Positions 1 through 64,000 of a DNA stretch of 64,000 nucleotides are shown here, piece after piece. The DNA comes from a bacterium (GTDB lineage: Bacteria; Hydrothermota; UBA3072; JAPDKE01), in contig JAPDKE010000012.1 in the NCBI GenBank assembly GCA_029258725.1, positions 17,314-81,313 of the forward strand, given 5' to 3'. How positions within the stretch are numbered: the first letter of the stretch is position 1; every line of letters starts with the position of its first letter. A program made the translations under genes and the position numbers. The notes under the pieces are model-generated. The model made no database searches and was not told the origin of the DNA. It worked only from the letters and a program-made list of their open reading frames with translations.

Positions 1-230
1 ACCCATCCCCAGGAAAGGTCAAAGTAAGTTGTGTTGAACCCTGCCCGGTATGCATACTTCAGGAGTCTTTCCTTCCCGAGTTTTTTTCCCAGTTCTGCAA
101 AAAGGGGATTATTTGATATTCCAAAAGCCTTTGAAAGGGACATTTTCTTCTTATCGCACTTCTCCCATGCCTCTTTTATATATGAATGGGGGTAACCCCG
201 GTATTCAACCATGTCCTTCCTTCCGTACAT
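1..230 (-). CDS. hypothetical protein, 3' end off window (N-terminal 76 aa visible: MYGRKDMVEYRGYPHSYIKEAWEKC...)
   Basis: Minus-strand ORF starting ATG at 230 and running to window edge; AGAGGAG Shine-Dalgarno 5 nt upstream; host-like codon usage; not in supplied ORF track because truncated by edge. Confidence 0.35.
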   Translation of the reverse strand, partial: MYGRKDMVEYRGYPHSYIKEAWEKCDKKKMSLSKAFGISNNPLFAELGKKLGKERLLKYAYRAGFNTTYFDLSWGW

Positions 231-576
231 TTTCTCCTCTATCACCCCTGAAAGGGTTATAAATTTAAAAAGGGAGGCAAAAGGAAAATCGTTTCTTTCC
301 CATGCATCCGGAAGATTCCATTCTTCCAGAACCAGAACCCTTCCCGAGTGCACCTCAAGCAAAACAACACATCCTGCCCTGGGTCTGTAGTTTACAAAAA
401 ATTTTCTGACGTAGGCAGAAAGGGAATCATCCCTGCTTGAAAAGGGGGAATTTTTGAAAAAATCAATGGTATTGTATCTCTCGAGGAGAGAGAGTGAAAG
501 TGGAGGAAGAACAAATAGGAGATAGAATAAAAGTCTTCCTGTGATTCTCCTCACACGAATTTTATACATAAAATTA

Positions 577-605
577 TGGACAAATGCAAGGGAATGTGTT
601 AATAT
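577..605 (+). promoter_or_regulatory. sigma70-like promoter TGGACA-N17-TAATAT upstream of DUF2723 gene
   Basis: Hexamers read directly; 20 nt upstream of AAGGAGGTG SD and ATG 627. Confidence 0.4.
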
Positions 606-626
606 ATCCCAAAAAAAGGAGGTGGA

Positions 627-3458
627 ATGCAAAAGAGAAGGGATAAACTTGCAGGTTTTTTAATTGTCTTCTTCATTGTTTTTGCAGGTTACTTCTACAC
701 CCTTGCCCCCACCGTCTCCTTCTGGGACTGTGGGGAATTTATTGCATGTTCATACATCCTGGGTGTCCCCCATCCCCCGGGAACCCCTCTTGTGGTTCTG
801 GTTGGAAGAATCTTTACGCTCCTCCCCATATTCAGTGAGATAGCAAGAAGGGTCAATCTTGCATCTGCCCTGAGCGGCTCACTTGCTGCCGGATTTCTTT
901 ACCTCATAGTTGTAAAACTCTGGGAGCGGTGGAGGGGAAGCCCCTCTTTTCTGCACCATCTGGCAGCCGGAGCATGTGCAATTGCAGGAGCCTTCTCCTT
1001 CTCCGTATGGGACAGTTCTGTTGAGGCGGAGGTTTACTCTCCAAGCAACTTCCTTGTTGTCTTCATCCTCTGGCTTGGCCTGCTCTGGGAAGATAATCTT
1101 AAAAAACATGGAAGCAAAAACATCCTCTTTCTCATCCTTTACCTGGTATTTCTATCCATAGGTGTTCATCTCCTTCCCTTCCTTGCCTTTCCAGGATTGC
1201 TCATCTATATCCTCATAGTTGACCACGAAATCCACAGGGATAAAAAACTCGTTTACTTATTCCTTGCACTCTCAGGCGGAGCCCTCTTTTTTATGATAAT
1301 ATTGAAGGCTGCAGCAAATGTGCAGATTCTCCCCCTCATGCTTCTTCTCTCAGGACTCGTTTATACAGTCATTATAAACTTCAGGGACTTCGGAAGGGAA
1401 AAACCTCCGGTTATTACAAGAAACATATCCCTGTGTATCTTGCTCATATTCATTGCTGTCAGCACCTATGCCTATCTCATGATAAGGGCACACCTTGACC
1501 CTGATATAAACGAGGCAGAACCAACAACCTTCAAGGCACTATGGGCGGTATTCAATCGTGAACAGTACGGACCGATGCAGCTATTCCCCAGAAGGACATC
1601 CATTGAAACAGGACTATCTCTTATTCCTGCCTTCTGGGAGCAGATAAAGATATACCTCAAATACTTCTCCTGGCAGTATGTGCCATTCCCGAGAGAAGAC
1701 GTAAATACGGTTTTGAGATTTCTTTCGGTCATAGGGACCTATTTATATGTTTTCCTCGGAATCTTCGGAATGTGGGTCCATTACCGGGAGGATAAAAAGA
1801 CATTCTGGTATCTCTTCATAACCTACCTCCTGACAGGTCTCGGGCTTGTTGTATATCTCAATCTGAAATTCTCTCCAAGCGACCCGAATCCCGCACATAA
1901 ACCAAGGGAGGTGCGTGAAAGGGACTACTTCTTCTTAACCTCTTTCTTCCTCTTTGCGCTTTACATAGGGCATGCACTTGCATACCTTGCGGAAAAGGCG
2001 AAAGAGAAATGGGAAAAGAAAGAGGCGCTTTATCCCGTTTATGCAGGAATGGTTATTCTTGCATTCCTTCCTTTTATCTCAAACATAAAGTCCCACGTGA
2101 ACAGAAGAGGGAACTGGATGGCACATGATGTTGGATACAACATGCTCTCAACATGCAGGGAAAACTCCATTCTTTTCACCAACGGAGACAACGACACATT
2201 CCCGCTCTGGTTCTATCAGTTTGTCAAGAGATACAGGCTATTTGATGCGGAAGAGAAGAAAGGGGTGATAGTTGCAAATCTCTCATTGCTCAACACCTCC
2301 TGGTACATCAAGCAGTTAAAAAGAAGGGGTGTCCCGATGGACTTTGCATCAACCTTTGAGAATACAGTGTACCGGAGGAAATGGGAAGAGGCGAGAATGA
2401 CAGGAAAAACAGACAAAGACTTTGAGGAGTGGGTTATAGACCACCTCTATCCAACACGCTCTCTTGATGGAAAGATTCTGTATGTCAAAGATATGGCGAT
2501 AAGAAACATAATAGCAACTGCATGCGGAAGGAAACTTCCCTTTGAGGACATGATAGCCCCTGTTGATAGTTTTGTCAAGAAATACATCGAATCCGGGTTC
2601 AACCCCTCTGTGAACATATACTTCGCAGTCACGGTTTCAAAGGACAACAGACAAGGATACGAGGAGCATTTTGTTCTCGAAGGACTTGCATACAGGCTTG
2701 TTGAGGAAAAGGGGAAAAACATGATTGACTTTGCAAGGACGGAGAGCCTTCTTTACAACTTCAGATACACAAGCATATTTGACCCGAATGTGTATAAGGA
2801 TGACAATGCGAGAAGGATAATATCGAACTATGGCGCTGTCTTCTTCACCTTAGGAAATGGCTACAGAAGGAAAGTCATACCCGAAAGAAATTACTTTCTC
2901 ATGTACACCCGTGACCTTAAACTCAATCTCACCCCGGAGGAAAGGAAGTATCTCGAAAAAGCAAAGAAGGCATATCTTATGGGGATGAGGTTCCTTTCCG
3001 GAGACATAGCCCCATTTGTAATTGAACTCAAGGGTGTCCTCTGTCTCCTGGGAGAGTATGATGAGGCGGAGAAAATCCTGAAGGAGACAATAGCAACGAC
3101 AAAAAATCCTGAAGAACTTGCCTTTTACTACTCTTTGCTTGGTGATGTTTACTATGATAAGGGAGACATCCAGAAGTCTAAGCAGGCGTACACAAATACA
3201 CTCGAGATAAACCCCAAAGAAGAGAATGCCCTTGCAGGTTTGCTTGAAATTGCATGGTATAAGGAGAAGAACGAAACCGCGGCAAGAAAGTTTTTAAGGA
3301 AACTCATGAAGAATCCGGAAATATTCGCAAAGGTTATGAGATACTGTAACTTCAGACAGAAAAAAGACCTCCTCATTGCAGGCATTGAGGAGTGGTTAAA
3401 GGAGCATCCAGATGATAAAGAGGCTCGTCGCATGCTTGATAGTCTTCGCCGCATGTAA
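627..3458 (+). CDS. DUF2723-family multi-pass membrane protein (GT-C fold, PMT/TMEM260-like putative glycosyltransferase) with C-terminal TPR repeats
   Basis: 943 aa; about 10 hydrophobic helices in N-terminal 450 aa, early FWDCGEF motif typical of DUF2723; C-terminal helical TPR-like repeats (AFYYSLLGDVYYDKGDIQKSKQAY...); strong SD. Confidence 0.7.
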   Translation: MQKRRDKLAGFLIVFFIVFAGYFYTLAPTVSFWDCGEFIACSYILGVPHPPGTPLVVLVGRIFTLLPIFSEIARRVNLASALSGSLAAGFLYLIVVKLWERWRGSPSFLHHLAAGACAIAGAFSFSVWDSSVEAEVYSPSNFLVVFILWLGLLWEDNLKKHGSKNILFLILYLVFLSIGVHLLPFLAFPGLLIYILIVDHEIHRDKKLVYLFLALSGGALFFMIILKAAANVQILPLMLLLSGLVYTVIINFRDFGREKPPVITRNISLCILLIFIAVSTYAYLMIRAHLDPDINEAEPTTFKALWAVFNREQYGPMQLFPRRTSIETGLSLIPAFWEQIKIYLKYFSWQYVPFPREDVNTVLRFLSVIGTYLYVFLGIFGMWVHYREDKKTFWYLFITYLLTGLGLVVYLNLKFSPSDPNPAHKPREVRERDYFFLTSFFLFALYIGHALAYLAEKAKEKWEKKEALYPVYAGMVILAFLPFISNIKSHVNRRGNWMAHDVGYNMLSTCRENSILFTNGDNDTFPLWFYQFVKRYRLFDAEEKKGVIVANLSLLNTSWYIKQLKRRGVPMDFASTFENTVYRRKWEEARMTGKTDKDFEEWVIDHLYPTRSLDGKILYVKDMAIRNIIATACGRKLPFEDMIAPVDSFVKKYIESGFNPSVNIYFAVTVSKDNRQGYEEHFVLEGLAYRLVEEKGKNMIDFARTESLLYNFRYTSIFDPNVYKDDNARRIISNYGAVFFTLGNGYRRKVIPERNYFLMYTRDLKLNLTPEERKYLEKAKKAYLMGMRFLSGDIAPFVIELKGVLCLLGEYDEAEKILKETIATTKNPEELAFYYSLLGDVYYDKGDIQKSKQAYTNTLEINPKEENALAGLLEIAWYKEKNETAARKFLRKLMKNPEIFAKVMRYCNFRQKKDLLIAGIEEWLKEHPDDKEARRMLDSLRRM

Positions 3459-4365
3459 TCCCCTCCCCCATGCAGCAGGGAGAAGGGACCAGGTTGTTGT
3501 GGTTGCTCCGGATGGAGCCCCGGAAAAACTCTATGAGGTTGCAGAGAGTCTGCTTGCAAGAAGCCTCTTTCTTCCTTCCAGAGAAGAGGTTTTTGAGGTG
3601 ATAAGGGCGGGGCCCCGGGACCTTGAGCACTTCAAATTCTGGAGAAACCTTTTATTGCTTGGATGGAGGGGAACATATCTTGATACAGTTCTATCAGACA
3701 GTGCATGGGGAAATGTAAAAACCTCGGAACTGTTTGAGGAAAAGAACCTGTGGATAAACGGACAGGAGGTTCTCGTTCTTGCAGGAAAGGATGAAGAAAA
3801 TACGCTTAAGGGTTTGAGGAAATGGGGTGAGAGAATATACTACACCATAAGATACCGGGAAAGGGAAAGACTGGAATATGTGCTTTACAGGGATGGAGAA
3901 AATAAAGAATTAACAGAAAAGATGAGAAAAATGTATGGAGTATGGTTTAAGGTTCCACAGGGATACCGGCTTTCTGTTATGGACAGGAACATAATCTCGT
4001 TCATAAGGCAGTATCCTGCAAGGCTTGTTACACTTTACTTTGAAGAGGGAACAAGGGAATGGGACCCCCTGAAAAAGAGGGACGAGGTCTTTGAGATTTA
4101 CTTTGAGGGAGATAAAGTTTTGAGGGACCCGAAGTACCTTTCCTTTGAGGAAACAGAGATAGGTGGAATTCCTGCCCTGAGGATAATAGGAGTATGGCAG
4201 AACGAGGAAAAGGTGATGGGAGGCCCCTTTATTCTTTACTACTTCAAGGACGGTGTGAGGACCTATATACTGGATGGACACGTATTCTCTCCGGATAAGA
4301 AAAAATGGCCCTACATGGAGGAGGTTGACATAATCCTTCACACGTTTGAAAGGGAGTATGAATGA
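3412..4365 (+). CDS. hypothetical lipoprotein
   Basis: N-terminus MIKRLVACLIVFAAC = signal peptide with lipobox Cys; 47-nt overlap with upstream gene and ATGA overlap with moxR suggest operon. Confidence 0.6.
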   Translation: MIKRLVACLIVFAACNPLPHAAGRRDQVVVVAPDGAPEKLYEVAESLLARSLFLPSREEVFEVIRAGPRDLEHFKFWRNLLLLGWRGTYLDTVLSDSAWGNVKTSELFEEKNLWINGQEVLVLAGKDEENTLKGLRKWGERIYYTIRYRERERLEYVLYRDGENKELTEKMRKMYGVWFKVPQGYRLSVMDRNIISFIRQYPARLVTLYFEEGTREWDPLKKRDEVFEIYFEGDKVLRDPKYLSFEETEIGGIPALRIIGVWQNEEKVMGGPFILYYFKDGVRTYILDGHVFSPDKKKWPYMEEVDIILHTFEREYE

Positions 4366-5339
4366 GGGATAGGGAAAAACTGAAAAAACTCGGTGAGAAG
4401 GTAAAGGAGGCAAGAAAGGAACTGGATAAAGTCATTGTTGGACAGGCCGAGGTGAAAAAGATAGTTTTTACAGGAATCTTTGCTGGAGGGCATGTTATAA
4501 TCATAGGAGTCCCCGGTCTTGCAAAGACCCTGCTTGTGAATACCCTCTCTTCAATCCTGGGATTGAAATTCTCCAGAATTCAGTTCACCCCTGACCTTAT
4601 GCCCGGAGATATTACCGGAACGGATATAATTGAAGAGGACCCTGAAACCGGAAAAAGACACTTCAGGTTTGTAAAAGGACCGGTTTTTGCAAACCTTGTT
4701 CTTGCAGATGAGATAAACAGGGCCCCCCCGAAGACACAGTCTGCACTGCTTGAGGCAATGCAGGAGTACAGGGTAACATATGCAGGAAAGACCTTCAAAC
4801 TTGACTTACCCTTCTTTGTCATGGCGACCCAGAACCCAATAGAACTTGAAGGAACATATCCATTGCCGGAGGCACAGATTGACAGATTCATGTTCTCCAT
4901 AAACATAACCTATCCCTCCTATGAGGAGGAAATAGAGGTGGTTGAGCGGACAACAGGGGAGAGGATTCCTCAGGTGAAAAAGGTGATGAGCAAAAAGGAA
5001 ATACTGGATTTTCAGCGTCTCATAAGAAGGATTCCGGTATCAAAAGAGGTAATTGAGTATGCGGTGAAACTGGTTAACGAATCAAGACCCGAAAGAACAA
5101 AATTTGATATGGTGAAAAAATATGTGAGATGGGGGGCAAGCCCAAGGGCATCCCAGTATTTGATTCTGGGAGCAAAAACCCTTGCAGGGCTTTCGGGGAG
5201 ACCCACCCCATCCCTTACAGATGTGCGCTCCATTGCACATTACGTTCTTGACCACCGGATAATAGTAAACTTTCTTGGAGAGGCGGAGGGGATTAAACCA
5301 GAAAACATCGTTGACTTCCTGCTTGAAAATGTTCATTAG
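4362..5339 (+). CDS. MoxR-family AAA+ ATPase
   Basis: Walker A GVPGLAKT, Walker B LADEINRAPPKTQSALLEAMQE, 325 aa typical MoxR length. Confidence 0.9.
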   Translation: MRDREKLKKLGEKVKEARKELDKVIVGQAEVKKIVFTGIFAGGHVIIIGVPGLAKTLLVNTLSSILGLKFSRIQFTPDLMPGDITGTDIIEEDPETGKRHFRFVKGPVFANLVLADEINRAPPKTQSALLEAMQEYRVTYAGKTFKLDLPFFVMATQNPIELEGTYPLPEAQIDRFMFSINITYPSYEEEIEVVERTTGERIPQVKKVMSKKEILDFQRLIRRIPVSKEVIEYAVKLVNESRPERTKFDMVKKYVRWGASPRASQYLILGAKTLAGLSGRPTPSLTDVRSIAHYVLDHRIIVNFLGEAEGIKPENIVDFLLENVH

Positions 5340-6480
5340 GATTCCATCCTCCCTTGAGATCCTGAAGAGAATAGGGGCCATAGGGGGGAAAAGGGGAATA
5401 AGAATCTATCTCGTTGGAGGTCCGGTAAGGGATATTATTCTGGGAAAAACATCCATTGACCTGGACCTTGTTTCGGAAACACCCGCCCAGCAGGTTGCAT
5501 CCATTCTTGCAGATGAACTCAAAGGAAAGGTGACCTTCTTCCCTGAATTTCTCACAGCAAGGATTGAGTGGGAGGAAGGAACGATTGATGTTGCAACTGC
5601 AAGAAGGGAATACTATCCGGTTCCGGCTGCACTCCCCGAGGTTATACCGGCAACCATGAGGGAAGATTTGAAAAGGAGGGACTTCACCATAAACGCAATG
5701 GCTCTTTCCCTCCATCCCGATAACTTCGGAGAGCTGTTTGATCCATTTGGTGGATATGAAGATTTAAAGGAAGGGGTTATAAGATTTCTTCATCCAAAGA
5801 GCTTTGTGGATGACCCCACAAGAATTCTCAGGGGATTGAGGTTTTCTGCAAGGTTTGGATTCAGGTTTGAGGAAACAACGGAAAGACATATAAAAAAAGA
5901 CAAAGATGGTTTATTGCTTATATCAGGAGAAAGGAGAAGAAAGGAAGTAAGGCTTTTACTGAGGGAGGGATTGCCAGCCATAAGATTGCTTGAAAAATAC
6001 GAACTTTTACCCTTGCTTGGATTTTCCTCCCTCCATTGCATAAATCCTCCTGAAGATGCACAGAAACTCTTCTCCCTCTCAGACCCCTGGTTCTTTTATT
6101 TCATCCTCTTAACGTGGGAAAAGGAAATTTCACTGCTTGAGAGACTGTACTGCCTGAGGAAGGAGGAAAGGGAAGAGATAATAAAGACAAGAAAAATTGT
6201 GGAACTTGAGGATGAGAAGGAAATCGTTCTTTCAATGAGGGGGCTTTCTCCGGCTGCCCTTGCCACTCTCTATGCAAAAGGTGTAACACTTTCCCTTGAC
6301 TTTTTCAAAAAAATTGATACCTTAAAAGTAGAGACCTCCGGGGGGGAGATAGTTCAGAAAGGTTTCCAGGGAAGAGAAATAGGCAGGATACTTGAGGAGC
6401 TTTTCTATCTCAGGTTTAAAGGTATTGTAAGAACGAAGGAGGATGAGGAGAGATGGATAGAACGCTTAAAGAAAGGGTAG
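5329..6480 (+). CDS. cca: tRNA nucleotidyltransferase / poly(A) polymerase family (CCA- or CC/A-adding enzyme, head domain, no HD domain)
   Basis: GGPVRDIILGKTSIDLDLV and RRDFTINAMA motifs of class II nucleotidyltransferases; start placed at MFIRIP (5329) overlapping moxR stop. Confidence 0.8.
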   Translation: MFIRIPSSLEILKRIGAIGGKRGIRIYLVGGPVRDIILGKTSIDLDLVSETPAQQVASILADELKGKVTFFPEFLTARIEWEEGTIDVATARREYYPVPAALPEVIPATMREDLKRRDFTINAMALSLHPDNFGELFDPFGGYEDLKEGVIRFLHPKSFVDDPTRILRGLRFSARFGFRFEETTERHIKKDKDGLLLISGERRRKEVRLLLREGLPAIRLLEKYELLPLLGFSSLHCINPPEDAQKLFSLSDPWFFYFILLTWEKEISLLERLYCLRKEEREEIIKTRKIVELEDEKEIVLSMRGLSPAALATLYAKGVTLSLDFFKKIDTLKVETSGGEIVQKGFQGREIGRILEELFYLRFKGIVRTKEDEERWIERLKKG

Positions 6481-7503
6481 AGGACCTCGGGAGGTATCTT
6501 TGAGATAGAAAAGAAAAAGGAAAAACTCTCCTCCCTGGAGGAGGAGGCATCCTCTCCCTCTTTCTGGAACGACAGGGAACACGCACAGAAGGTTTTAAAG
6601 GAAATAAAGGAACTCAAGGAAGTTATTGAAAGGTGGGAATATCTCCACGGTGAGATAGAGGCACTGGAAGAACTGGGAGGGGGGGAGGAGCTTGCCGGGG
6701 AAAAAAAGAGGCTGGAAAAGGAGCTTTCCGATTTTGAACTCAAAGTCCTTCTCAGTGACCCTGCGGACAAAAAAGATGCAATTCTCACAATCCATCCAGG
6801 AGCAGGAGGGACCGAGTCCTGCGACTGGGCTTCCATGCTTTTGAGGATGTATCTCAGGTGGATGGAGAGGAAGGGATATTCCTATAAAATAGTGGACCTC
6901 CAGCCAGGAGAGGAGGCAGGGATAAAGGATGCAACCGTGGAGGTGAGAGGACCCTATGCCTACGGATTCTTAAAGGCAGAAAGGGGAGTGCACAGGCTTG
7001 TGAGAATCTCTCCATTTGATGCAAATAAAAGAAGGCACACATCGTTTGCCTCGGTTTTTGTGTATCCCATGGTTGATGAGGATATAGAGATAGAGATAAA
7101 GGATGGTGATATAAAGATGGAGACCTTCAGGTCATCAGGTCCAGGTGGGCAGAATGTGAATAAGGTCAATACTGCGGTAAGGCTCATTCACATACCAACC
7201 GGTATAACCGTTGTATCCCGTTCCGAGCGCTCACAGTACCAGAACCGCCAGATTGCGATGAGGATTTTAAAGGCAAAACTCTATCAGCTTGAACTTGAAA
7301 AAAGGGAAAGGGAAAAGAAAGAGCTTGAGAAGGAAAAGACAGAAATTGCATGGGGAAACCAGATAAGGTCTTATGTATTTCATCCATATCACCTGGTCAA
7401 GGACCACAGAACAGGAGTTGAGGTGGGGGATGTTGAGAGGGTGATGGATGGGGATATAGATGTATTCATTGAGGCATATTTAAAACTCGGGAGGAAAAAG
7501 TGA
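6453..7503 (+). CDS. prfB: peptide chain release factor 2 with programmed +1 frameshift (frame 0: 6453..6500 [16 protein letters not shown], then +1 from 6502)
   Basis: CTT TGA G at 6498-6504 preceded by GGGAGG (6489-6494); +1 frame continues [29 protein letters not shown]...; GGQ motif ([11 protein letters not shown]); supplied ORF 6835..7503 is only the part after the first in-frame Met. Confidence 0.9.
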
Positions 7504-8495
7504 GGGCGATGGTCCTGCATGAGCCAAAACCCGCGGAGGAAAATCCTTTAAGACTTGAGGATGTTCCTGTTCCTGAACCGGGTGATAGAGAAATAAGGGT
7601 AAAGATAACCTACTGCGGTGTATGCCACACAGACCTCCATACGGTTGAGGGAGAAATAAAGGCAAAACTGCCGGTAATTCCGGGGCATGAGATCGTTGGT
7701 GTTGTTGATAAGAAGGGAAAAAATGCAAATAGATTTGAGATGGGCGAGAGGGTTGGGATAGCATGGCTTAATTATACCTGCGGAGAATGCGAGTACTGCA
7801 AAAAGGGAATGGAAAATCTGTGTCCGAATGCAAGATTTACAGGATTTCATGTTAATGGTGGATATGCCGAGTATACCATAATTCACGAGGATTTCGCATA
7901 TAAGATTCCATCTCTTTTCCCCGACGAACATGCCCCACCACTTCTCTGTGCAGGGATAGTGGGATACAGGGCGTATAAACTAACAGAGCCCAGGAGGGGG
8001 GATAAACTTGCAATATTTGGATTTGGTGCATCCGCAGCCATAGCAATCCAGATAGCAATATACATGGGGCTTGAGGTTTATGTTTTTACAAGAAATCCTG
8101 AAAGAAGAAAACTTGCTGAATTCCTCGGGGCTTCATGGACAGGTGACTACAATGATACCCCTCCTTCAAAATATGAAAGGTGTGTTGTGTACACACCTGC
8201 AGGCTGGATGGTTCCGGTTGCACTTGAGCATTTGAAACCTGGAGGGGTTGTATCCCTCGGCGGGATATACATGACAGAGATTCCACCCATGGACTACGAG
8301 CGGCACCTCTACTACGAAAAGAAACTTCTTTCAACCACTGCGGCAACACGGAAGGACGGAGAAGAACTCATGGAACTTGCAGGAAAGATTCCGATAAGGA
8401 CCCACACACAGGTATTTGGACTTGAGGAAGCAAACGAGGTCCTGAAGATTTTAAAGAAAAGACAACTTAAAGCAACGGGGGTTTTGAAGATATGA
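7500..8495 (+). CDS. zinc-dependent alcohol dehydrogenase family oxidoreductase
   Basis: CGVCHTDLH and GHEIVGVV motifs; GTG start 6 nt after GGGAGG. Confidence 0.8.
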
Positions 8496-9136
8496 TACAC
8501 GAGACAGCCATAATCTACCCCGGGGTTGAACTCGGGGAAAACTGTTTTATAGGTGAATATGTTGTCATAGGCTATCCGCCGAGGGGGAGAAGGCCGGGAG
8601 AGTTGAAAACCACTATAGGTAAAAACGCGGTTATAAGACCCTTTACCATCATCTATGCAGGGACCGTGATAGGGGACAACTTCCAGACAGGGAAGGGTGC
8701 ATCCATAAGGGAGGATAACATCATAGGGGATGATGTTGTTGTGGGAACCCACTCGGTTCTTGAACACGGAAATAGAATAGGAAACAGGGTGAGAATACAC
8801 TCACAGTGCTTCCTTGAACTTGCGACGATTGAGGATGATGTTTTCATAGGTCCGGGGGTTATATTTACCGACGACCCCCATCCTCCATGCCCGAGATATA
8901 AGGAGTGTGTTGGTGGGGTTACGGTAAGGAGGCTTGCAAAGATTGGAGGAGGAGTTCTTGTTCTTCCAGGTGTAACGATTGGGGAAGGTGCACTTGTCGG
9001 AGGTGGAAGTGTGGTGACCCGGGATGTTCCTCCTTTTTCGGTCGTGTACGGTAATCCTGCACGGGTGAGAAAAAGGATAGATGAGCTTGAATGCTTCAGG
9101 GGATTTTACAGGAGGGTTTACGAATGGCAGGAATGA
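8492..9136 (+). CDS. left-handed beta-helix (hexapeptide) sugar N-acetyltransferase, WbpD/PglD-like
   Basis: Repeated [LIV]G-x4 hexapeptides throughout; ATGA overlap with ADH. Confidence 0.7.
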   Translation: MIHETAIIYPGVELGENCFIGEYVVIGYPPRGRRPGELKTTIGKNAVIRPFTIIYAGTVIGDNFQTGKGASIREDNIIGDDVVVGTHSVLEHGNRIGNRVRIHSQCFLELATIEDDVFIGPGVIFTDDPHPPCPRYKECVGGVTVRRLAKIGGGVLVLPGVTIGEGALVGGGSVVTRDVPPFSVVYGNPARVRKRIDELECFRGFYRRVYEWQE

Positions 9137-10230
9137 TACCACTGGTTGATGTCAAGGCACAGTGGGAAGAGGTGAAGGAGGAGGTTCTTTCAGGATGGAA
9201 TGAGGTGCTTGAGACATGTAATCTTTTCTTAGGACCGAATGTCCAGGCATTTGAGCAGGAGTTTGCCTCCTTCTGCGGTGTTAAATTTGCAAAGGGAATT
9301 GCATCCGGAACCGATGCCCTGACCCTTGCACTCAAGGCGGTTGGAGTTGAAGGGAAAGAGGTTATTCTTCCTTCTCTCACGTTCTTTGCCACCGCAGAGG
9401 CTGTGGTGATGGCGGGTGGGATACCGGTTTTCGCAGAGATTGAGGAGAAAAATTACTGCATCTCACCCGAGGATGTTGAAAGGAAGATAACGGATAAGAC
9501 GAGAGCAGTGATTGTTGTTCACCTTTACGGTCACCCTGCACCGGTTGAGAAGATAAAGGAAATAATCGGGGAAAGGGAGATCTACATAATTGAGGACTCT
9601 GCACAGGCGCATGGAAGCAGAAGGGATGGGAAGATAACAGGAGGCATGGGGAATATAGCGGCATTCAGCTTCTACATCTCAAAGAATCTATCCGCACTTG
9701 GAGAAGCAGGATGCATAACCACAAATTCCCGGGAACTTGCGGACCGCATTGAACTTTTAAGGAACCACGGGCAGGTTTCAAAATATGAGCACATTCTCAT
9801 AGGAACGAACTCAAGACTTGATGAACTTCAGGCAGTGGTTTTAAGAGCAAAGCTTAAAAGGCTTGAGGAGTGGAACGAAAAGAGACAGAGAATAGCACAA
9901 TTTTACCTCCAGGAACTTAAAGACCTTCCGGTCATACTTCCAGAGATTGAATCCGGATGCACACACACATGGCATCTTTTCGTGGTAAGGACCGAAAGAA
10001 GGGATGGGCTTTTTGATTATTTAAGAAAGAAAGGCATAGGATGCGGAATACACTATAAGGTTCCCTGCCATCTCCAGCCCCCTATGCGAGAGTATGGATA
10101 TAAAGAAGGTATGCTACCTTTAACCGAAAGGATAACACAGGAGGTTCTGAGTCTTCCCATATATCCACACCTGAAAGAAGAGGATGCAGGAAGGGTTGTT
10201 GAAGAAATAAGGAGGTTTTTCAATGGATAG
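9133..10230 (+). CDS. DegT/DnrJ/EryC1/StrS family PLP-dependent sugar aminotransferase (WbpE-like)
   Basis: N-terminus MIPLVDVKAQW typical of family; start chosen at ATGA overlap (9133). Confidence 0.8.
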   Translation: MIPLVDVKAQWEEVKEEVLSGWNEVLETCNLFLGPNVQAFEQEFASFCGVKFAKGIASGTDALTLALKAVGVEGKEVILPSLTFFATAEAVVMAGGIPVFAEIEEKNYCISPEDVERKITDKTRAVIVVHLYGHPAPVEKIKEIIGEREIYIIEDSAQAHGSRRDGKITGGMGNIAAFSFYISKNLSALGEAGCITTNSRELADRIELLRNHGQVSKYEHILIGTNSRLDELQAVVLRAKLKRLEEWNEKRQRIAQFYLQELKDLPVILPEIESGCTHTWHLFVVRTERRDGLFDYLRKKGIGCGIHYKVPCHLQPPMREYGYKEGMLPLTERITQEVLSLPIYPHLKEEDAGRVVEEIRRFFNG

Positions 10231-11200
10231 AATAAAGGTTGCACTGGTCGGGTGTGGCTACTGGGGAAAGAAACTTTTGAGGGTCCTCCATGAGGTTCCA
10301 GAGGTGGATGTAAAAAGGGTGGTGGATGTAAATCCTGAAGCGGTGGAGGAGGTTAAGGAAAGGTATCCCGGGGTTCTTTTTTCTCAAAATCTTGAAGATA
10401 TTCTGAAGGATGATGAAATACATGCGGTTCTGGTTGCAACTCCTGTGAAGGAGCATTATCCCATAGCAAGGGAACTCATTCTTTCAGGAAAGGACGTGTT
10501 TATTGAAAAACCTTTTACATATACCTCTCAAGAGGCAGAAGAACTGGTAAGGCTTGCTGAGGAGAGAGAAAGAATAATAATGGTGGGGCACACATACCAG
10601 TACAGCCCGCGCGTGAGAAAGATAAAGGAACTGCTGAAAGAGGATGAGATGGGGAAACCGGTATATATAACATCCAGAAGAATGAACCTGGGAATACACA
10701 GGTATGATGTGAATGTGATATGGGACCTTGCCCCGCATGACCTTTCAATTCTCTACTTTTTGCTGGAAGAGGAACCTGAAAAGGTAAATCTCATCACCCG
10801 TTCCCTTGCCATAGAGAATCATCCTGATGTCGCATTTATAGGGCTTGAGTTTCCATCCGGAACCATAGCCCATGTTGAGCTCTCGTGGGTTGCTCCACTC
10901 AAGGTAAGGGATATGGTAATTGTGTGCGAAAAGAAGATGATAGTTTACAGGGATACAGAGCCCCAGGAACCTGTGAGGGTTTATGATAAGGGGGTGGAAA
11001 AATCCTTCAGGGAGGAAAACTGGTACCTTACATACCGGATGGGCTCAAGTTATGCCCCTTACATTCCTCCAAGGGAACCTTTACGGGTGGAGATGGAGGA
11101 GTTTGTGGAGTGTGTGAGCAACAGAAAAAAACCGCTGAGTGATGGAAGGATGGGGCTTGCAATTGTGCGGATGATGGAGAAAATAGAAGGGAGATGCTGA
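10223..11200 (+). CDS. Gfo/Idh/MocA family NAD-dependent sugar oxidoreductase (WbpB-like)
   Basis: N-terminal Rossmann VALVGCGYWGKK; family-typical length. Confidence 0.75.
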   Translation: MDRIKVALVGCGYWGKKLLRVLHEVPEVDVKRVVDVNPEAVEEVKERYPGVLFSQNLEDILKDDEIHAVLVATPVKEHYPIARELILSGKDVFIEKPFTYTSQEAEELVRLAEERERIIMVGHTYQYSPRVRKIKELLKEDEMGKPVYITSRRMNLGIHRYDVNVIWDLAPHDLSILYFLLEEEPEKVNLITRSLAIENHPDVAFIGLEFPSGTIAHVELSWVAPLKVRDMVIVCEKKMIVYRDTEPQEPVRVYDKGVEKSFREENWYLTYRMGSSYAPYIPPREPLRVEMEEFVECVSNRKKPLSDGRMGLAIVRMMEKIEGRC

Positions 11201-12093
11201 AAATTTCGGTGGTTATTCCCACCTACAGGAGACCGGAGGATTTGAAGAGGTGCATTGAGGGATTGAAAAAGCAGAGCATACCTCCCTGGGAGATAATAGT
11301 GGCTGTAAGGGAGGATGATAAAGAAACCCTTGAGGTGCTGAAAAAAATAAAAGGCGTTAAAATTGCATTCACCGGTCCAAAACAGACCCGGGCCTGGAGG
11401 GCAGGGACCGAGGCTGCAACAGGGGATATAGTATGTTTTACCGATGATGATGCTGTTCCAAGACCTGAGTGGATTGAAAAAATAAAAAAACATTTTGAAC
11501 ACAAGCCCTCCCTTGGAGGGGCTGGAGGAAAGGATGCAATATGGAGTGGAAATAAACCCCGTGAATTTCCTCCAGTGAAGAAGGTGGGAAGGATAACCTG
11601 GTATGGTAAATTCATTGGAAATCACCACAGAGGAAATGAGATACAGTATGTGGACCATCTTAAGGGGGTAAACATGTGCTTCAGGAGAGAATTGCTCACG
11701 GATTTTGACCATAACCTCCTGGGTCTTGCAGAGCCTTTTAATGACATGTGGGTTTCTCTCTCAGTGAAATCAAAGGGGTACAAACTCCTTTATGACCCTG
11801 AAATTATCGTTGACCATTATCCTGGTGTAACATTTGATGGAAGAAGGGAGGATACAAAGGGACAGGATGCATACATGAGGGGACATAATGAAATATACAT
11901 TCTCCTCACCTTCACCTCCTCACTGAGGAAAATAGTTGCCTTCCTCTACAGCTTTCTTGTTGGAAATTACGCATCTCCCTCCATCATAAGGGCTCTCTTC
12001 AATCCCTCACTCTTCCCCTATGTAAGGCATGCATGGAGGGGAAGGGTTAAGGGATTGAGAACCTACAGGCTCAATCGAACTGCCTTCTCATGA
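11194..12093 (+). CDS. family 2 glycosyltransferase
   Basis: ISVVIPTYRRPEDLKRC N-terminus, DDD motif (FTDDDAV). Confidence 0.75.
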   Translation: MLKISVVIPTYRRPEDLKRCIEGLKKQSIPPWEIIVAVREDDKETLEVLKKIKGVKIAFTGPKQTRAWRAGTEAATGDIVCFTDDDAVPRPEWIEKIKKHFEHKPSLGGAGGKDAIWSGNKPREFPPVKKVGRITWYGKFIGNHHRGNEIQYVDHLKGVNMCFRRELLTDFDHNLLGLAEPFNDMWVSLSVKSKGYKLLYDPEIIVDHYPGVTFDGRREDTKGQDAYMRGHNEIYILLTFTSSLRKIVAFLYSFLVGNYASPSIIRALFNPSLFPYVRHAWRGRVKGLRTYRLNRTAFS

Positions 12094-13132
12094 AGGCAGG
12101 GGTCTCCAGGTCAACCCGAAATCTTGTCTCCTTCCTGAATACGGGTTCCTCCTCAAGTTCAAAATCCTTTATCCCGCCATATTCATCCGGAATTCCCGTT
12201 GCTATGAGGGTTATCCTCACCTCATCTATGGGTTCAAAAACAACCCCCATGAATATCTCGGTATTCTCACTCACATGCTCCTGAATGAGGTTCATTGCCT
12301 CGTGGAAGTCCTCAATGTAAAAGTTCTCAGGATTTACTGTGATGTTAACCAGGACACTCTGAGCATCACCAATGGAGACATCCTCAAGGAATGGAGAATT
12401 TATTGCCGCCTGTGCTGCCTCTATTGCCGCATTCTCTCCTTTGCCTGTCCCTATCCCCATTATTGCCTTGCCCTTCTTTGCCATAACCGCCCTCAGGTCT
12501 GCAAAGTCCCTGTTCACAAATCCGGGTTTTATAACCAGGTCTGAAATTCCCTTGACAGCCTTCACAAGAACATCGTTTGAGGTCTTCGCAAGGGCCTGGA
12601 AAAGGAGGATGTTTTTCTGGGTGAGGAGCTTGTCATTCGGGATAACAAGCAGGGTGTCAACATACTTCTTCAATTCCCTTATTCCCAGGTCTGCATTTCT
12701 CATCCTTCTCTTTCCCTCAAATGTGAACGGTTTTGTGACAACACCAACCGTGAGAACCCCCTTCTCCTTTGCAAGTTTTGCAATAACAGGAGATGCTCCT
12801 GTTCCGGTTCCTCCTCCCATTCCTGCTGTTATGAATATCATCTCAACTCCCTCAACTGCCCTTCTCAGTTTTTCAACATCCTCCTCTGCTGCCCTTCTCC
12901 CTATCTCCGGGTCTCCTCCTGCACCAAGTCCCTTGGTTATTGTTTCTCCAATCCTTACCTTCTCCTGTGCCTTTGAAAGGTCCAGTGCCTGCTGGTCTGT
13001 GTTGACAACCCAGAATTCAACTCCCTCAAGCCCTTCCTCAATCATGGTATTTACTGCATTTCCGCCACATCCCCCAACCCCTACAACCCTTATCCCCGCC
13101 CTGAAGTTTGTCGTTTGTTCCATCTGAAACAT
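12071..13132 (-). CDS. ftsZ: cell division GTPase FtsZ
   Basis: GGGTGTG tubulin signature; start set at MFQME (13132) 5 nt after AAGGAGGG SD, 13 nt after ftsA stop. Confidence 0.95.
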   Translation of the reverse strand: MFQMEQTTNFRAGIRVVGVGGCGGNAVNTMIEEGLEGVEFWVVNTDQQALDLSKAQEKVRIGETITKGLGAGGDPEIGRRAAEEDVEKLRRAVEGVEMIFITAGMGGGTGTGASPVIAKLAKEKGVLTVGVVTKPFTFEGKRRMRNADLGIRELKKYVDTLLVIPNDKLLTQKNILLFQALAKTSNDVLVKAVKGISDLVIKPGFVNRDFADLRAVMAKKGKAIMGIGTGKGENAAIEAAQAAINSPFLEDVSIGDAQSVLVNITVNPENFYIEDFHEAMNLIQEHVSENTEIFMGVVFEPIDEVRITLIATGIPDEYGGIKDFELEEEPVFRKETRFRVDLETPAFMRRQFD

Positions 13133-13145
13133 CTTCCCTCCTTTT

Positions 13146-14375
13146 TTAAAAGATTTCCTCAAACCATTTCTTTATCTTTTCCAGGATGGACGTACCCCTT
13201 ATTTCCCTTTTTACCTCTCTTCCCTCCATTGCATGCAGAACAAGCCCAACTGCTGTTGCAAGGGCAGGGTTATCAACGGCATCCTTGAGACCAGCAACCT
13301 CCCTTGGAACCCCGACCTTTGTATGGAGGTCAAGCCTTGCCTCCGCAAGGTCGGCAATACCAGGGAGATTTGCAGTTCCACCGGTTATAACCGCCCCTGC
13401 ACCTATGAAGTCTCTTAATCCTGACTTCTCTATCTTTTCATTGACAAAACCAAGTATTTCATCCACTCTTGCCTCTATTATCATTATGAGTGTCTCTATC
13501 GGGATTTCCTTATCCTTCCTTCCTCCTATTCCTGGAACCCTGATTTTTACCGAATCATCCTTTATGAAGTTTCTTGCAGCAACACCGTACTCTATTTTCA
13601 GTTTCTCCGCATCCCTTCTTGAGGTCTTCAGCCCAAGGGCAATATCGTTTGTTATGGAATCACCTCCCCAGGGGATTATGGATGCATAGGCTATGCTCCC
13701 TTCTGTGAATATTGCAACATCAGTCGTTCCCCCTCCTATATCCACAAGAACAACCCCATGGATGAGTTCATCCTCCTGAAGAACAGATGCAGCGGATGCA
13801 AGTGGCTGGAGGACTATGTCATAAAGTTTGTATCCCGCACGCTCAACAACTTTTCTCACATTCTGAATTGCGGCGGTTGCACCGGTTATTATATTTGCCT
13901 TAACCTCAAGTTTTGTCCCTATCATTCCAACCGGGTCCTCAACCTCAACCTTTCCATCCACGATGAATTTTCTCGGTATAACATGGAGTATCTCCTCATC
14001 GGCCGGGAGTCTCATGGTCTCTGCCTGCTTCATAACCCTCTCCACATCCTCCCGGGTTATATCCCTGTTGGCCTTTGGAAGGGCAACCATTCCCGCAGAG
14101 GGAACGATATTTATGTGTTCCCCTGATATCCCTGCAAAAACCCCCTCAACCTTAACTCCCGCCATCTTTTCTGCACGCTCTATTGCCTCCTGGACACAGA
14201 GGGTTGCCTTTTCTATGTTCTGTATCACCCCACGGTTTATACCATCGGATGGAACAACACCAACCCCGATTACGTTGGGTTTTCCCTCTTCTGTCCGATT
14301 CGCTATCACGCACGCAACCTTGGTTGTCCCTATGTCAAGACCGGTGAAATATCTATCTTTTGGCAATTTTATCAC
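13146..14375 (-). CDS. ftsA: cell division protein FtsA
   Basis: Actin-like ATPase motifs (LDIGTTKVACVIA, DIGGGTTDVAIF); gene order. Confidence 0.95.
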   Translation of the reverse strand: MIKLPKDRYFTGLDIGTTKVACVIANRTEEGKPNVIGVGVVPSDGINRGVIQNIEKATLCVQEAIERAEKMAGVKVEGVFAGISGEHINIVPSAGMVALPKANRDITREDVERVMKQAETMRLPADEEILHVIPRKFIVDGKVEVEDPVGMIGTKLEVKANIITGATAAIQNVRKVVERAGYKLYDIVLQPLASAASVLQEDELIHGVVLVDIGGGTTDVAIFTEGSIAYASIIPWGGDSITNDIALGLKTSRRDAEKLKIEYGVAARNFIKDDSVKIRVPGIGGRKDKEIPIETLIMIIEARVDEILGFVNEKIEKSGLRDFIGAGAVITGGTANLPGIADLAEARLDLHTKVGVPREVAGLKDAVDNPALATAVGLVLHAMEGREVKREIRGTSILEKIKKWFEEIF

Positions 14376-14811
14376 CTCCTTTCCTGAGAATTATGTAGTT
14401 TGGATACCTCATATCTATTACACCTTCAATCTCCTTCTTCTTCAATTTTTCGTACACCCTTCTCTTTTCTCTGAAGTTTCTCTTTCCCCATAAAAAGACC
14501 TTATTTCCGTACCGGGTGACTATCCCATCCTCCCTCACCCATATTCTCTCAACATCCCTCACCTCAAAAAGGAAAGAAAGGAGTATCTCAAGATTTTCTA
14601 TCTCACCCTCAACCACGGGAAGTTTCTCCTCAACCCTCGCAGGGATTATCCTTCCACGGGATGTGAGAACCCCTCCCTCAACCACAGCAAGGGGTCTTTC
14701 CCCGACCTTTGAAAGGTAGAAAAGGAAAAGGAAAGGCAAAAGATATCTAAGCCTGAACCTTCTCCGGGATGACCCTGATTTCCTCTTCAAGTAAAATCCC
14801 CTTTTTTTCAT
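14353..14811 (-). CDS. ftsQ: short FtsQ/DivIB-like protein (TM helix + POTRA-like region only)
   Basis: Position between murB and ftsA, basic N-tail + TM (YLLPFLFLFYL), 152 aa; overlaps murB by 65 nt so true start uncertain. Confidence 0.5.
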   Translation of the reverse strand: MKKRGFYLKRKSGSSRRRFRLRYLLPFLFLFYLSKVGERPLAVVEGGVLTSRGRIIPARVEEKLPVVEGEIENLEILLSFLFEVRDVERIWVREDGIVTRYGNKVFLWGKRNFREKRRVYEKLKKKEIEGVIDMRYPNYIILRKGGDKIAKR

Positions 14812-15604
14812 AAACCCTCTCCTTTATTAACTTCACAAGTTCAAGAACGTCCTTTGCACGTGCATTTCCCCTATTCACTATAAAGTTTGCATGAACAGCT
14901 GAGACACATGCATCCCCCATGCAAAAGCCCTTCAATCCAACATCCTCAATAAGTTTTCCTGCACTCTCACCCGGTGGATTCCTGAAAACGCATCCTGCAC
15001 TCTTTTCACCAAGGGGCTGGGTCCTTTTCCTTCTTTTCACACACTCCCTCAAAACCTCCTCCATCTCCTTCCTCTCCCTTGGATGGAACTCAAACTCAAC
15101 CTCAACAATGAGGAATCCAGAAGGAAGCAGTGCTTTACGGTATTCAAACTCTGGTCTCTCCTCCCTCCATTCACCATCTAAAATTCCTCTAACCCTTTTA
15201 ACAAATCTTCCGGTCTCAACCCCGAAGGACCCGGCATTCATCCATACCGCCCCTCCCACAGTTCCCGGGATACCCACAAGCTCCTCTATCCCACCGAACC
15301 CGGTTCTGAGGTTTTCAGAAATAAGGGAGGAAAGAGAGGTACCGGAAAGGGCTTTAACCCTTCCATCCTCCCTTCTTGTTCCTCTCATACGTATGGTTGA
15401 TATAACCATCCCCCTGAATCCTTCATCGGAAAAGAGAACATTTGTTCCTCTCCCAACCACAACCCATGGTATCCTTTCCCTGCTTATTTTTTCCATCACA
15501 TCCTGAACCTCCTCCGGGGTTTCGGGCAATGCCAGGATATCCGCATTACCTCCTATCCTGAAGGAAGAGAGTAACCTCAGTGGAAAGTTTTTATAATACT
15601 TCAT
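14747..15604 (-). CDS. murB: UDP-N-acetylenolpyruvoylglucosamine reductase
   Basis: FAD-binding domain and conserved MurB C-terminal segments; dcw context. Confidence 0.9.
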   Translation of the reverse strand: MKYYKNFPLRLLSSFRIGGNADILALPETPEEVQDVMEKISRERIPWVVVGRGTNVLFSDEGFRGMVISTIRMRGTRREDGRVKALSGTSLSSLISENLRTGFGGIEELVGIPGTVGGAVWMNAGSFGVETGRFVKRVRGILDGEWREERPEFEYRKALLPSGFLIVEVEFEFHPRERKEMEEVLRECVKRRKRTQPLGEKSAGCVFRNPPGESAGKLIEDVGLKGFCMGDACVSAVHANFIVNRGNARAKDVLELVKLIKERVYEKKGILLEEEIRVIPEKVQA

Positions 15605-16964
15605 CTATCCTCCTCAGGATTTCCTCATGCAGTTTCCATATATCCCCTGCCCCCATCAGTATTACCATATCTCCCTCCCTGAGTTCAGGAACGAGTTTTT
15701 CCGGTATCTCCTCCTTTTTTTCAATCCATTCAACATTCTTGTGCCCGTATTCCCTGCATTTTTCATATATGAGCCTTCCCGAAACCCCTGGAATTGGTTC
15801 CTCCCTTGCCGGATATATCTCCGTTATTATCACCTTGTCTGCAAGAAAGAACGACTTCCCAAACTCATCTGCAAGATGAAGTGTTCGGGAGTAAAGATGG
15901 GGCTGAAAAACCACAATAATCCTTCCTTTCCATCCAGTCCTTGCAGCCTCAAGGGTTGCCTCTATCTCCCTTGGATGGTGGGCATAGTCATCGTAAACCC
16001 TTATTCCCTTTTTCTCTCCCCTGAGTTCAAACCTTCTTGAAACTCCCCTGAAGGAGGAAAGCGCACGCTGGATGCACTCAAAGGGAATTCCGAGTTCAAG
16101 ACCAACACCAACCGCAGCAAGGGCATTTTTTACATTGTGGATTCCGGGAATTGAAAGTTCTATTCTTCCGAGTTCCTCTCCATTTATCTTCACCGTGAAG
16201 GAAGAGGAGAATCCTCTGAGTTCAACCTCCACTCCCTTTACATCTGCCTGGGGGGAGAGTCCAAAGGTTATAACCCTTCTCTCTATCCTGTTTCTTATAT
16301 CAAGTGAGTTCGGGTCATCGGTTGAAAGAAATACAGAACCATAGAAGGGAACCTTCCCTGCAAATTCAACAAAGGTATTCTTTATTTCGTCCAGGTCTTT
16401 ATAGTGGTCAAGGTGTTCCCTGTCTATGTTGGTTATAACAACTATGGTTGGAAGCAACTTCAGGAAGGAACGGTCGCTCTCATCAGCCTCTGCAACAAAG
16501 TATTCTCCCTTTCCAAGTATTGCACCTGTTCCAATGGTCTTCAATATTCCCCCAACCACCATCGTTGGGTCAAGACCTCCTTCCTTCAGAATGCTCGCAA
16601 TCATGGATGTTGTTGTGGTTTTCCCGTGGGTTCCTGCAACTGCTATTGAGTATTTCATGCGCATGAGTTCTGCAAGCATCTCTGCTCTGGGAATAACCGG
16701 TATCTTTCTTTTCCTTGCCTCAACAATTTCAGGATTATCCTCCTTCACTGCAGAAGAATAAACAACCACATCCGCATCCTTCACATTCTCAGGGGAATGC
16801 CCTGTTTTCACCTCCGCTCCAAGGGAAATGAGCCTCTCTATTACAGGCGTTTTCCTTATATCCGAGCCTGTCACCTTATACCCCATGTTTATCAGGACCT
16901 CTGCAATTCCGCTCATCCCTGAACCACCTATTCCCACAAAGTGAATGCGCTCTATCCCGAACAT
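15591..16964 (-). CDS. murC: UDP-N-acetylmuramate--L-alanine ligase
   Basis: HFVGIGGSGMSGIA and GTHGKTTTTSM motifs. Confidence 0.95.
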   Translation of the reverse strand: MFGIERIHFVGIGGSGMSGIAEVLINMGYKVTGSDIRKTPVIERLISLGAEVKTGHSPENVKDADVVVYSSAVKEDNPEIVEARKRKIPVIPRAEMLAELMRMKYSIAVAGTHGKTTTTSMIASILKEGGLDPTMVVGGILKTIGTGAILGKGEYFVAEADESDRSFLKLLPTIVVITNIDREHLDHYKDLDEIKNTFVEFAGKVPFYGSVFLSTDDPNSLDIRNRIERRVITFGLSPQADVKGVEVELRGFSSSFTVKINGEELGRIELSIPGIHNVKNALAAVGVGLELGIPFECIQRALSSFRGVSRRFELRGEKKGIRVYDDYAHHPREIEATLEAARTGWKGRIIVVFQPHLYSRTLHLADEFGKSFFLADKVIITEIYPAREEPIPGVSGRLIYEKCREYGHKNVEWIEKKEEIPEKLVPELREGDMVILMGAGDIWKLHEEILRRIDEVL

Positions 16965-17947
16965 ATCTCCTCCACCACCCTTAAAACAGGATTTTCTCTT
17001 ACCCTTCTTTTCCCAAATCTCCCATTCAGTCCTTCTCTGATGAGGTCTGCGAGTTTTTCAGGGGTGAGTTCCTCTTCCCTTACAACCCTTATCCCCCCAT
17101 ACCTCTCCGCCTCTTTTGCGTTTAAATACTGATGGTCCAGGTAGGCATAGGGATATGGAACAAGGATTGCAGGAACATCAAAAAGCATGAGTTCTCCAAC
17201 AGTCCCTGCACCTGCTCTTGAAATGATAAGGTCTGCTGCTGAATAAACAGCATCCATCCGTTCAAAGAACCTGTAAGCCTTTATCCCTTCTGGAAGAGGC
17301 ATACTCTTATCCCCAACCTGGGCTAAGAATTCGCACTCAGAAACCTTTTTACAGGTATCCCTCACAAGTTCCAGGAGCCTTTTTGCACCCCTGCTTCCTC
17401 CAAGGACAAAGACTGCATATCTCTTTCTTATCCCGAAAAACTCCCTTGCCCTTTTTCTGTCCATCTTTTCCATCCTTCTTACCGGAATACCACTGCACAC
17501 CACCTTTCCTCTCAGGAACCTTCCTGCTGTCTCAAATCCTGTAAATACCTTTCTTGCAAAGGGAGAAAAAAACCTCACTGCAAGCCCTGGAACAGAATTT
17601 GGTTCCAGAAGGTAGAGAGGGATTCCGAGAATAAGAGAAGCAAGAGAGAAGGGAACAGAGGCAAATCCACCGGAAGAAACAATCGCTTCTGGTCTTGTAT
17701 CAAACGCAGTAAGCACTGCATGGAAAAGGGATACAAGAAATCCTGGAAGGAATAATAGCCTCTCATGGATGCTTTTCCTCACCCATCCTCTCACCGGAAG
17801 GAATATTCCTTCTTTCACAATCTCTTTTTCCAGTCCAAAGATTGAACCTGCATACACGGTTCTTATTCCTCTTTTTTCAAACTCCTCTCTAAGAGCAAGC
17901 AAAGGGAATATATGACCTCCCGTTCCCCCACCTGTGAGAACCATCAT
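16952..17947 (-). CDS. murG: UDP-GlcNAc:undecaprenyl-PP-MurNAc-pentapeptide GlcNAc transferase
   Basis: GGGTGGHIFP motif right after start chosen at MMVLTGGG (ATGA overlap with ftsW stop); supplied ORF extends further upstream. Confidence 0.9.
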   Translation of the reverse strand: MMVLTGGGTGGHIFPLLALREEFEKRGIRTVYAGSIFGLEKEIVKEGIFLPVRGWVRKSIHERLLFLPGFLVSLFHAVLTAFDTRPEAIVSSGGFASVPFSLASLILGIPLYLLEPNSVPGLAVRFFSPFARKVFTGFETAGRFLRGKVVCSGIPVRRMEKMDRKRAREFFGIRKRYAVFVLGGSRGAKRLLELVRDTCKKVSECEFLAQVGDKSMPLPEGIKAYRFFERMDAVYSAADLIISRAGAGTVGELMLFDVPAILVPYPYAYLDHQYLNAKEAERYGGIRVVREEELTPEKLADLIREGLNGRFGKRRVRENPVLRVVEEICSG

Positions 17948-18990
17948 CCCTTCCCCCTTGCTATGGATAGGATTATTCCAGCCCCTGCAAGATTCACCAT
18001 GAGTGCAGAACCACCGTAACTTATAAATGGAAGCGGGATACCGGTTGGAGGAAGTATTCCGGTAACAACCCCGGCATGGAAAAGGAAGTGAAGGAATATC
18101 ATGAGAGAGAGACCACATCCTGCATACTTTGAGAAAAGAAGTGAGGCATCCATGGATGCCCTCATTGAGTTGATGAAGTAGAGAAGAAATACAACCATAA
18201 GACCGAAGGTCCCTATAAATCCAAGTTCCTCCCCAACCACGGAAAATATGAAGTCGGTATGTGGACAGGGAATGAAAAGGAGTTTCTCTTTTCCTCTTCC
18301 CAGACCAACCCCGAAAATCCCCCCTGACCCCAGAGCCACCATTGAGTTCCTCACCTGAGGAACATTTCCATTGATGAAGACCTGTATCCTCTCCCTCACA
18401 TGCTCATGGACGAGTCCCAGGGGGACAAAAAGAACCACAACCATGAGTATGTGAAGGGGATTTGCCCCTCCGAGGTAAAGCATGAGCAATCCCAGGCAAA
18501 GGGTGAGGACAGAGACGGAGTAGTTTGGCTCAAGCAAAATGAGTCCTGAAACAAGAAAGATTATTCCAAGGGGAAAAAGAAGGTTCCTGGGTTCCCTCAT
18601 TTCACCGGATTTCCTTGAAAGGTATCTGGCAAGATAAAGAATTAAGGAAAGTTTGGCAAACTCCGACGGCTGGAATGTAAACCCGGAACCCGGGACTGCA
18701 AGCCATCTCTTTGCCGCATTCACCTCCTTTCCTGCAACCACAACAAGCACAAGAAGGAGGATGGAAAATCCAAGCACCAGAGGAGAAATCCTTTCTATAA
18801 AGGAGAGTTTCATCCTGGATACCAGATAAAAGACCGAAACCCCCAGGAAAACGTGGATGAAAACCTTAAAGAGATACGGAGTGAAAGACCTCCCCTTCAC
18901 CACGAAGAAGAGAGTTGATGAGCATATCATCACCATTCCGAAACCAACAAGAGCAAGAGGTATAACCTCAAGTATCCTTTTCCTCTCCAA
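17944..18990 (-). CDS. ftsW: SEDS family lipid II flippase/peptidoglycan polymerase FtsW
   Basis: 10 TM helices, SEDS conserved segments; start proposed at TTG 18990 (AAAAGGAGG SD 9 nt upstream), alternative ATG 19092. Confidence 0.85.
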   Translation of the reverse strand: MERKRILEVIPLALVGFGMVMICSSTLFFVVKGRSFTPYLFKVFIHVFLGVSVFYLVSRMKLSFIERISPLVLGFSILLLVLVVVAGKEVNAAKRWLAVPGSGFTFQPSEFAKLSLILYLARYLSRKSGEMREPRNLLFPLGIIFLVSGLILLEPNYSVSVLTLCLGLLMLYLGGANPLHILMVVVLFVPLGLVHEHVRERIQVFINGNVPQVRNSMVALGSGGIFGVGLGRGKEKLLFIPCPHTDFIFSVVGEELGFIGTFGLMVVFLLYFINSMRASMDASLLFSKYAGCGLSLMIFLHFLFHAGVVTGILPPTGIPLPFISYGGSALMVNLAGAGIILSIARGKG

Positions 18991-20236
18991 GTGAGAGAAC
19001 CTCCTTTTTGAAGACCTCTCCCCTTTCCACAAAGTCCCTGAACATGTCAAAACTTGAGCCTCCAGGGGAGAGGATAACAAGTTCGGGATCAAACCCGAGT
19101 GCCTTCCTTACCGCATCTCTCATGGAAGAGGCAAGTTCAATCTGATTGTATCCCGTTTCTTTCAGTTTTCTTTCCAGTTCTTCTTTTGACTCCCCTATGA
19201 GAACGCATCCCTTTGCATATTCACGGATTCCCTTCACAATAAGTTCTGGGTTCATTCCCTTGAGTTTTCCTCCTGCAATGACAACGCATCCAGGAAAACT
19301 TTTTATCGTTTTATAAAATGCAACAGGATTTGTGCACATGGAGTTGTTTATGAATTTTACTCCGTTTATCTCCCTCACAAACTCAAGCCTGTGGGGAACC
19401 CCTCTGAATTTCCTTATTCCTTTTTTTATGTATTCATCAGAAACCCCGTAAAGGAGGCATGCAAGGGATGCAGCAAGGGCATTCTCAACAAAGAATTCTG
19501 CAGGATAAAGAACGTCCTCTTTTGCAAAAATTCCCCTTCCATGATAAACTGCGTTTGCCCCGTTCCATTCGATATCCTTCCAGAAGTAATGAACATTTGT
19601 AAGCTTTTTACCAATTCTCAGACACTCTCCATCCCTTCCGTTCAGAACCGCAATGTCCTCATCCCTCTTATTCATGAATATCCTCTCCTTCGCCCTCACA
19701 TAGTCTTCCCTTTTTTCATACCTATCCATGTGGTCAAGGGTTATGTTGGTTATGATACCTATTTTTGGTCTGAATTCCCTTATCCCTTCAAGCTGGAATG
19801 AACTGAGTTCCACCACGAATATTCCCTCCCCCTTTCTCTCAAGCACTGCCTGGCTCATGGGGATTCCGGGATATATGTTTCCGCATAGGGAGACAGGATA
19901 CCCGGCCTCCTGCAGGATTGAGTGAATCAGAGAAGCTGTGGTTGTCTTTCCATTGGTTCCGGTTACTCCGATTATATCCCCCTTCACGAACCGGTATGCA
20001 AACTCAATTTCACCGATGACCTTATCCCGGGCTTTTTCGAGAATTTCAAGTTCTCTTATTCCAGGGCTCACCACTATGAGGTCCGCATCCAGGATTTTCT
20101 CACTGTGTCCTGTCTCCTTCTCTCCCTCAAAATCAATGGGTTTTATGTCGGACACAAAGACCTCGTATCCGGCACTCTTTGCAAGTGCCGCTGCTGCCTT
20201 CCCGCTTCTTCCATATCCAACAATAGAAACCCTCAT
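18968..20236 (-). CDS. murD: UDP-N-acetylmuramoylalanine--D-glutamate ligase
   Basis: GVTGTNGKTTT motif, Mur ligase architecture. Confidence 0.95.
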   Translation of the reverse strand: MRVSIVGYGRSGKAAAALAKSAGYEVFVSDIKPIDFEGEKETGHSEKILDADLIVVSPGIRELEILEKARDKVIGEIEFAYRFVKGDIIGVTGTNGKTTTASLIHSILQEAGYPVSLCGNIYPGIPMSQAVLERKGEGIFVVELSSFQLEGIREFRPKIGIITNITLDHMDRYEKREDYVRAKERIFMNKRDEDIAVLNGRDGECLRIGKKLTNVHYFWKDIEWNGANAVYHGRGIFAKEDVLYPAEFFVENALAASLACLLYGVSDEYIKKGIRKFRGVPHRLEFVREINGVKFINNSMCTNPVAFYKTIKSFPGCVVIAGGKLKGMNPELIVKGIREYAKGCVLIGESKEELERKLKETGYNQIELASSMRDAVRKALGFDPELVILSPGGSSFDMFRDFVERGEVFKKEVLSLGEEKDT

Positions 20237-21309
20237 CTTATCTTTAAAGTGCTAAGTGCAACGAGAGAAAAGAGGATTCCAAGTATCCAGAAGCGAACGA
20301 CTATCTTTTCCTCAGAAAGACCGCGCAGCTGGAAGTGGTGGTGGATGGGTGCCCTTAAAAAGATTCTTTTTTTCTTGGTTCGGTAAAAAAGAACCTGCAG
20401 GATAACCGAAAGGGTCTCCATGACAAATACACCTCCTGCAATGAGGAGGAGGATTTCCTGCTTTATCAGAACAGCAACAACCCCCAGGGTCCCTCCAAGA
20501 ACCAGGGAACCCGTATCCCCCATGAATATCTCCGCAGGATGTGCGTTGAACCAGAGAAATCCCAGGGCAGACCCCACAACCGCCCCACAGAATACCGTGA
20601 GTTCTCCTGCCCCTTTTATGTAAAGAACATTGAGATAATCACTGAGTTTTATGTGTCCTGCTATATAGGTCAAAATCGCAAAGGTAAAGGCAAGAATTCC
20701 TATAAGCCCGATTGCAAGCCCATCCAGACCATCCGTTAAATTCACGGCATTTGTGGTTCCAACAATCACAAGGATTATAAACGGGATGTAAAAGATGCCG
20801 AAGTTAAGGAAGTAGTTTTTGAGAAATAAAAGATGGGTCATGGTCTCATATCCCCTCTTCACCGGAGAAAAGTAGAGAAATATCCCCACACCTGTTCCCA
20901 GGATGGACTGGATTAAAAACTTCTCTCTAACAGAAAGCCCTTTCCCCTTCTTTATTTTCCTCATATCATCCACAATCCCGAACATTCCAAGCCAGATCAA
21001 GGTGATGAGTATAAGAATTACAAGTTTATTCAGTGGATTTGCCCAGAGGAGGGTTGAGACAAAGAGAGAAAGGACAATTGCAGCCCCTCCCATGGTTGGT
21101 GTCCCTTCTTTTTCCCCATGCGTATCCTTTATGTACTTTGAAACCCTCTCCCTTATTCCTTTTTCACGGAATATCCTTATCATCCTTCTTGTGAGGATAA
21201 AGGATAGAACAAGGGCTGTAAGGGCAGCTCCTGCGGAGCGGAAGGTTATGTACCGCAGGACATTGAACGGGAAAAAGATTTCCCTCAGTGGATAGAGGTA
21301 GTAGAGCAT
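20233..21309 (-). CDS. mraY: phospho-N-acetylmuramoyl-pentapeptide transferase
   Basis: 10 TM, conserved MraY Asp-rich loops, N-terminus MLYYLYPL. Confidence 0.95.
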   Translation of the reverse strand: MLYYLYPLREIFFPFNVLRYITFRSAGAALTALVLSFILTRRMIRIFREKGIRERVSKYIKDTHGEKEGTPTMGGAAIVLSLFVSTLLWANPLNKLVILILITLIWLGMFGIVDDMRKIKKGKGLSVREKFLIQSILGTGVGIFLYFSPVKRGYETMTHLLFLKNYFLNFGIFYIPFIILVIVGTTNAVNLTDGLDGLAIGLIGILAFTFAILTYIAGHIKLSDYLNVLYIKGAGELTVFCGAVVGSALGFLWFNAHPAEIFMGDTGSLVLGGTLGVVAVLIKQEILLLIAGGVFVMETLSVILQVLFYRTKKKRIFLRAPIHHHFQLRGLSEEKIVVRFWILGILFSLVALSTLKIR

Positions 21310-22574
21310 ATCTCCTCCGCTATACGTTCAAACTCCATTTTTCTTGATGCCTTGAGGAGAACAACGTCTCCCTCTCTGAGAAACTCCCTGAGGAAGGATG
21401 CGCATTCTTCAATCTTATCAAAGTGATATTTCTCTCCCTCAAATTCCTCATATATCCTTCGTGCCCTTTTTCCACATGTCAGAAGAACGTCTGCCTTCCC
21501 CATGGTATATTTCCCTATCTCCCTGTGGAACACCTCTTCATCCCTTCCAAGTTCAAGCATATCTCCAAGAACTGCTATTCTTCTTCCTGAAAACCCTGAA
21601 AGGAAGTCCAGCGCCTCCTTCATGGAAAGGGGATTTGCATTGTACATATCCAGGATGAATGTCTTTCCTTTTTCTTTTTTTATTTCCATCCTCATTGGGG
21701 GAAGAGGTGCCTCAAGTATTCCCTTTTCTATCTCCTCCTCCGGTATTCCATACTCAAGCCCCACCACAACTGAAAGCAGGACATCCATTGCCATTGCCCT
21801 GGATGGGACAGGTAAAGGATATTCCCTCCCTTTTATTTTTATCCTTTCCCCCCTCCATTCCCCATTTATGTCTCCCTTCCCCTCAAGGCTTACCCCTATC
21901 TTTTTCCTCCATGCCACATCCCCCAGACTATCCTGATTGTAAACAAGCAGACACTCAGGGGCTGCATGGGAGAGAATTTTGAGTTTTTCACGCTTAACCC
22001 CTTCAATTGTCCCGAGACCCTCAAGGTGGGAGGGACCGACCGCGGTTATCACCGCAACATTGGGTTTTGATATCCAGGATAACCGCTCCATCTCTCCCGG
22101 TATGTTTATCGCAAGTTCAAGAACAGCATATCTTTCCTTCACCTTGAGTATGCTTAAAGGAACACCCACCAGGTTGTTGTAATTTCTCTCCGCCACATAG
22201 ACCGCAAATCTTCTCTTTAGAATACTTCCCGTGAGTGCCTTTGTCGTTGTCTTTCCGCATGAACCTGTTATTGCTATGACCTCAAAGCCCGAGGTTCTCC
22301 GGTAATATCCTGCAAGGTCACCCAGTGCCTTCAAGGTATCGGGCACGAGAATAACATTCTTAAACCCCTTACGTTCAACACATGCAGGTTTACCTGACCT
22401 GAGCTGCGCCTCCTCCACAAAATCGTGTCCATCAAACCTTTCTCCTTTCAGGGCAAAGAACATCTCCCCTGGTTTTATGGTTCTTGAATCAACAGAAAAT
22501 CCATTTACCTTTTCATCAAGATAGATATCAACACCCTTTCCACCTGTTGCCTGTAAAACGTCAAACACCCTCAT
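21285..22574 (-). CDS. murF: UDP-MurNAc-tripeptide--D-alanyl-D-alanine ligase
   Basis: ITGSCGKTTTK motif; start set at MRVFDVLQ (22574) after murE stop. Confidence 0.9.
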   Translation of the reverse strand: MRVFDVLQATGGKGVDIYLDEKVNGFSVDSRTIKPGEMFFALKGERFDGHDFVEEAQLRSGKPACVERKGFKNVILVPDTLKALGDLAGYYRRTSGFEVIAITGSCGKTTTKALTGSILKRRFAVYVAERNYNNLVGVPLSILKVKERYAVLELAINIPGEMERLSWISKPNVAVITAVGPSHLEGLGTIEGVKREKLKILSHAAPECLLVYNQDSLGDVAWRKKIGVSLEGKGDINGEWRGERIKIKGREYPLPVPSRAMAMDVLLSVVVGLEYGIPEEEIEKGILEAPLPPMRMEIKKEKGKTFILDMYNANPLSMKEALDFLSGFSGRRIAVLGDMLELGRDEEVFHREIGKYTMGKADVLLTCGKRARRIYEEFEGEKYHFDKIEECASFLREFLREGDVVLLKASRKMEFERIAEEICSTTSIH

Positions 22575-23994
22575 ACCCCATCTCCCTGAGTATTTCTCTT
22601 GCCACCTTCCTGTCGTCAAATGGAATTACCCTTTTTCCAATTATCTGATATGTCTCATGTCCCTTCCCGAGAATAAGCACAGCATCGCCTTCACCTGCGA
22701 GCCCAAGAGCCCTTTTTATAGCCTCTCTTCTGTCAAGCACCACTTCTGCATCGGGTGCACCCTGTTTTATCTCGGCTGCTATTTTTTCGGGGCTTTCGCC
22801 CCTGGGATTATCGGATGTTATTATCACCCTTTCACTGAGTCTGTACGCCACCCTTCCCATCTCCTCCCTTTTGCCCCTGTCCCTTTCACCACCAGCACCA
22901 AACACTGTGATTATCCTTCCCTTCACAAGTTCTCTCACCGAAAGAAGGAGGCTTTCCATAGCAGATGGGGTATGCGCATAATCGACGAAGACATAAAAGG
23001 GGAGAGACTTCCCCACCCTTTCCATTCTTCCAGGAACCCCTTTTAGTTTTTTTATCCCCTGAACAATCCTTTCCTCGGGAACACCATCAAGCAGTGCAGC
23101 CGAAACTGCTGCAAGAATGTTGAGTGCATTGTGCCTTCCCACAAGAGATGAACTCACCTTTATCTTCTTTCCAAGCCCCTCTATCTCCATTTCTATTCCC
23201 TCTAAGTCGCATTTCCCAACCCTTCCAACCACATTCCCTCCTGAGAGTCCATAGGTTATCTTTTTCCCACCTGAAACTTCAATGAAGTAAGGAGCCTCGG
23301 GGTCGTCTATGTTTATAACTGCATACGCCTCCTCTTTGAGCATGGAAAAGAGCCTCCCTTTGGATTCTCTGTAGTCCTCAAATGTCTTATGGTAATCCAG
23401 ATGGTCCCTTGAGAGATTTGTAAACACTGCGAAATCAAAGTCCAGGAATTCAACCCTGCGTTGTTTTAAAGCGTGCGAAGAAACCTCCATCACGCATGTA
23501 TTCAGTCCCCTGTCCAGTGCCTCTCTCAGAATTCTGTTGATGAAGATGGGGGAGGGGGTTGTATTGGTGGAGGGGATGGATTTCTCCCCCATGATATATT
23601 CAATGGTTCCTATAAGCAGGGCTGGATGGTAAATTGAGTGAAGAAGGTATGCAACGGTTGTTTTTCCATTGGTTCCGGTTATGCCAATGAGTTTTATAAA
23701 TTTAGAAGGATTCCCGTAATAGTTTGATGCAATCCTTGCCATGGCAATCCTTCCATCCGGGACAAGCACCCATGGCTTTATTTCAACCTCTCTTTCAACC
23801 ACAAAGAGCACTGCACCTTTCTTTTTTGCCTCCTCCATAAACTCGTGCCCATCGGTTATCTCCCCTTTTCTTGCGATAAAGAGATAACCGGGTTTCACCT
23901 CATCTGCCCGGTCGGTTATCCCGGCTATGGTTCCTGGAATTTCTCCTTCTTTTTTCAATATCTCAACACCCTTAAGAACCTCTTCGGTCCTCAT
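22561..23994 (-). CDS. murE: UDP-MurNAc-L-Ala-D-Glu--2,6-diaminopimelate (or L-Lys) ligase
   Basis: GITGTNGKTTVAYL, DNPR motif near C-terminus (SDNPRGE). Confidence 0.9.
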   Translation of the reverse strand: MRTEEVLKGVEILKKEGEIPGTIAGITDRADEVKPGYLFIARKGEITDGHEFMEEAKKKGAVLFVVEREVEIKPWVLVPDGRIAMARIASNYYGNPSKFIKLIGITGTNGKTTVAYLLHSIYHPALLIGTIEYIMGEKSIPSTNTTPSPIFINRILREALDRGLNTCVMEVSSHALKQRRVEFLDFDFAVFTNLSRDHLDYHKTFEDYRESKGRLFSMLKEEAYAVINIDDPEAPYFIEVSGGKKITYGLSGGNVVGRVGKCDLEGIEMEIEGLGKKIKVSSSLVGRHNALNILAAVSAALLDGVPEERIVQGIKKLKGVPGRMERVGKSLPFYVFVDYAHTPSAMESLLLSVRELVKGRIITVFGAGGERDRGKREEMGRVAYRLSERVIITSDNPRGESPEKIAAEIKQGAPDAEVVLDRREAIKRALGLAGEGDAVLILGKGHETYQIIGKRVIPFDDRKVAREILREMGYEGV

Positions 23995-25649
23995 CTCAGC
24001 CCCGCTATTTCCTTTGAGTATGGATAAAGATGTATGAGTCTTCTGGCTATCTCCCTGAAAAGCGGTGCAGCAACAACTCCTGCAAGATGTCCCTTTTGAG
24101 GCTCATCAATGAATATTCCTATCACAAACTTCGGGTTATCAAGAGGAACTATTCCAACAAAAGAGGAAACGAACTTCCACTCCATATAACCTCCCTTCCC
24201 TGCCTTCTGTGCGGTTCCTGTCTTTCCTCCAACCCTTACCCCTGGAATTTTAGCATTCTTCGCGGTTCCCTTTTCAACAACCTCCTCAAGGATTTCAAGC
24301 ATCAGTTCCGCAGTTTCCTTTTTCACAACGCGTCTCAGAGGTTCGGGTCTTGCCTGAAATACAACCTTTCCCCTCTTCTTTATTTCCTTCACAAGAATGG
24401 GCTTCATGAGTGTGCCACCATTTGCTATTGCCTGATATGCAAGGACTATCTGGAGCGGGGTTACCGATATTCCCTGACCGAAGGAAATACTGGCAAGGGT
24501 TATTCCTTTTATTTTTTCATATGAAGGAACAATTCCCTCTGCCTCTCCCGGGAGTGGTATCCCTGTGGGACATCCAAATCCAAACTTTTTCGCATACCTG
24601 TATATCTCTCTTCCTCCTATTTTCCTTCCTATGTTAATAAATCCCACATTGCTGGAGTGCACAACAGCCTCCCTCATGGTATAGGGTCCATGAGGAGAGA
24701 TATCCCTGAAGGTTATTCCTGAAATCTCAATGTGGTCGGTATCTGCCACAATCTCATCCACCTGGTATCCCTTCTCTATCCATGCACATGCCAGAACCAC
24801 CTTGAATATGGACCCGGGCTCAAAAGAGAATTCAACCGCCATGTTTTTTCTTTCCTCTGGATTTCCCTTCCCCTTGAGATTGGGATTGTAGGAAGGAACC
24901 GTTGCCATTGCATATATTTCTCCTGTTCTTGCATCAAGAACAATCCCGCATCCTTTCTTTGCACCCCAGCGCTCAACCCCTTTCCTCAAAACTTCTTCCA
25001 CCAGTGCCTGAATTTCAGAATCTATGGTGAGGTAAACATCGCATCCCTCCTCAGGCTCCTCCTGGGGATAGTCCGGGACAGGATAAAGGGTCCCTATGGG
25101 TCTTCTCTGAAGTATTCTCCATCCATCCCTCCCTTTAAGGACTTTATCCATGGAACATTCAATACCAGAAAGCCCACAGAGGTCGTTTCCGGTAAATCCT
25201 ATAAGGTTTCCGCAGAGTTCCTGCAATGGATAAAATCTTGACCACTCCCTCACGAAGTAAATTCCCGGAAGATTTATCCTTTCCTTTATCTCCTCCTCTA
25301 TTCCCTTTTCAACAAGAACTATGGGATATCCTGAGTTTAAAATTCTTCTCAGCCTTTCCTCGGACGATATTCCAGAGGAGCTGAGCACCCTTATCACATC
25401 TTCCTTATTCTTCATCTCCTTAGGTCTTGCATAGAGGGTGTAGAGTTTCACGTTGGTTGCAAGGATTATTCCATTCCTGTCCAGGATATCCCCTCTCCTT
25501 CCATGCAATTTTACCTTTCTTGTTGCCTCTTTTCTTGCCAGTTCACGGTAGTATGCGTGTTTTATTATCTGGAGGTAAATGAGTCTCACCCCCAGGCATC
25601 CCCATCCAAGGAAAAGAACTGCAAAAAGAACCTTTGCCCTCTCCTTCAT
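23991..25649 (-). CDS. ftsI: penicillin-binding protein transpeptidase (class B PBP)
   Basis: N-terminal TM, SxxK (EPGSIFK), SxN (HSSN) and KTG (GKTGTA) motifs. Confidence 0.9.
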   Translation of the reverse strand: MKERAKVLFAVLFLGWGCLGVRLIYLQIIKHAYYRELARKEATRKVKLHGRRGDILDRNGIILATNVKLYTLYARPKEMKNKEDVIRVLSSSGISSEERLRRILNSGYPIVLVEKGIEEEIKERINLPGIYFVREWSRFYPLQELCGNLIGFTGNDLCGLSGIECSMDKVLKGRDGWRILQRRPIGTLYPVPDYPQEEPEEGCDVYLTIDSEIQALVEEVLRKGVERWGAKKGCGIVLDARTGEIYAMATVPSYNPNLKGKGNPEERKNMAVEFSFEPGSIFKVVLACAWIEKGYQVDEIVADTDHIEISGITFRDISPHGPYTMREAVVHSSNVGFINIGRKIGGREIYRYAKKFGFGCPTGIPLPGEAEGIVPSYEKIKGITLASISFGQGISVTPLQIVLAYQAIANGGTLMKPILVKEIKKRGKVVFQARPEPLRRVVKKETAELMLEILEEVVEKGTAKNAKIPGVRVGGKTGTAQKAGKGGYMEWKFVSSFVGIVPLDNPKFVIGIFIDEPQKGHLAGVVAAPLFREIARRLIHLYPYSKEIAGLR

Positions 25650-25903
25650 TTAAGCCTCACAAAGTCATCTGGTTCCGGATATTCAAACCCCAGACTTTCA
25701 GCCCTCGCCTCAAGAGAAAGAGGAGATGTGTGCTTCCGGTACATTCCCTGAAGTTTTACCACCTCTGCATGGAGGTACTGTCTCTCAAGTTCCAGTTTCT
25801 CAATCTCCCTCAACATCTCCATTTCTTTTCCTATCATCCACACCCTCAAAAGGGGTGGAAGGACAAAGGCAAAGAGAAGAAGAAAAGTCTTCATGTACCT
25901 CAT
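25646..25903 (-). CDS. ftsL: cell division protein FtsL
   Basis: 85 aa, single TM + coiled coil, position between rsmH and ftsI with ATGA overlaps. Confidence 0.7.
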   Translation of the reverse strand: MRYMKTFLLLFAFVLPPLLRVWMIGKEMEMLREIEKLELERQYLHAEVVKLQGMYRKHTSPLSLEARAESLGFEYPEPDDFVRLK

Positions 25904-26748
25904 AGCTTCTCCAGCACCCTCAGGTGGGCGCTTCTCGCCCTGGGATTTCTTTTTATTTCCTCCTTCCCTGGCCTTACCGGTTTTTTTGTGAGAAGTTTCA
26001 CATCATTTCTTTCCTTAATCACCTCCAGTGCTCTTTTTTCCTCCCCCGAGTGATAGGTTATGAAAATGAGTCTTCCATCTTTTTTCAGAAGTTCTATTCC
26101 TCCCTCTATTCCAAGTTTCACATTCTCCTCTTCTTCATTTATCGCCATCCTTATAGCCTGGAATACCCTTGCAACGAATTTATGTCCCTTTCTTCTCGGG
26201 CTTCTCTTTCTCACAACAAGGGCAAGTTCAAGGGTTGTCTTCGGAAGTTTCTTTTTTATGTCTCTTGCAATTACCTTCGCATTTGGAAGGTCACCGTATT
26301 TCCTCAAAATCTTTGCAAGTTCTTCAACCGAAACATTTTCAAGAAATTCCCGCGCAGTAATTCCTTTTCTTCCGAATCTCATGTCAAGGGGACCCTCTTT
26401 TCTGAACGAAAATCCTTTTTTCTCATCCTCAAGCTGGAAGGATGAAAGTCCAAAGTCAAAAAGGATGAGGTCAAATTTTGTCTTGAATAGATTTTTCACC
26501 GTTTTCATATCCCCGTTTACGAGCATAAATCTTCCCTCAAATCCCCTCAGATTTCTGGCCGCAATTCTCAGTGATGAAAGGTCAATGTCAAGCCCAACCA
26601 CCTTTGCCTGTGTATTTTCAAGCAGAGTCAGCATGTGCCCCCCTGTTCCTGCAGTTGCGTCAAGAAAGAGTCCCTCCTTTTTTGAAAAATTCAGCACCTC
26701 CTCTGCCATTACCGGTACATGTCTCAGAGGTCCAGTTCCTCCATCCAT
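25900..26748 (-). CDS. rsmH: 16S rRNA (cytosine1402-N4)-methyltransferase
   Basis: HVPVMAEEVL N-terminus and LDATAGTGGH SAM-binding motif. Confidence 0.9.
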   Translation of the reverse strand: MDGGTGPLRHVPVMAEEVLNFSKKEGLFLDATAGTGGHMLTLLENTQAKVVGLDIDLSSLRIAARNLRGFEGRFMLVNGDMKTVKNLFKTKFDLILFDFGLSSFQLEDEKKGFSFRKEGPLDMRFGRKGITAREFLENVSVEELAKILRKYGDLPNAKVIARDIKKKLPKTTLELALVVRKRSPRRKGHKFVARVFQAIRMAINEEEENVKLGIEGGIELLKKDGRLIFITYHSGEEKRALEVIKERNDVKLLTKKPVRPGKEEIKRNPRARSAHLRVLEKL

Positions 26749-27161
26749 TCCTCTATCTTTTCCTCAATTACCTCTTCCTTTTCCGCGTAAACTTCGGGGT
26801 TCCATATCTCTATCTTGTCAATCAGACCTATTATGAGTGCCTCCTTTTTTATCCCTGCATATTCAAGCAGATGTGCGGGGATGTTTATTCTACCCTGAGA
26901 ATCAATCGGGCATCTCTCTGCATAGGATACGAATTTTCTCAAAAGCCACCTCACCCTCTCCCTGGTATAGGGAAGGGAACGGAGACGCTCTTCAAACTCC
27001 GCCCAGATGGAAAGGGGATAAACCAGGAGTGAGCCATCAAATCCCCTTGTAACGACGAACGTCCCCTCATCCTCAGGCCTGAGGAGCCTGCGGAACTCCG
27101 CAGGTATAAAAAGCCTTCCCTTGTGATCAACACTGTACGTGTGCCTTCCAGTATATCTCAT
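26724..27161 (-). CDS. mraZ: transcriptional regulator MraZ
   Basis: Tandem DxxGR repeats (VDHKGRLFIP, IDSQGRINIP); start set at ATG 27161 (MRYTG...), supplied ORF begins at upstream GTG. Confidence 0.85.
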   Translation of the reverse strand: MRYTGRHTYSVDHKGRLFIPAEFRRLLRPEDEGTFVVTRGFDGSLLVYPLSIWAEFEERLRSLPYTRERVRWLLRKFVSYAERCPIDSQGRINIPAHLLEYAGIKKEALIIGLIDKIEIWNPEVYAEKEEVIEEKIEEWMEELDL

Positions 27162-27170
27162 TTTGCTTTC

Positions 27171-27225
27171 CCCACTTTTCCCCACTATTCACCACCACTA
27201 TACCGGAATAAATTTTATTTGTCAA
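27171..27225 (-). promoter_or_regulatory. Pmra: TTGACA-N17-TATAGT promoter followed by three GTGG(T/G) direct repeats at 10-bp spacing (putative MraZ operator)
   Basis: Minus-strand reading: CCCCTTGACAaataaaatttattccggTATAGTggtggtgaataGTGGGgaaaaGTGGGgaaagcaaaATG. Confidence 0.7.
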
Positions 27226-27289
27226 GGGGTAAAATAAATTTTTTTTAGCGGGGGTCAGACATTAACAGTTAACAATTTTAATCCTAATC

Positions 27290-27408
27290 TGAGCGATTTT
27301 TGTGGTTGAGGGATTATTGTTCTCTGCTATAATTCAGATATGGGTAAATTTCCAGGGTTGAGCCTGCTGGTGAGAGATGGAAAACCCGAGTGCACCTCAA
27401 AGGGGTTA
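27290..27408 (+). repeat. solo left-end remnant of the IS-like element at 62126 (16-bp TIR TGAGCGATTTTTGTGG + about 60 nt identical + conserved CACCTCAAAGGGGTTA)
   Basis: Direct comparison with 62126-62309; no matching right TIR nearby. Confidence 0.7.
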
Positions 27409-27585
27409 CCTTCTTTATGCCTGGTTTCTTTTTATCTTCCGATTCCATTTTCGGTATATGAAAAGAGGTAGAGGGATAAAACTCTGGAAGAAGTTTTCCT
27501 TGCTGGATCATGATCAGAAGTAATCGTTGCATTCACAGGCGGATTAAGATTCTGAGAAAAACAAATACAAAAATTATTAACCTCC

Positions 27586-28470
27586 TCATTTCTCACCTCC
27601 TTCCTCAAAAAGAACAGAAAGATCAGAAGGAAGCTCGTCAAAGGAAACATCTTTTGTCTTAACTCCTCCACCCGGAATAGGTAAATGAGGATCAACTCCA
27701 ATTCTTATTTTTCCGCTTGGAGGAGGTTTAGGAGTAGAAGAAAGAATAAAATATCCTGTCCATCTTTTTCCATTAATTTCCCCTTCTGCCTTTACCAGTT
27801 TTGTTCTCCCTGTCTCAACATCAACGAAGAAAAGATGCCGGTAATACCTATCACCTATCTTCTTTAATGTCTCTGCACCTACTATCTTACCATCAGAGGA
27901 TATCTCTATGCCAGATAAATCATGGACATAACTTCCCCTCGATACCATACGCCCCAGAGTATCATAAACCTCAATATTGCAAACACCAGCACTGTCACGA
28001 TAATAAACAAAAAACACATTGCCATCAGACGAAAACCCCACCCTCCAGTAATAAGTGGTCAATAAATCATCCCCAGGATAAACCCTGAAAGATTTCCTCC
28101 ATACCTCCCTGCCATCAGCCCGATACAGCACAAGAGAATAATCCCACCTCTCGCCCTCCTCAGGCATATCCCTCTCAACCCCAGGTGGATAATGCACCCT
28201 TATGGAAAACAACCTGTCCAGCACCAGACCCTTACCCTCATGAACATCAGCAATACACCTGCCATGGGTATGCCAGACATCCCCCTCCTTCTCAGTCCTG
28301 TGCTCCTCCCACTCCAGAACCTTAACAACCCTCCCATCAGGAGAGACAAATCTCACCTCACCCTCATATAACCCTTTCCCCTTCGTAACCTCTATCCTGT
28401 ACCCCTCAGGCTTTTCAACAGCCCCAGATAAAAGAAAAGCGAAAAAGAACAAAGTTATTACCTTCCTCAT
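27586..28470 (-). CDS. hypothetical secreted protein (beta-rich)
   Basis: Signal peptide MRKVITLFFFAFLLSGA; start at 28470 supported by AAGGAGG 5 nt upstream; in operon with ferredoxin gene. Confidence 0.6.
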   Translation of the reverse strand: MRKVITLFFFAFLLSGAVEKPEGYRIEVTKGKGLYEGEVRFVSPDGRVVKVLEWEEHRTEKEGDVWHTHGRCIADVHEGKGLVLDRLFSIRVHYPPGVERDMPEEGERWDYSLVLYRADGREVWRKSFRVYPGDDLLTTYYWRVGFSSDGNVFFVYYRDSAGVCNIEVYDTLGRMVSRGSYVHDLSGIEISSDGKIVGAETLKKIGDRYYRHLFFVDVETGRTKLVKAEGEINGKRWTGYFILSSTPKPPPSGKIRIGVDPHLPIPGGGVKTKDVSFDELPSDLSVLFEEGGEK

Positions 28471-28544
28471 TCCTGCCTCCTTCCCCCATTTTACCCATTC
28501 CTCCCTTTCATGGCAAGCCTCAGATTTTCCTCCATATTTTATTT

Positions 28545-28931
28545 TCAATCAGGATTATGGATGGGAGGGAAAGGATTTTGGAAGGACGATCTTTTCAAAA
28601 TCCCTTCTTCCTCGAGTTGCTTTTTCACAAGACTCAGTACTTTTCTCTTTTTTATCAGATCCCTTACATATTCAGGATCGGGAAAACTTATGGCTTCAAA
28701 TATACACCATACCTGACAGGAAGTACATCCGACCATACACTGGAGAGGTCTTGCCACAACAGCCTTCCTTCTCTCCCAGTCATAATCAAAAACCTTCCTT
28801 CCACAACTGGTGACACACATACCACATCCAGTACACCTGCTTTCATCAACCGTGGGATGCCAGGTTATCTCCTCCCTCGGTATACCCTTCCAGTAGGCAA
28901 ACTTTGGGTCCAGTTTTGTCTTCTCACCCAT
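28545..28931 (-). CDS. 4Fe-4S dicluster ferredoxin-domain protein
   Basis: Two Cys clusters CTGCGMCVTSC and CMVGCTSCQVWC. Confidence 0.7.
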   Translation of the reverse strand: MGEKTKLDPKFAYWKGIPREEITWHPTVDESRCTGCGMCVTSCGRKVFDYDWERRKAVVARPLQCMVGCTSCQVWCIFEAISFPDPEYVRDLIKKRKVLSLVKKQLEEEGILKRSSFQNPFPPIHNPD

Positions 28932-29029
28932 TTTCCACCTCCCTTTTATATATTTAAATATATGAATTTATAAATCAATGTCAAGGGGTTTCCGCTTTTG
29001 TGGGTAATTATTGGGGTGTTCACCGCCTC

Positions 29030-29058
29030 TTGACTTTCTGTGACTGCTTTTATATAAT
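29030..29058 (+). promoter_or_regulatory. sigma70-like promoter TTGACT-N17-TATAAT for sugar ABC transporter operon
   Basis: Hexamers read directly, about 110 nt upstream of ATG 29170. Confidence 0.55.
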
Positions 29059-29169
29059 CCAGTTATCTTCTGGGTTAATGAAAGAAGGGTAAAGAAGGGA
29101 GAGACATGGAAGGGCTTAAAAGGGATATCTTCCCTGAAACAGACGATAACCGGAAGGATTTAATAAGAG

Positions 29170-30438
29170 ATGCATAGGTTTGTTTTTTTCTCCATATTCT
29201 TTGGACTGATTTTCCTTAACTGTGAAAAGGGGCACCTCCTGACCATTGCTGTTGGTGGTGCACCGAACGAACTCGATTACTGGGAAAAACTCATCAGGGA
29301 GTTTGAAGAGAGAACAGGAATAAAGGTAAAGCTCATCCGCCAACCCACGGATACCGACCAGCGGAGACAGAGCCTTATCATCCCCTTAAAGGCAAAAAAG
29401 CCTGATCCTGATGTTTTCCTGATGGATATTGCCTGGCTGGGCGGATTCGCTGCATCTGGCTGGCTCCAGGCACTTGACGACTATGTTAAAAGAGATACGT
29501 TTGATTTGACAAAATTCTTTAAACCGGTGGTAACATCGGTGGATATCTATGAAGGCGCGCTTGTTGCCCTGCCTGTCTATATAGACTGCGGACTTCTGTA
29601 TTACCGGAAGGACCTGCTCGAAAAATACGGCTGCCCCGTGCCACGCACATGGGAGGAACTTCTCCAGGTGGCAACACTCATCCAGAAAAAGGAACGCACC
29701 AGGAATCCGCGGTTTTACGGATTTGTATGGCAGGGTGCTCAATACGAAGGGCTTGTATGCAATTTTTTGGAGTTCATAACATCAGCAGGTGGAGGACTCT
29801 TTGACAGTCTGGGAAATATAAACCTATGCTCCAAAACAAACATCCACGCCCTCACGTTCATGAAAGACCTTATCCATAAATACAAAATATCTCCACCGAA
29901 TACCTATACCGAGATGAAAGAAGAGGAGGTAAGGATATCCTTCCAGAACGGTGATGCACTCTTTGAGAGAAACTGGCCTTATGCCTGGAAACTCCATGAG
30001 AGCAATGATTCACCCGTTAAGGGAAAAATTGGAGTGACATTACTGCCCGCATTTAAAACAGGGAAAACCGCGTCAGCACTTGGTGGCTGGCATATCGGGA
30101 TATCGGCATATTCGGATAATAAAGAGCAGGCATGGCAACTTGTAAAATTCATCCTTTCCTATGAGTCCCAGAAACGACTTGCCATTGACCTGGGGTGGAA
30201 TCCGGGAAGAGAGGATGTCTACGAGGACCCTGAATTGAAACACAACCTCCCCCATATAAATGTGCTCAAAGAGTCTTTCAATCATGCCGTAGCAAGACCA
30301 AATGTTCCATATTATACCCGACTCTCCCAGATCCTTCAGATATATGTAAATGCGGCAATATCCGGGAGGATGGGACCAGAGGAAGCATTGAAAAAAGCAG
30401 AAGAAAAAATGCGCGAAATTATCCATACATATGAGTAG
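29170..30438 (+). CDS. ABC transporter extracellular solute-binding protein (family 1, sugar; MalE/trehalose-maltose-binding like)
   Basis: Signal peptide with Cys (IFLNCEKG), SBP family 1 architecture, followed by MalF/MalG/MalK-like genes. Confidence 0.8.
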   Translation: MHRFVFFSIFFGLIFLNCEKGHLLTIAVGGAPNELDYWEKLIREFEERTGIKVKLIRQPTDTDQRRQSLIIPLKAKKPDPDVFLMDIAWLGGFAASGWLQALDDYVKRDTFDLTKFFKPVVTSVDIYEGALVALPVYIDCGLLYYRKDLLEKYGCPVPRTWEELLQVATLIQKKERTRNPRFYGFVWQGAQYEGLVCNFLEFITSAGGGLFDSLGNINLCSKTNIHALTFMKDLIHKYKISPPNTYTEMKEEEVRISFQNGDALFERNWPYAWKLHESNDSPVKGKIGVTLLPAFKTGKTASALGGWHIGISAYSDNKEQAWQLVKFILSYESQKRLAIDLGWNPGREDVYEDPELKHNLPHINVLKESFNHAVARPNVPYYTRLSQILQIYVNAAISGRMGPEEALKKAEEKMREIIHTYE

Positions 30439-31294
30439 AGAATTCCGGACGGCATTACCCTTTCTCCTCCCCCTTGTATTCGTTGTTTCCGTGTTCATGC
30501 TGTTTCCTGTCATCGGCACATTCTGGATGAGCCTCTGGCAGGATGTCTCGTTTCTCCCGCGCAAATTCGTTGGGCTCTCCCACTATCTGAGGTTGTTCAG
30601 GGATACTGGATTCTGGCAGTCTGCGGCCTTCACTCTCCTTTTCACCTTTGTCTCCGTAGCGGTGGAGACCATGCTTGGATTGTTTATGGCATTGCTTGTC
30701 AACGAACAATTCAGGTTCAGAGGTCTCATGCGTGCAGTAATGCTACTCCCATGGGCAATCCCGAGCGTTATCGGTGCACGGATATGGCAGCTCATCTACA
30801 GGTATGACTATGGGCTTGCAAATTATGTGCTTCAAAAGATTTCAGGGAAGGTTGTGAACTGGCTTGGTAGCAGCACGGGTGCATTCCTTTCACTTATCAT
30901 AGCCGACGTCTGGCGGACAACCCCATTCGTTGCAATCATACTTCTTGCCGGACTGCAGGTCATCCCTGATGAGATTTACCGTCAGGCAAAGGTGGATGGG
31001 GCAACGCTTTTTCAGCGGTTTTTCAGGATAACCCTGCCGCTCTTAAAGCCCATTCTCATAGTAGCAGTTCTCTTCAGGACCATTGATGCGCTTCGGGTGT
31101 TTGACATTATCTATGTTATAACCGGAGGCGGACCAGGTGGTGCCACAACCTCGCTGTCGCTTTACGGATATAAATATTTTCTGCTTGGCGACTTCGGATA
31201 CGGCTCGGCTATTTCAATATCGCTCTTCCTCCTCGCGCTGTTTATAGCATTGCTTTACATAAAAACAGGTAGATTTAAAGAAGCGGTGCTGTGA
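30431..31294 (+). CDS. sugar ABC transporter permease (MalF/UgpA-like)
   Basis: 6 TM, EAA-like loop (IYRQAKVDGATLFQRFFRITLP). Confidence 0.85.
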   Translation: MSREFRTALPFLLPLVFVVSVFMLFPVIGTFWMSLWQDVSFLPRKFVGLSHYLRLFRDTGFWQSAAFTLLFTFVSVAVETMLGLFMALLVNEQFRFRGLMRAVMLLPWAIPSVIGARIWQLIYRYDYGLANYVLQKISGKVVNWLGSSTGAFLSLIIADVWRTTPFVAIILLAGLQVIPDEIYRQAKVDGATLFQRFFRITLPLLKPILIVAVLFRTIDALRVFDIIYVITGGGPGGATTSLSLYGYKYFLLGDFGYGSAISISLFLLALFIALLYIKTGRFKEAVL

Positions 31295-32115
31295 GAGAAG
31301 AGGCAATAAAAAGGTTCTTGCTGGTAACCGGTGTGATATGGTTGCTCATTTTCTCCCTCATCCCTTTCCTGTGGATGGTGATTATTTCCTTCAGCAGTTC
31401 CCCTGATTTCCTGGTAAGGGGTGAAGGTTCGTTCACGCTTAAGAACTATATAGATATCATAACAATAAAGACACTCCATTTCCCCGACTATTTAAAAAAC
31501 AGCGGGATTATCGCAGGACTTTCCGCATTATTCGCCACCATTATCGGGGCGTTCGCCGGTTATGCGGTCTCACGGTTTCGCTTCAGAGGACGGCTCCCAC
31601 TGATAATGTGTGTTCTGGGTCTATCAATGTTCCCGCAGATAAGCATGGTTGGGTATCTCTACAGAATGATGAGCATGCTTGGCTGGATAAACACCTATCC
31701 TGCTCTCATTCTGCCTTATACTGCATGGGGGCTCCCCTTGGCACTGTGGATGCTCCTCAGCTATTTTTCACAGATTCCTCAGGAGATAGACAGGGCAGCA
31801 CTGGTTGACGGAGCCAGCAGATTGCAGATATTGCGAAAGATAATCCTGCCACTCGCATTACCGGGCCTGGTCTCCACCTATCTTCTGCTCTTCATTTTCT
31901 CTTTTAATGAATTCCTTTTCGCACTCATGCTTACCACCGACCATCACGCCAGAACAGTCCCGGTGGGCATAGCACTTTTCCAGGGTTTGCATGGCGAACT
32001 CCCATGGGGTTATATAATGGCCGCCTCAACCATCTCCTCTCTCCCTGTCGTCCTGATTGTGCTTTTCTTCCAGAGATACATAATCCAGGGGCTCACAGGG
32101 GGTGCAGTGAAATGA
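31291..32115 (+). CDS. sugar ABC transporter permease (MalG/UgpE-like)
   Basis: 6 TM, EAA loop (EIDRAALVDGASRLQILRKIILP). Confidence 0.85.
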   Translation: MREEAIKRFLLVTGVIWLLIFSLIPFLWMVIISFSSSPDFLVRGEGSFTLKNYIDIITIKTLHFPDYLKNSGIIAGLSALFATIIGAFAGYAVSRFRFRGRLPLIMCVLGLSMFPQISMVGYLYRMMSMLGWINTYPALILPYTAWGLPLALWMLLSYFSQIPQEIDRAALVDGASRLQILRKIILPLALPGLVSTYLLLFIFSFNEFLFALMLTTDHHARTVPVGIALFQGLHGELPWGYIMAASTISSLPVVLIVLFFQRYIIQGLTGGAVK

Positions 32116-33215
32116 GGACCTGCAGTTTAAAAATAAGGAATTTAACCAAACGATTCCGCAGTATCTACCGGGAAGTTACCGCACTCAAAGACATCAATCT
32201 GGAGGTTGAAGAAGGGGAATTTTTCGTAATACTGGGTCCTTCGGGTTGTGGGAAATCAACATTTCTCAATATTCTTGCCGGACTTGAGAAACCGGATAAG
32301 GGAAAGGTGTGGTTTGGTAACAGACTTGTTGTTTCGGTAGAAGACGGTCTCTTTCTCAGCCCGCGCGAACGCAATGTTGCAATGGTTTTTCAATCCTACG
32401 CACTTTACCCGCATATGAACGTATTTGAGAATATCGCATTTCCATTAAGGGTGGCCGGGTTGCCAGGTGAGGAGATAGAGGTGCGTGTGAACAGGGTGGC
32501 AGGAATGCTTGATATAGCGGAGTTGCTTCATTCCAGACCCCGTGAACTCTCCGGCGGGCAACGCCAGCGGGTGGCTATTGCTCGTGCACTGGTTCGTAAC
32601 CCTTCAGTCTTTCTACTGGATGAACCTCTCTCCAACCTTGATGCACAGCTCAGACAGAAAATGCGTGCAGAACTCAAGGCGTTACAGCGCGAACTCAGGG
32701 TTACCACTCTTTATGTTACACACGACCAGGTGGAGGCAATGACGCTCGGTGACAGGATTGCGATATTAAAAGATGGTGAAGTGCAGCAGGTTGGTAACCC
32801 ATTGGAGATTTATCATAACCCATCAAACATCTTTGTTGCAGGATTTATCGGAACACCACCCATGAATCTCCTGAAAGCCAGAGCCATCATGGAACATGGT
32901 TCATGCTTCTTGAAGATTGGTGATATAAAGATAAAAATCAAGGCGGAGGTGGTGAAGGGCAAAGAGATAATAATGGGTATAAGGCCTGAAGATATTGAGG
33001 TGGTTAAAGAGCCTGTGACCGGCTCGTTTGAGGTTAGAATAACTCTTGTTGAGCACCTGGGGACGGAGAGCATTCTTCATACAAACATAGGAAAAAACAG
33101 GCTGCTTATAAAACTCAAGGAAGACGTGGATTACAGGGAAGGCGATAGGGTCAGAATTTTGATAAGACCGGAAAAAATACATCTTTTTGATGAAAATGGT
33201 AAATCTTTAAGGTGA
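32112..33215 (+). CDS. sugar ABC transporter ATP-binding protein (MalK/UgpC-like)
   Basis: Walker A GPSGCGKST, signature LSGGQRQRVAIARAL, Walker B FLLDEPLSNLD, C-terminal TOBE-like domain; start at ATGA overlap (MRTCSLKIRNLTKRF). Confidence 0.9.
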   Translation: MRTCSLKIRNLTKRFRSIYREVTALKDINLEVEEGEFFVILGPSGCGKSTFLNILAGLEKPDKGKVWFGNRLVVSVEDGLFLSPRERNVAMVFQSYALYPHMNVFENIAFPLRVAGLPGEEIEVRVNRVAGMLDIAELLHSRPRELSGGQRQRVAIARALVRNPSVFLLDEPLSNLDAQLRQKMRAELKALQRELRVTTLYVTHDQVEAMTLGDRIAILKDGEVQQVGNPLEIYHNPSNIFVAGFIGTPPMNLLKARAIMEHGSCFLKIGDIKIKIKAEVVKGKEIIMGIRPEDIEVVKEPVTGSFEVRITLVEHLGTESILHTNIGKNRLLIKLKEDVDYREGDRVRILIRPEKIHLFDENGKSLR

Positions 33216-33227
33216 ACCGTATTTACT

Positions 33228-34442
33228 TCAAGATTTGCAGATATCGCTTAAGATATCAAGATGGTCCAGGATAAGTCTTGTTATAAGGAATTTCTCTCTT
33301 ACCATCTCCCTGCCCCTTTCACCCATCTTCTTTGCGAGTTCAGGGTCCTGCAGAATTTTTATAATCTTTTCTGCGAATTTTTCGGTATCGTGGGGTTCCA
33401 CCAGGAATCCATTCACACCGTCTTTTATCTGAATAGGAATCCCCCCAACATTTGAACCCACGACTGGTTTCCCTTTCCATAATGCCTCGGTTACAGCAAG
33501 TCCAAACCCTTCCCTTATCGACTTCTGAATTATCACAGCAGAACTTCGCTGAAGGCTGTTCACAAGAATGTGATTTTCGGTGGTAATCAGTATAACATCC
33601 TCATTTTTTATTAAATCTCTGGCTTTCAGCATTACCTTATGGAAAATCCTGTGGGATTCAGGGTCATCTGTTGCCTGACTCCCGCACAAAACAAGTCTGC
33701 AATCCACCTCCTTTTTAACAATTTTAAATACATCTATGACTCCAAGTGGGTCCTTCCATTTATCAAATCTTGCTACCTGGGTTATGAGCGGTTTATCCGT
33801 TCTTATTCCAAATTTTTTCAGATATTTCAGGACAACACTCTCTGGAATTTCTTTATTTTTTGGACTGAGAGGATCAATGGCCGGATAAACAACCCTCTGT
33901 TCTACCGGGAGGTCTTTTATCCGGTACTTCTCACTGGATAAAATTACAAGGTCGTATCCTGATATATATTCCATCAGGAAATCCAGGACTTCGGGATCCG
34001 GGTTAGAGAGTTCCACATGGCAGCGCCATATCCAGGGTTGCTTTTTTTCGTAGAATTTTATTAAAGGCAATGGCTGGGGGTCATGAATGATAACCGCATC
34101 ATGGAGTATATGTGTGTATATGGAAAATATTTCGTTGGTTTCTTCGTATATTCGTTTTTTTATTTTTGTAAGGTTGATTTTATCACCCTGTAAAGCATGA
34201 TGGAATTTTTTGGTTATGGTGAAGAAGTCAGGGGTTCCATGGAGTATCCTCCAGCCCACTTTAATTCCTGCAGAATTCATGAGCGGGATAAGGCTATTCA
34301 GCATCTCTGCCACGCCACCACCTTGATAGGTGGAGTTGATGTGCAATATATGTCTCCCCCTGAGAGCTTCTGCCTTTCTGTATATCTCCTCAATAACCTC
34401 ATCTCCAACGATTCTCCGGTAATCTTCAAGAGATGGCTTCAT
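33228..34442 (-). CDS. treT: trehalose glycosyltransferring synthase (GT4)
   Basis: Strong recall-level similarity to Thermococcales TreT: HINSTYQGGGVAEMLNSLIPLM, TKKFHHALQG, WIWRCHVELSNPD, SIREGFGLAVTEALWKGKPVVG. Confidence 0.8.
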   Translation of the reverse strand: MKPSLEDYRRIVGDEVIEEIYRKAEALRGRHILHINSTYQGGGVAEMLNSLIPLMNSAGIKVGWRILHGTPDFFTITKKFHHALQGDKINLTKIKKRIYEETNEIFSIYTHILHDAVIIHDPQPLPLIKFYEKKQPWIWRCHVELSNPDPEVLDFLMEYISGYDLVILSSEKYRIKDLPVEQRVVYPAIDPLSPKNKEIPESVVLKYLKKFGIRTDKPLITQVARFDKWKDPLGVIDVFKIVKKEVDCRLVLCGSQATDDPESHRIFHKVMLKARDLIKNEDVILITTENHILVNSLQRSSAVIIQKSIREGFGLAVTEALWKGKPVVGSNVGGIPIQIKDGVNGFLVEPHDTEKFAEKIIKILQDPELAKKMGERGREMVREKFLITRLILDHLDILSDICKS

Positions 34443-36654
34443 CTTCTCCCCCTTTTTGACACATGCTTTTTAACAGCCCTCTTACCTTCTCCACAGATTC
34501 TATGTAAAATCTGGCACGCGTAAGACCCAAACCAACTTTAATGGAATACGCAGTATCAGGGAGGACTCCAAAAACATCCTCATCGGTCATATCATCCCCT
34601 ATTGCCAGTATAAAATCCCACTGTTTTTTTGAAATCCATTTCAATACGGCTCTCCCTTTGTTTATATTTGTGTTTTTGATTTCAATTACTTTGTTGCCCT
34701 CCATAATACCAATATTAAGATTGGCAGTAAGGTTCAGAAGAACATCCTTCAACTCCTTCACCCTGACATCTGCTAATTCCGCATCGCAATTCCGATAGTG
34801 CCAGACAAGAGAAAACTCCTTTTCTTCTATAAAAGAGCCCGGGGTCCTGTCCACATACAGCTCAAGGATCGGCAATATTTCCTTTTTCCAGGTATCTTCC
34901 AGGGGCTCTATTATTTCCCACTCCCCGCCCCTTTCCTTTATCCATGCACCATGTTCTGCAACCAACCCTATATTCAAATCCCCAAACCACCTGTCCAGGG
35001 TTTCTCTCTCCCTGCCACTTATGATTACAACCTCATTTTTCACCTGATGGGCTAAAGAGGATAAAAGCTCCATGAGTTCTTCAGAAGGCTTTGCCTTTTC
35101 TGGTTTTTCCATAAAATGAACAAGCGTCCCATCATAATCCAGGAAGATAAGGCGGGTGTTGCTCTTTGAGTAATCGTTTAAGAGCTGGGTTTTTATCTCA
35201 TCCGTAAGCCTCTTGGTCCGCAAATCCTGCTGAAGTTTTTTGATATGTATTAAGGTTTCAACAAAATCCATTGCCCATCGTTTTACATTGTATCTTTTCA
35301 ATCTTCTCTGCATCGCTTTATTCCGCTCTATCTGTTCCTCTTCCGTCATCAACAGTGCCTCCCTTAAGGCATCTGCAATTGTTTCTCTGTTGTTTGGATT
35401 GACTATAATAGCCTCCCCCATCTCTTCTGCAGCACCTGCCATTTCACTGAGGATAAGAACTCCTTTAGAATCAGATTTGGAGGCAATGAATTCCTTGGCA
35501 ATCAGATTCATTCCGTCTCTCTGTGGAGTCACCAGAGCAATATCAGCAATGTTGTAGAGGGCCGCAAGCCTATGAAATGGCAGAAAACGATAGATATAAC
35601 GTATTGGTGTCCATCCCAAAGTTCCGTGTTTTCCATTTATTTTGCCTATCAGTTCGTCCACCTCTTTTTTCAGCAATCTGTAATGCTCTACTTTTGTCCG
35701 CGAAGGGACTGCAACAATAATAAATATTACTTTCTCCTTAAATTCCGGATACTTCTCCAGGAACAGGTCGAAAGCCTCCAGTCGCTGAGGTATGCCCTTT
35801 GTGTAGTCAAGCCTGTCAATTGAAAGAACTATCCTGTAGTCTCCCAGGGTTTTGCAGACCTTATCAATCTCTTTTTTCACTTTGGGGTCTGATGCAGCGT
35901 TCGCAAATTTCTCGTAATCAATACCCATAGGAAAGGAATCCACTTTTATCACCCTGTTATCAATTGTTATCTCTCCATATGCATGTTCGTAGCCCAGGAT
36001 CCGCCGAACACTCTCAAGAAAATGTTTGACATAGCTGTAGGTGTGAAACCCGATGAGATCCGCTCCTGAAAGCCCTTCCAGAATTTCCCTTCGCCATGGA
36101 AGCACACGAAAGATTTCAAAGGATGGGAATGGAATGTGAAGGAAAAATCCTATCATGGCATCTGGCAATTTCTCCCTTATAAGTTTTGGAAGGAGCATCA
36201 GGTGATAATCATGTATCCAGATAATATCATCGGCATTCGCAATCTCAGAGAGTTTCTCGCAGAAAATCCCGTTCACCTGCTGGTAAGCATACCACAATTT
36301 TTTATCAAAGGTTGTGTATTGCAGAAAATAGTGGAAGAGCGGCCAGATTGTTTTATTGCAGAAGCCGTTGTAATATAAATCCACATCTTTTTGAGTCAGT
36401 AAGACAGGATGACAGGAAAATTCTCTGTTCAGCCTCGTTTCCATAATTTTTCTTTCATTCTCATTGAGCCTCTCAGAAAAAATCCCCGGCCATCCAATCC
36501 ATGTAACATTATTGTAAGACTTATAAAATGAACTGAGCCCGGTGGATAATCCACCAACACTGGGATTGAAACTCAATCCATTTTTCCTTTTTGTGACCGT
36601 AACCGGTAACCTATTAGAAACAATTATTATCCTTTTCATGAGATTCCACTCCAC
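34426..36654 (-). CDS. bifunctional trehalose-6-phosphate synthase/phosphatase (OtsA-OtsB fusion, GT20 + HAD)
   Basis: N-terminus IIVSNRLPV (GT20), C-terminal HAD motif FLDYDGTL and GDDMTDEDVF; 742 aa. Confidence 0.9.
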   Translation of the reverse strand: MEWNLMKRIIIVSNRLPVTVTKRKNGLSFNPSVGGLSTGLSSFYKSYNNVTWIGWPGIFSERLNENERKIMETRLNREFSCHPVLLTQKDVDLYYNGFCNKTIWPLFHYFLQYTTFDKKLWYAYQQVNGIFCEKLSEIANADDIIWIHDYHLMLLPKLIREKLPDAMIGFFLHIPFPSFEIFRVLPWRREILEGLSGADLIGFHTYSYVKHFLESVRRILGYEHAYGEITIDNRVIKVDSFPMGIDYEKFANAASDPKVKKEIDKVCKTLGDYRIVLSIDRLDYTKGIPQRLEAFDLFLEKYPEFKEKVIFIIVAVPSRTKVEHYRLLKKEVDELIGKINGKHGTLGWTPIRYIYRFLPFHRLAALYNIADIALVTPQRDGMNLIAKEFIASKSDSKGVLILSEMAGAAEEMGEAIIVNPNNRETIADALREALLMTEEEQIERNKAMQRRLKRYNVKRWAMDFVETLIHIKKLQQDLRTKRLTDEIKTQLLNDYSKSNTRLIFLDYDGTLVHFMEKPEKAKPSEELMELLSSLAHQVKNEVVIISGRERETLDRWFGDLNIGLVAEHGAWIKERGGEWEIIEPLEDTWKKEILPILELYVDRTPGSFIEEKEFSLVWHYRNCDAELADVRVKELKDVLLNLTANLNIGIMEGNKVIEIKNTNINKGRAVLKWISKKQWDFILAIGDDMTDEDVFGVLPDTAYSIKVGLGLTRARFYIESVEKVRGLLKSMCQKGGEDEAIS

Positions 36655-36737
36655 GTTATTTTACCCATAAGGGTAAATTGAAGATACAATAAATTCCTGA
36701 ACCTGTCAAGTTAGCAAAGGGGTAGGGGGCAAGAGGG

Positions 36738-37454
36738 TTATTTTCCCGCTGCAAGCCTCTCGGCTAAATACGGATGCAGTCCTGCATCAAGAATCTTCCG
36801 CTGGGCAATCTCAATGGGATAGGGAACCCTCCTTATCTCAATTCTATCCTCTCTCAAGATGCAGTAACATGCCCTGGGGTCCCCATCCCTTGGCTGTCCC
36901 ACGCTCCCAACATTGACAAGGTATCTCACATCTTCCATTATCTCCACCTCATCCTCAAAAATAACCCCATGTCTTTTTTCTCTTTCAATGAATATAACCG
37001 GATGATGGGAATGTCCGTGGAAACAGATTTTTTCACGGAAGAACATGAATTCCCTTATCGCATCTCCAAGCGTGAGAATGTAATCAAAGGAAGCAGGATT
37101 TGAGGGAACTGCATGGACAAGAAGGTTCTTCCCGATGTGCATGGTGAGCGGAAGTTTCCTCAAAAATTCCAGATTTTCGGGCTTTATAACCCTCATGGTC
37201 CACTCAATCGCCTCCTTTGCAACTGGATTGAAGTATTGAAGGGACATTTTCCCTGTCACTGCATAGTCGTGGTTCCCTGCAACACATGGAATATTCCTCT
37301 CCCTCACTATCTCAACACACTCATTGGGATCTGCCCCGTATCCCACCACATCCCCGGCGCAGTAAATCTCTTTTATCCCCTCTTTCTCAATATCCTCAAG
37401 AACTGCCTGAAATGCCTCAAGATTTCCGTGAATATCCGAGATTATTGCTATCAA
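36738..37454 (-). CDS. metallophosphoesterase (YfcE/MJ0936-like)
   Basis: SDIHGN, GDVVGYG, GNHD motifs. Confidence 0.8.
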   Translation of the reverse strand: MIAIISDIHGNLEAFQAVLEDIEKEGIKEIYCAGDVVGYGADPNECVEIVRERNIPCVAGNHDYAVTGKMSLQYFNPVAKEAIEWTMRVIKPENLEFLRKLPLTMHIGKNLLVHAVPSNPASFDYILTLGDAIREFMFFREKICFHGHSHHPVIFIEREKRHGVIFEDEVEIMEDVRYLVNVGSVGQPRDGDPRACYCILREDRIEIRRVPYPIEIAQRKILDAGLHPYLAERLAAGK

Positions 37455-37855
37455 AGCAACCCCTCAAGTTTTGCAATTCTGTCAAGGACCCCGTTTACAA
37501 ACCTGCTTGAATCATGGGTTGAGTATTGCTTTGAGAGTTCTATCGCCTCGTCTATGGTCACCTTCGGGGGTATCTCGGGAAAAAATAAAAATTCCGAAAC
37601 GGCAAGCCTGAGAATCGCCCGGTCCGTCTCCGCAAGCCTTTCAAAATCCCAGTTTTCAAGCACGTTTTTTATCTTCTCATCTATAAGCCTTATATTCTCA
37701 TATGCCTTTTTAACAAGAGAAAGTGCAAAATCAACAACATCCTGAGGCTCACCATGCACAAGTTCCAGGACTATCTTTTCCGGTTCCTCCTCCCTCAGGG
37801 CATATCCATAAAGTCCCTTGAATGCAAGTTCCCTCGCCCTTCTCCTACTTCCCAT
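37451..37855 (-). CDS. nusB: transcription antitermination factor NusB
   Basis: RRARELAFKGLYGYAL N-terminus; ribH-nusB adjacency. Confidence 0.85.
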   Translation of the reverse strand: MGSRRRARELAFKGLYGYALREEEPEKIVLELVHGEPQDVVDFALSLVKKAYENIRLIDEKIKNVLENWDFERLAETDRAILRLAVSEFLFFPEIPPKVTIDEAIELSKQYSTHDSSRFVNGVLDRIAKLEGLL

Positions 37856-38309
37856 CTATCTCCCGTGAGAGGTTCACGAGCTCCAGGAGGGAAAGGGCGG
37901 CGTCCCATCCCTTATTCCCTGCCTTCATTCCAGCCCTTGAAAGCGCCTGTTCCTCGGTGTCTGCGGTGATTATCCCGAAGGCTATGGGAGTATTCCCCTC
38001 AAGCGCAAGTTTCCCGAGCCCACGGGTAACCTCGGATGCAATGTACTCAAAGTGGGGAGTATCTCCCCTTATAACCGCACCAAGGGCAAGTATTCCATCG
38101 TGCCTGTTCATCACCTTCTTAACCACAAAGGGAATCTCAAAGGAACCAGGAGTCCAGTAAATCGTAACATCATTCACACCATGCCTTCTCAGGCAGTCAA
38201 GCGCTCCCTCAAGCAGATGGTGCGAAATATGGGAATTAAAACGGGATACAACTATCCCTATCCTTATCCCTTTCCCTGTGAGTTTTCCTTCAATCTCCTT
38301 TCTCTGCAT
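37845..38309 (-). CDS. ribH: 6,7-dimethyl-8-ribityllumazine synthase
   Basis: RIGIVVSRFN motif, 154 aa. Confidence 0.9.
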   Translation of the reverse strand: MQRKEIEGKLTGKGIRIGIVVSRFNSHISHHLLEGALDCLRRHGVNDVTIYWTPGSFEIPFVVKKVMNRHDGILALGAVIRGDTPHFEYIASEVTRGLGKLALEGNTPIAFGIITADTEEQALSRAGMKAGNKGWDAALSLLELVNLSREIDGK

Positions 38310-38338
38310 ATAACCTCCTTTTCAATCTTTTATAAAAA

Positions 38339-38413
38339 TCGGGGCGAGTGGATTTGAACCACCGACCTCCTGGTCCCGAACCAGGCGCGCTAACCAGGCT
38401 GCGCTACGCCCCG
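38339..38413 (-). tRNA. tRNA-Pro (anticodon CGG), no encoded CCA
   Basis: Manual cloverleaf: acceptor CGGGGCG, anticodon stem CCUGG/CCAGG, loop UUCGGGA, T-arm GGUUCAAAUCC. Confidence 0.85.
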
Positions 38414-39057
38414 TTTTCTTTCCAGCCCTCCTTCCCGATGAGGGGGACAAATGTGCAACCAAAGAGTTCTTCTTTTATCATTCTTCCATTTTCCTTCCTC
38501 ACCAGTGTGAGGGTCTGGTAACCCCATGCACCCACAGGTATCACCATTCTTCCCCCCTCATCGAGCTGCTCAAAAAGGGAAGGTGGAACCTCAGGAGCAC
38601 CCGCTGTAACAATTATTCCCTGGTAGGGTGCCTCCTTTTTCCACCCCAGGGTTCCATCCCCCACTATAAATATTATATTTGTGTATCCCAGCTCTGTCAA
38701 GCGTCTCTCTGCCTTTCTCAAAAGCGTTTCTATTCTCTCAACGGTAACAACAAGCGAGGCAAGTTCCGCGAGGATTGCAGTCTGGTATCCACTTCCCGTC
38801 CCTATCTCAAGAACCTTATCGGTTTCTTTTATCTCAAGAAGCTCTGTCATGACTGCAACCATGTATGGCTGGGAGATGGTCTGCCCCTCACCTATGGGGA
38901 GCGGGGTATCTGCATATGCCATGTCTTCAAACTCAGGAGGGACAAAAAGATGCCTGGGGACCCTGAGCATTGCCTGAAGCACACGCTCATCGCGCACACC
39001 CCTTGCCCTTATCTGCGTCTCCACCATCCTTTCCCTTTCGTACTTATAATCCCTCAA
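38404..39057 (-). CDS. pcm: protein-L-isoaspartate O-methyltransferase
   Basis: VLEIGTGSGYQTAILAEL SAM motif; surE-pcm pairing; last 3 codons overlap 5' end of tRNA-Pro. Confidence 0.85.
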   Translation of the reverse strand: MRDYKYERERMVETQIRARGVRDERVLQAMLRVPRHLFVPPEFEDMAYADTPLPIGEGQTISQPYMVAVMTELLEIKETDKVLEIGTGSGYQTAILAELASLVVTVERIETLLRKAERRLTELGYTNIIFIVGDGTLGWKKEAPYQGIIVTAGAPEVPPSLFEQLDEGGRMVIPVGAWGYQTLTLVRKENGRMIKEELFGCTFVPLIGKEGWKENGA

Positions 39058-39796
39058 TCTCCTGCTCCCATCTTTTGAGTTTTTCTATGGTGGGAAAGTC
39101 CGTGAGGTTGAGATGGAGCGGGGTTATGGAAATGTATCCTTCCTCAATTGCAGAAAAATCGGTTCCATCCTCTGGAATCCATGATGGAGGCTCCCCTCCA
39201 AGGATATAGTATCTTTTCCCGTCCTTCCCTATCTTCTCAATCACCGTATCCCGGTAAACTCTTTTTCCCAGGCGGGTTATTTTTATGCCCTTGACCTCTT
39301 CTGGAGGGATATCGGGAATATTCACATTTAAAAGAATACCATGGGGTAATCCCTCACGCAGGACCTTTGCTGCAATCTTTTTTGCATAAATCCTTGCTGT
39401 TTCCTCGTTTCTGATTTCCCTTCCAACCATGGAAAATGCAACCGATGGAATTCCAAGTATCATTCCCTCAAATGCTGCTGCAACGGTCCCTGAGTATGTC
39501 ACATCTTCTCCGAGATTCGCCCCGTGGTTTATTCCAGAAAGGACAAGTTTTGGTTTCTCCGGAAGGATTCCTCGAACCGGATAAAGCACGCAGTCTGTTG
39601 GAGTTCCATCGGTGACATAAACCCTTTCCTCAACCCTTTCAATGTAAATGGGTCTGTGCATGGTGAAGGAATGACTCATTGCGCTTCTTTCCCTGTCTGG
39701 GGCAAATACCCATACCTCGTCCAGGTCCTGGACCGCCTTCCTTAATATTGAAAGTCCCTTTGCCTGTATTCCGTCGTCGTTGGTTATGAGTATCAT
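39044..39796 (-). CDS. surE: 5'/3'-nucleotidase SurE
   Basis: MILITNDDGI N-terminus, 250 aa. Confidence 0.9.
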   Translation of the reverse strand: MILITNDDGIQAKGLSILRKAVQDLDEVWVFAPDRERSAMSHSFTMHRPIYIERVEERVYVTDGTPTDCVLYPVRGILPEKPKLVLSGINHGANLGEDVTYSGTVAAAFEGMILGIPSVAFSMVGREIRNEETARIYAKKIAAKVLREGLPHGILLNVNIPDIPPEEVKGIKITRLGKRVYRDTVIEKIGKDGKRYYILGGEPPSWIPEDGTDFSAIEEGYISITPLHLNLTDFPTIEKLKRWEQEIEGL

Positions 39797-40455
39797 AAAA
39801 GAAGGAGCCTTATCGCAAGTTTGAGAAATCTCAGGGTGTCAATGAATGGATTTATCCTGCTCTTTCTTCCAGGCTCATACACCGTGCTTATGGGAACCTC
39901 ACCTATCCTAAATCCCATCCTTGCAGCCTTCACTATGATCTCTGTCTCTGTCTGAAACCTTGTGGTGGTGAGGGGGACTTTTTCCATGACTGCTTTTTTT
40001 ATAAGCCTGTATCCACACTGTGAATCCGATACCCTGACTCCTGCAAGAAGGGATGTAATAAGGGAGGTTGTCCGATTCGTCCAGTACCTGACAACAGGAG
40101 AGTTCCTTATGGTTATGTCTCTTTTTCCGATAACAAGGTCGTATTCCCCTGCATGAAGAAATCTCTCAAGTTCCTCCGGTTTGTGCTGACCATCCGCATC
40201 CATGGTTATTGCTGCATCGTATCCATGCCCACACACCCATCTGAATCCTGTTCGGTGTGCCATTCCCTTTCCCATGTTTTTCTCATGGGATACGACATTC
40301 ACCCCGAGTTTCTCTGCTATCTCCCTTGTTCTGTCCCTGGAACCATCGTCAACCACCAGGATATCCTCAGGAGGTACATATTCCATCACCTTCCTCAGGG
40401 TTTTTTCTATCTTTTTCTCCTCATTATATGCAGGTATGATTATACAGTACCTCAT
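39793..40455 (-). CDS. family 2 glycosyltransferase (polyprenol-phosphate sugar transferase-like)
   Basis: IIIPAYNEEKKIEKTL, VVDDGSRDRT, DADGQH motifs. Confidence 0.75.
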   Translation of the reverse strand: MRYCIIIPAYNEEKKIEKTLRKVMEYVPPEDILVVDDGSRDRTREIAEKLGVNVVSHEKNMGKGMAHRTGFRWVCGHGYDAAITMDADGQHKPEELERFLHAGEYDLVIGKRDITIRNSPVVRYWTNRTTSLITSLLAGVRVSDSQCGYRLIKKAVMEKVPLTTTRFQTETEIIVKAARMGFRIGEVPISTVYEPGRKSRINPFIDTLRFLKLAIRLLLL

Positions 40456-41273
40456 AGCGGTTCAAAAAGATACCACTGGGCTGGATATTTTCTCACATAT
40501 CTTTCCATTATTCTCACCCATTCCTCAAGTGCGTCCGGACGGGAAACGTCAAGGGGTGGCTCAAAGTAAACATGATACCTTCCATCCCTTTCCTTCACGT
40601 TGAACGCAGGGACAAGAACAGAACCGAGTTTCCTTGCAAGTTCTATCCCTCCTATGGGTATTTTCACTTTCTTTCCGAAGAATTCAGCCTCCTTTCCGGT
40701 TCCTGTGAAGTCCCTGTCTCCAAGCAGTGCAAGCATCTCTCCCTTTCTTAAAACCCTTATACTTTCTCTTGCCGCCTCCCTCAGGAAAACAACCCTCATT
40801 CCTGCGGTTTCCCTTCTTTTCCGGTAGTATTCAACAAACCAGGGTGAGCGATAGGGAAGGGCTATTACCGTAAGTCTGCATCCTGAAAGTGAAAGAAAGG
40901 CTGCCCCCCATTCCCAGTTTCCCAGGTGCATGGTCTGGATGATGACCCCCTTCCCTTCCTCCATGAATTTTTTAACCTTCTCAAATCCATGGGGGGTCAT
41001 GAATTTGTGAAGGTTTCTTTTGTTTATTTTTGGTAACAAGAGAAATTCGTAGATGAATTCTGCAAAGTTCCTGAACCCCTCTCTTGCAAGTTTCTTTATT
41101 TCCCTTTCGCCTTTCTCAGGGAAAACAAGTTTTATATTGGAAATCCATGCATCCCTTCCCTTCCTGTAAACCGTGTAGTAGCAGAAGTCTGCAATTCTTC
41201 TTGTAACAAATCTTGCAACAGGAATGGGAAGGACATGCGAAAGACCTGTTATAATGAGATAAAAAAACCTCAT
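40452..41273 (-). CDS. lysophospholipid / lipid A-type acyltransferase (LpxL/HtrB family)
   Basis: N-terminal TM, HLGNWE (HX4E-like) acyltransferase motif; start set at MRFFYL (41273) to avoid tRNA. Confidence 0.6.
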   Translation of the reverse strand: MRFFYLIITGLSHVLPIPVARFVTRRIADFCYYTVYRKGRDAWISNIKLVFPEKGEREIKKLAREGFRNFAEFIYEFLLLPKINKRNLHKFMTPHGFEKVKKFMEEGKGVIIQTMHLGNWEWGAAFLSLSGCRLTVIALPYRSPWFVEYYRKRRETAGMRVVFLREAARESIRVLRKGEMLALLGDRDFTGTGKEAEFFGKKVKIPIGGIELARKLGSVLVPAFNVKERDGRYHVYFEPPLDVSRPDALEEWVRIMERYVRKYPAQWYLFEPL

Positions 41274-41291
41274 GGTGTTTTTATAAAGAAG

Positions 41292-41366
41292 TCGGGGCGA
41301 GTGGATTTGAACCACCGACCCCCAGCACCCCAAGCTGGTGCGCTAACCAGGCTGCGCTACGCCCCG
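41292..41366 (-). tRNA. tRNA-Pro (anticodon GGG), no encoded CCA
   Basis: Identical to tRNA at 38339 except anticodon arm (stem CCAGC/GCUGG, loop UUGGGGU). Confidence 0.85.
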
Positions 41367-41514
41367 ACAGATATAATATAGCAAAATGAAGAAAATTTTT
41401 CAAGGGGGTTAAGGGTCTTCCCTGAGGAGAAAAATACCGATGAGGTTTGAGAATAAGAGCATAGAGGGAAGGATTATCCTGCGGGGAGAAGAGGTGGTGA
41501 GGAAAATCGGTGGC

Positions 41515-41542
41515 TTGACATTCCCTTTCCCACCTGTAAAAT
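41515..41542 (+). promoter_or_regulatory. TTGACA-N16-TAAAAT promoter ending 6 nt before purD ATG (leaderless-type geometry)
   Basis: Hexamers read directly. Confidence 0.45.
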
Positions 41543-41548
41543 AAAACC

Positions 41549-42793
41549 ATGAAAATACTTATTGTGGGAGGTGGAGGAAGAGAGCATGCTCTTGGATGGG
41601 CACTTGCAGGGGAGGGAAGGGAAATATTCTTCGCCCCTGGAAATGGAGGAACAGGGAATAACATTCCCATTACCCCTGCAGAGATTGATAAACTCGCAGA
41701 ATTCTCTCAAAGAGAAAAAATAGACCTTACAGTTGTGGGGCCCGAGGCACCACTTGCAGAAGGAGTTGTCGATGAATTTGAGAAAAGAGGATTAAAGATA
41801 TTCGGCCCATCAAAAAATGCCTCAGAAATAGAGGCAAGTAAGGCATTTGCAAGGGAGTTTATGAAAAAATATGGAATTCCATCCCCCCATTTTGAGATAG
41901 TAACATCTTTTGAGGAAGGGAAGAAAATGATAGAAAACTGGAAGGAAGAGAGAATGGTTGTCAAGGCAAGCGGGCTTGCTGCTGGAAAGGGCTCCTATGT
42001 ATGCATGAGCAAAAAGGAGGCATTGAAGGCTCTTGAGGAGATAATGGTTGAGAGAAGGTTTGGAAGTTCAGGGGATACGGTTGTTATTGAAGAGTATTTA
42101 GAAGGTGAGGAGGCATCCATACTTGCCATATCCTCAGGAGAGCAGTTTTTAACCCTTCTTCCCTCCCAGGACCACAAGCGTGCATACGATGGTGATAGGG
42201 GACCAAACACCGGTGGAATGGGTGCCTATGCCCCATGCCCTCTCATAAAAAGAGAGGATGTGTGGTGGATTGAGGAGCATATAATGAGGCCAGCCCTTTC
42301 AGGGCTTGTGCAGGAGGGAAGGGAATTCAGGGGAGTTCTTTACGCAGGATTGATGGTAACGGATAAAGGTCCCATGGTTCTTGAATTCAATGTAAGGTTC
42401 GGTGACCCGGAAACGCAGGCAATTCTTCCCCTATTAAAAACAGACCTCCTTTCCCTCATTGAGGGGGCAATTGAAGGAAAACTGCCCGAAAGGATTGAAT
42501 GGGAGGAAGGATATGCTGTGTGTGTTGTTCTTGCCTCCTCTGGTTATCCCGGGAAGTATGAAAAGGGGAAGGAGATAAAAATTGAAGAATGGGATGGAAT
42601 AATATTTCATGCAGGAACAAAAAGGGAAGGAGAAAAACTTCTTACATCAGGTGGAAGGGTTCTTAATGTTGTTGGAAAGGGAAAAACATTGAAGGAAGCA
42701 AAAGAAAAGGCATACGAGGGAGTGAGGCACATACATTTTGATGGAATGTTTTACCGGAAGGACATAGGGGATAAGGGATTGAGGTATGGATAA
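41549..42793 (+). CDS. purD: phosphoribosylamine--glycine ligase
   Basis: MKILIVGGGGREHALGWAL N-terminus, ATP-grasp. Confidence 0.95.
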   Translation: MKILIVGGGGREHALGWALAGEGREIFFAPGNGGTGNNIPITPAEIDKLAEFSQREKIDLTVVGPEAPLAEGVVDEFEKRGLKIFGPSKNASEIEASKAFAREFMKKYGIPSPHFEIVTSFEEGKKMIENWKEERMVVKASGLAAGKGSYVCMSKKEALKALEEIMVERRFGSSGDTVVIEEYLEGEEASILAISSGEQFLTLLPSQDHKRAYDGDRGPNTGGMGAYAPCPLIKREDVWWIEEHIMRPALSGLVQEGREFRGVLYAGLMVTDKGPMVLEFNVRFGDPETQAILPLLKTDLLSLIEGAIEGKLPERIEWEEGYAVCVVLASSGYPGKYEKGKEIKIEEWDGIIFHAGTKREGEKLLTSGGRVLNVVGKGKTLKEAKEKAYEGVRHIHFDGMFYRKDIGDKGLRYG

Positions 42794-43487
42794 TCCCTGG
42801 CTCAACCGTAAGTATGTGGAGGAATACACCCTCTTAAATAAGGCATGGGATGAGAGTGCACCTCAGGAGGTGGATTTTATAATTGAGGAACTCTCCCTCT
42901 CCCCTGGAGAGAAAATCCTTGATATAGGATGTGGAAGTGGAAGGCATGCAGTTGAGTTTGCAAAGAGGGGGTTTAAGGTTACCGGAATTGACATATCCCC
43001 TCATCAGATAGAACTTGCGAAGAAAAGAGCAGAAAACGAAGAGGTTGATGTAGAATTTATTGTAATGGATGGACTCCAGATAAATTATAAAGAGGAGTTC
43101 GATGCGGTTCTCAACCTTTACACATCCGTTCTTGGGGAACTGGGTTCCCTTGCAAACGATTTGCTTTTTCTCAAAAAACTTGTCCGTGCTATAAAACCCG
43201 GAGGAAAGTTGATTATTTCAACCCTGAATGCATACCGGCAGGCCTGGAAGGGAAACGAAAAATTTGACCCGGTAACATCCACGGTTGAATGGAGGGCCGT
43301 GGTTGAGGAGAAACTATACACCGGACCTGTGAGATTCTTCACCCCTCAGGAACTCATAATAGCACTTGATTTTCTTGGGGTTGACGTTCTCTCGGTTTAT
43401 GGTGCGGATACACCAGGGGAACTTCCGTTAAGGAAGAAGTTTGCAATAAAAAGCGTAGAACTTGTAATAACAGGGAGGAAAAGATGA
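42786..43487 (+). CDS. class I SAM-dependent methyltransferase
   Basis: ILDIGCGSGRH motif. Confidence 0.75.
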   Translation: MDNPWLNRKYVEEYTLLNKAWDESAPQEVDFIIEELSLSPGEKILDIGCGSGRHAVEFAKRGFKVTGIDISPHQIELAKKRAENEEVDVEFIVMDGLQINYKEEFDAVLNLYTSVLGELGSLANDLLFLKKLVRAIKPGGKLIISTLNAYRQAWKGNEKFDPVTSTVEWRAVVEEKLYTGPVRFFTPQELIIALDFLGVDVLSVYGADTPGELPLRKKFAIKSVELVITGRKR

Positions 43488-43843
43488 AGAAGGTGGAAGC
43501 AATAATAAAACCTGAAAAACTCCAGGAAACCCTGAATTCTTTAATAGGTGTTGATGTATGGGGGGTTACGGTGACCATGGTGAGGGGATGCGGGAGGCAG
43601 AAGGGATATCTCACTGGAAATTACCTTTCAAAGGAAAAACCCGTCCAGACACTTCCCTTTGTCAAACTTGAGTTTGTGGTTAAGGATGAGGTGGTGGAAA
43701 CGCTCATAGATGTGATAAGGAAGGTTAACTCCACAGGAGAGGTTGGGAAGGGGAATGGAAAAATCTTTGTCTATCCTGTCCTTGATGCGGTGAGAATAAG
43801 CACGGGAGAAAGAGGGGAGGATGCAATAGGGGGACCAAAATGA
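43484..43843 (+). CDS. nitrogen regulatory protein P-II family
   Basis: MKKVEAIIKP...T-loop RGCGRQKGY, C-terminal GKIFVYPV...RISTGE; ATGA overlaps on both sides. Confidence 0.85.
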   Translation: MKKVEAIIKPEKLQETLNSLIGVDVWGVTVTMVRGCGRQKGYLTGNYLSKEKPVQTLPFVKLEFVVKDEVVETLIDVIRKVNSTGEVGKGNGKIFVYPVLDAVRISTGERGEDAIGGPK

Positions 43844-44913
43844 AGAGGATTCTGTGGATTTTAATCCTTGCTGGCTGTATGAAGGGGTCCCTGGACAGGG
43901 AACCACCGGTTATTGAGATTTTATCCCCCCTGGCCGATACCATCCAGGCCCCATGCCTCTTTCAGGTTAAGGTGCATGATAACCTCGGGATAGACTCTGT
44001 CTGGCTTTACTCAAAAGACTCTTTGCTCATCTCTGCAAGGGATACACTGGTGGCTGCCTATCTCTACGAAGGAAGGCACTCACTCATTGCACGTGCAAGG
44101 GATCTTGCAGGAAACGTTGCAGCCAGAACCCTTGAGGTGGTGGTTGTTGAAGGAGAAAGGTGGATATGGGTTGATGGAAATCCGGATGACTGGAGGCTTG
44201 AATTAACGAAAGAAGATACCCTTATAACCGATGGGAAGGAATGGGGTTATAAAGACCCTGAGGGGGATGATACCGGAGATGGAGATTACACATATCCTTT
44301 GAATGAAATCTTCCATGGAACAGAGGCGGACATGGTTGAGTTCAGAATCCTGGGTGTTCCGGACTCTGAAAGAATATTCGTTCTCATAAAACTTGCAGGA
44401 TTTGACTCCCTCTGGATGCCCTTCATCTCCATTTCCTTTGACCTTGACCATGTTCCGGGTTCGGGGAATATGGATGGGGGAGGATTTTCAGAACTTTCCA
44501 TTTCCTCCGAGAATGCATGGGAGTACACCGTGCATGTGAGGAGCGGGGAACTTGTCCTGTATGATAAAGACTGGAACACCGTGCCTTCAGATTCCCAGGT
44601 TTTCTTCAATCCAGAAGAGGGGATAATAGAACTCTCAATATCAACTTCCTCCTGGTCTGCGTCTCCATGGGATAAACCTGTATATTTAACGGTATTTTCC
44701 GCCCTTGAGGAATTCGGACATGCAAGGGAAATAAACGAGGTTGCATCGGAGTGGTATGGAGGTGGGGGAACTGACGGAGAGACCGACCCCGATGTTTATG
44801 ACCTTCTCTTTTACCCATCCTCCCTCCAGCCGGAAGTTCTTTCAGGATATACCGATACATCATGGGCAACCCTTCCACCTGAGGCAGCAGGGGAGGTGGA
44901 GTTTGATAGATAG
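43840..44913 (+). CDS. lipoprotein with glucodextranase-like C-domain motif (DPEGDDTGDGDYTYP)
   Basis: Lipobox LAGC; acidic Gly/Asp-rich segments; translationally coupled to P-II gene. Confidence 0.55.
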   Translation: MKRILWILILAGCMKGSLDREPPVIEILSPLADTIQAPCLFQVKVHDNLGIDSVWLYSKDSLLISARDTLVAAYLYEGRHSLIARARDLAGNVAARTLEVVVVEGERWIWVDGNPDDWRLELTKEDTLITDGKEWGYKDPEGDDTGDGDYTYPLNEIFHGTEADMVEFRILGVPDSERIFVLIKLAGFDSLWMPFISISFDLDHVPGSGNMDGGGFSELSISSENAWEYTVHVRSGELVLYDKDWNTVPSDSQVFFNPEEGIIELSISTSSWSASPWDKPVYLTVFSALEEFGHAREINEVASEWYGGGGTDGETDPDVYDLLFYPSSLQPEVLSGYTDTSWATLPPEAAGEVEFDR

Positions 44914-45130
44914 AAAATCAACCATAGAGGATGTTGTGAGGGAGTATCCAGATGCAGTGAGGATTTTCATGAGATATGGAATAAAGGCAATTGTATGCGG
45001 TGACCCCTTATGGGGGACCATAGAGGAGGAGGCAAAAAGACAGGGACTTTCGGATGAAAAAATAGATGAACTGTTAGAGGAACTGAGAAAACTTGAGGGA
45101 AAGAAATTTTTGAAACTGGAGGATGTATGA
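44903..45130 (+). CDS. DUF1858-like small protein
   Basis: STIEDVVREYPDAVRIFMRYGIKAIVCGDPLWGTIEE resembles DUF1858; start proposed at TTG 44903 after GGAGG; ATGA overlap with gltX. Confidence 0.45.
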   Translation: MIDRKSTIEDVVREYPDAVRIFMRYGIKAIVCGDPLWGTIEEEAKRQGLSDEKIDELLEELRKLEGKKFLKLEDV

Positions 45131-46548
45131 GGGTAAGGATAGCACCATCCCCAACCGGATACCTTCACATAGGAACAGCAAGAACCGCCCTTTATAACTG
45201 GTTGCTTGCAAGAAAGCATAAGGGAACGTTTGTTCTGAGAATAGAGGATACCGATGTTGAGCGTTCAAGCCAGGAGATGGTGGATGTAATACTTGAGTCC
45301 TTAAAATGGCTCGGGCTTGACTGGGATGAGGGTCCCTACTTTCAGTCCCGGCGCGTTGAGATTTACAGGCGCTATGCGGAAAGACTTTTAAAGGAGGGAA
45401 AGGCGTATTGCTGCTACTGCACCCCTGAGGAATTGAAGGAGAGAAGGGAGCAGGCAATAAGGGAGGGAAGGGCATGGAAGTATGATAGAAAGTGTCTTTA
45501 TCTTTCAGAGGAGGAGAAAAGGAAACTTGAAAAGGAGGGGAGACCCAGGGCAATAAGGTTTCTGGTCCCACCAGGAAAAACTGAATTCAACGACCTCGTT
45601 CATGGAAAAATAGAGAAAAATCATGAAGACATAGAGGACTTTGTTATTTTAAAATCCGATGGAATGCCAACCTACAACTTTGCTGTTGTTGTGGATGACC
45701 ACGAAATGGGGATAACGCATGTTATAAGGGGAGACGACCACATATCCAACACACCAAAACAGATACTCATTTACAGGGCACTTGGATGGGAGCCTCCGCT
45801 TTTTGGACATCTTCCGTTAATTCTTGGAGAGGACAGAAGCAAACTTTCAAAGAGGCATGGAGCGGTTGCCGTCCTGCAGTATAAGGAGGATGGCTTCCTT
45901 CCCGATGCACTTGTTAATTACCTTGCATTGCTCGGATGGTCTCCCGGAGACAACAGGGAAATTTTATCACGGGAGGAACTCATAGAACTCTTCTCCATAG
46001 AGAGGGTATCGGACAGGAATGCAATCTTTGATAGAAGGAAATTGCTCTGGATGAATGGTGAGTATATAAAGATGAAGAGTGAAGATGAACTTTTTAATGG
46101 GGTGTGGGAATTTCTGAAGAAGGAAGAACTCGTTAAGGATGAGGAAAAGGAAGAAAAAAGGGATTATATTCTGGGGTTTATAAAACTCATGAAAGAAAGA
46201 TGCAAAACCTTAAAAGACTTCGCAACCCTTGGATACTACTTCTTCAGGGATGACTTTGAACTTGACCCCGAGGGAATAAGAAAACACTTCTATCCCGGAC
46301 TTAAAGAAAGGATGGAGAAACTGCTTGAGAGGTTTGAGAAAACCGAACCTTTCACTGTAGAAAATATTGAGCAGGCTCTGAGGGGACTTGCAGAGGAACT
46401 TGGAATAAAGGCAAAGGAACTCATTCATCCGGTAAGGCTCATATGCTCCGGAATGACATTTGGTCCAGGACTTTTTGAGTTACTTGCCCATCTCGGAAAG
46501 GAAAGGGTAATAAGAAGGATTAAAAAGAGACTGCCCGAACTGCCATGA
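45127..46548 (+). CDS. gltX: glutamate--tRNA ligase
   Basis: HIGH-type motif PSPTGYLHIGTARTALYNWL and KMSKS-type KLSKRHG. Confidence 0.95.
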   Translation: MRVRIAPSPTGYLHIGTARTALYNWLLARKHKGTFVLRIEDTDVERSSQEMVDVILESLKWLGLDWDEGPYFQSRRVEIYRRYAERLLKEGKAYCCYCTPEELKERREQAIREGRAWKYDRKCLYLSEEEKRKLEKEGRPRAIRFLVPPGKTEFNDLVHGKIEKNHEDIEDFVILKSDGMPTYNFAVVVDDHEMGITHVIRGDDHISNTPKQILIYRALGWEPPLFGHLPLILGEDRSKLSKRHGAVAVLQYKEDGFLPDALVNYLALLGWSPGDNREILSREELIELFSIERVSDRNAIFDRRKLLWMNGEYIKMKSEDELFNGVWEFLKKEELVKDEEKEEKRDYILGFIKLMKERCKTLKDFATLGYYFFRDDFELDPEGIRKHFYPGLKERMEKLLERFEKTEPFTVENIEQALRGLAEELGIKAKELIHPVRLICSGMTFGPGLFELLAHLGKERVIRRIKKRLPELP

Positions 46549-48005
46549 ACCCTGAAATTCTTTACTATCATGCCCTTCTCCACCGGGCAGAATGCCTGGG
46601 ATATTCGGGAAGGTACGACGAGGCGGAAAGGGATGCAAAAAAACTTGTAAAAGCCCGTGTACCGGAATGGAAAGTAAGGGGGCACCTGCAACTTTTTTAC
46701 ATTTATGAAACCCATGGGGAATTCAGGCGTGCAAGAAAGGAGGTGGAAAAGGCGTGTGAGATTGCGGAAAAGGAGGGGCTTATTTACGATCTTTCTGTTG
46801 GTTATTACTATCTTGGAAGGCTGGAGACAAAAAGAGGAAATTATTCCAGCGCACTGGATTACTTCAGAAAGGGTATTGAACTTGTTGAGGGGAGGGAGGA
46901 TAAAAAATTTCTTACAAGAAAGGCGTGTATCTATCATGAGACAGGTATAGTTTACCAGAGACTGGGGGAACTGGATAAGGCGCTGGATTATCTCAAAAAG
47001 GCGCACGAAATTCAGAAAAGGACAGGAAATAAAAGGGGAGAGGCAATAGTTTTGAACAGCCTTTACATTGTTTACATGGGAAAGGGGGATAGAGAAAATG
47101 CAAAAAAGTGCCTGAGGCAATCGTTGAAGATTGCAGAAATGGTGGAGTACCGGAAAATAATGGCAACCGTTCTCAACAATCTCGGTGTGCTCTCTCTCGT
47201 GGATGGAGAGTTACATGAGGCACTCCCATTTTTCAACAGGGCACTCCTCATGTATGAAGAAATGCATTCCCCTCATAATGAGGCAGGGGTTCACAGTAAC
47301 CTCGGGATGATTTATCTTTACATGGGAGAGATGAAAAAGGCGGAGTTACATTATGAAAAGGCATACAGATCCAGAAAGAAGCTAAACGATGTTTATGGCC
47401 TTATCATATCCCTTATCCTTATGGGAGAAATGTATCTTTTGAAGGGTGAGTATAAAAAGGCAAAAGATATGATGGAGCAGGCAACAAAGATAACCGAAGA
47501 GAAAAATCTCAGGGGATTTTATCCGGAGGTTCTGGTGGTGGAAGGAAAAGCAGAACTTTTTGAGGGAAGATTTTCAAATGCAGAGAAGAAATTTTCTCTT
47601 GCACAAAAAATAGCAGAGGAACAGGAGGAGGAAGAAAGTGGTTTTCTTGCACGCACATATCTCCTCCTCTCCCGGGCCCTTCAGAAGAAGGGAATAAAAA
47701 CATCCGGGATTGAGGAACTTGCGGATGGAGTGAAAGTCCTGGAGCAGTTCAACTATGTTATCATGGCTTACGAAAATATTGCCCTTCTTTATCTTCTTTC
47801 CAGAAATCTGGAAAAGGCAGAGGAATGGATTGAAAGGCTGGAAGAAAAAGTAAAGGCGTGTGGGTGCAGAATTTATGCACCTCATTTAATCATGCTTGAG
47901 GCACTTATCCTGAGACAAAGGGGAAAGAAATGGAAGCAGAAAAAAGAAAAGGCAGAGAAAGAGGCAGAAAAACTGGGAATAAAAATCCCCTCATTCCTTA
48001 CCTGA
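46545..48005 (+). CDS. TPR repeat protein
   Basis: Multiple 34-aa repeats with A/Y/L pattern. Confidence 0.7.
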   Translation: MNPEILYYHALLHRAECLGYSGRYDEAERDAKKLVKARVPEWKVRGHLQLFYIYETHGEFRRARKEVEKACEIAEKEGLIYDLSVGYYYLGRLETKRGNYSSALDYFRKGIELVEGREDKKFLTRKACIYHETGIVYQRLGELDKALDYLKKAHEIQKRTGNKRGEAIVLNSLYIVYMGKGDRENAKKCLRQSLKIAEMVEYRKIMATVLNNLGVLSLVDGELHEALPFFNRALLMYEEMHSPHNEAGVHSNLGMIYLYMGEMKKAELHYEKAYRSRKKLNDVYGLIISLILMGEMYLLKGEYKKAKDMMEQATKITEEKNLRGFYPEVLVVEGKAELFEGRFSNAEKKFSLAQKIAEEQEEEESGFLARTYLLLSRALQKKGIKTSGIEELADGVKVLEQFNYVIMAYENIALLYLLSRNLEKAEEWIERLEEKVKACGCRIYAPHLIMLEALILRQRGKKWKQKKEKAEKEAEKLGIKIPSFLT

Positions 48006-48079
48006 TGCAATATTTTCCCGGCAAGGGAAGGGAGTAATTCCACAAATAAAGCCCATCTGGATTTAAGGAGGCATAGAGT

Positions 48080-48574
48080 CTATTTCGCCTTCCATTTTAA
48101 GGTTTCCTTATACCCGATCATCAAAGGGGAAAGAGAAAAATCCATCATTATTTGTATTACAAGTTCCACCTGTGGAGTATAGGTTCGGCAGGATGCTATG
48201 ATTTTATTCCCGACCAGGGATATTCTCCAGTGAGGATTTTCAGGGAGGGGGATTTTTGAGGCGGGCTTTATCCTTTCCCTGTATTTCTCATATATTTTCT
48301 TTGCCTTTTTTCTTATCTTTTCTGCAGGAAGTATTATCCTTCCCGAAGATGTGACAATGTCCCCCTCCTTCACTTCTTTAAAGTGCACATGCCTCATGTA
48401 AAGGGTAGAATTTCTGATGCATTCTATATATTCCTTCCTTTCCCTCCTTCCTCTAATCCTGTATACCCCGGTATCGGGAAAGGAAACTCCAGGGATTATC
48501 CTCTTGAAAGTTGTAAAGATTGTATCTTCTTTTATTTCCACCCTGAAAGGAGAAAGAAAAAGAAGAAAAAGCAT
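48080..48574 (-). CDS. hypothetical protein
   Basis: 164-aa ORF, host-like codon usage, no recognisable motif. Confidence 0.4.
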   Translation of the reverse strand: MLFLLFLSPFRVEIKEDTIFTTFKRIIPGVSFPDTGVYRIRGRRERKEYIECIRNSTLYMRHVHFKEVKEGDIVTSSGRIILPAEKIRKKAKKIYEKYRERIKPASKIPLPENPHWRISLVGNKIIASCRTYTPQVELVIQIMMDFSLSPLMIGYKETLKWKAK

Positions 48575-48618
48575 GATAAAAAGAGGGGGACCTCAAAGGT
48601 CCCCCCGGGCTTTACGGC

Positions 48619-48822
48619 TTAATTCACTTTCACAACGTTTTCTGCCTTCAGTCCCTTCTCTCCTTCCACTATATCGAATTCAACTTCTTCGCCTTCTTTC
48701 AATGTCTTGTATCCTTCCTGCTGTATCGCCGAGTAATGAACGAACACTTCCCTACCGTCTTCCATCTCGATGAAGCCGTAGCCCTTCCTGTCATTGAACC
48801 ACTTAACCTTACCGCGTGCCAT
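48619..48822 (-). CDS. cspA: cold-shock protein (CspA family)
   Basis: [21 protein letters not shown] motifs; start at second ATG. Confidence 0.9.
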
Positions 48823-48859
48823 CCAACTCATACCTCCTTCCTATAAGACATGTTGCTTC

Positions 48860-48887
48860 AATATAACACTTTTTTTTGATTTGTCAA
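48860..48887 (-). promoter_or_regulatory. TTGACA-N16-TATATT promoter for csp
   Basis: Hexamers read on minus strand. Confidence 0.5.
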
Positions 48888-48904
48888 GTTTGATAGGTAA
48901 TGTT

Positions 48905-49975
48905 TTATAAACCCATGAGATTTCTTGAAAGGTCACCGGGAAAGGTAAGGGGATACTCATCAAGCACCTCATTCCATTTTTTCTTTGCCTCTTCCTTTTT
49001 CCCCTCCTTCCAGAGTTCCTTTGCCTCACGATAGAGATAAAAAGGACGAAGGAAGGAAAGTGTATCGGGTTCTCCTTTAATATACCTTATCCAGGGGTCC
49101 CGGTACTCTCTCCCCTCACCCGTGAGCTTCTCTCCTGCATACCGGGAAACCTCCTCGGGGTCAGCAATTTTAAGCAAAAGGAGCAGATCCCCGGGAACAT
49201 CCTTTCCCATCCTCAAAGCCTCAGAGAGAACATCCCATGCCTTTTTTGTATTTCCCGAAGCAGCCCAGACAAGCGCCTCCTCCACCTTATCCTGCACAAA
49301 CTTCATACACTCCTCAAACTTCCCTTCCTTTATAAGCTGACTTACCCTCAATCTTTTTACCGCATCTCCATATTTTTCCTCGCCTATATATTTTTTCCAT
49401 TTTGAATAAACCACCTCTGCCTCTTCAAACCTCTCTGAGGATACAAGCCCGGAAAAAATCCTGCCCGCAACAAATCTTGCCCTTTTTGTTTTTGAAACAT
49501 GTTCAAAACATCTCCGAAACTCCTCACCCTCAACTGCAAGAAGAACCGCCTTTATCTCTTCAGGGGATAGAACCTTTACAGGTGATGAGAGGAAAATCTC
49601 AACCGCCTTTTCTTTTTCCTTTTTTTCCAGGAGCGGAACTATGAAAAAGTGCCTGTATTCCTGAGGAGAGCATTCTAAAAGAATAAGCAGACTGTCCCTT
49701 TTCACCTTTCTCAGTTCTTTAACAATCCTTTTTCTCACAAGAGGTCTTGAAAAAAGTATGGGTAAACCATCGCATCCAAGATATCTCCAGTATGGCAAAA
49801 ACTCCCTTCTTGGTCCATGCTCCCTTATTCCCTTTTCAAGATATTTTTTCACTTCATCGTATCTCTTTTCACGCTCAAGCCCGGAGAGAATTTTTACATA
49901 GAGAGCAACAGGATGCCTCTCCTTCAACTCAAACTCCCTCAACCACTGCTCAAGGGCAAATACAATCCACATCAT
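48905..49975 (-). CDS. hypothetical helical (TPR-like) protein
   Basis: 356-aa ORF; ATGA-type overlap with upstream giant ORF. Confidence 0.5.
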   Translation of the reverse strand: MMWIVFALEQWLREFELKERHPVALYVKILSGLEREKRYDEVKKYLEKGIREHGPRREFLPYWRYLGCDGLPILFSRPLVRKRIVKELRKVKRDSLLILLECSPQEYRHFFIVPLLEKKEKEKAVEIFLSSPVKVLSPEEIKAVLLAVEGEEFRRCFEHVSKTKRARFVAGRIFSGLVSSERFEEAEVVYSKWKKYIGEEKYGDAVKRLRVSQLIKEGKFEECMKFVQDKVEEALVWAASGNTKKAWDVLSEALRMGKDVPGDLLLLLKIADPEEVSRYAGEKLTGEGREYRDPWIRYIKGEPDTLSFLRPFYLYREAKELWKEGKKEEAKKKWNEVLDEYPLTFPGDLSRNLMGL

Positions 49976-52782
49976 CTCGTTATCCTCCTCATGTACTCCA
50001 TTATCATATCCCTGTATCCTTCGGGAATCCCCTTCTTCATCTCCTCCTCAAACTGCCTCTTTATCCACAGTTTTCTCTCTCCCAGGTCAGGTGGAGGATG
50101 GGGAATCTCAGGAGGATAGTAAAGCCCGGGTTTTGAACGCCTCTTTTTTGAAAACCTCCTCTTCCTCATCGCCCGTTCTGCCTCAATGAAGTGCTGCAGC
50201 GTTTTTTTCTGGCGCTCAAGCAGTTTCTCATCCAGCATTCCCTTCTCAAGTTGTTTTGCCATCTCCCTCATTTCCTCTGCAAGGGAGGAGAACATCTCCC
50301 CCAGTCCTTCGGCTTTCTCGGCAAGTTTTCTCATCTGCTCCGCAAGTTTTCTTGCCCCTTCCTCCCTCTGTGGGGATGGAAGGGGGATCAGTGCCTTCAT
50401 CCCTGCCCCCAGACTTCTCATCTGTTTCAGAATGGATGCCAGGGTTGCCAGGGGAGAACCCCCACCCTCAGGCTGCTGTAAGAGATGGAACATGGCAAGT
50501 TTTATCTCCCTTTCCACCCTTTCCCTGTCAAAATCCTCGGGATTATTCAGTTCCCTTATTGCATTGTTTATATGTGCAAGGGCACGGGGGGAAAAGGCAA
50601 GGGTTTTCAGAAGCAATTTTTCCGCCTCCTCCCTTGCCCTCCTCAATGCATCCTTTATCCCTGCCTGTTTTAAAATCTCGTAATCCCCATCCATCACGTC
50701 CTCTTCTTCCTCAAGCAGGAAGTAAAGGGAAAAGGCAAGTTTCTTAATCCTTTCCATATCCTCCGGAGATGCAAGCATTGCACCCTCTGCATTCTCAATC
50801 CGGGATGATAAATTCTCCAGGTTTTTCATTATCTTCTGGAAAAGTGCCTCATCCCATTCCCCTTTTTCCATTTTTTCAGACAACCTTTTCATACAACTGC
50901 ATACCTTTCCCGATATTTTGAATTTCTCAAGTTCCTTCTCCAGCTCCTCCATCTTTTCCGCAAGGGATTTTTCTCTCCGGGCATAATCTTCCGGTGAAGA
51001 CGGTGCTTCTTTTCCTATTTTCTCCTGCTCCTCCTTCACCCCTTCAACCTCCTCCTTGATCATCCTCAGGTCCATGAGTTTTTTTATCTTCTCCAGCATC
51101 TTTCTTCCCATTCTGAGTGCGGAGAGGAGTCTTTTCTCATCCAGCTGGAGTTCCTCAAGGGACCTGGTTTCAACATCCTGACTTATTGTCTCAAGGTCAA
51201 GGGAGGAAAGGAGTTCCTCTATGAGTTTCATCTCCCTGCTTACCTCCTCGGAAGAAAGAACCTCGGCAAGTTTTTTGAGACGTTCAAGTTTCTCCACAAG
51301 TCTTTTATGCTCCTCCAGGGTCTCCCTTATCCTCTCCGCCTCCTCCCATGTAATCTCTCCCTTCTCAAGGGCATCCTCCATCTGCTCAACCAGTTTTTCC
51401 GACGTTTGCTCCGCCTCCCTGAACTCATCCCCCATCTTTTCTGTGAATACCTCTATTTCCTCGAATATTTCTTCAAGTTCCGGGGCATGGAGAACAATCC
51501 TTGCCGTGTATTCCTGTTCCCTCATGTCCCTTGCGGTTGCAGTTACAACAACGGAATCGCCGGGGAAGAGTTCCGGAAATGCAAGCGTGTCTTCCCACTC
51601 CACCTCAATCTCCCCTTCAACCTTCATCCTCCACCTATCTTCTCCAGCAGTGATAATTATCTCCTTCAATCCATAGTCGTCCTCAGCCCTTATGGACACC
51701 TCCGTTGCCATTGTCTCATCAAGCTTTGTTCCGGAGGGAGGATAGAGAAATGTGATGAAGGGAGGGCGGTCCGGGATGGGATGGATGAAAAAGGTAAGTT
51801 TTTCAGGGGAGGGGGTCAGGGTCGTGTCAAAGAGAACAAGGTCAACGGTGTCGTTTTCTTCAATGATAAACCTCCCCCGGAATGAACTCCCATCAACCTT
51901 AAATTTCTTTTTACCCAGGGTTACTTTACCCAGAGGAAGGTCTGATTCTCCCGCCATTTCTATCCGGGTTTCCACCGGTGCAACCACATTTGTATTCCAT
52001 CCGGTATCAACAACCGGAGGAATTCCCAGGTATTCTGGATAGTGATAGGTGATGGTGAGTTTAACAAGATGTGGGTTTGGGACAGGGATTATGGGGATTC
52101 TCTTTCTGAACCAGCGGTATAAAACCGTTATGGTGTCCCTCTTTCCCGGGATAAGAAAAAGGAAAGCCCCTTTTATTTTCCTTCCCTCCATGCGATTTCC
52201 ATCCGAATAAACAAAGAGCCTGGGAAAGGGTGCCTCAACCCTTAAAATACCATACCTTCCCTCATGGAGATTATGGGGAGGGAAAATCTTTACACAAGGG
52301 GAAGAAAAACAGGGGGAAATAAAAAAGAAGGGAAAAACAAAAATGAGTGGGAGAAGATAAATATAAAAAGGTACAGGCGGAAGAAAATCGCGCTCGTTTA
52401 TCCCTTCCAGCCTTTTTGAGGCATATTCCTCAGCCATTTTAAAAAGGTCCTCTGATTCACCCTCCCTCAACCCATCATTTACAAGAAAGAGGCATCCCTT
52501 TAAATCAAGTTTTTCCTCAAGTTGCCTTATAACATCCATTCTTCGTGGCAACCTGCGGAAAAGAAAAAGGAAAGGGAGAAAAGATATAAAAATCCCGAGA
52601 CCCCACTCAGAAGGGAAAAGATAAAACCGGCGGTGGAAGATGGAAAGGAGGAAGTAAATGAAAAAGGAGAGAAGGAGGGAAAGAGAAAGCCTGTAAAGAA
52701 TTTCCCTTCTTCTCTTTCCTTTAAGTATTCTCTTTATCTTCTTGAGCCAAACTTCGGTATCCTGAAGGTGCATGCCGAACAC
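49972..52782 (-). CDS. large membrane-anchored protein: N-terminal double TM, beta-rich middle, about 450-aa E/K-rich coiled coil, C-terminal basic region
   Basis: 936-aa ORF; two hydrophobic helices (LSLSLLLSFFIYFLLSIF, GLGIFISFLPFLFLF); no NTPase motifs. Confidence 0.6.
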   Translation of the reverse strand: MFGMHLQDTEVWLKKIKRILKGKRRREILYRLSLSLLLSFFIYFLLSIFHRRFYLFPSEWGLGIFISFLPFLFLFRRLPRRMDVIRQLEEKLDLKGCLFLVNDGLREGESEDLFKMAEEYASKRLEGINERDFLPPVPFYIYLLPLIFVFPFFFISPCFSSPCVKIFPPHNLHEGRYGILRVEAPFPRLFVYSDGNRMEGRKIKGAFLFLIPGKRDTITVLYRWFRKRIPIIPVPNPHLVKLTITYHYPEYLGIPPVVDTGWNTNVVAPVETRIEMAGESDLPLGKVTLGKKKFKVDGSSFRGRFIIEENDTVDLVLFDTTLTPSPEKLTFFIHPIPDRPPFITFLYPPSGTKLDETMATEVSIRAEDDYGLKEIIITAGEDRWRMKVEGEIEVEWEDTLAFPELFPGDSVVVTATARDMREQEYTARIVLHAPELEEIFEEIEVFTEKMGDEFREAEQTSEKLVEQMEDALEKGEITWEEAERIRETLEEHKRLVEKLERLKKLAEVLSSEEVSREMKLIEELLSSLDLETISQDVETRSLEELQLDEKRLLSALRMGRKMLEKIKKLMDLRMIKEEVEGVKEEQEKIGKEAPSSPEDYARREKSLAEKMEELEKELEKFKISGKVCSCMKRLSEKMEKGEWDEALFQKIMKNLENLSSRIENAEGAMLASPEDMERIKKLAFSLYFLLEEEEDVMDGDYEILKQAGIKDALRRAREEAEKLLLKTLAFSPRALAHINNAIRELNNPEDFDRERVEREIKLAMFHLLQQPEGGGSPLATLASILKQMRSLGAGMKALIPLPSPQREEGARKLAEQMRKLAEKAEGLGEMFSSLAEEMREMAKQLEKGMLDEKLLERQKKTLQHFIEAERAMRKRRFSKKRRSKPGLYYPPEIPHPPPDLGERKLWIKRQFEEEMKKGIPEGYRDMIMEYMRRITR

Positions 52783-53354
52783 ATTCCTTTATTTATTCTT
52801 TTATGCGTCACGGAGAAAAAGTAAACCTTTCCATCCTTTATAACACTCCACTCTACAGGGAATGCATCGTAGTCTCCAACTCTTTCAAATGAAGTATAAT
52901 CTATCTCAACACGTTCAGGACTTTCAATAACAACCTTCTTTATAACCCCGTCCGCATCCAGGTATGCCTCCCCCTTTATCCCCTTTCCCTTAAACTCAAT
53001 AATCCTCTCCTTCTTCCATTTTCTATTTTCCGGCATGAAGTGTAGCCAGTCAACAGCGCAGAGGTTTTCAAATGTATAAAAGGGAACCTCCTCAACCCGT
53101 GCGCGCTTCATATCCACACGCCATAGTTTTTCTCCATCGTATATGAGACTGTAATCCTTCACCCATCCTATCTCACTTTTTCTGTAAACCACAATCCTGT
53201 ATTTTGGCTCGGACCTCATCCACTGATAGGAAAACTTCACATCCTCCCCCACTATCTCTATCTTCATATCCCTTATCGCCTCATCCCACGCCTTTTTCCT
53301 TTCGTCTATCAGCAAAAAGGGATTGGAGGTTGAAAGGCATAAAAGGAATATCAT
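52734..53354 (-). CDS. hypothetical protein with hydrophobic N-terminus (possible lipoprotein, LolA-like size)
   Basis: 206-aa ORF, MIFLLCLSTS N-terminus. Confidence 0.5.
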   Translation of the reverse strand: MIFLLCLSTSNPFLLIDERKKAWDEAIRDMKIEIVGEDVKFSYQWMRSEPKYRIVVYRKSEIGWVKDYSLIYDGEKLWRVDMKRARVEEVPFYTFENLCAVDWLHFMPENRKWKKERIIEFKGKGIKGEAYLDADGVIKKVVIESPERVEIDYTSFERVGDYDAFPVEWSVIKDGKVYFFSVTHKRINKGMCSACTFRIPKFGSRR

Positions 53355-54040
53355 GGAATGCCTCCTTTCTTCAGGAATTCAACAAACTCGTGGAGGTCAT
53401 TTACAACAAGGTCGGGTTCATGAATTCCATCCGTGTTCTCTCCAGTTTTTACAAGAACCGAAAAAATCCCCAGATTCTTTGCCCCATCCACATCAGCATC
53501 CTTTCTGTCCCCTATGTGCACGGCATCCTGAGCATCCATCCCTGCCCTTTTGAGCGCGTAAAGGAAAATACCGGGTTCCGGCTTTCTTACACCCACATCT
53601 ATGGAAAAAACAGGATAATCTATGAGTTCAAGAACACCGAGTTCCTTCAGTTTTTCCTTTTCCACATCTCCGTAGGGAGTATTGGATATTATTCCCGTCC
53701 TTATTCCTTTCCCCTTGAGAAACTCAAGCGTCTCCTTTACGCCAGGGAGTAAAGATACGGGAAGTTTTCTCGTGGTTTCGGGATAAACCCTTCCAAGAGA
53801 GGAATCACCCTTACCCAGGAAAAGGGAAAGGAACCTTCCCGCCTCCTCCACCGGAACCTCCCTGGGATAAAGTGCCTCCACCACCTCTCTTGTTCTCAAA
53901 AGCGCCTCCCTTATCTTTTCCTCCGGGAGGGAGGTTTTTTGCCTGAGGTATTCAATCCTCAGGCTCATCAGATAATCACTGTAATCCTCTCTCGCAGGCT
54001 TTATAAGTGTCCACCAGCAGTCAAAGAATACAACCTTCAT
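53351..54040 (-). CDS. HAD-superfamily hydrolase with non-canonical motif I (FFDCWWT)
   Basis: HAD motifs II-IV (ISNT, K..., GDRKDADVDGAKNLG); motif I lacks second Asp. Confidence 0.6.
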   Translation of the reverse strand: MKVVFFDCWWTLIKPAREDYSDYLMSLRIEYLRQKTSLPEEKIREALLRTREVVEALYPREVPVEEAGRFLSLFLGKGDSSLGRVYPETTRKLPVSLLPGVKETLEFLKGKGIRTGIISNTPYGDVEKEKLKELGVLELIDYPVFSIDVGVRKPEPGIFLYALKRAGMDAQDAVHIGDRKDADVDGAKNLGIFSVLVKTGENTDGIHEPDLVVNDLHEFVEFLKKGGIP

Positions 54041-54304
54041 GGGAATAAATTAAGCATAATTCTTACGAATGTCAATTGGAAAATGGGTCAGGATACTGTG
54101 CTCATACACATGCACCCGGAGAATTTCATACATTTATACAGGGGATATATACAGCCCGGCTTACTGCGCCTGGAAGTTCTTTCCATCAAGGGATGGCGTA
54201 CAGAATAATAGCAGATGCCGGTGGTCCCAACAATGATAACCACGGAGAGGTTGACCTCACGGTGAAATAATCAGAAGAGATATGCTTCGTCATAAATCCT
54301 TATG

Positions 54305-54352
54305 CCACAATATCTTGTGCTTTTTCAGAATTTAAACCACAATATATAGTAT
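54305..54352 (+). promoter_or_regulatory. two NrdR-box-like 16-bp palindromes (CCACAATATCTTGTGC and CCACAATATATAGTAT) 32 bp apart
   Basis: Match to NrdR box consensus acaCwAtATaTwGtgt from memory; located just upstream of nrdD promoter. Confidence 0.6.
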
Positions 54353-54359
54353 TTTCCCC

Positions 54360-54388
54360 TTGACAATCCCTTTTAAATGTTTTATCAT
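54360..54388 (+). promoter_or_regulatory. TTGACA-N17-TATCAT promoter for nrdD
   Basis: Hexamers read directly; 29 nt upstream of AAAGGAGGTGAG-ATG. Confidence 0.5.
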
Positions 54389-54416
54389 TTTTCGAACCCT
54401 GCAAAAAGGAGGTGAG

Positions 54417-56516
54417 ATGGAGAGGCTTGTAAGAAAAAGGGACGGCAAGATTGTTGAGTATGACAGAGGAAGAATTGTAAGGGCGGTCCGTCTTGCAATG
54501 GAGGCGTGTGAGGTGGAGGGGGACCCTGAAGAGATAGCAAAGGCGGTTGAGATTCAGCTCCACCGGACATTTTTCAGAAGGGGGAGTATTCCCCACGTTG
54601 AGGAGATACAGGACCTTGTGGAAAGGACCCTCATGGAGAGGGGGTTCCACGAGGTTGCAAAGGCTTACATTCTTTATCGCCAGAAAAGGAAGGAGGCAAG
54701 GGAGTTAAAGAGTACCCTTGAGGAGGCAGAAAAACTCATAGAGCAGTATATTTCAAGAGAGGACTGGAGGGTGAACGAAAACTCCAACATGAACTATTCA
54801 CTTCAGGGATTGAATTTCTACATTTCCTCTTCAATCACCGCACGGTACTGGCTCAACCGGATATACACCGAGGACATAAAGAGGGCGCACGACGATGGGG
54901 ATTTTCACATTCACGACCTTGGAATTCTTGGACCATACTGTGTTGGATGGGACCTTGAGGAACTTCTGAGAAGTGGATTCAGGGGAGTGGAGGGGAAGAT
55001 AGAATCTGCCCCAGCAAAGCACTTCAGGACCGCTCTTGGGCAGGTTGTAAACTTCTTCTACACCCTCCAGGGAGAGGCAGCAGGGGCACAGGCATTCAGC
55101 AACTTTGATACCCTCCTTGCTCCATTCATCCGCTACGACAGGCTTTCCTATAAAGAAGTGAAACAGGCAATGCAGGAATTCCTTTTCAATCTCAATGTTC
55201 CAACCAGGGTTGGATTCCAGACTCCATTCACAAACATCACCATGGACCTCACTGTTCCGGAAATGTTTAAAGACAGACCTGTCATCTGGGCTGGAAGGGA
55301 GATGGAGAATACCTACGGTGACTTCCAGGACGAGATGAACATGATAAATCGTGCGTTTGCCGAACTCATGATGGAGGGAGATGCTAAAGGGAGAATATTC
55401 ACATTCCCCATTCCCACCTACAACATCTCAAAGGATTTTGACTGGGAGAATGAGAATCTTGAGCCAATATGGGAGATGACGGGTAAGTATGGAATCCCCT
55501 ACTTCTCAAACTTTGTGAATTCTGATATGAAGCCAGAGGATGCCCGCTCCATGTGCTGCAGGCTCAGGCTTGACAACAGAGAACTGAGAAAGCGTGGAGG
55601 AGGATTATTCGGTGCAAATCCATTAACCGGCTCCATCGGGGTTGTTACGATAAACCTTCCCAGAATAGGATATCTCTCCAGGACGGAGGAGGAGTTCTTT
55701 GAGAGGCTTGAGCATCTTATGATTCTTGCAAAGAATTCTCTTGAAATGAAGAGAAAGGTTATTGAGGACCTCACTGAGAAGGGGCTCTATCCGTATTCAA
55801 GGGTTTATCTCAGGGCAATAAAGGAATCACAGGGAAGGTACTGGGCAAATCACTTCTCCACCATAGGGCTTGTCGGAATGAACGAGGCATGCATGAACTT
55901 CCTGGGGGTTCCCATCTCCACACCCGAGGGTAAGGAGTGGGCAATAAAGGTCTTGAAGTTCATGAGGGAAAAACTCAGCGATTTTCAGGAGGAAACGGGT
56001 AATTTTTACAATCTTGAGGCAACCCCTGCAGAGGGTGCATCCTACCGGCTTGCGAAGAAGGATAAGGAGAGGTTTTCCAGAATATACACCCAGGGAGATG
56101 AGGATGCTCCGTATTACACAAACTCTGTTCATCTTCCTGTGAACGAGGAGCACGACATATTTGAACTGCTTGAGCATCAGGACGACCTCCAGGTTCTCTT
56201 TACCGGTGGAACGGTCGTTCACCTCTTCCTTGGAGAGCCTGTGAGGGACTGGAGGGTTGTGAGGGACCTTGTGAGGAGTATCGTTACAAACTTCAGGCTT
56301 CCTTATTTCAGTATAACCCCAACCTTCTCCATCTGCCCTGTCCATGGATACATCCCTGGAGAACATGAGGTCTGTCCATATCCCCACACCGAGGAACAGC
56401 TTAGAAGATACGGTGTTGTGATTGAGATGGATGAGGAGGAACTCTCCCGTCTGCCCCAGGGTGCTTATGTAATAGAGGACGGAGGAGAGAAGAAAACTCT
56501 TTATCTTGACATATAA
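54417..56516 (+). CDS. nrdD: anaerobic ribonucleoside-triphosphate reductase (class III), catalytic large fragment lacking the C-terminal glycyl-radical motif
   Basis: N-terminal ATP-cone (VRKRDGKIVEYDRGRI), class III core; C-terminal Cys/His cluster CPVHGY...CPYPH; terminates TAA before glycyl radical motif. Confidence 0.85.
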   Translation: MERLVRKRDGKIVEYDRGRIVRAVRLAMEACEVEGDPEEIAKAVEIQLHRTFFRRGSIPHVEEIQDLVERTLMERGFHEVAKAYILYRQKRKEARELKSTLEEAEKLIEQYISREDWRVNENSNMNYSLQGLNFYISSSITARYWLNRIYTEDIKRAHDDGDFHIHDLGILGPYCVGWDLEELLRSGFRGVEGKIESAPAKHFRTALGQVVNFFYTLQGEAAGAQAFSNFDTLLAPFIRYDRLSYKEVKQAMQEFLFNLNVPTRVGFQTPFTNITMDLTVPEMFKDRPVIWAGREMENTYGDFQDEMNMINRAFAELMMEGDAKGRIFTFPIPTYNISKDFDWENENLEPIWEMTGKYGIPYFSNFVNSDMKPEDARSMCCRLRLDNRELRKRGGGLFGANPLTGSIGVVTINLPRIGYLSRTEEEFFERLEHLMILAKNSLEMKRKVIEDLTEKGLYPYSRVYLRAIKESQGRYWANHFSTIGLVGMNEACMNFLGVPISTPEGKEWAIKVLKFMREKLSDFQEETGNFYNLEATPAEGASYRLAKKDKERFSRIYTQGDEDAPYYTNSVHLPVNEEHDIFELLEHQDDLQVLFTGGTVVHLFLGEPVRDWRVVRDLVRSIVTNFRLPYFSITPTFSICPVHGYIPGEHEVCPYPHTEEQLRRYGVVIEMDEEELSRLPQGAYVIEDGGEKKTLYLDI

Positions 56517-56529
56517 AAAGGGGGAGAGC

Positions 56530-56697
56530 ATGGAGAAGAAGAAGGTAAAGGTAAGGGTTATAAAGCCCGAGATTTATTCAAGAGTCGTTGGTTATTACAG
56601 ACCTGTCCAGAACTGGAACAAAGGCAAAAAGAAGGAGTTTGAGGACAGGAGGTACCTGAGGATTGATAAAGTCCTTTCAGGGAGTAAGTCTCATTGA
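56530..56697 (+). CDS. stand-alone NrdD C-terminal glycyl-radical peptide (55 aa)
   Basis: YSRVVGYYRPVQNWNKGKKKEFEDR = canonical NrdD glycyl radical motif; own SD AAAGGGGGAG 4 nt before ATG; different frame from nrdD. Confidence 0.65.
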   Translation: MEKKKVKVRVIKPEIYSRVVGYYRPVQNWNKGKKKEFEDRRYLRIDKVLSGSKSH

Positions 56698-57352
56698 CTT
56701 TCCCGGGGTTGTATCCTCCATAGTGTTTATAGGGGGATGCAACTTCCGGTGTCCTTTCTGCCATAATCCTGAACTGGTTCTCCCTGAAAGACTTGCTTCC
56801 ATCCCATCTCTTTCTCCTGAAGAGGTTTTAAAGAAAATAGAGAGAAGGAAGAATTTTATAAAGGGAGTGGAGTTCACGGGTGGGGAGCCTCTGCTTTTTC
56901 CAGGACTCATGGAGATGGTTAAGGAGGTAAAGAAGATGGGGTTGAGGGTTAAGATAGATACAAATGGCTCTCTTCCTGAAAGACTTTCTTCTTTTCTTGG
57001 AATTGCTGATTATGTTGCAATGGACCTGAAGAGTTCCTTTGAAAGGTACTCTGAGGCTGCGGGGGTTGATGTGGACCTGGAGCGTATAAAGGAATCTATC
57101 GAGCTCATTAAAAAATTTCCTGATTATGAATTCAGGACGACCGTGGTCCCAGGGCTTGCAGGGAAGGAAGAGATAGTTGAGGTGGTGGAATATATAAAAG
57201 ATGCAAAAAGATATGTGCTTCAGGGATTCAGGGGGATAAAGACGCTTGATGAAAAATATGAAAAAATACCCCCTCCTTCCAGAACATATCTCGAAGATAT
57301 AAAAAGAGAAATAGAGGGGAAGGTTGGGGAAGTGTTGATAAGGAATGTTTGA
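56663..57352 (+). CDS. nrdG: anaerobic ribonucleotide reductase activating protein (radical SAM)
   Basis: GGCNFRCPFCHN CxxxCxxC motif, SLIDFPG N-terminal motif; TTG start after AGGAGGT; overlaps small ORF by 35 nt. Confidence 0.8.
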   Translation: MIKSFQGVSLIDFPGVVSSIVFIGGCNFRCPFCHNPELVLPERLASIPSLSPEEVLKKIERRKNFIKGVEFTGGEPLLFPGLMEMVKEVKKMGLRVKIDTNGSLPERLSSFLGIADYVAMDLKSSFERYSEAAGVDVDLERIKESIELIKKFPDYEFRTTVVPGLAGKEEIVEVVEYIKDAKRYVLQGFRGIKTLDEKYEKIPPPSRTYLEDIKREIEGKVGEVLIRNV

Positions 57353-57426
57353 ATTTACTTTATCACCCCCGTGGTTCCCATTCTACGGAGTTTCACCTTC
57401 CCTGATTACCTCAAACATGAATGATT

Positions 57427-57693
57427 TTACAGGTATCCCTCAAATTGAGAAAGGTCTTTAAACCAGTGCAGTCCACCTATAACCATGTAAACCTTCCCCA
57501 CACGCTCAGCAGCCTCCACAAAAACCGGAAGCCCCGGATGGCAGTATCCAACAACTATCGCTCCTTTCTGGGGTTCAAGGACCATTGCATGCTCTATTCC
57601 GAATGTAACAGAATCTTTTTCTCTCCGTGCACTAAAAGTGCAAAACCCAGTGTGCAAAGAGTCCCTTTTTACCTGTTTCATTATCATAAACAA
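57427..57693 (-). pseudogene. fragment resembling C-terminal part of an MBL-fold metallo-hydrolase
   Basis: AIVVGYCHPGLPVFVEAA...VYMVIGGLH pattern; no room for N-terminal domain. Confidence 0.25.
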
Positions 57694-57732
57694 TCAAGAA
57701 GCGAAGGGGCACCTGCCATGGTTAAAAACACC

Positions 57733-58410
57733 TCAGAACCTGAAGTTAAGCGAAAATCTGGTGAAGGTTAAACCGAAGAGGTAAGAGAAGATGCTCTCGT
57801 AGGTGTCCGTAGTATTGTCCCAGGAGTATTCATAGGTGTAAGACGAACTTCCCTTAAATCCCTGGATACCAAACTCTGCACCAACACTGAAGGATGAGGA
57901 AAAGAAGTACTCCCCTCCAATTCCTGCCTTGAAAAGGTAAGGGGAAAGGAATTCTTCTATGGATTCCTTATCTTCCTCTTCCAGTTCAGTCGTATCAGAA
58001 TACTCACCCGTCACATTACCCATACTATCATAATATGCCCAGTGGTAGACGTACTTTCCTGAACAGAAGGCAAACACCTTGGACCCGACCAGGAAGAAGT
58101 AAAAAGAAGATTTCATTTCTTCTGGTGTGTGCATAAACCACTTAATTCCAATTCCAGGAATAACAAAAAAGAGATCCCCTGTGAGTTTTTCACCCGTAGT
58201 ATACACACGCGTGCCCTCTACCGTCTCCTCATACCTGTATTCCCATGAGTAATGGTACTTAGCACCTTCGAGACTCATATAAGGGCATATTTTTCCGAAT
58301 CCATATCCTATCCCCATGGTATTGAGAAATCCTCCTTTGTAAACACTGAATACCACCCTTCCGGGTAGAAAGAGGGGCAAAAAGAAAAGAAGAATAGAGA
58401 GTCTTTTCAT
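57733..58410 (-). CDS. outer-membrane beta-barrel-like protein
   Basis: Signal peptide MKRLSILLFFLPLFLPG, alternating aromatic/hydrophilic beta pattern, C-terminal ...LNFRF. Confidence 0.6.
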   Translation of the reverse strand: MKRLSILLFFLPLFLPGRVVFSVYKGGFLNTMGIGYGFGKICPYMSLEGAKYHYSWEYRYEETVEGTRVYTTGEKLTGDLFFVIPGIGIKWFMHTPEEMKSSFYFFLVGSKVFAFCSGKYVYHWAYYDSMGNVTGEYSDTTELEEEDKESIEEFLSPYLFKAGIGGEYFFSSSFSVGAEFGIQGFKGSSSYTYEYSWDNTTDTYESIFSYLFGLTFTRFSLNFRF

Positions 58411-58600
58411 ATAACACCTCCCTGTACCACAGGTTACGCAGGTGCCCCTTCTTTCAATATATTCTGGCAGAAAATCTCCATATGTGTCAAGAGCGATTCT
58501 TCCCAATTTTCCCTCAGGCGTTCACCTTCCTGAAAAACGCGGGATTTCACAGAAGAAGGGAGTAAATAGTATGATTCAGTAGAAATCAAAAAATAAAAGT

Positions 58601-58720
58601 GCCCGGCACCGTCCTACTCTCCCACTCCCTTGCGGGAGCAGTACCATCGGCCCTGGAGGGCTTAACTTCCGAGTTCGGAATGGGATCGGGTGTTTCCCCT
58701 CCGGTATGGGCACCGGGCAG
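58601..58720 (-). rRNA. rrf: 5S ribosomal RNA
   Basis: Minus-strand sequence CUGCCCGGUGCCCAUACCGG...CCGAUCCCAUUCCGAACUCGGAAGUUAAGC...GGGAGAGUAGGACGGUGCCGGGC matches 5S consensus and helix I pairing; U-rich tract after 3' end. Confidence 0.9.
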
Positions 58721-58725
58721 TATGA

Positions 58726-58752
58726 ATATAATAAAAATCCAGGATTTGTCAA
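58726..58752 (-). promoter_or_regulatory. TTGACA-N16-TATATT promoter placing transcription start at mature 5S 5' end
   Basis: Hexamers read on minus strand immediately upstream of 5S. Confidence 0.55.
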
Positions 58753-58839
58753 GAGGGGAATTAAATAGTAATGGCTGATTTCCTCACATGGTATCCGGTT
58801 TTTTCTCATTTTTTAACCATCATAAACTTATAATTTTAA

Positions 58840-61095
58840 TCAAAATCTTATTCTCACTCCTGCTTTTGCTTCCAGGGTTGAGTAGTCCGGGGAGAAGGAG
58901 TGGGTATGTTTCAGGTTTCCCGTGAGTTCAAAGTTTTCATACGAAGAACGAAGTTCCAGCCTTGTCTCCCTCAAAACCTGCCTTGAGTCAATAAAGGAGC
59001 GCTTCTCCCTGAACCCCGCATCAGCCCTGAAATACTCAAATCCTGTGAGAGAAAAAGAAATACCCGATAAAAGCCTTCCCACCCTCACCTCTTCAATCTT
59101 TGAAACCCTGGGGTCAATCCCATACTCATATTCATATCCCAGGTCCATCCCCATTGAAAGAAAGGATGTAATCCCGGCAAAAAACCCTCCATCAGCACCC
59201 AGGGTCCTGTAATCATAAGGAACAGAATCAGGCATCTCCTTTTTATAATCCTCAAATCTCAACCTTCCCTTTATCCTTCTCCCCTCCGTGAAAATAAGGG
59301 TAAACCCTGTGTAATACAACCACTTCTCTTCCTCCTCATAAACTGTAACCGTATCCCCTGCCGTATCTTCCTCCGTAGGAAAAAATCTGGGAAATATCCC
59401 CCTCCTTTTCCCCCTTGATATCCCGGACTCGCAACTTATCCCTCCCGATGGAGAAAATCTCAATCTCCAGTTATTTCTTTCCTCTCTATTATCCTGAAGC
59501 AATCTCCCGTTTTCCTCAAGGTAATAAAATCGGTTTCGTTCATCCACATATCCTGTGTTTAAAAATCTCCATGGAGATAGCCCCACCTCGGTAACATTGC
59601 TCCATGAACGCTGGGGTGTAAATCCTTCTTCATTCTTCATCAATCTGAATGAAGGTCTCCAGGCAAGTGTAAGAAAGGAAGGATTGAAGGTAAGATTGAG
59701 AATTCCCGTATGAACCTTAAAAGGAAGACTGTCCCTCCTTCTTGTCTCTATCTCATATCTTCCCTGTGCCCTGAGAAACTTTAATGGTGTAAATCTCACA
59801 TCCCCATGCAATCTGATGGAGGAAAGAATTATGGAAACACCACCTCCAATGGAGAAAATGGAACGTGTAAAATTTCCTGAAATATTCCCCTCCCATTCGT
59901 TTTCCTTCCCCTTCCGATACTCCCCTCCTGCCTGCATGGAAAAAGAAAGCATTCTCAGGCTCAGTTTTCCTCCAACAGTATTAAAAGCAAGTGTGTCCCT
60001 CTCCTCCCTTCCCGCATGAATCTCAAAATTCCGGTATCTTAAATAAACCTTCCTTACCCTTCTTTTCTTACTCCCTGAGTATATCCTGGAGGAGTATCCA
60101 AGGTATTTAACCTCATAACTCCATCCTTTTTCCTCGGTATCCTCCCTTCTTGCATAGTCCCCCGAAAATCTCATCCATTCAAAGGGATTTAAACCTATCC
60201 TTCCCCTTACATTCCTCTCTATGTGCTTTCCTATGTTTGCATAACCAGAATCAGCCCAGGTTATTCCCCCATCCATGGAAACCCAGCCTGCCTTTATTTT
60301 GCCTGTAAGGCTCCATGAGCGATGGAAAAGGGTATCAAGTGAAAGCCTTCCAGAAACCCCTGCCCCTTTATATTCAATACCACCATGAAACTCATGAAAA
60401 CCTCCTTTAACCCGGGAATAACCAAGGGTTAAAATTTTTGTTTTTATCCCTCCATCCACTCCATAAAGAACCCTCCCTTCCCCTTCCTCAAGGTATTCAT
60501 ACTCTATCTCCACCGTCTCCTCAGGCTTTATTATTCTTTTAAAGGTTATTCTCCCCCTTTCATAGTCCATGAGGTAATCCTTCCCCCTCTCCATTAACTC
60601 AAGGGAAAGTCCCTCACCCACCCTTACACGCTCACTCCCGACAATTATTGATGAATGCAATAATTCAAAAGGACCCTGGGTCCCATCCCCGGAAAACCTT
60701 TCAAGTTCATGCTTCCCCCTGAGAATGGAATAGAAGCCCGAGAGGAATAAGATTCTCGGGAATATCTCCCCCTTTATCCCTCTCAATCTTTTACCCACAA
60801 CCAGGTTCCCCATATTCCCTTCAAAATCCCCAAGAAAAGCGCTTCCCCACGACCACCTTCCCGTAACACCAGCCCGCTCCTCCTGTGGCAATCTCCCCTG
60901 GTATATCTCCCCCTCAAGTTCTATCCTGCCATAAAGCGAACCCTTTATTTTCAGGGATAAATGCTCATCACGGTAAAAATAGGGATAAAAGCCGGGAGGT
61001 GAGCCTGAAAGAATACGCCTTAAACTCAGGTTTATCACCTTCTCACCGGAAAGGTCAACCCAGGTGGAGTCGGCAAAAAATAAAAATATCACCAT
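58840..61095 (-). CDS. large outer-membrane beta-barrel protein (751 aa)
   Basis: Hydrophobic N-terminus, long amphipathic beta pattern, C-terminal ...GVRIRF. Confidence 0.6.
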   Translation of the reverse strand: MVIFLFFADSTWVDLSGEKVINLSLRRILSGSPPGFYPYFYRDEHLSLKIKGSLYGRIELEGEIYQGRLPQEERAGVTGRWSWGSAFLGDFEGNMGNLVVGKRLRGIKGEIFPRILFLSGFYSILRGKHELERFSGDGTQGPFELLHSSIIVGSERVRVGEGLSLELMERGKDYLMDYERGRITFKRIIKPEETVEIEYEYLEEGEGRVLYGVDGGIKTKILTLGYSRVKGGFHEFHGGIEYKGAGVSGRLSLDTLFHRSWSLTGKIKAGWVSMDGGITWADSGYANIGKHIERNVRGRIGLNPFEWMRFSGDYARREDTEEKGWSYEVKYLGYSSRIYSGSKKRRVRKVYLRYRNFEIHAGREERDTLAFNTVGGKLSLRMLSFSMQAGGEYRKGKENEWEGNISGNFTRSIFSIGGGVSIILSSIRLHGDVRFTPLKFLRAQGRYEIETRRRDSLPFKVHTGILNLTFNPSFLTLAWRPSFRLMKNEEGFTPQRSWSNVTEVGLSPWRFLNTGYVDERNRFYYLEENGRLLQDNREERNNWRLRFSPSGGISCESGISRGKRRGIFPRFFPTEEDTAGDTVTVYEEEEKWLYYTGFTLIFTEGRRIKGRLRFEDYKKEMPDSVPYDYRTLGADGGFFAGITSFLSMGMDLGYEYEYGIDPRVSKIEEVRVGRLLSGISFSLTGFEYFRADAGFREKRSFIDSRQVLRETRLELRSSYENFELTGNLKHTHSFSPDYSTLEAKAGVRIRF

Positions 61096-61835
61096 GTATA
61101 GACCTCTATTCGGTCATTTTTTATAAGATAAATCCCCTCCTTTCCAGCCCTCACCCTTTCCCAGTACCCTGAAAGAAGTCTTTTTCTTTTACCATCCACA
61201 AGATAAAGACCATCGGGCAAAAGAACATAAAGCCTCTTTCCTGCATCCATGGAAATAGCAGGTAACCGAATGGAATAAAGAAACTCACCCCTGTAATCAA
61301 AAACCTTTATTTTATCTTTATCCTTAACAGCAACCTTATTCCCCCAGGCACATAGAAGAGAGGGATTTTCAAAAAATGCATCCCCTGTCCCGTAGGAACC
61401 AAACGAATAAAGATACTCTCCCTGGGTGGTGAAGACAAGAACAGAGTAAAGAACCCTGTCAAGAACATAAACCCTTCCAAGACCATCAAGGGAAAAGGCC
61501 ACAGGGTCCTCCAGGTTCTCACCAAACTCAAATAAAAACTCACCCTTCAGGGTAAATACCATTATCTTCCTCTTTCCCCTGTCAAGAACATAAATCCTTC
61601 CTCCCTCAACCTCAATGGCAGTCGGAGAGGCAAACTCCCCCTCTCCTATACCAAACTTCCCTGAAAATCCGTAAGGGGTGAGAATTCCATCAGGATAGAG
61701 CACACATCCATCAACAGCATCAACAAATCCCTCAGGTACATCAAGGGTCCCTGAAAAATGAATCTCATGTGGGGTTAAAGGAACACAGAAGGAAAAAAGG
61801 CTACATCCTGATAGTAATGCCAACATTATGGGCAA
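61089..61835 (-). CDS. NHL-repeat (beta-propeller) lipoprotein
   Basis: Lipobox LLSGC; repeated GRIYVLDR / GRVYVLDR...VFT.GE.L..FG blades; overlaps downstream OMP gene. Confidence 0.6.
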   Translation of the reverse strand: MPIMLALLSGCSLFSFCVPLTPHEIHFSGTLDVPEGFVDAVDGCVLYPDGILTPYGFSGKFGIGEGEFASPTAIEVEGGRIYVLDRGKRKIMVFTLKGEFLFEFGENLEDPVAFSLDGLGRVYVLDRVLYSVLVFTTQGEYLYSFGSYGTGDAFFENPSLLCAWGNKVAVKDKDKIKVFDYRGEFLYSIRLPAISMDAGKRLYVLLPDGLYLVDGKRKRLLSGYWERVRAGKEGIYLIKNDRIEVYTW

Positions 61836-62125
61836 GGGGGAGGTCTCCTACCGAGTAAAAGTCATAGTCCACTCCAGCAAACCCCTTTCTCAGCCCAAAA
61901 CCAAGTGAGAAACCATCTCCATATCCAGCCCTTATCGCTATCCCTCCCTTAAACTCACACTCAAAACCAAGAGAAAACCTCAAGCCCTCTTCCCACGTCT
62001 CACCCTGCAAACTTAAAAGAACCCGAGGCTCCCTCAAAGGAATAAAAGAAAGACCAAGAGAATAATAAGGACCAAAACCCTCCTCCTTACCATCACTCCA
62101 GAAAAGCCTGGAATATAACCTGATC
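61801..62125 (-). pseudogene. OMP beta-barrel-like ORF fragment whose reading frame continues into the IS left TIR (probable IS-disrupted gene)
   Basis: Frame open from 62125 down to stop at 61801 (…GKEEGFGPYYSLGLSFIPL…GFSLGFGLRKGFAGVDYDFYS…) with no convincing start before the TIR. Confidence 0.3.
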
Positions 62126-63290
62126 TGAGCGATTTTTGTGGGTAAGGGATTATTGTTCTCTGCTATAATTCAGATATGGGTAAGGGAAAAATAAAAAATC
62201 ACCCGCCGGGTGAACGGCGGGTGAGAGGCTGAGTGCCAGGGGAGGGCTTGCATGGGTCGTGAGGTATATTGAGCAGATAGGGGTATATGAGTTCACCTCA
62301 AAGGGGTTATAGAGGAGCCAGAACTTGTATCCTCTCATACGGTAAAAAGGTTTTTTAGAAAGTTCAACATCTTTCTTCTGAGGAATTTCAGGTTTATTTT
62401 TCACAGGCTTTTTATCTGGAGGTTAAGGGTTGAGAGACCTTCATTTATTGTTCTCGGGGTTGATACCATACCTCTTGACCGCTCAGGCGCTAAGAAAAGG
62501 GAGGGTGTTTCTTATACCTATAAAGGTTTTTATGGGTTTCAGCCTCTTGTGGTTTCCTGGAATGATGCTATTTTCAGGGGAGGGAGCAGGCATTGCAATT
62601 ATGGTGATACTGTCAAGTCCATGATTCATGGGCTTGTGAGGCTTATAAGGAAGTATTATGACCCCAAGGTTTCTGTTCTTGTTCGTATGGATGCTGGCTT
62701 TTTTGACGGGAGCAATTTTGAGTTTTTTGAGAAACTTGGGGTTTACTATGTATGTGGTGGCAGGCTTGATGAGAGGGGTGTAAGGTAAGGATGAACTTTT
62801 TAACAGGGCTATTAAGGATTTTGGGACTGAGCGTATGCCTTCTAAGTCATTTGAGAGTACCCGGGCTTTCTTTTACTTCATGTTGCTTGGTTTCTTTTTA
62901 TGGGAGTGCTTCCGGAGGGATGTTATTGGAGCAAAAAGATACCCGTCTGTTTTAAGGAGACTTTTTATTGATATTCCTGTTAGGATAGTGAGGAAGGGGA
63001 GAAGGATAATTCTCAAGGTTCCGTTTTGGGTATATAAAAGGTTAAATCTTGAGGCACTCTGGAAGAAGGTGCAGAGAAGTCCACCTGTGAGTTTAAATGC
63101 ATAAAAGACCCCCTGCAGGGATAAAACTCCGGAGGAAATTTTCCTTCCAGGGGGAAGATGCGTGCAGTTCAGGGATTTTCCCGGAAAATCCTGAGGAAAA
63201 TCAGGGTAATTTTCACTATTTTTTAATAAAAACTCAACCAGATTCTTTCATCCACCACCCCTCATACACCCCTTCCACAAAAATCGCTCA
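62126..63290 (+). mobile_element. decayed IS-like element (about 1.17 kb) with 16-bp TIRs TGAGCGATTTTTGTGG
   Basis: Left TIR 62126-62141, right TIR (reverse complement) 63275-63290; internal transposase frames broken. Confidence 0.7.
62430..63104 (+). pseudogene. DDE transposase remnants (IS4/IS1380-superfamily-like) split over three frames
   Basis: VLVRMDAGFFDGSNFEFFEKLGVYYVCGGRL and C-terminal VLRRLFIDIPVRIVRKGRRIILKVP resemble IS4-type DDE transposase segments. Confidence 0.55.
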
Positions 63291-63305
63291 ATTTAGGGTA
63301 CCTCT

Positions 63306-63998
63306 TCATTTTTCACCTCCTTCTATTATATCTTTAAGATGCCATTTATTGGTACCGTCTTTTTTACATACAAAATAGCCTTGAGCATCCTCCCCTATAT
63401 AGTAGTTCCCATCTATTGAAACATGAACTATACACATGCTGACGCTATCTAACTTTCCTGAATATATATTAATTCTCGCATAACCTCCACTGTGTAAACC
63501 CACAAAGATTTCTCCCGTTCCTATTCCTCCCCAATCATAAAAATAGGTTTTGGGATAACATCCTATAGAATCTCCGGTTAAAGTAATTATATAAGTCGAA
63601 TAACCGGATAAATACGCAATCAAATTATTATCCGGGCTCCATGCAGGGTGTTTTGCATCAGGGTCAGGAACTATGCAGTGATTATTACTCCCATCCCTGT
63701 CCATCACCCATATCCCGGAATCTGGTTTTTCATAAACTATCTGAGAAGCATCAGGTGAAAAATCAGGATTTATACCCGAACCAACCTTTTGAAGCCCTGT
63801 CCCATCTCGCCTGATTACCCATATCCCTCCCTTAAAACACTCTCCAGTAATCTCATCTATTTCTAAAGGAATACCCACAACTACCCAATCCTGAGCAGAT
63901 GAAAGCGATAAACCAAAAGAATAATAATCCTTCTCAGGAACATCATACACAACCCCGAGGGACTCCATACCACTCCCATCAGCATTACACTGCATCAA
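63306..63998 (-). CDS. WD40-like beta-propeller (TolB/PD40-repeat) protein, 5' end off window
   Basis: Repeats DFSPDASQIVY / AWSPDNNLIAY; ORF reaches window edge. Confidence 0.55.
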   Translation of the reverse strand: MMQCNADGSGMESLGVVYDVPEKDYYSFGLSLSSAQDWVVVGIPLEIDEITGECFKGGIWVIRRDGTGLQKVGSGINPDFSPDASQIVYEKPDSGIWVMDRDGSNNHCIVPDPDAKHPAWSPDNNLIAYLSGYSTYIITLTGDSIGCYPKTYFYDWGGIGTGEIFVGLHSGGYARINIYSGKLDSVSMCIVHVSIDGNYYIGEDAQGYFVCKKDGTNKWHLKDIIEGGEK

Positions 63999-64000
63999 AA

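Follow-up and report, generated by a model that had tools for sequence, protein, structure and literature searches.

The 29170-36639 region of the analysed window (the whole stretch of 64,000 nucleotides) contains a sugar ABC transporter next to two trehalose synthesis genes on the opposite strand. This arrangement raises the question of whether the transporter was acquired laterally and settled beside native trehalose genes or whether the six genes belong together. The former was proposed in the initial annotation on the basis of codon usage, with the mobile mal/treT cassette of hyperthermophiles as the suggested parallel.

Gene layout of the module

The six neighbouring genes form a transporter unit (29170-33215, plus strand) convergent with treT and TPSP (33228-36639, minus strand). 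The features of the region are the following:

29030-29058, plus strand: sigma-70-like promoter candidate of the transporter operon, TTGACT-17-TATAAT, 11/12 consensus matches, ca. 110 nt 5' of the start of the SBP gene
29170-30438, plus strand: SBP of the TMBP type, probable lipoprotein, 422 aa (Pfam SBP_bac_1, 170 bits; PDB 1EU8 match)
30431-31294, plus strand: ABC permease 1, MalF/GlcT-like, 287 aa (Pfam BPD_transp_1), 8-nt overlap with the SBP gene
31291-32115, plus strand: ABC permease 2, MalG-like, 274 aa (Pfam BPD_transp_1), 4-nt overlap with permease 1
32112-33215, plus strand: ABC ATPase with MalK-type OB/TOBE regulatory C-terminus, 367 aa (Pfam ABC_tran, OB_MalK, TOBE_2)
33216-33227, no strand: 12 nt separating the stop codons of the convergent units, without a terminator-like hairpin
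33228-34442, minus strand: TreT, trehalose glycosyltransferring synthase (GT4), 404 aa (Pfam TreT_GT1 and Glycos_transf_1)
34426-36639, minus strand: TPSP, fused trehalose-6-phosphate synthase (GT20) and phosphatase (HAD), 737 aa (NCBIfam PRK14501)
36681-36709, minus strand: sigma-70-like promoter candidate of TPSP-treT, TTGACA-17-TATCTT, 10/12 consensus matches

The gene content and geometry were exactly those described in the initial annotation: a four-gene transporter, a 12-bp gap and a 17-nt overlap (34426-34442) of the 3' end of TPSP with the start of treT. Both promoter sites are candidates defined by consensus matches only, and that of TPSP-treT lies in the 98-nt spacer after a metallophosphoesterase gene. 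The start of the ATPase gene was placed at the ATG at 32112, which overlaps the stop codon of permease 2 as ATGA, instead of 32004 as given in the ORF list; gene callers on identical contigs also resulted in 367 aa. For TPSP, we preferred the ATG at 36639, which has a GGAG in front of it, over the GTG at 36654.

Identity of the transporter and the trehalose enzymes

The SBP aligned end-to-end with T. litoralis TMBP (PDB 1EU8) with 534 bits and 59% identity over 400 residues, and its Cys18 was invariant in 26 homologues. The score with T. maritima MalE3 (6DTQ) was only 320 bits. Permeases 1 and 2 gave sub-threshold NCBIfam matches to GlcT/UgpA/MalF and MalG/GlcU, respectively; the former was 66-71% identical to the permeases of WOR-3/Sumerlaeota modules and the latter 66-70% identical to its relatives. 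The ATPase scored 433 bits with the NCBIfam UgpC subfamily (cut-off 432), and the best PDB scores were obtained with 2D62 (a sugar ATPase of P. horikoshii; 401 bits) and 1G29 (MalK of T. litoralis; 386 bits). With a TMBP-like SBP, two BPD_transp_1 permeases and an ATPase carrying the MalK OB/TOBE region, the transporter has the composition of a TMBP-MalFGK-type CUT1 importer. That its SBP is 59% identical to TMBP and that it shares an operon with TPSP/TreT at 28 loci (see below) suggest that it binds trehalose and maltose. The E. coli-type MalEFGK system was also considered and rejected, as all its NCBIfam equivalogs stayed below the cut-offs given in brackets: MalE 81 (291), MalF 100 (392), MalG 115 (261) and MalK 374 (568) bits. 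The label "MalEFGK-like" is a matter of resemblance only.

The presence of two trehalose routes adjoining the sugar transporter was confirmed by the profile matches of TreT and TPSP. TreT matched the N-terminal Pfam family TreT_GT1 (PF21269) with 192 bits (cut-off 27) and Glycos_transf_1 with 121 bits (cut-off 26.4). It aligned over the full length with T. uzoniensis TreT (6ZJ4, 372 bits) and was 46% identical to P. horikoshii TreT (2X6Q) over 394 residues. Glu311 of TreT aligned with the Glu (position 326, counted from the alignment) for which the variant chain 2XA2/2XA9/2XMP of the P. horikoshii enzyme has Ala. The score with NCBIfam TreT_Thcocales (NF041139), 403 bits, was below the trusted cut-off of 775; as this model targets Thermococcales by name, the miss excludes the narrow orthologue group and not the TreT enzyme family, which is assigned to GT4 (PMC11046441).

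The NCBIfam scores of TPSP exceeded the cut-offs of PRK14501 (1058 bits; 634), OtsA TIGR02400 (591; 564.85) and T6PP TIGR00685 (149; 68.05). The Pfam GT20 and Trehalose_PPase domains cover residues 8-468 and 504-701 of a single polypeptide, respectively. The motifs VSNRLP, HDYHL, FLHIPFP, RLDYTKG and RDGMNLIAKE were read in the translation of the GT20 domain and FLDYDGTL and GDDMTDED in that of the HAD domain; we take these to be the OtsA and HAD-IIB catalytic signature segments, present in both domains.

Codon usage

The fraction of CGN among the arginine codons (CGN+AGR) of the transporter was 0.42, compared with 0.15 in the background (odds ratio 4.0, Fisher p=3e-8), for which only the remaining 50 genes of this one window were used. 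NCG codons were also more frequent, 37 vs 27 per 1000 (p=0.04). The atypical codon usage reported in the initial annotation for the transporter was therefore reproduced. The contrast with the trehalose genes that it implied failed: the CGN fraction of TreT and TPSP was raised as well (0.29; odds ratio 2.3, p=0.005). CGN, NCG and GC3 peaked in the transporter genes. In the leave-one-out likelihood of synonymous codons all six genes were outliers (z -4.9, -5.2, -5.0, -5.4, -3.6 and -7.2; background mean -0.1, sd 1.5). Two unrelated genes of the window, 627-3458 (z -4.4) and 57421-57771 (z -4.5), were about as deviant.

The deviations of the six genes share their direction, with a correlation of 0.57 between the transporter and TPSP/TreT (0.23-0.71 per gene) in comparison with 0.11 +/- 0.20 between background genes and the module. 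They run opposite to those of FtsZ and PBP (r -0.37 and -0.34, respectively), which indicates that the deviation could follow an expression-linked axis and not a foreign origin. The module genes of 42 related loci showed no enrichment in CGN over the genes flanking them (mean difference -0.05, with positive values in 31%), and the CGN fraction of most relatives was 50-75%. The codon anomaly is strong and, among the compared loci, specific to the host genome.

Conservation of the operon in relatives

One scan resulted in 80 genomes with the closest SBP homologues. TPSP and/or TreT adjoined the SBP and the two permeases (P1, P2) in 28 of them, and both were present in 20. These 28 linked loci include WOR-3, Sumerlaeota, TA06, Elusimicrobia and Pirellulales. 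The linked TPSP/TreT genes were always on the transporter strand, except in locus L012, where a second paralogue, TreT-B, is encoded on the other strand. The commonest order was TPSP-SBP-P1-P2-(ATPase)-TreT, sometimes with MscS, and start/stop overlaps were common, as exemplified by the 4-nt TPSP/SBP overlap of L007. In the Sumerlaeota loci L009 and L018 the order SBP-P1-P2-ATPase-TPSP-TreT is that of the window minus the inversion. The recurrence of the six-gene unit as a single operon across many uncultivated phyla argues that the transporter is not a foreign add-on.

A MscS gene was found inside the module in five relatives (L010, L016, L025, L046, L068), and the module of L035 includes the c-di-AMP cyclase CdaA along with a DHH phosphodiesterase and a GGDEF protein. 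No MscS was detected in the window by tblastn and family scans of its genes. The MscS and c-di-AMP enzymes place the relatives' modules in a stress/osmotic context, in parallel with msc-gt-tpsp of T. tenax (PMC3634074). The surroundings of the module also recur: NusB and a metallophosphoesterase adjoin it in WOR-3 (L025/L046), acyltransferase-GT2-SurE lies directly 3' of SBP-P1-P2 in a clade containing Eisenbacteria, and in Fibrobacterota (L081) PurD is encoded close to the transporter. The right flank of the window contains all these genes.

Host and phylogenetic placement

The top named matches of the host MurC were from WOR-3 (63-65%), the best unnamed match being 67%; the host is a deep-branching, thermophile-like bacterium nearest to the WOR-3/Sumerlaeota group. 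In the trees of SBP+P1+P2 (994 columns), TreT and TPSP, which were rough neighbour-joining trees rooted at the midpoint and without bootstrap support, the window fell among WOR-3, Stahlbacteria, Sumerlaeota and TA06, so that TreT shares its clade with the transporter and TPSP. Nearly all tree neighbours of the window have linked TPSP/TreT. Sumerlaeota were interleaved with WOR-3 in these trees, and the host group was judged by the MurC matches.

The nearest homologues of the module proteins were found in WOR-3, Stahlbacteria and Sumerlaeota with 57-71% identity. The initial annotation had named background-like codon statistics together with best matches in the same lineage as the outcome that would speak against lateral acquisition; the best matches appear to lie within the host lineage, but the codon statistics are not background-like. 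The SBP family maintains 54-66% identity across many phyla, including Thermococcaceae (58%). The Thermococcaceae SBP groups with Caldisericales/Synergistota (69%) and not with the window clade (58%), which indicates that the window module is not the Thermococcales mobile cassette. The suggested echo of that cassette is real as homology (SBP, MalK and TreT).

Eleven dcw proteins were on average 47% (37-67%) identical to those of the nearest MurC relatives; due to the different rates of protein families the comparison with the module is not a clean one. In 15 syntenic pairs the transporter identity corresponded to 0.63 x flank identity + 33.4 (r=0.70). Extrapolated below the fitted range, this calibration predicted 59-61% identity between the window and clade transporters, and 57-59% was observed. 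The module proteins are thermophile-like in composition, as are those of the host: the ATPase ranked 1st of 33 by IVYWREL and TreT 2nd of 25 by charged-minus-polar bias. The module was present in all five conspecific contigs, with a within-species SNP density of 1.7-2.9 per kb vs 3-8 per kb in the flanks. The next relatives are at about 47% in dcw proteins, and the loci retrieved ended at mraZ.

Origin of the module

We consider it somewhat more probable than not that the six genes are one trehalose-homeostasis module which has long been associated with the WOR-3/Sumerlaeota group nearest to the host. An origin by which only the transporter is foreign, a relative of the archaeal mobile mal/treT cassette inserted beside native trehalose genes, is highly improbable and has been largely refuted. 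Such an insertion would explain the highest CGN, NCG and GC3 values in the transporter genes and the Thermococcales proteins as top solved-structure matches, but the latter mirror which proteins were crystallised. In overall synonymous usage TreT and TPSP deviate just as strongly as the transporter, the three components form one operon in the related loci with agreeing trees, and the Thermococcaceae SBP (58-59% identical) belongs to another group. Signatures of mobility were also absent: no integrase, transposase or IS was found among the genes of 25900-41333 and no flanking direct repeats around the module, and the tRNA-Pro genes (38339, 41291) are separated from the module boundary by codon-typical housekeeping genes. 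Among the marks of a genomic island, a differing composition was thus observed (relative to this window), whereas mobility genes, repeats and tRNA insertion were not. The lateral acquisition of the transporter beside native genes, as initially proposed, is accordingly not upheld.

A transfer of the whole six-gene module into the lineage, or the replacement of a resident copy by recombination, is a possible explanation, though a less likely one than long association. The donor would be a bearer of a WOR-3/Sumerlaeota-type module, more CGN-rich and less CpG-depleted, and the anomaly would reflect incomplete amelioration. This agrees with the codon deviations being shared by all six genes and intercorrelated beyond the background, with the lack of deviation in the relatives' modules and with the low SNP density. 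The conserved SBP identity across many phyla and the higher identities of the module than of most dcw proteins to nearest relatives point in the same direction, and transfer of the Thermococcales version has been documented (PMC4158304). On the other hand, the missing integrase, IS and repeats and the position of the tRNA-Pro genes speak against a transfer of the six genes. No donor was identified, the top homologue of any module protein being at most 71% identical. The genomic neighbourhood is kept in three other lineages, the transporter divergence is the one predicted from the flank genes, the protein composition is already thermophile-like, and the codon deviation opposite to FtsZ/PBP could be linked to expression.

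Proposed function

As parts of one homeostasis module, the lipoprotein-anchored TMBP-type importer would take up external trehalose, probably also maltose, or recapture trehalose that has leaked or been released from the cell. Synthesis and import together would allow trehalose to build up as a protectant against stress. Compared with the gene order of the Sumerlaeota type, the TPSP-TreT pair appears to have been inverted. The result is two convergent units, both of which have a promoter-like site.

TreT could also work in the catabolic direction, which has been suggested for the enzymes of T. litoralis and T. maritima (PMC3750489). The importer and TreT would then be a catabolic pair using trehalose/maltose as a carbon source, with TreT reversed (trehalose + NDP -> NDP-glucose + glucose), and TPSP would serve stress synthesis independently. 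This is unlikely, even though importer and treT are linked in the same way in Thermococcales (PMC4158304), treEFG and treT are co-regulated and trehalose-induced in T. maritima (PMC3750489) and the two units of the window have separate promoter-like sites. In the operons of relatives, where MscS and c-di-AMP genes co-occur, translation of the biosynthetic TPSP is coupled to that of the SBP gene, and treT of the window is coupled to TPSP and not to the transporter. Furthermore, TreT of T. tenax works in the direction of synthesis only (PMC3634074), and the family scans of the window genes detected neither trehalase nor phosphorylase.

An extension of the homeostasis reading is more speculative still: the operon of TPSP, TMBP-type importer and TreT, with or without MscS, DUF5752 and c-di-AMP enzymes, might be an undescribed "make, release, recapture" trehalose osmostat of WOR-3/Sumerlaeota-type bacteria, in which TreT, by analogy with the GT of T. 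tenax, would also be a physical partner or activator of TPSP. If true, bacteria would have an equivalent of the trehalose synthase complex, of which a single prokaryotic example is known.

Comparison with known systems

Osmolyte salvage importers include LpqY-SugABC, which recycles trehalose in mycobacteria, and TeaABC, which recaptures ectoine in Halomonas. TeaABC is a TRAP system; both belong to other transporter subfamilies and are not known to share an operon with synthesis genes. The likeness lies in the uptake, read as recapture, of a solute that the cell itself synthesises. LpqY and SugC could be detected as homologues, though as distant ones.

In T. maritima the TreR regulon comprises the treEFG transporter and treTR (PMC3750489), and it resembles the window in that a thermophilic bacterium associates an ABC transporter for trehalose with an enzyme of the TreT family. 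Unlike the window, it serves trehalose utilisation, has a ROK-family repressor and separate operons and is without TPSP (PMC3750489).

The msc-gt-tpsp operon of T. tenax encodes a TPSP-GT trehalose synthase complex, and no comparable operon was reported in that paper outside Thermoproteus and Pyrobaculum (PMC3634074). In both systems a fused TPSP adjoins a GT4-family gene, with a 17-nt overlap in the window, and the MscS gene recurs in the operons of the five relatives mentioned above. In contrast, the window is without MscS, and the bacterial module includes an ABC importer. The T. tenax GT is PimA-like, of a different GT4 subgroup and distinct from T. tenax TreT (PMC3634074), while the partner in the window is of the TreT family.

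The TM cluster of T. litoralis and P. furiosus has the order malE-malF-malG-treT-trmB-malK (PMC4158304). Its homologous SBP, two permeases, ATPase with MalK-type OB/TOBE and transporter-linked treT resemble those of the module, and the order SBP-P1-P2-TreT is also the commonest in bacterial relatives. The differences are that the window is without TrmB and IS element and includes the TPS/TPP fusion, that the archaeal SBP falls in a different subclade and that treT of the window is on the opposite strand and coupled to TPSP. Judging by the SBP (59%) and TreT (46%) identities, the window module is a cousin of the Thermococcales mal/treT cassette, not a copy, and the cluster as a whole combines known parts in a modestly new way.

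Gene layout and identities

The module consists of six genes in two convergent units. Their content and layout were as described in the initial annotation, including the 12-nt gap between the units and the 17-nt overlap of treT and TPSP:

29030–29058, + strand: near-consensus sigma-70-like site ahead of the transporter unit, candidate promoter
29170–30438, + strand: SBP, TMBP-type binding protein (SBP_bac_1)
30431–31294, + strand: permease 1, P1 (BPD_transp_1)
31291–32115, + strand: permease 2, P2 (BPD_transp_1)
32112–33215, + strand: ATPase (ABC_tran with MalK OB and TOBE domains)
between 33215 (ATPase end) and 33228 (treT): gap of 12 nt
33228–34442, − strand: treT, trehalose glycosyltransferring synthase (TreT_GT1 and GT1 domain)
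34426–36639, − strand: TPSP, fused TPS/TPP (GT20 and Trehalose_PPase)
36709–36681, − strand: near-consensus sigma-70-like site ahead of TPSP-treT, candidate promoter

The ATPase start was corrected to 32112, where its ATG and the stop codon of permease 2 share the sequence ATGA; the resulting length, 367 aa, is that given by gene callers on identical contigs. TPSP most likely starts at the ATG at 36639, preceded by GGAG, resulting in 737 aa. No terminator-like element was found in the 12-bp convergent gap and no Rfam elements in the unit leaders.

TPSP scored 1058 bits against the NCBIfam equivalog of bifunctional TPS/TPP (cut-off 634). The solved structures most similar to SBP, ATPase and TreT were archaeal: the trehalose/maltose-binding protein of T. 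litoralis for SBP (534 bits, 59% identity), the sugar ATPase of P. horikoshii and MalK of T. litoralis for the ATPase, and the TreTs of T. uzoniensis and P. horikoshii for TreT (46% identity to the latter). Glu311 of the window TreT aligns with the Glu replaced by Ala in a variant P. horikoshii chain, and Cys18 of SBP was invariant in an alignment of 26 binding proteins. Orthology of the transporter to the E. coli-type MalEFGK was rejected by the NCBIfam scan.

The module in related loci

Eighty loci from GTDB species representatives were fetched with the alignment of 26 binding proteins, and their gene content was read by tblastn with the window proteins. TPSP and/or TreT stood beside the transporter, co-directionally, in 28 of the 80 loci, and both in 20; several further loci were interrupted by contig ends. 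The order TPSP-SBP-P1-P2-TreT was detected in WOR-3, Stahlbacteria, Hydrothermota and TA06, TPSP-SBP-P1-P2-ATPase-TreT in a single locus (L006), SBP-P1-P2-ATPase-TPSP-TreT in two Sumerlaeota loci (L009, L018), and TPSP-TreT-MscS-SBP-P1-P2 in one Pirellulales genome. Gene overlaps, such as the 4-nt overlap of TPSP and SBP, indicate translational coupling. In none of the other loci does TPSP-TreT run against the transporter, as it does in the window; apart from the inverted orientation of this pair, the window has the Sumerlaeota order. Inverted repeats that could have mediated such an inversion were sought, resulting only in short, chance-level matches.

In rough neighbour-joining trees (without support values) of SBP+P1+P2, TreT and TPSP, the window fell inside a WOR-3/Sumerlaeota/TA06 clade, the members of which carry linked TPSP/TreT genes. 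The ATPase had no close relative, its best matches being a Desulfofervidus MAG (62%) and a WOR-3 chromosome (63%). TPSP, TreT and the importer are passed on jointly as one operon in several uncultivated phyla, in several cases accompanied by an MscS channel.

Host and genomic surroundings

The window is bacterial, with a dcw cluster complete from mraZ to ftsZ as well as nusB, ribH, surE, gltX, nrdD and prfB, and the module was present in all five conspecific metagenome contigs (99.4–99.98% identity). The best named matches of MurC belonged to candidate division WOR-3 (63–65%) and the best unnamed match reached 67%. The 11 dcw proteins had a mean identity of only 47% to four relatives fetched among the top MurC matches, therefore the host is a deep branch without a close sampled relative. 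The 10-kb flanks of these relatives, whose dcw proteins are about 47% identical, stop at mraZ, and none of the accessions of the nearest MurC relatives coincided with a module-bearing locus.

Between mraZ and the module (27586–28931, − strand), two proteins are encoded, one of 320 aa without a family match and one of 128 aa that is 4Fe-4S ferredoxin-like. Both deviate mildly in codon use (z −2.2 to −2.5, the leave-one-out synonymous-codon score against the other window genes) and had homologues in none of the 80 related loci. At 28607, a strain of the host species (L002) carries an insertion of 21 nt, with several further differences nearby. An intergenic 65-nt repeat (27283–27347 and 62119–62183; 95% identity, 35 kb apart) contains a TATAAT-like box, and one copy lies upstream of mraZ. 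Each copy is followed, at differing spacing, by a 35-nt repeat (86%; 27472–27506 and 63117–63151), and the intergenic stretch around the 65-nt repeat had the highest SNP density when the strains were compared.

Two tRNA-Pro genes (38339–38413 and 41291–41366, − strand; anticodons CGG and GGG) are set in the nusB-ribH-pcm-surE-acyltransferase stretch and share 86% identity over 86 nt, reaching about 10 nt past each tRNA. The prfB gene for release factor 2 (6454–7503, + strand) has the canonical +1 programmed frameshift: the reading frame from the ATG at 6454 encodes 16 residues and then meets CTT TGA with GGGAGG ahead, from where translation would proceed in the +1 frame (EIEKKKEKL...) up to the stop codon ending at 7503. 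Only the last 222 aa are given by the ORF lister. A 5S rRNA gene (58601–58717, − strand) was detected with 108 bits, adjoined by an ORF of 751 aa (58840–61095) without a family match; 23S and 16S rRNA had no match anywhere in the window.

Codon usage and origin of the module

Of the transporter's Arg codons, 42% were of the CGN type, compared with 15% in the other 50 genes of the window (odds ratio 4.0, p = 3e-8), and NCG codons were somewhat commoner. However, the deviation was not restricted to the transporter: the per-gene check determined all six module genes to be synonymous-codon outliers, with z of −3.6 to −7.2 against a background of −0.1 ± 1.5 (leave-one-out likelihood). The deviations of the transporter and of TPSP/TreT share their direction (r = 0.57; random gene sets 0.11 ± 0.26), AAA, GGC and GAA being raised and AGG, GGA, CTT and GTT lowered in both. 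As the module deviates in the direction opposite to FtsZ and PBP, an expression-linked axis is a possible cause. An intrinsic trait of the gene families was rejected as the source of the CGN excess, since the module genes of 42 related loci had no CGN enrichment relative to their own flanks. A mesophilic look of the module proteins was also rejected, their composition being as thermophile-like as the rest of the window. Codon use in the window also varies outside the module: the gene of a 943-aa TMEM260-like O-mannosyltransferase/TPR protein (627–3458, + strand; z −4.4) is as strong an outlier as the module genes.

We lean towards an ancient residence of the module in the host lineage. The initial annotation had read the codons as a sign of lateral acquisition of the transporter; its observation was confirmed, while its interpretation was supported only in part. 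The module partners and the synteny in relatives pointed away from that reading, and the treT phylogeny and SBP neighbours, rough as the trees are, place the window among lineages in which the genes are linked. A transfer of the transporter alone is very improbable. The echo of the mobile mal/treT cassette, also proposed there, holds for the archaeal best-matching structures. In contrast, the Thermococcaceae SBP is only 58% identical to the window SBP and closer (69%) to those of Caldisericales and Synergistota, with which it groups; the archaeal cassette is therefore a cousin, and the origin of the module from a Thermococcales cassette was rejected.

Entry or replacement of the whole six-gene module by transfer is a less probable alternative. 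It would agree with the codon anomaly being specific to this genome and absent in relatives, with module protein identities exceeding most dcw identities, and with a within-species SNP density that was lower in the module, although the counts are small. A recent island fits poorly with the absence of mobility genes and flanking repeats around the module, the position of the two tRNA-Pro genes away from its boundary, and the fact that right-flank genes of the window neighbour the transporter in other lineages: NusB and the metallophosphoesterase in WOR-3 (L025, L046), acyltransferase-GT2-SurE in a clade that includes Eisenbacteria, and PurD in Fibrobacterota. In 15 syntenic pairs of the Eisenbacteria-containing clade, transporter identity equalled 0.63 × flank identity + 33.4 (r = 0.70). 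Between the window and this clade, where the flank identity is 42%, a transporter identity of 59–61% was predicted and 57–59% observed. This calibration supports co-inheritance of transporter and flank, and the flat 54–66% similarity across phyla is due to the slow evolution of the transporter family. As a caution, atypical codons in this 64-kb window were insufficient to call a gene foreign.

Accessory genes in relatives

An MscS gene was located inside the module in five loci (L010 2623–3675, L016 11073–12176, L025 14180–15241, L046 14151–15206, L068 8842–9891), the hosts being WOR-3 (including Stahlbacteria), Sumerlaeota and Pirellulales. A DUF5752 gene invariably lies directly upstream of TreT-B, a second TreT clade that shares about 42% identity with the window TreT, in L025 (17487–19350), L046 (17418–19278), L035 (16235–18095) and L012 (7723–9574). 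This pairing, seen again and again (WOR-3, Elusimicrobia, TA06), suggests a joint role of DUF5752 and the TreT-B paralogue. The Elusimicrobia module L035 (9000–9872, 14080–16221) contains a GGDEF diguanylate cyclase, a CdaA-type c-di-AMP cyclase (DAC and YbbR domains) and a DHH/DHHA1 phosphodiesterase, and ties second-messenger genes to trehalose genes.

In L020 (14327–15430), the ORFs of about 150 and 213 aa after TreT encode a NifU_N-like protein and a metallophosphoesterase; ORFs of these lengths likewise follow TreT in L012, L021, L027 and L039 (WOR-3, TA06), and the ~150-aa one only in L015, L020 being the locus scanned. The window has a metallophosphoesterase gene directly upstream of TPSP (36738–37454), with no detectable orthology to that of L020. 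The accessory genes of the relatives point to an osmotic and stress function.

Proposed function and comparison with known systems

In the proposed model, TPSP and TreT would make trehalose, the probable lipoprotein SBP, permeases and ATPase would import trehalose or maltose or recapture lost trehalose, and the MscS of relatives may add a release valve. A less probable alternative is a catabolic TreT that degrades the imported trehalose by the reverse reaction, as proposed for T. litoralis and T. maritima (PMC3750489, PMC4158304); this agrees poorly with the coupling to TPSP within one operon. Whether the importer salvages self-made trehalose and whether TreT cooperates with TPSP are testable questions posed by the module.

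There is no new biochemistry in the window, as all parts belong to known types of enzyme or transporter and form, taken singly, an ordinary metabolic cluster. The novelty is in the combination of a biosynthetic TPS/TPP fusion, a second synthase and a high-affinity-type trehalose importer, which is widely conserved and so far undescribed; a limited literature search resulted in no published description of the combined operon. Genome papers on Sumerlaeota report trehalose/maltose transporters for osmoadaptation without mention of a TPSP-importer-TreT operon (PMC8092238, PMC10866078). The MscS, GT4 enzyme and TPSP of the relatives recall, as a bacterial parallel, the msc-gt-tpsp operon of T. tenax, where the GT4 protein activates TPSP in complex; a 2013 study reported no similar operon outside Thermoproteus and Pyrobaculum, two genera of the Thermoproteales (PMC3634074). 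Two model systems known from archaea come together in the module, the malEFG-treT cluster of Thermococcales and the TPSP operon of T. tenax.

Follow-up and report, generated by a model that had tools for sequence, protein, structure and literature searches.

A conserved gene cassette built around a very divergent DUF4175-family protein, a candidate periplasmic scaffold

The stretch of DNA analysed here (64 kb, hereafter the window) carries four overlapping ORFs on the minus strand, which an earlier note had described and which we could confirm. They encode a HAD-superfamily hydrolase, a 206-aa protein (p206), a 936-aa protein (hereafter the giant) and a helical protein of 356 aa (Table 1), all four labelled 'hypothetical protein' in public MAGs. 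The HAD and p206 genes share 4 nt (ATGA), as do the giant gene and the 356-aa ORF, and a strong Shine-Dalgarno sequence for p206 is located within the HAD gene. Between p206 and the giant the overlap in the window amounts to 40-49 nt, the last 13-16 codons of p206, encoding the CTF[KR]IP motif, being read in a different frame as the first codons of the giant (V-x-x-M/L-H-I-Q-N/D). This overlap is 37-49 nt long in all five loci compared (window, L003, L005, L002 and L015), and its DNA, ATGTGTG..C.TGCAC.TTCAA.AT.CC, is kept in each of them. As an ORF, the giant starts with a GTG codon (52782); the NCBI gene model begins at M4 (ATG, 52773), giving 933 aa.

Table 1. Features of the cluster and of the giant, in window coordinates
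Feature	Position	Strand	Remarks
HAD-superfamily hydrolase	53351..54040	-	229 aa; Pfam Hydrolase match
p206, 206-aa β-rich partner protein	52734..53354	-	clade-specific family
Giant, 936-aa divergent DUF4175-family protein	49972..52782	-	HMMER and hhalign homology
TPR-like helical partner, 356 aa	48905..49975	-	TPR_14 match
Dual-coding overlap of p206 and giant	52734..52782	-	conserved DNA and ORF overlaps
N-terminal membrane module of giant	52303..52692	-	TM1-TM2, loop, TM3 (hydropathy and AF2)
Three tandem Ig-like/FN3-like β-sandwich domains	51487..52290	-	aa ~165-235, 239-335, 340-432
All-α E/K-rich region, ~440 residues	50155..51477	-	aa 436-876
Conserved C-terminal module of giant	49978..50163	-	disordered basic linker and two short helices
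Downstream boundary of cluster	48584..48887	-	cold-shock gene, promoter-like site, terminator-like hairpin

Downstream of the 356-aa ORF lies a cold-shock protein gene on the same strand (48619-48822) with a promoter-like site of its own (48860-48887; TTGACA-16-TATATT, 11/12, with a TG) and a strong terminator-like hairpin (48584-48606; a 10-bp stem followed by a T run), indicating that the transcription unit ends at the 356-aa ORF. The cluster is flanked by housekeeping genes (gltX, csp, nrdDG, purD and the dcw cluster) and PADLOC was negative, so that a defence-system or mobile-element context was rejected. No NTPase, nuclease or defence model of Pfam, NCBIfam or PADLOC matched the cluster proteins, in keeping with the earlier reading that NTPase and nuclease motifs are missing.

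The giant had previously been considered unassignable. Direct family scans of the giant and p206 with Pfam, NCBIfam and PADLOC, and profile comparison with PDB sequences, gave nothing significant, and word-indexed protein searches with the E/K-rich giant returned merely 2, 13 and 1 matches. The assignment was resolved by an exhaustive HMMER profile search of 1.8 billion proteins, using the window protein and its relative P0002 as query, which recovered 1,928 relatives at E<=1e-3, of which 164 reached E<=1e-30; most are full-length proteins of 1,000-1,130 aa that are collinear with the giant from end to end. Five of the scanned relatives (P0010, P0014, P0020, P0029 and P0047) passed the cut-off of the Pfam model DUF4175 (PF13779; 28.6-100.5 bits, cut-off 27.3; E 4.8e-07 to 9.3e-29), and the giant profile matched the same five at E 2.3e-59 to 3.1e-45. 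Furthermore, an hhalign comparison of the close clade (A3) with the DUF4175-positive proteins (A8) gave a probability of 100% and an E-value of 2.4e-87 over 956 columns.

The PF13779 model found no match in the window giant or P0002 even at E<=0.1 and was negative on the close relatives P0004 and P0006, and no NCBIfam model matched the giant or eight of its homologues, including TIGR02302, which we take to be the alphaproteobacterial model for the DUF4175 family. Since both collections miss the giant directly, its membership rests on transitive and profile-profile homology. The 956-column alignment and the invariant motifs of the β-domains described below argue against a match confined to the compositionally biased helices. 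Matches to T2SSF, DUF5799, JetC, SMC, designed bundles and MCPs were weak, far below cut-off and compositional, and were rejected. By sequence comparison, then, the giant is a very divergent full-length homologue of the DUF4175 family. This family is represented by about 1,900 clusters of relatives at 50% identity in the library searched, and the cluster is a variant of a widespread, uncharacterised family and not a new kind of system.

The giant shares with DUF4175 proteins an architecture in which two or three TM helices at the N-terminus precede a long region free of membrane segments. An AlphaFold model built from a 43-sequence alignment reached a pLDDT of 79 (46.8 when built from two sequences), with a pTM of 0.43, at which domain packing and overall length are not readable. 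Instead of the two TM helices proposed in the earlier note, hydropathy gives three hydrophobic helices within aa 31-160 and none beyond (~31-51 and 57-74, i.e. TM1 and TM2 at aa ~31-74, and 137-160, TM3), with AF2 helices at 6-53, 57-74 and 140-155 and a K/R-rich helical loop of ~60 aa (aa 75-136) between TM2 and TM3. The third segment is kept across the close clade, and at least three N-terminal hydrophobic segments are present in 129 of 155 full-length homologues, 116 of them having exactly three. The clustering of K/R before TM1 and after TM2 suggests an N-in/C-out topology.

Beyond the membrane module follow the predicted Ig-like domains, a region with the family-invariant residues D338, P348, D368-D369 (DDxG), D419 and P434. 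The coiled coil of approximately 450 residues that had been proposed for the next region could not be upheld, as AlphaFold predicts ~16 short helices of 12-51 residues arranged as stacked helical bundles; in the model the region looks more like a stack of four-helix bundles than a single long coiled coil. The 'basic tail' of the earlier note does exist, but it is a conserved family motif, SKKRRSxPG followed by PExYxxxxxEYxRxL. Its basic linker (aa 874-896, SKKRRSKPGLYYPP) is disordered, with pLDDT <50, and the two short helices after it finish in PEGYRDMIMEYMRRI. R881 and Y930 are invariant in the 43 sequences, and S883, P885 and G886 in the close clade.

Canonical DUF4175 proteins (~1,000-1,200 aa) likewise have three N-terminal TM helices, DDxG, LEEI[FY], a long helical region and a C-terminal R...Y, whereas the window giant, with a length ~170 aa below the family median (1,107 aa), has neither the canonical WDL nor the DNDxxGPK motif and differs in its gene partners. 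A likeness to GldM/PorM of the T9SS motor is structural only: there is no sequence homology and no Pfam GldM match, the domain order is reversed, with the Ig-like domains first in the giant, GldM/PorM have one TM helix against three, a GldL-like partner is lacking and the rmsd of the multi-domain alignment is very high.

The helical region might also be read as that of a coiled-coil protein of the cytoplasm or division site, akin to SMC/Rad50 or to AdvA, that organises the chromosome or the division site. Weak compositional matches to SMC, Rad50 and JetC models point that way, as does AdvA, an essential division protein of A. baumannii with an N-terminal DUF4175 annotation and an envelope/division phenotype (PMC7481262). 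However, the SMC-type matches score 18-20 bits against a cut-off of 567, the giant has neither ATPase heads nor an unbroken heptad coiled coil, hundreds of residues long, such as SMC, Rad50 or myosin-like proteins would show, and its three TM segments, together with the Ig-like domains in tandem, point to a location outside the cytoplasm. AdvA, for its part, is likened to the giant by annotation and not by sequence; its DUF4175 annotation lies in an N-terminal region with two TM helices, and the protein tolerates transposon insertions only in residues 203-238, downstream of that annotation (PMC7481262). We regard a cytoplasmic role as extremely unlikely.

The closest relatives of the giant, which include two recorded as candidate division WOR-3, allowed us to assess which neighbours travel with it. 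p206 is encoded upstream of the giant in five of the six closest-relative loci and a TPR-like ORF directly downstream in all nine close-clade loci, and the HAD gene was found beside the cassette in none of the closest-relative loci. Indeed, tblastn did not detect a HAD gene beside the giant in L001-L005, and upstream in the orthologous loci CitMHS, GlmS-like and RM methylase genes or unknowns are found instead. The lack of conserved linkage reduces the functional unit from the four genes of the earlier note to three.

The hydrolase itself belongs to a well-known, unrelated family (Pfam Hydrolase, E 6.5e-22; HAD_2, 3.7e-18); its best NCBIfam matches, including all equivalog models, are below cut-off, leaving it a generic HAD-IA type. 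Its motif I is degenerate, as had been noticed: FFDCWWTL keeps the nucleophile Asp of the consensus DxDx(T/V), with the second Asp, the general acid/base, replaced by Trp (DCW instead of DxD). All four genes could still serve one pathway, for example with the HAD protein processing a phosphorylated envelope precursor handled by the complex. The 4-nt overlap with p206, the position of the p206 Shine-Dalgarno sequence and the joint occurrence of all four genes, HAD included, in one set of closely related MAG assemblies are in its favour, but outside the species cluster of the window the gene is missing beside the cassette in every orthologous locus, and its own family is a generic HAD-IA type. 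We therefore give a four-gene pathway very little credence; the HAD gene is probably a lineage-specific passenger, coupled to the cassette in this genome only.

Both partners are restricted to the clade of the window. Orthologues of p206 with 30-35% identity immediately precede the giant in L002, L003, L005/L014 and L015, and share an invariant C-terminal motif, N-x-G-x-C-x-x-C-T-x-x-I-P; no match to p206 was found in Pfam, NCBIfam, PADLOC or the PDB. Its earlier description as lipoprotein-like is contradicted by the orthologues: Cys6 occurs in the window sequence only, being missing from three aligned orthologues, and the N-terminal hydrophobic stretch is ~9 residues long with no K/R, so that p206 has neither a charged n-region nor a conserved lipobox Cys behind a signal peptide. 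Most of the 356-aa protein is helical sequence free of scored repeats; it matches TPR_14 with 28.3 bits (cut-off 23.5); TPR models also match three of its five orthologues. Both partners have at their N-termini a short hydrophobic stretch that lacks charges, whereas the signal peptides of other window proteins carry K/R. The absence of canonical signal peptides makes export of the two partners uncertain. An origin of p206 or the TPR-like protein by splitting of a domain from the longer canonical giants was rejected, as hmmsearch --max came back empty, and the same search revealed no homologues of either in MoxR-type loci. At L011, where a more distant WOR-3 giant is encoded, the adjoining 206-aa ORF and TPR gene are not detectably homologous to the window partners.

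What holds of the earlier picture is that of a membrane-anchored protein with most of its mass outside the cytoplasm and with small partners, with which the odd number of TM helices, the Ig-like domains and the linkage to the p206 and TPR-like genes are consistent. On balance, we favour the view that the DUF4175 giant is a periplasmic scaffold anchored in the inner membrane and that p206 and the TPR-like protein are its two clade-specific partners, the topology, periplasmic location and complex formation of the giant being predictions. According to the model and topology rules, the three N-terminal TM helices would anchor the giant in the inner membrane with its N-terminus in the cytoplasm, and the remainder would project into the periplasm as a rod of three Ig-like β-sandwiches and a chain of helical bundles, terminating in the conserved basic linker and short helical motif. 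The p206 and TPR-like proteins, presumably coupled to the giant in translation, may assemble on this periplasmic part, and the conserved linker or motif at the C-terminus is a plausible binding site for the TPR-like protein. Together they would then serve the envelope as a scaffold or sensor, in one functional class with the DUF4175 proteins that Bat-like operons of other phyla encode, but genetically uncoupled from MoxR/vWA in this lineage.

As a special case of such a scaffold, and not an alternative to the family assignment, the giant might span the envelope as a tether linking the inner membrane to the outer membrane or peptidoglycan, with p206 and the TPR-like protein as outer partners. 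This we consider unlikely: none of the three proteins contains a peptidoglycan-binding domain (OmpA, LysM, SPOR), an outer-membrane β-barrel or a lipobox, the helices are short and bundle-like as opposed to a long rigid coiled coil, and a pTM of 0.43 gives no dependable length.

The Bat-like operons offer the closest genomic comparison. In MoxR-DUF58-BatA(vWA) operons (Bacteroides aerotolerance-type; Borrelia BB0173 region), whose mechanism has to our knowledge stayed obscure since the 1990s, the gene for a distant homologue of the giant follows BatA or BatA and GATase1_like; such genes lie directly after MoxR-DUF58-BatA or BatA-GATase1_like in L006, L009/L010, L012, L018, L020, L021 and L023. 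TPR proteins are also present there, e.g. Peptidase_MA_2+TPR genes in L006 and L009, but the window cassette has no adjacent MoxR, DUF58 or vWA gene, its partners being p206 and the TPR-like gene. In a membrane-anchored vWA protein of the Bat-like type, the vWA domain is periplasmic (PMC5700661). The sole MoxR (AAA_3) gene of the window (4362-5339, + strand) has unrelated neighbours, DUF4837 and a CCA-adding enzyme, and tblastn with DUF58, BatA, VWA and GATase1_like queries from L006, L007 and L009 detected none of these in the 64-kb window or in L001-L005. With no DUF58 or vWA gene in the window or close-clade loci, the functional parallel with Bat-like systems is an indirect one.

The missing partners could nevertheless be supplied in trans, the giant serving as substrate or membrane platform of MoxR/vWA remodelling together with the window MoxR, an AAA+ ATPase, and vWA/DUF58 genes elsewhere in the genome. 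The placement of distant homologues immediately behind MoxR-DUF58-BatA in at least seven loci, the 49% identity of the window MoxR to the operon-linked MoxR of L006 and, in the WOR-3 locus L011, the distance of ~8 kb between MoxR and the giant speak for this possibility. On the other hand, the window MoxR is encoded ~45 kb from the giant beside unrelated genes, no close-clade locus contains DUF58 or BatA/vWA, and MoxR is cytoplasmic, whereas predictions place the bulk of the giant in the periplasm. We regard cooperation in trans as possible but rather improbable. An opposite and bolder proposal, which we consider doubtful, is that in this lineage of uncultured, seemingly WOR-3-related bacteria the DUF4175 trio of a CxxC β-protein (p206), a three-TM rod of Ig-like domains and helical bundles and a TPR protein is an autonomous periplasmic machine assembling without MoxR/vWA. 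If this were true, Bat-like envelope systems would have DUF4175 proteins as their structural core and MoxR/vWA as an accessory regulator, and the cassette would represent the minimal form of such a system.

We know of no DUF4175 protein with a known structure or biochemical function, and the present finding alone does not make the function testable. The published phenotypes of relatives are envelope-related: deletion of a TIGR02302-named gene of A. caulinodans reportedly causes overproduction of EPS (title cited in PMC6842974), and RSP_0730, a TIGR02302 family protein, is listed in the table of CenR binding sites in R. sphaeroides (PMC9275681). To this family our analysis adds a divergent subclade overlooked by the current Pfam and NCBIfam models, as well as an architectural model that combines three TM helices and three Ig-like domains with stacked helical bundles and a conserved C-terminal motif. 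Furthermore, the stripped-down context of the cassette, with two specific partners and no MoxR/vWA nearby, suggests what the minimal working unit may be.

The earlier note held the 936-aa protein (the giant) to be unassignable. Like p206, the product of the 206-aa ORF, it had no significant match in Pfam, NCBIfam, PADLOC or PDB sequences, and a word-indexed search returned only the giant itself and P0002, a metagenomic relative with 29% identity. An exhaustive HMMER search with a profile of these two sequences against 1.84 billion representatives yielded 1,928 matches at E<=1e-3, 775 at E<=1e-10 and 164 at E<=1e-30, the best 150 being mostly 1,000-1,130 aa long and collinear up to the last residue, starting at about residue 250 or at the N-terminus. 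Five of nine relatives scanned against Pfam passed the gathering threshold of PF13779 (DUF4175; E 4.8e-07 to 9.3e-29); the closest relatives among the nine fell below it. Profile-profile comparison of the close clade, i.e. the nearest relatives of the giant (n=7, none Pfam-positive), with distant matches (n=10, five shown to be DUF4175-positive) gave a probability of 100% and an E value of 2.4e-87 over 956 aligned columns. D338, P348, D368, D419, P434, R881 and Y930 are invariant in a 43-sequence alignment, and the consensus motifs DDxGL, LPGD and LEEI[FY] and the C-terminal consensus RQ..L..LL.A.RSIR....S.KR.S..G...P..Y....I..YF..L are recognisable in the giant. Together, the profile matches, the profile-profile alignment and the kept motifs make it almost certain that the giant is homologous to the DUF4175 family over its whole length, as a divergent member out of reach of current Pfam and NCBIfam models. 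The finding is thus a divergent subclade of a known function-unknown family and not a categorically new system; what is new is the gene context, which is simpler and includes two clade-specific partners.

No homologous solved structure was found among PDB sequences. An AlphaFold2 model built on the 43-sequence alignment reached a mean pLDDT of 79.1 and a pTM of 0.43, against a pLDDT of 46.8 with a two-sequence alignment. Instead of the two TM helices first described, the model and hydropathy give three, and exactly three N-terminal TM-like segments occur in 116 of 155 full-length homologues (at least three in 129), almost none of which has such segments later in the chain. The supposed 450-residue coiled coil, in turn, is more aptly called a chain of helical bundles, given its many short helices. 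From the K/R clusters that precede TM1 and follow TM2 we infer, by the positive-inside rule, an N-in/C-out topology, which would leave about 770 residues periplasmic.

Features of the window, of related loci and of the giant
Feature	Position	Strand	Remarks
TMEM260-like O-mannosyltransferase/TPR, 943 aa	627-3458	+	before MoxR
DUF4837 lipoprotein	3412-4365	+	before MoxR
MoxR (AAA_3)	4362-5339	+	only one in window
prfB (release factor 2)	6453-7503	+	classical programmed +1 frameshift; shift site 6498-6504
Suggested dcw cluster	12071-27185	minus	
Protein with short hydrophobic start	48080-48574		
Terminator-like hairpin	48584-48606		strong, 10-bp, GC-rich
Cold-shock gene, 67 aa	48619-48822	minus	between 356-aa and 164-aa ORFs
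Promoter-like site	48860-48887		TTGACA-16-TATATT, extended TG
TPR-like ORF, 356 aa	48905-49975	minus	short hydrophobic start
Giant ORF, 936 aa	49972-52782	minus	GTG start; NCBI protein model begins 3 codons later at M4
p206 ORF, 206 aa	52734-53354	minus	short hydrophobic start
HAD ORF, 229 aa	53351-54040	minus	
257-aa protein	57733-58506	minus	C-terminus ...LNFRF
751-aa protein	58840-61095	minus	C-terminus ...VRIRF; short hydrophobic start
Peptidase_MA_2 + TPR protein	L006 2515-5100; L009 2436-5111		860-890 aa
DUF401 (CitMHS-like transporter)	L005 (= L014) 11889-13109; L015 7821-9041		convergent
Giant, hydrophobic helices 1 and 2	aa about 31-51, 57-74		AlphaFold2; hydropathy
Giant, helical segment	between helices 2 and 3		~60 residues; AlphaFold2
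Giant, third hydrophobic helix	aa 137-160		AlphaFold2; hydropathy agrees; conserved in clade
Giant, three β-sandwich domains	aa about 165-235, 239-335, 340-432		pLDDT 85-95 for last two
Giant, ~16 helices	aa 436-876		longest 51, 39, 30 residues; rest 12-26
Giant, basic linker	aa 874-896		low confidence; conserved SKKRRSxPG
Giant, two short terminal helices	after basic linker		AlphaFold2

The four minus-strand ORFs lie exactly where the earlier note placed them, and all are annotated 'hypothetical protein [bacterium]' in the public MAGs carrying them. The HAD/p206 and giant/TPR-like pairs each overlap by 4 nt (ATGA), and p206 and giant by 40-49 nt. Related loci were collected from genomic and metagenomic sequence, and local HMMs of both partner families were run on their ORFs. 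This gave nine distinct close-clade loci (the window, L001, L002, L003, L004, L005 (= L014), L013, L015 and L016), among which two genome records bear the title candidate division WOR-3. In every one of the nine, the gene next downstream of the giant encodes a homologue of the 356-aa protein; in L001, L002, L003, L005 and L015, the loci with ORF coordinates listed, it overlaps the giant's end by 4 nt. The gene next upstream encodes a p206 homologue (30-35% identity, three orthologues aligned) in five of the six loci with upstream sequence, the overlap there being 37-49 nt; local HMM and locus comparison found none in L001. The overlap DNA is conserved and encodes, in two frames, the invariant p206 C-terminus CTF[KR]IP and the giant start V-x-x-[ML]-H-I-Q-[ND]. 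Both partner families were undetectable inside longer canonical giants or in any other retrieved locus. By its TPR_14 score of 28.3 bits (cut-off 23.5) the 356-aa protein is TPR-like, and TPR models match three of five orthologues.

The 229-aa protein truly belongs to the HAD superfamily (Pfam Hydrolase, E 6.5e-22), scoring below cut-off for every NCBIfam equivalog. Its motif I, FFDCWWTL, is indeed degenerate as first read, retaining the nucleophile Asp with Trp replacing the second Asp. Its gene was absent from all close-clade orthologous loci checked besides the window, and the genes flanking the cassette vary (CitMHS, GlmS-like, RM methylase, DUF401). Since the p206 and TPR-like linkage is kept and the HAD gene never present, the conserved unit is, on this comparison of loci, the three genes p206, giant and TPR-like, with HAD as a passenger. 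Of the four genes originally joined in one operon, only these three would make up the functional unit, and a four-gene pathway including HAD, which its overlap with p206 in the window would accommodate, is very unlikely. The DUF401 gene lies immediately 3' of the cassette in two independent loci; a CitMHS transporter gene lies upstream in L003, and the window has no such gene. The transcription unit ends at 48905, because the cold-shock gene directly downstream of it, absent from the 80-aa ORF list, has its own near-consensus promoter-like site and a terminator-like hairpin. The 164-aa ORF past it had no family match in Pfam or NCBIfam and is separate from the unit.

We rejected p206 as a lipoprotein, as it had initially been described: its orthologues do not share Cys6, and its N-terminal hydrophobic stretch is both short and uncharged, whereas other proteins of the window carry canonical lipoprotein signals. 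Its sole landmark is the invariant end N-x-G-x-C-x-x-C-T-x-x-I-P. Very short uncharged hydrophobic starts (MIFLLCLS, MMWIVFAL, MLFLLFLS, MVIFLFFA) occur in several proteins without a family match, also in L001-L005, and orthologues of both partner families keep them as M-[IL]-x-L-L-L-x-S. Signal peptides of the canonical, K/R-containing type and lipoboxes are present in other parts of the window. The pattern is possibly a lineage-specific export or sorting signal.

Among distant relatives, the giant comes immediately after MoxR(AAA_3)-DUF58-BatA/vWA genes in L006, L009/L010, L012, L020, L021 and L023. It follows BatA-like and GATase1_like genes in L018 and likewise in L019 and L026, where the close-clade profile picked out the giants. 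In L006 the giant is also followed by a GATase1_like gene, and in L007/L008 it is on its own, a vWA gene lying close by on the opposite strand. Judged by gene order, this adjacency ties the DUF4175 family to 'Bat-like' MoxR-vWA envelope operons. For such operons, a Borrelia study showed one membrane vWA protein to be an inner-membrane protein whose vWA domain is periplasmic (PMC5700661). The Peptidase_MA_2 + TPR gene lies upstream of MoxR in L006 and L009, with one small gene between (in L009 for a DUF4159 protein), and the GATase1_like protein is also conserved in MoxR-DUF58-BatA-DUF4175 clusters, which suggests a larger conserved set of six to eight genes.

In contrast to these systems, the window giant has no MoxR, DUF58 or BatA gene next to it and has p206 and the TPR-like protein as partners instead. 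DUF58, BatA, VWA and GATase1_like queries (tblastn) gave no match in the window or close-clade loci. In the WOR-3 locus L011, which is more distant, a TPR protein overlap-coupled to the giant comes after it, with MoxR about 8 kb away and DUF58 or vWA likewise absent. The window does hold a MoxR gene, about 45 kb from the giant beside DUF4837 and a following CCA-adding enzyme gene, and continued dependence of the giant on MoxR/vWA in trans is possible, if doubtful. This MoxR gene is an orphan, tblastn of the window giving no DUF58/vWA partner nearby; such an arrangement is unusual for MoxR.

A literature search on the DUF4175 family found almost nothing; we take TIGR02302 to be its alphaproteobacterial counterpart. 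According to a title in the reference list of PMC6842974, Azorhizobium caulinodans overproduces EPS and is defective in infection when a 'TIGR02302 family' gene is deleted. The binding-site table of CenR in Rhodobacter sphaeroides, where CenKR was studied as an envelope and division regulator (PMC9275681), includes RSP_0730, which is listed there under the TIGR02302 family. In Acinetobacter, the essential division protein AdvA is annotated with DUF4175 close to its two TM helices (PMC7481262). All three hints point to the cell envelope and none to a mechanism. A cytoplasmic SMC- or AdvA-like role, to which the AdvA annotation could be related, is very improbable for a protein with the predicted periplasmic topology.

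The 257-aa and 751-aa proteins had no Pfam match; the aromatic residue at the end of each, a typical feature of β-barrels in the outer membrane, suggests that the envelope is diderm. N-terminal sequences (for example PBP-like, MraY-like and MurC-like) suggest a division/cell-wall (dcw) cluster, a housekeeping context. The prfB frameshift, in which a 16-codon leader ends CTT TGA C and the PCRF/RF-1 frame goes on in the +1 frame, is ordinary, already known biology.

We consider it reasonably probable that the giant is an inner-membrane-anchored protein with two bound partners, forming an envelope scaffold or sensor uncoupled from MoxR-vWA. Three TM helices would hold it in the inner membrane, and its rod of Ig-like domains and helical bundles would extend into the periplasm. 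Translational coupling would supply p206 and the TPR-like protein in fixed proportion to the giant, which both would bind, a plausible TPR ligand being its conserved disordered basic linker or C-terminal motif. The complex would be of the class of DUF4175 components in MoxR-vWA systems. An actual inner-to-outer-membrane tether would be compatible with this scaffold or sensor but is unlikely. On a practical matter, the analysis widens the DUF4175 family past current models, supplies a model of the giant's architecture and points to a minimal unit that could be studied.

Follow-up and report, generated by a model that had tools for sequence, protein, structure and literature searches.

The textbook glycyl radical enzyme is a single chain, in which a C-terminal radical domain has to swing out of the barrel to reach its activase, and how this domain swings out is a long-standing structural question. 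The canonical class III ribonucleotide reductase (RNR), NrdD, an oxygen-sensitive enzyme that supplies the precursors of DNA and which together with NrdG has been described from phage T4, E. coli, T. maritima and P. copri, carries on one chain an ATP-cone, a barrel with finger-loop cysteines, a metal ribbon that precedes the radical loop, and an RVxGY motif, and it is accompanied by a radical-SAM activase and an NrdR-type operator. Functional RNRs assembled from two polypeptides have precedents in other classes. The class I NrdA gene of Aeromonas phage Aeh1 is reported to be split within the barrel by the insertion of a homing-endonuclease gene, and the split class II RNR NrdJa/NrdJb of Pseudomonas aeruginosa is encoded by two adjacent genes, with a C-terminal module on the second chain (PMC9669993). 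Small stand-alone proteins that consist of a glycyl-radical domain are also known, as spare parts of pyruvate formate-lyase (PFL), e.g. GrcA/YfiD and phage T4 Y06I; the PFL activase acts on stand-alone GrcA/YfiD, which in turn complements in trans a PFL that lacks its radical domain (PMC8683613). According to a review of June 2026, spare-part proteins are known for formate lyases only (PMC13450708).

Here we describe a locus in a 64,000-nucleotide stretch of a Hydrothermota genome (the window; contig JAPDKE010000012.1) that has the canonical elements listed above, with a Cys/His variant as the putative metal ribbon and a candidate NrdR-type operator, and differs from canonical NrdD in that the radical loop is found on a separate 55-aa polypeptide, the second metal half-site reads CPYPH instead of CPxCG, and a linker of 40–50 residues is inserted, within which the gene breaks. 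As in Aeh1 NrdA, two polypeptides would form one RNR, but at this locus no mobile element lies between the halves and the break isolates the radical domain. NrdJa/NrdJb belongs to another RNR class with other chemistry, and NrdJb is a large folded domain with redox cysteines rather than a radical site. In contrast to GrcA/YfiD, the small chain is homologous to the C-terminus of NrdD and not of PFL, its partner barrel has no radical domain, and its gene sits inside the operon of the enzyme. We consider it about 85% probable that the locus would encode a working class III RNR, whose catalytic polypeptide naturally comes as two gene products from one NrdR-regulated operon. A search of the openly accessible full-text literature gave no account of class III RNRs that are split, and a conserved split NrdD in many bacterial phyla appears to be previously undescribed.

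Results

The three genes lie on the forward strand in the order nrdD(large)-nrdD(small)-nrdG. The large nrdD ORF (54417..56516; 699 aa) runs from an ATG at 54417 to a TAA at 56514-56516, and is followed by a spacer of 13 nt (56517..56529) that contains a Shine-Dalgarno (SD) sequence, GGGGGAG, at 56520-56526. The small ORF (56530..56697; 55 aa) is in the +1 frame relative to nrdD, begins with an ATG at 56530, 3 nt past its SD, and has its last codon ending at 56694 and its stop at 56695-56697. The activase gene nrdG (56663..57352; 229 aa) starts with a TTG at 56663, 10 nt downstream of an AGGAGG (56647..56652) that is itself within the small ORF, and the two reading frames overlap by 35 nt. Three points of the preliminary description thus hold, i.e. 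the nrdD stop after the Cys/His cluster and ahead of the glycyl-radical motif (borne out by ORF coordinates and profile matches), the peptide quoted for the small ORF with its whole radical motif, and the start of nrdG inside that ORF. Its placement of a small ORF with an SD of its own, 13 nt on and in another frame, also stands, with the start corrected from 56531 to 56530 and the SD gap from 4 to 3 nt. The product of nrdG is of the NrdG2 type (TIGR02495, 194 bits against a cut-off of 131). Across split loci, nrdG is located directly 3' of the small gene in 13 out of 17, and two Thermodesulfobacteriota loci (L022 and L028) have no nrdG within 4 kb downstream.

Upstream of nrdD, a sigma-70-type promoter on the forward strand, TTGACA-17-TATCAT (54360..54388; 11 of 12 matches), is the best promoter-like site within 54000-57700, and the same scan revealed no further forward-strand sites with at least 9 of 12 matches between the three genes. 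Directly 5' of this promoter are two tandem NrdR-box-like palindromes on the same strand, CCACAATATCTTGTGC (54305..54320) and CCACAATATATAGTAT (54337..54352), phased by 32 bp; the first has 2 mismatches to the NrdR-box consensus, and is among the two best matches in the window. Matches to this consensus are no more common across the window than expected by chance (4 found, 6 expected), and what speaks for the boxes is instead where they lie, how they are spaced in tandem, and that similar boxes recur ahead of nrdD at 11 of 14 split loci. These features suggest that the boxes would serve as the operator.

The large chain comprises an ATP-cone (residues 4-93; PF03477), a class III RNR barrel (PF13597, E = 7.5e-185), a putative Cys/His metal site and a C-terminal tail. 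It scores 1050 bits with NF006126 (cut-off 548), covering positions 4-652 of 684, and positions 1-532 of 562 of the Pfam NRDD profile (PF13597). Three motifs, YC175VGW, SMC380C381RLRLD and NLE534ATPAE, were invariant in an alignment with 43 split and 20 fused relatives, and they include the finger-loop pair Cys380-Cys381 as well as the catalytic residues Cys175 and Glu534. A fold search with the predicted model returned solved class III RNR (NrdD) structures as top matches. By its homology to the NrdD catalytic barrel the large chain is, judged from sequence, a member of the class III RNRs. The chain ends at residue 699, and the glycyl-radical motif (RVxGY) is missing at its C-terminus.

Ahead of the break, the region C640-P-V-H643 ... 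C653-P-Y-P-H657 (56334..56387) corresponds to the NrdD zinc ribbon, in a variant made of Cys and His residues; in place of the canonical four-Cys ribbon, the chain has C640-x2-H643 ... C653-x3-H657 as a putative metal site. Canonical fused relatives have CPxH...CPxCG here, and the fused Caldisericia sisters share with the split clade a CPxPH that is followed by an inserted linker. In L015, a split relative, none of the four metal ligands is retained. The remaining residues, 658-699 (TEEQLRRYG-VVIEM-DEEELSRL-PQGAYVIED...TLYLDI; 56388..56513), are an insertion relative to canonical NrdD, for which AF2 predicts helix-strand-helix-strand with a pLDDT of about 76-87. The pattern H(T/S)xEEL..(Y/F)G-strand-helix-AY is kept among split large subunits, and we regard the tail as a candidate docking module for the small chain.

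The small chain consists of an N-terminal basic beta-strand (residues 6-10), the glycyl-radical loop SRVVG21YY (with the Gly21 codon at 56590-56592), and a WNxGKxxEF helix. Its match is to the final ~30 positions of the NrdD profiles (NF006126 651-682; NRDD 534-560, E = 1e-8), and the matches of the two ORFs are contiguous across the break. NRDD PF13597 was its sole Pfam match, and a PFL-type domain (Pfam Gly_radical) was not found in the small ORF. A search of PDB sequences with the profile of the small protein gave only one weak match, to residues 616-645 of T. maritima NrdD (E = 0.5). The profile matches also bear on whether a split intein, acting by protein trans-splicing, or a mobile element divided nrdD. 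Inteins are frequent within the large subunits of the split clade, and the Aeh1 gene would be a precedent. We give this explanation next to no credence at this locus, where the ORFs are just 13 nt apart, Pfam detects ATP-cone plus NRDD in the large chain, NRDD in its small partner and no intein or endonuclease domain in either, and intein halves would have to be longer and less variable than the 42-aa tail and the 13-aa N-terminus. An intron at the break was considered as well, and was ruled out by the 13-nt spacer.

The small protein is widespread in stand-alone form. The 120 best matches to the small ORF in a word-index search were all 46-91 aa long, and in an exhaustive HMM search of 1.84 billion representatives, 149 of the 150 best matches were stand-alone proteins of 49-109 aa, so that such proteins form at least 149 clusters at 50% identity. 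Sixteen columns are invariant across 38 stand-alone homologues. From the side of the large subunit, the glycyl-radical motif is missing in 113 of the 120 closest homologues (>= 68% identity), and the search of related genomes that the preliminary description had proposed found the same split in 19 of the 21 GTDB loci with a large-subunit identity to the window of 62% or more. Recurrence in at least 149 clusters and at 19 of 21 loci is far beyond chance. The layout also occurs in Brevinematales (in the complete genome of Brevinematales NS, CP053071), Acidobacteriota, Myxococcota, Fermentibacteria, Thermodesulfobacteriota and others, with Thermodesulfatator indicus and T. autotrophicus (Thermodesulfobacteriota) as cultured carriers. 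The genome of T. indicus DSM 15286 is complete as well, and its small gene is Thein_0123 (WP_013906755.1), with a predicted product of 58 aa. The split clade, including nested fused Caldisericia, was monophyletic in 200 of 200 bootstraps. With fused Caldisericia thus embedded among split members, the sequences would fit either one split followed by re-fusion, or two to three independent splits.

The preliminary description had left two alternatives, a genuine two-piece NrdD, or a frameshift or pseudogene. The second, in which an indel made in sequencing or assembly, or a frameshift of recent date, has broken a single-chain nrdD, draws on the small ORF being in the +1 frame, 13 nt past the stop, and on that frame being open from 56473, such that a 1-nt change within 56473-56513 would fuse both ORFs. 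The 121-nt junction is, however, identical in 10 retrieved loci from about seven independent assemblies of distinct strains, whose operons, where they could be compared, carry 0-9 SNPs relative to the window. The split is moreover conserved across phyla, the criterion that the preliminary description itself had set goes against this alternative, as 113 of the 120 closest homologues are split and orthologous loci thus do not carry a continuous nrdD, and RefSeq annotates the small gene as a normal CDS in cultured strains. Both parts are under strong purifying selection; dN/dS of the small ORF was 0.01-0.11 (0.013-0.108 among the least-saturated close pairs), values that, together with invariant catalytic motifs and the monophyly of the clade, led us to reject a pseudogene. 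This alternative is refuted, and we put its residual probability at close to zero. Elsewhere in the databases, the small protein is labelled 'hypothetical' or given the name of the full enzyme.

A fused, full-length NrdD could also be made by programmed recoding, through +1 frameshifting, stop-codon readthrough or selenocysteine insertion. At 5 of the 19 split loci the two ORFs share a frame and are parted by one stop codon, where occasional readthrough would yield a fusion; these in-frame stops are TAA or TAG and never TGA. Compared over all 19 loci, frame offsets of 0, 1 and 2 occur depending on the lineage, all three stop codons are used, spacers range from -8 to +22 nt, and five loci have ATGA-type overlaps. 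A conserved slippery site was not found at the split junctions, whereas an SD and an ATG are present at every one of them, and this combination of variable geometry with a constant start site argues for separate translation rather than recoding. In addition, the small gene is unlinked from nrdD in two bacterial loci (L024 and L093), and must be expressed independently there. We therefore hold recoding to be very improbable. Taken together, conservation, purifying selection, the variable junction geometry and the independent assemblies strongly support a genuine two-piece NrdD.

Discussion

The most likely product of the locus is a class III RNR that is heteromeric, with a radical subunit that NrdG would activate and that would dock into the barrel in trans. 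The 699-aa chain would supply the ATP-cone, the ten-stranded barrel with its Cys-Cys finger loop, the Cys/His metal site and the clade-specific tail, and the 55-aa chain the radical domain only, i.e. a beta-strand, the SRVVGYY loop with its radical glycine, and a short helix. Translation of the small chain would start at its own ATG, behind its own SD, and be coupled to that of nrdD. NrdG would then take the pro-S hydrogen from Gly21 while the small chain is either free or already docked, and the Gly loop would insert into the barrel beside the finger-loop cysteine, with the small chain held non-covalently, probably via the tail of the large chain and its own N-terminal strand. Catalysis would thereafter run as in single-chain NrdD. 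In an AF2 model of the concatenated chains, two loops came out with a pLDDT below 50, the Gly loop at residues 714-731 and the finger loop at 372-402, so that the model does not support docking of the Gly loop.

The preliminary description had likened the small protein to GrcA/YfiD. The analogy is apt in its logic, as here too the cognate activase would be expected to activate a stand-alone radical domain, which would then work in trans on a barrel, and it fails with regard to role; GrcA/YfiD backs up a full-length enzyme, and the nrdD adjacent to the small gene has no radical domain of its own. In a stricter form of the comparison, the small protein would be a GrcA-like spare part for a full-length NrdD encoded elsewhere, with the large ORF being inactive or having another role. 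Stand-alone copies away from any nrdD, at L024 and L093 and on many phage contigs, would suit such a role, as would the GrcA precedent itself. Against it, the gene order both here and in most relatives places the small gene between nrdG and an nrdD that lacks the radical domain, often with translational coupling, and the large chain is its closest partner, with all catalytic motifs invariant. The lack of a radical domain in nearly all close homologues of the large chain is furthermore sensible only if that domain is supplied in trans. We consider the spare-part role improbable, albeit less so than recoding. As the large chain is without a radical domain of its own, the small protein would be indispensable to it, an obligate subunit rather than a spare part.

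A selective benefit of the two-chain arrangement may be that the radical domain becomes a cheap, exchangeable 'cartridge'. Plausibly, though speculatively, cleavage by O2 at the glycyl radical would then cost the cell a 55-aa peptide rather than a 750-aa enzyme, and a free radical domain might be more accessible to the activase. NrdD-type radical mini-genes are also seen as orphans in many phage contigs (IMG/VR), and neither an nrdD body nor nrdG was seen beside them in the contig DNA examined. Among annotated GenBank phages, a search for orphan mini-genes gave two matches only, of which the one examined, MT835493, was an ordinary fused nrdD with nrdG upstream. Evidence for orphans therefore comes from the IMG/VR contigs. 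A broader and decidedly tentative proposal, which we think somewhat unlikely as it stands, is that the NrdD radical domain is both an exchangeable cartridge, obligate in split bacteria and swappable after O2 damage with no need to make the 700-aa barrel anew, and a circulating orphan mini-gene, unlinked in some bacteria (L024 and L093) and present in phages, the phage copies of which would act as a GrcA-like spare part that sustains host NrdD during infection. If true, this would for the first time extend radical-donor subunits or spare parts to a glycyl radical enzyme outside the formate lyases, and would provide a natural minimal substrate for studying activase access to a buried glycine.

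The split NrdD is of relevance to annotation and phylogenomics. Surveys have excluded sequences < 400 aa (PMC9531940), and the small subunit thereby escapes them altogether. To studies of mechanism and structure, the split NrdD offers a natural activase substrate of 50–60 residues and a radical-domain-less barrel, and Thermodesulfatator indicus DSM 15286 is one cultured source of both. The idea of an 'autonomous glycyl radical cofactor' would be extended beyond pyruvate formate-lyase, which according to the 2026 review had not been seen before (PMC13450708). A class III RNR that works as two chains would mean that the covalent link of the radical domain is dispensable in an essential enzyme.

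Results

Layout and predicted transcription of the operon

On the forward strand of the window, nrdD runs from an ATG at 54417 to a TAA at 56514-56516 (699 aa), with AAGGAGGTG 5' of its start, and is followed by a 13-nt spacer (56517-56529) containing GGGGGAG. The small ORF lies in the +1 frame relative to nrdD (ATG 56530, stop 56695-56697), and its translation is the 55-aa product MEKKKVKVRVIKPEIYSRVVGYYRPVQNWNKGKKKEFEDRRYLRIDKVLSGSKSH. nrdG, with AGGAGG ten nt ahead of its TTG start at 56663, extends to 57352 and shares 35 nt with the small ORF. Re-reading the sequence confirmed the three-gene layout of the preliminary description and its coordinates overall, except that the small-ORF start had been placed one base off and the gap between its SD and ATG is 3 nt, not 4. 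A near-consensus promoter at 54360-54388 precedes nrdD, and no other promoter-like sites matching at least 9/12 positions were found between the genes of the operon. Just 5' of this promoter are two tandem NrdR-box-like palindromes (54305-54320 and 54337-54352, 32 bp apart), which may act as operators; such sites, scored against what we take to be the NrdR-box consensus, occur 5' of nrdD in 11 of 14 loci where the radical motif is on a separate gene (split loci).

Domain content and conservation

In profile searches, the large ORF comprised an ATP-cone and positions 1-532 of 562 of Pfam NRDD, and matched NCBIfam NF006126 over positions 4-652 of 684 (1050 bits), while the small ORF covered NRDD 534-560 and NF006126 651-682; by profile coverage, the break is clean. 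The third ORF encodes an activase of the NrdG2 type (TIGR02495, 194 bits). Pfam, NCBIfam and PHROG contain no model dedicated to the small protein. The large-chain motifs YC175VGW, SMC380C381RLRLD, NLE534ATPAE and YYTNS show no variation among 43 split members, nor among 20 fused, single-chain relatives. Sixteen columns of the small protein (E14, Y16, S17, R18, V20, G21, Y22, R24, P25, W29, N30, G32, K33, E36, F37 and R40) are invariant among 38 stand-alone homologues, with termini free to vary, and dN/dS over its core, taken from the least-saturated close pairs, is 0.013-0.108.

A frameshift or pseudogene had been offered as the alternative to a genuine two-piece enzyme. Exact-sequence look-up recovered the identical 699 + 55 + 229 aa arrangement from about seven independent metagenome assemblies, and the 121-nt junction showed no difference in 10/10 retrieved loci. 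These represent distinct populations, since their operons, wherever full-length comparison was possible, carry 0-9 SNPs relative to the window. All 120 best database matches to the small ORF are 46-91 aa long, and when 1.84 billion cluster representatives were searched exhaustively with an HMM, 149 of the 150 best matches were 49-109 aa; the Gly motif is absent from the C-terminus of 113 of the 120 closest large-chain homologues (at least 68% identity). Junction identity, conserved stand-alone homologues, low dN/dS and invariant catalytic motifs together rule out sequencing error and pseudogenisation. In the only long protein among those 150 matches (P0227, 348 aa), the radical mini-domain occupies residues 4-49, and after it comes a stretch that resembles a peptidoglycan-binding, lysozyme-like protein; this may point to a phage context or be an artefact of gene calling. 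A 56-aa stand-alone protein (P0121) has the radical motif in tandem duplicate, with RVCGYFRPVSNWNKG occurring twice.

Distribution and gene order

The same split, which the preliminary description had proposed to look for in related genomes, was found across several phyla. The three-gene layout is present in the complete genome of Brevinematales bacterium NS (700 + 58 + 210 aa, with the 35-nt overlap of the window), in Acidobacteriota (708 + 63 + 231 aa) and in Myxococcota (689 + 63 + 231 aa), where the large subunit (L096:1935-4004) has no ATP-cone match, unlike those of the window and most relatives. Among GTDB species representatives, the split also occurs in Fermentibacteria, Thermodesulfobacteriota (Thermodesulfatator, Thermodesulfobacterium, Caldimicrobium) and several unclassified lineages, and source names of protein matches add Aminicenantes, WOR-3, Aquificota and Spirochaetota. 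Cultured carriers include Thermodesulfatator indicus DSM 15286 and T. autotrophicus; the small gene is an ordinary CDS in RefSeq (WP_013906755.1, Thein_0123) and is named 'Uncharacterized protein' in UniProt.

nrdG lies directly 3' of the small gene in 13 of 17 split loci. It was not found within 4-8 kb downstream of the nrdD-small gene pair in three Thermodesulfatator/Thermodesulfobacterium loci (L022, L028, L259), so the activase is encoded elsewhere in those genomes. Two related uncultured bacteria have an unlinked small gene (L024:3974-4156, L093:8001-8183), with neither nrdD nor nrdG within 4-8 kb; it is flanked by rhodanese-domain genes in the former and lies after Fer4, HD and Rrf2 genes in the latter.

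Several split members depart from the window in other ways. One large subunit (L015) has lost all four metal ligands, with SISPTSGY...DPNPQ in place of SICPVHGY...CPYPH, so at least one lineage appears able to do without the metal site. Large subunits of 1005-1315 aa with intein/LAGLIDADG domains (PF14528, PF14890, PF05204) are numerous in the split clade (P0265, P0316, P0325, P0328, P0330, P0337, P0339, P0346 and others; L013, L028, L041). Small subunits of Thermodesulfobacteriota (L016, L022, L027, L031, L032, L057; also P0052 and P0082) end in cysteine pairs (CACSK, GCCR, KCGC, GCGCG, CGCGA, CGCGS), which recall the redox-shuttle cysteines found at the C-terminus in class I and class II RNRs; no such pair ends the small subunit of the window.

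Junction variation and separate translation

Across 19 split loci, nrdD and the small ORF are separated by anything from -8 nt (ATGA-type overlaps) to +22 nt, the latter lies in frame 0, +1 or +2, and nrdD ends in TAA, TAG or TGA; in-frame loci use TAA or TAG, and none uses TGA. The small ORF has an ATG start with a strong SD in 19/19. Programmed recoding was rejected, as the varied spacer, frame and stop codon are incompatible with any fixed recoding signal, whereas translational coupling of two cistrons accommodates this variation.

Position of the break and its history

Canonical fused relatives read TPTFSxCPxHGY...CPxCG-xxEVYSRVVGY. Split-clade members and their fused sisters in Caldisericia carry CP(Y/K)(P/E)H(T/S)xEEL..(Y/H)G in place of CPxCG and have a linker added; the gene break falls in this linker every time, with the metal site on one side and the beta-strand leading to the Gly loop on the other. 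A neighbour-joining tree built from 638 barrel columns, with 200 bootstraps, recovered split sequences plus Caldisericia as monophyletic (200/200) with Brevinematales basal (199/200), while monophyly of the split set alone received 0/200; the fused 713-726-aa NrdDs of Caldisericia (L020, L025, P0369-P0377) were nested in the split clade with strong bootstrap support. This topology implies either that nrdD split once and was rejoined in Caldisericia, or that it split two to three times independently. The linker DNA of Caldisericia, for example AAT GGG GAG ATG GTG in L025, looks like the SD-ATG junction of the window (AAAGGGGGAGAGCATG), as a fossil junction would; the likeness fits re-fusion without proving it.

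Viral mini-genes

IMG/VR viral contigs commonly carry stand-alone Gly-radical mini-genes of the NrdD type, about 42-61 aa long (e.g. L124:3983-4123, L176:3953-4138, L180-L254), which typically start M(A/T)KCGxKxE(I/V)YSRV(C/V)GYFRPV... and keep the last zinc-ribbon Cys. NrdD body (profile search) and NrdG were absent from the contig DNA examined at 43 of the 80 best viral loci, and at 55 of 79 in a second scan; 20 of these 55 orphan loci have at least 8 kb on each side, and some loci span entire contigs (11-18 kb). The genes around the orphans are typical of phages (DNA methyltransferases, PAPS-reductase-like, Lar, primase), and one 37-kb contig carries two copies (L184, L202). The parallel with T4 Y06I, which serves PFL, suggests that the orphans may be GrcA-like spare parts for host class III RNR. 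The one GenBank phage examined (MT835493, L178:7389-9821) has an ordinary fused nrdD; its product and those of Clostridia-type loci (L023-L092), about 790-860 aa, extend some 100 aa past the radical domain, in MT835493 with a CPNC motif and a glutaredoxin/NrdH-type appearance.

Discussion

Conserved small and large partners, low dN/dS, variable junctions and independent assemblies bear out the proposal of a genuine two-piece NrdD: the split is real and conserved. Two conserved products, apparently co-transcribed and separately initiated, between them hold all class III RNR elements, with the activase encoded alongside. NrdG would activate the small chain by forming the radical at Gly21, and that chain would dock its Gly loop next to Cys380/381; the large-chain tail may help to retain it. 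When the two chains were concatenated, AF2 (mean pLDDT 80) predicted a helix-strand-helix-strand tail (pLDDT 76-87) and a small-chain VKVRV strand (~77), with pLDDT below 50 for both the Gly loop and the finger loop. Activation and complementation in trans have a precedent in GrcA/YfiD with PFL (PMC8683613). We hypothesize that the small chain might be of benefit as a 'replaceable cartridge'.

The system is homologous to canonical NrdD-NrdG and would work alike, but in canonical NrdD the radical glycine is on the catalytic chain itself, by the usual definition of the family a defining feature, and one that the window's large chain lacks. The small protein is similar in logic to GrcA without belonging to that family; its homology is to NrdD and not to PFL, and its partner lacks a radical domain. 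A split class I RNR is known from a phage. A split class II RNR, NrdJa/NrdJb, is known as well (PMC9669993); both are broken at other places than the window's nrdD. Searches of open-access full texts turned up no account of a split class III RNR, and the largest RNR phylogeny dropped sequences under 400 aa (PMC9531940), a step that would hide the small subunit. Split NrdD represents a new architecture for a well-known enzyme; it occurs in cultured organisms and can be tested directly.

Follow-up and report, generated by a model that had tools for sequence, protein, structure and literature searches.

The minus strand of the 64,000-nucleotide stretch of bacterial DNA analysed here (the window) carries a 5S rRNA gene that is separated from 23S, and this gene is probably functional and expressed as a very short transcription unit of its own. 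The first-pass annotation had already read it as transcribed alone, outside an rrn operon, and this reading is supported at the sequence level by the isolation of the gene, by its near-consensus promoter, by the identity of the promoter and 5S cassette between assemblies and by the likeness of a tRNA-Pro gene in the same window. The setting is that of an ordinary bacterial chromosome, with mur genes accompanied by a penicillin-binding protein gene, purD, otsAB and nrdDG.

An intact 5S rRNA gene apart from 16S and 23S

The 5S rRNA gene occupies positions 58601-58717 (-) and matches the Rfam 5S family (RF00001) with 107.9 bits (E 9.5e-23), well above the gathering score of 38. The match spans model positions 1-120, so the gene is full-length and not truncated. 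Its strand is the one given in the first-pass annotation; its length is 117 nt (118 if G58718 is counted) and not the 120 nt stated there. The G+C content of the gene is 65%, against a window average of about 45%, and the only other structured RNAs in the 64 kb are two tRNA-Pro genes.

To check its structure, the sequence was aligned with 11 other 5S genes having the same 48-nt core. Helices I-V are maintained, 38 of 39 consensus pairs being kept as standard pairs, and at two pairs (8-109 and 14-66) both sides have changed in a way peculiar to the window sequence. A single G.A is found at pair 67-106, where the relatives have G.U. The bit score falls inside the range of operon-linked 5S genes (102-121). 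Since its helices are kept, its changes are compensatory and its score is that of a linked gene, the 5S gene is, judged by its sequence, intact and not a decaying relic.

As the first-pass annotation had noted, no 16S or 23S gene lies in the window: Rfam scans at gathering thresholds gave no SSU or LSU match anywhere in the 64 kb, and in a permissive scan of 56500-64000 (E<=1) the 5S was the sole match. A degenerate 23S remnant on the upstream side was also considered and rejected, as nothing matched at E<=1. The 5S is thus surrounded by 23S-free DNA for 5.3 kb upstream and 58 kb downstream, and no 23S gene stands a short spacer upstream of it on the same strand, as it does in a canonical rrn operon. 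Further assemblies were retrieved via the NrdD protein of the organism, among them L020, L021, L022 and L023 from four other samples, which are 99.1-99.7% identical to the window. Both L020 and L023, when scanned, contain the 5S and lack a 23S, so that the 23S gene which another assembly might have placed next to the 5S was found in neither, and the window, L023, L032 and L033 yielded no rRNA partner even at permissive thresholds.

To see how such genes are placed in other bacteria, the 48-nt 5S core was searched against genome contigs. This returned 17 loci, all from other phyla, and every one of the 13 5S genes examined (L001-L009, L011, L013, L015 and L016, from Aminicenantes/Saccharicenans, Desulfobacterota and other MAGs) sits 38-158 nt downstream of a 23S gene. 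Four of these 23S genes, from Aminicenantes/Saccharicenans MAGs (L003, L008, L013 and L015), are 3.7-4.7 kb long against the usual length of about 2.9 kb, and those of L013 and L015 contain group I intron matches. A 35-mer from the 3' half of the window 5S, scanned against JGI metagenomes, was found on one contig only, which was already among those retrieved for the organism.

Protein ORFs flank the 5S on both sides, in the window as well as in the alternative arrangement of L023 described below. The upstream neighbour in the window encodes 751 aa (58840-61095, -), lies on the same strand as the 5S and ends in ...GVRIRF, while the downstream neighbour encodes 225 aa (57733-58410, -), has a signal-peptide-like N-terminus, ends in ...SLNFRF and is preceded by a promoter-like site of its own (58490-58461). 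Neither has a Pfam match or homologues beyond its own 90% cluster, those of the 751-aa ORF being confined to the species. Exact look-ups of the 751-aa product, of the 248-aa product and of P0122 found nothing, and a single-sequence AlphaFold2 model of the 225-aa protein is uninformative (pLDDT 38). The first-pass description of the 5S as embedded between OMP genes is therefore shaky: protein ORFs do lie on both sides, but the upstream neighbour differs between assemblies (see below), and the tentative OMP label goes back to signal-peptide-like and C-terminal ...RF features, no Pfam family or homologue having been found for either protein.

Promoter, predicted start and 3' end

A -35 hexamer TTGACA (58747-58752, -) and a -10 hexamer TATATT (58725-58730, -), separated by 16 nt and identical in L020-L023, lie directly upstream of the 5S. 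Together (58752-58725) they agree with the sigma-70 consensus in 11 of 12 bases, with a spacing inside the 16-18 nt and a purine start inside the 6-8 nt past the -10 that are typical of this promoter type. The start predicted from the position of the hexamers is G58718 (-), 7 nt after the -10. The promoter and the coincidence of its +1 with the mature 5' end had both been pointed out in the first-pass annotation; the position given there, 58720, gives way to G58718. This base is one ahead of the 5' end of the Rfam match and pairs with C58601 in the MFE fold, which makes helix I a blunt 10-bp stem of eight G-C and two G.U pairs. Alternative registers of the -10 were rejected, as the other hexamers fit poorly or need spacers of 13-15 nt.

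Matches of this quality are unusually frequent in the window, which contains nine sites with at least 11 of 12 positions, compared with 0.86 +/- 0.87 in Markov-1 simulations. Seven of the nine are intergenic and correctly oriented upstream of a gene, including nrdD, purD and the cold-shock gene csp. This roughly 10-fold enrichment, along with the placement of the sites, suggests that the organism evidently uses a sigma-70-type consensus. From the simulated null rate, the probability that such a site would arise by chance on the correct strand, with its end 5-9 nt ahead of the 5S, is calculated to be of the order of 3e-5. The identity of the promoter between assemblies, being seen among strains that are about 99% identical, says little on its conservation.

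A similar layout is found at the tRNA-Pro(GGG) gene (41366-41291, -), where TTGAAA-17-TATATT ends 8 nt before the mature 5' end; in this region (41291-41403, -) a TG stands one base before the -10 and the predicted start is CTG, as at the 5S. Given this match in layout, compact promoter-RNA units seem to be the house style for stable RNA genes in this genome. The second tRNA-Pro gene (CGG; region 38339-38700, -) abuts the end of ORF 38404-39057 and is directly followed by TTTTTAT; a perfect 12/12 promoter (38700-38672, -) lies inside that ORF, about 255 nt upstream of the tRNA. Elsewhere, 6 nt separate the end of the purD promoter (TTGACA-16-TAAAAT; region 41515-41551, +) from the ATG at 41549, which makes a leaderless purD mRNA probable.

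At the other end of the gene, the last base of the 5S, C58601, is followed by ACTTTTATTTTTTGA at 58600-58586 (-), so that in the RNA ACUUUUAUUUUUU comes directly after the 10-bp helix I. This putative termination tract (58586-58600, -; AC, U4, A, U6, GA) was picked up as a terminator-like site in a pattern scan. The strong stem beside the U-run is helix I itself, which closes the three-way junction, and with it the whole 5S, and not a short loop; as a canonical hairpin before the T-run, the pattern scan offered a weak 5-bp stem only. The U-tract reported in the first-pass annotation is thus present, but it is not special to this locus, as 11 of the 13 operon-linked 5S genes likewise have a T-run 0-2 nt from the 5S 3' end and no separate hairpin. 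This suggests that helix I and the U-run together form a common rrn operon terminator. By the same comparison, the T-run at the window 5S would be no new acquisition but the ordinary end of an rrn operon, carried along when the 5S was separated, leaving the promoter as the only new part.

Expression of the 5S as a separate unit would then proceed as follows. The sigma-70-type promoter would start RNA polymerase holoenzyme at G58718, give or take about 2 nt, which is essentially the mature 5' end, so that little or no 5' processing would be needed. After the transcription of about 130 nt, the emerging 3' strand of helix I would close the 10-bp, G+C-rich stem and the polymerase would stop in the U4-A-U6 tract, leaving a few 3' nucleotides to be trimmed by exonucleases. 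The promoter would take the place of the 23S-5S spacer, with the T-run inherited from the rrn operon end. We infer the activity of the promoter, the exact points of start and stop and the 3' trimming from the sequence. Since the upstream genes share the strand of the 5S and the pattern scan found no terminator between the stop of the upstream ORF (58840) and the promoter (58753), longer transcripts that read through from upstream and require processing could be made as well.

Variation upstream of the gene and rival explanations

The segment containing the promoter, the 5S and the T-run (58560-58790) is identical in L020, L021, L022 and L023, in each of which the 5S is preceded by 177 nt or more of sequence other than rRNA. 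Across the five assemblies, including that of the window, the 5S is 100% identical, with SNPs and an indel in the flanking intergenic DNA, and all five read through the 5S into unique sequence on both sides. This read-through fits a single-copy 5S, though it is no proof of one.

Further upstream, the assemblies differ. The 3'-terminal 151 nt of the 751-aa ORF, reaching to the stop codon (58840-58990, -), are a repeat with two contexts, in one of which it closes the intact ORF, while in the other it is a remnant ahead of the 5S (L032:5365-5515; L023:4578-4728), and these 151 nt, 98% identical, are all that L032 and L023 have in common. L032 carries the full 751-aa ORF followed by khpA-trmD-rplS-rnhB and not by the 5S, and matches the window only over 62117-58840. 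L023 matches the window up to 58990 and has different genes beyond, in the order HEAT-repeat gene and 72-aa ORF, 151-nt remnant, promoter and 5S. The full 751-aa ORF is joined to the 5S in the window and in L020, which crosses the junction by 174 nt (ending at 59164) and has SNPs of the L032 type on the ORF side and of the L023 type on the 5S side. The contigs of L021 and L022 end at 58956 and 58894, inside or just short of the repeat. Because assemblies of one species part into three arrangements at this repeat, that of the window at 58840-58990 may be a true recombinant or a chimera, and the protein gene ending at 58840, which the first-pass annotation gives as the upstream neighbour, holds for the window but is not shared by all assemblies.

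The ambiguity at the junction is immaterial to the 5S question. Over the 273 nt upstream of the 5S (58718-58990), a stretch that contains no rRNA, the versions are in agreement, and past it each of the two continuations codes for protein (1.07 kb in L023, 5.3 kb in the window); apart from the 5S, Rfam scans of the two continuations gave no match at E<=0.1 to 1.

The other edge of the block is marked by an IS-like element (62116-63300) that is bounded by inverted repeats of 26 nt (62116-62141 and 63275-63300) and has broken ORFs with sub-threshold DDE-transposase matches. At this edge (62116/62117) the element truncates a 260-aa gene, as indicated by the L032 match to the window, which stops exactly at 62117.

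The contigs of the closest NrdD relatives (L026-L030) have only nrdDG in common with the window and carry no 5S, so they are uninformative on the arrangement. The DNA identity of the closest relatives' nrdDG to the window is 94% and 72%, and the similarity of NrdD to proteins of WOR-3, Aminicenantes, Thermodesulfobacteria and Aquificota (69-73%) is not diagnostic of taxonomy. In the window, the nrdD gene (699 aa) is followed, 13 nt past its stop, by a separate 55-aa ORF (56530-56697, +) with a Pfam NRDD match, also found in L026 and L028-L030. This ORF contains the sequence RVVGYY, a candidate for what we take to be the glycyl-radical motif, and a C-terminal segment of NrdD appears to be encoded as a small gene of its own that is conserved in relatives.

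An orphan extra copy of the 5S, with a normal 16S-23S-5S or 23S-5S operon elsewhere in the genome, would be compatible with the own-promoter mechanism proposed above. The numbers of rRNA genes are uneven in 22% of complete genomes, with 5S averaging slightly more copies than 23S (bioRxiv 10.1101/2025.06.23.661116). However, five assemblies pass unbroken through the 117-nt gene into unique flanks, the JGI metagenomes hold the 35-mer on one contig only and the gene has no sign of decay. These points are not decisive, since rRNA operons are poorly recovered in assemblies and any second copy might have another sequence, and we consider an extra copy somewhat unlikely. Much harder to reconcile with the data is a non-functional relic of a broken rrn operon, to which the distance from 23S and the one G.A at pair 67-106 (G.U in relatives) might point: the score of 107.9 bits is that of a linked gene, all helices are intact and carry compensatory changes of their own, and the sequence is 100% identical in five assemblies, with SNPs and an indel in its intergenic flanks. 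We regard this explanation as very improbable.

The absence of a terminator-like site at 58840-58753 and the presence, in the window and in L023, of upstream ORFs on the same strand would also allow the 5S to be transcribed together with one or more protein genes upstream and excised by RNases, in which case the promoter hexamers would be incidental or minor. A fold of 301 nt even shows the T-run (58586-58599) paired with an A-rich stretch (58812-58795), which lies about 80 nt upstream of the 5S and is roughly complementary to it, in a way that resembles a processing stem, but this long-range A/U pairing involves low-complexity sequence, the fold lacks significance (z-score -1.6) and the A-run differs by an indel between strains. 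An 11/12 promoter with its +1 on the first base of helix I, expected by chance at a rate of about 3e-5, and the same promoter layout at tRNA-Pro(GGG) speak further against co-transcription, which seems improbable to us. As for an assembly artefact, in which the contig would be chimeric and the true 23S would lie just upstream, the suspicion arises from the join to the 751-aa ORF through the 151-nt repeat, from the contigs of three other assemblies ending at 58894, 58956 and 59164, and from the different continuation of L023 and the linkage of the 751-aa ORF to khpA-trmD-rplS in L032. Whichever continuation is correct, though, the agreed 273 nt are non-rRNA and the sequence beyond is protein-coding and free of Rfam matches at the thresholds given above, while linked 5S genes are only 38-158 nt from their 23S; a hidden 23S is therefore highly unlikely.

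Stand-alone 5S genes elsewhere and the meaning of this one

In most bacteria, equal amounts of the rRNAs are secured via one common precursor; where this is not so, one has to ask what keeps them in balance and which RNases remain necessary. Reports from several bacteria describe a 5S gene split from a 16S-23S operon, and all three rRNA genes are fully separate in Leptospira interrogans (PMC6582327), whose single 5S copy is physically apart from 16S and 23S (PMC3037291). The L. interrogans rrf is like the window gene in being a bacterial 5S gene away from 16S/23S, but its host is a mesophilic spirochaete, whereas the window belongs to an apparently thermophilic MAG (thermophily being suggested by stable RNAs of 65% G+C in a genome of 45% G+C). 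The Leptospira 5S reportedly measures 117 nt as well, with A+T-rich flanks and a promoter in the 5' flank, in the work of Fukunaga et al. in J Bacteriol in 1990. In Mycoplasma hominis, two unlinked 5S genes accompany a pair of 16S-23S operons (PMC4342427), and rearrangement of rRNA genes has been connected with genome reduction (PMC6582327). The reduced, host-dependent genomes of mycoplasmas contrast with the ordinary chromosome of free-living type seen in the window, with its mur genes, purD, otsAB and nrdDG.

Where archaea transcribe 5S on its own, transcription begins close to the mature 5' end, or exactly there, and stops in a T-run. Some archaea have their 5S as an independent unit, apart from 16S-23S (PMC8997704). 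The units of Thermoplasma and many Crenarchaeota share with the window gene this independence of 5S from 16S-23S, but use TATA/BRE promoters and the archaeal polymerase, unlike the bacterial -35 and -10 hexamers at the window 5S. The canonical rrn 3' end (23S, short spacer, 5S and T-run) has the same 5S core and the same T-run after helix I as the window gene, the difference being that in the window there is no 23S and the 38-158-nt spacer is replaced by a promoter, so that no 5' release of the RNase III, E or M5 type would be needed.

Stand-alone 5S genes are uncommon but known from Leptospira, Mycoplasma and many archaea, and the gain over those cases is incremental; a survey of unlinked rRNA genes (bioRxiv 10.1101/705046) leaves 5S aside. 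What is new is a stand-alone 5S in an apparently thermophilic MAG lineage, with the predicted coincidence of transcription start and mature 5' end as its noteworthy feature: a 5S promoter that starts at this position would dispense with any 5' processing enzyme. The case also illustrates that a solitary 5S on a contig of a MAG need not come from a broken operon but can be real, and it flags a repeat-mediated ambiguity in the assembly of the window.

We would go one step further only tentatively, with more doubt than conviction: this gene might be the sole 5S of a free-living thermophile, made as a processing-free primary transcript whose 5' triphosphate is the mature end and whose helix I serves as the terminator stem. 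If this were true, it would be a bacterial counterpart of the archaeal and Pol III 5S units, built on the same minimal design of promoter, RNA and T-run as the tRNA genes of its own genome, and the supply of 5S would be uncoupled from 23S synthesis outside the reduced genomes in which such uncoupling is best known.
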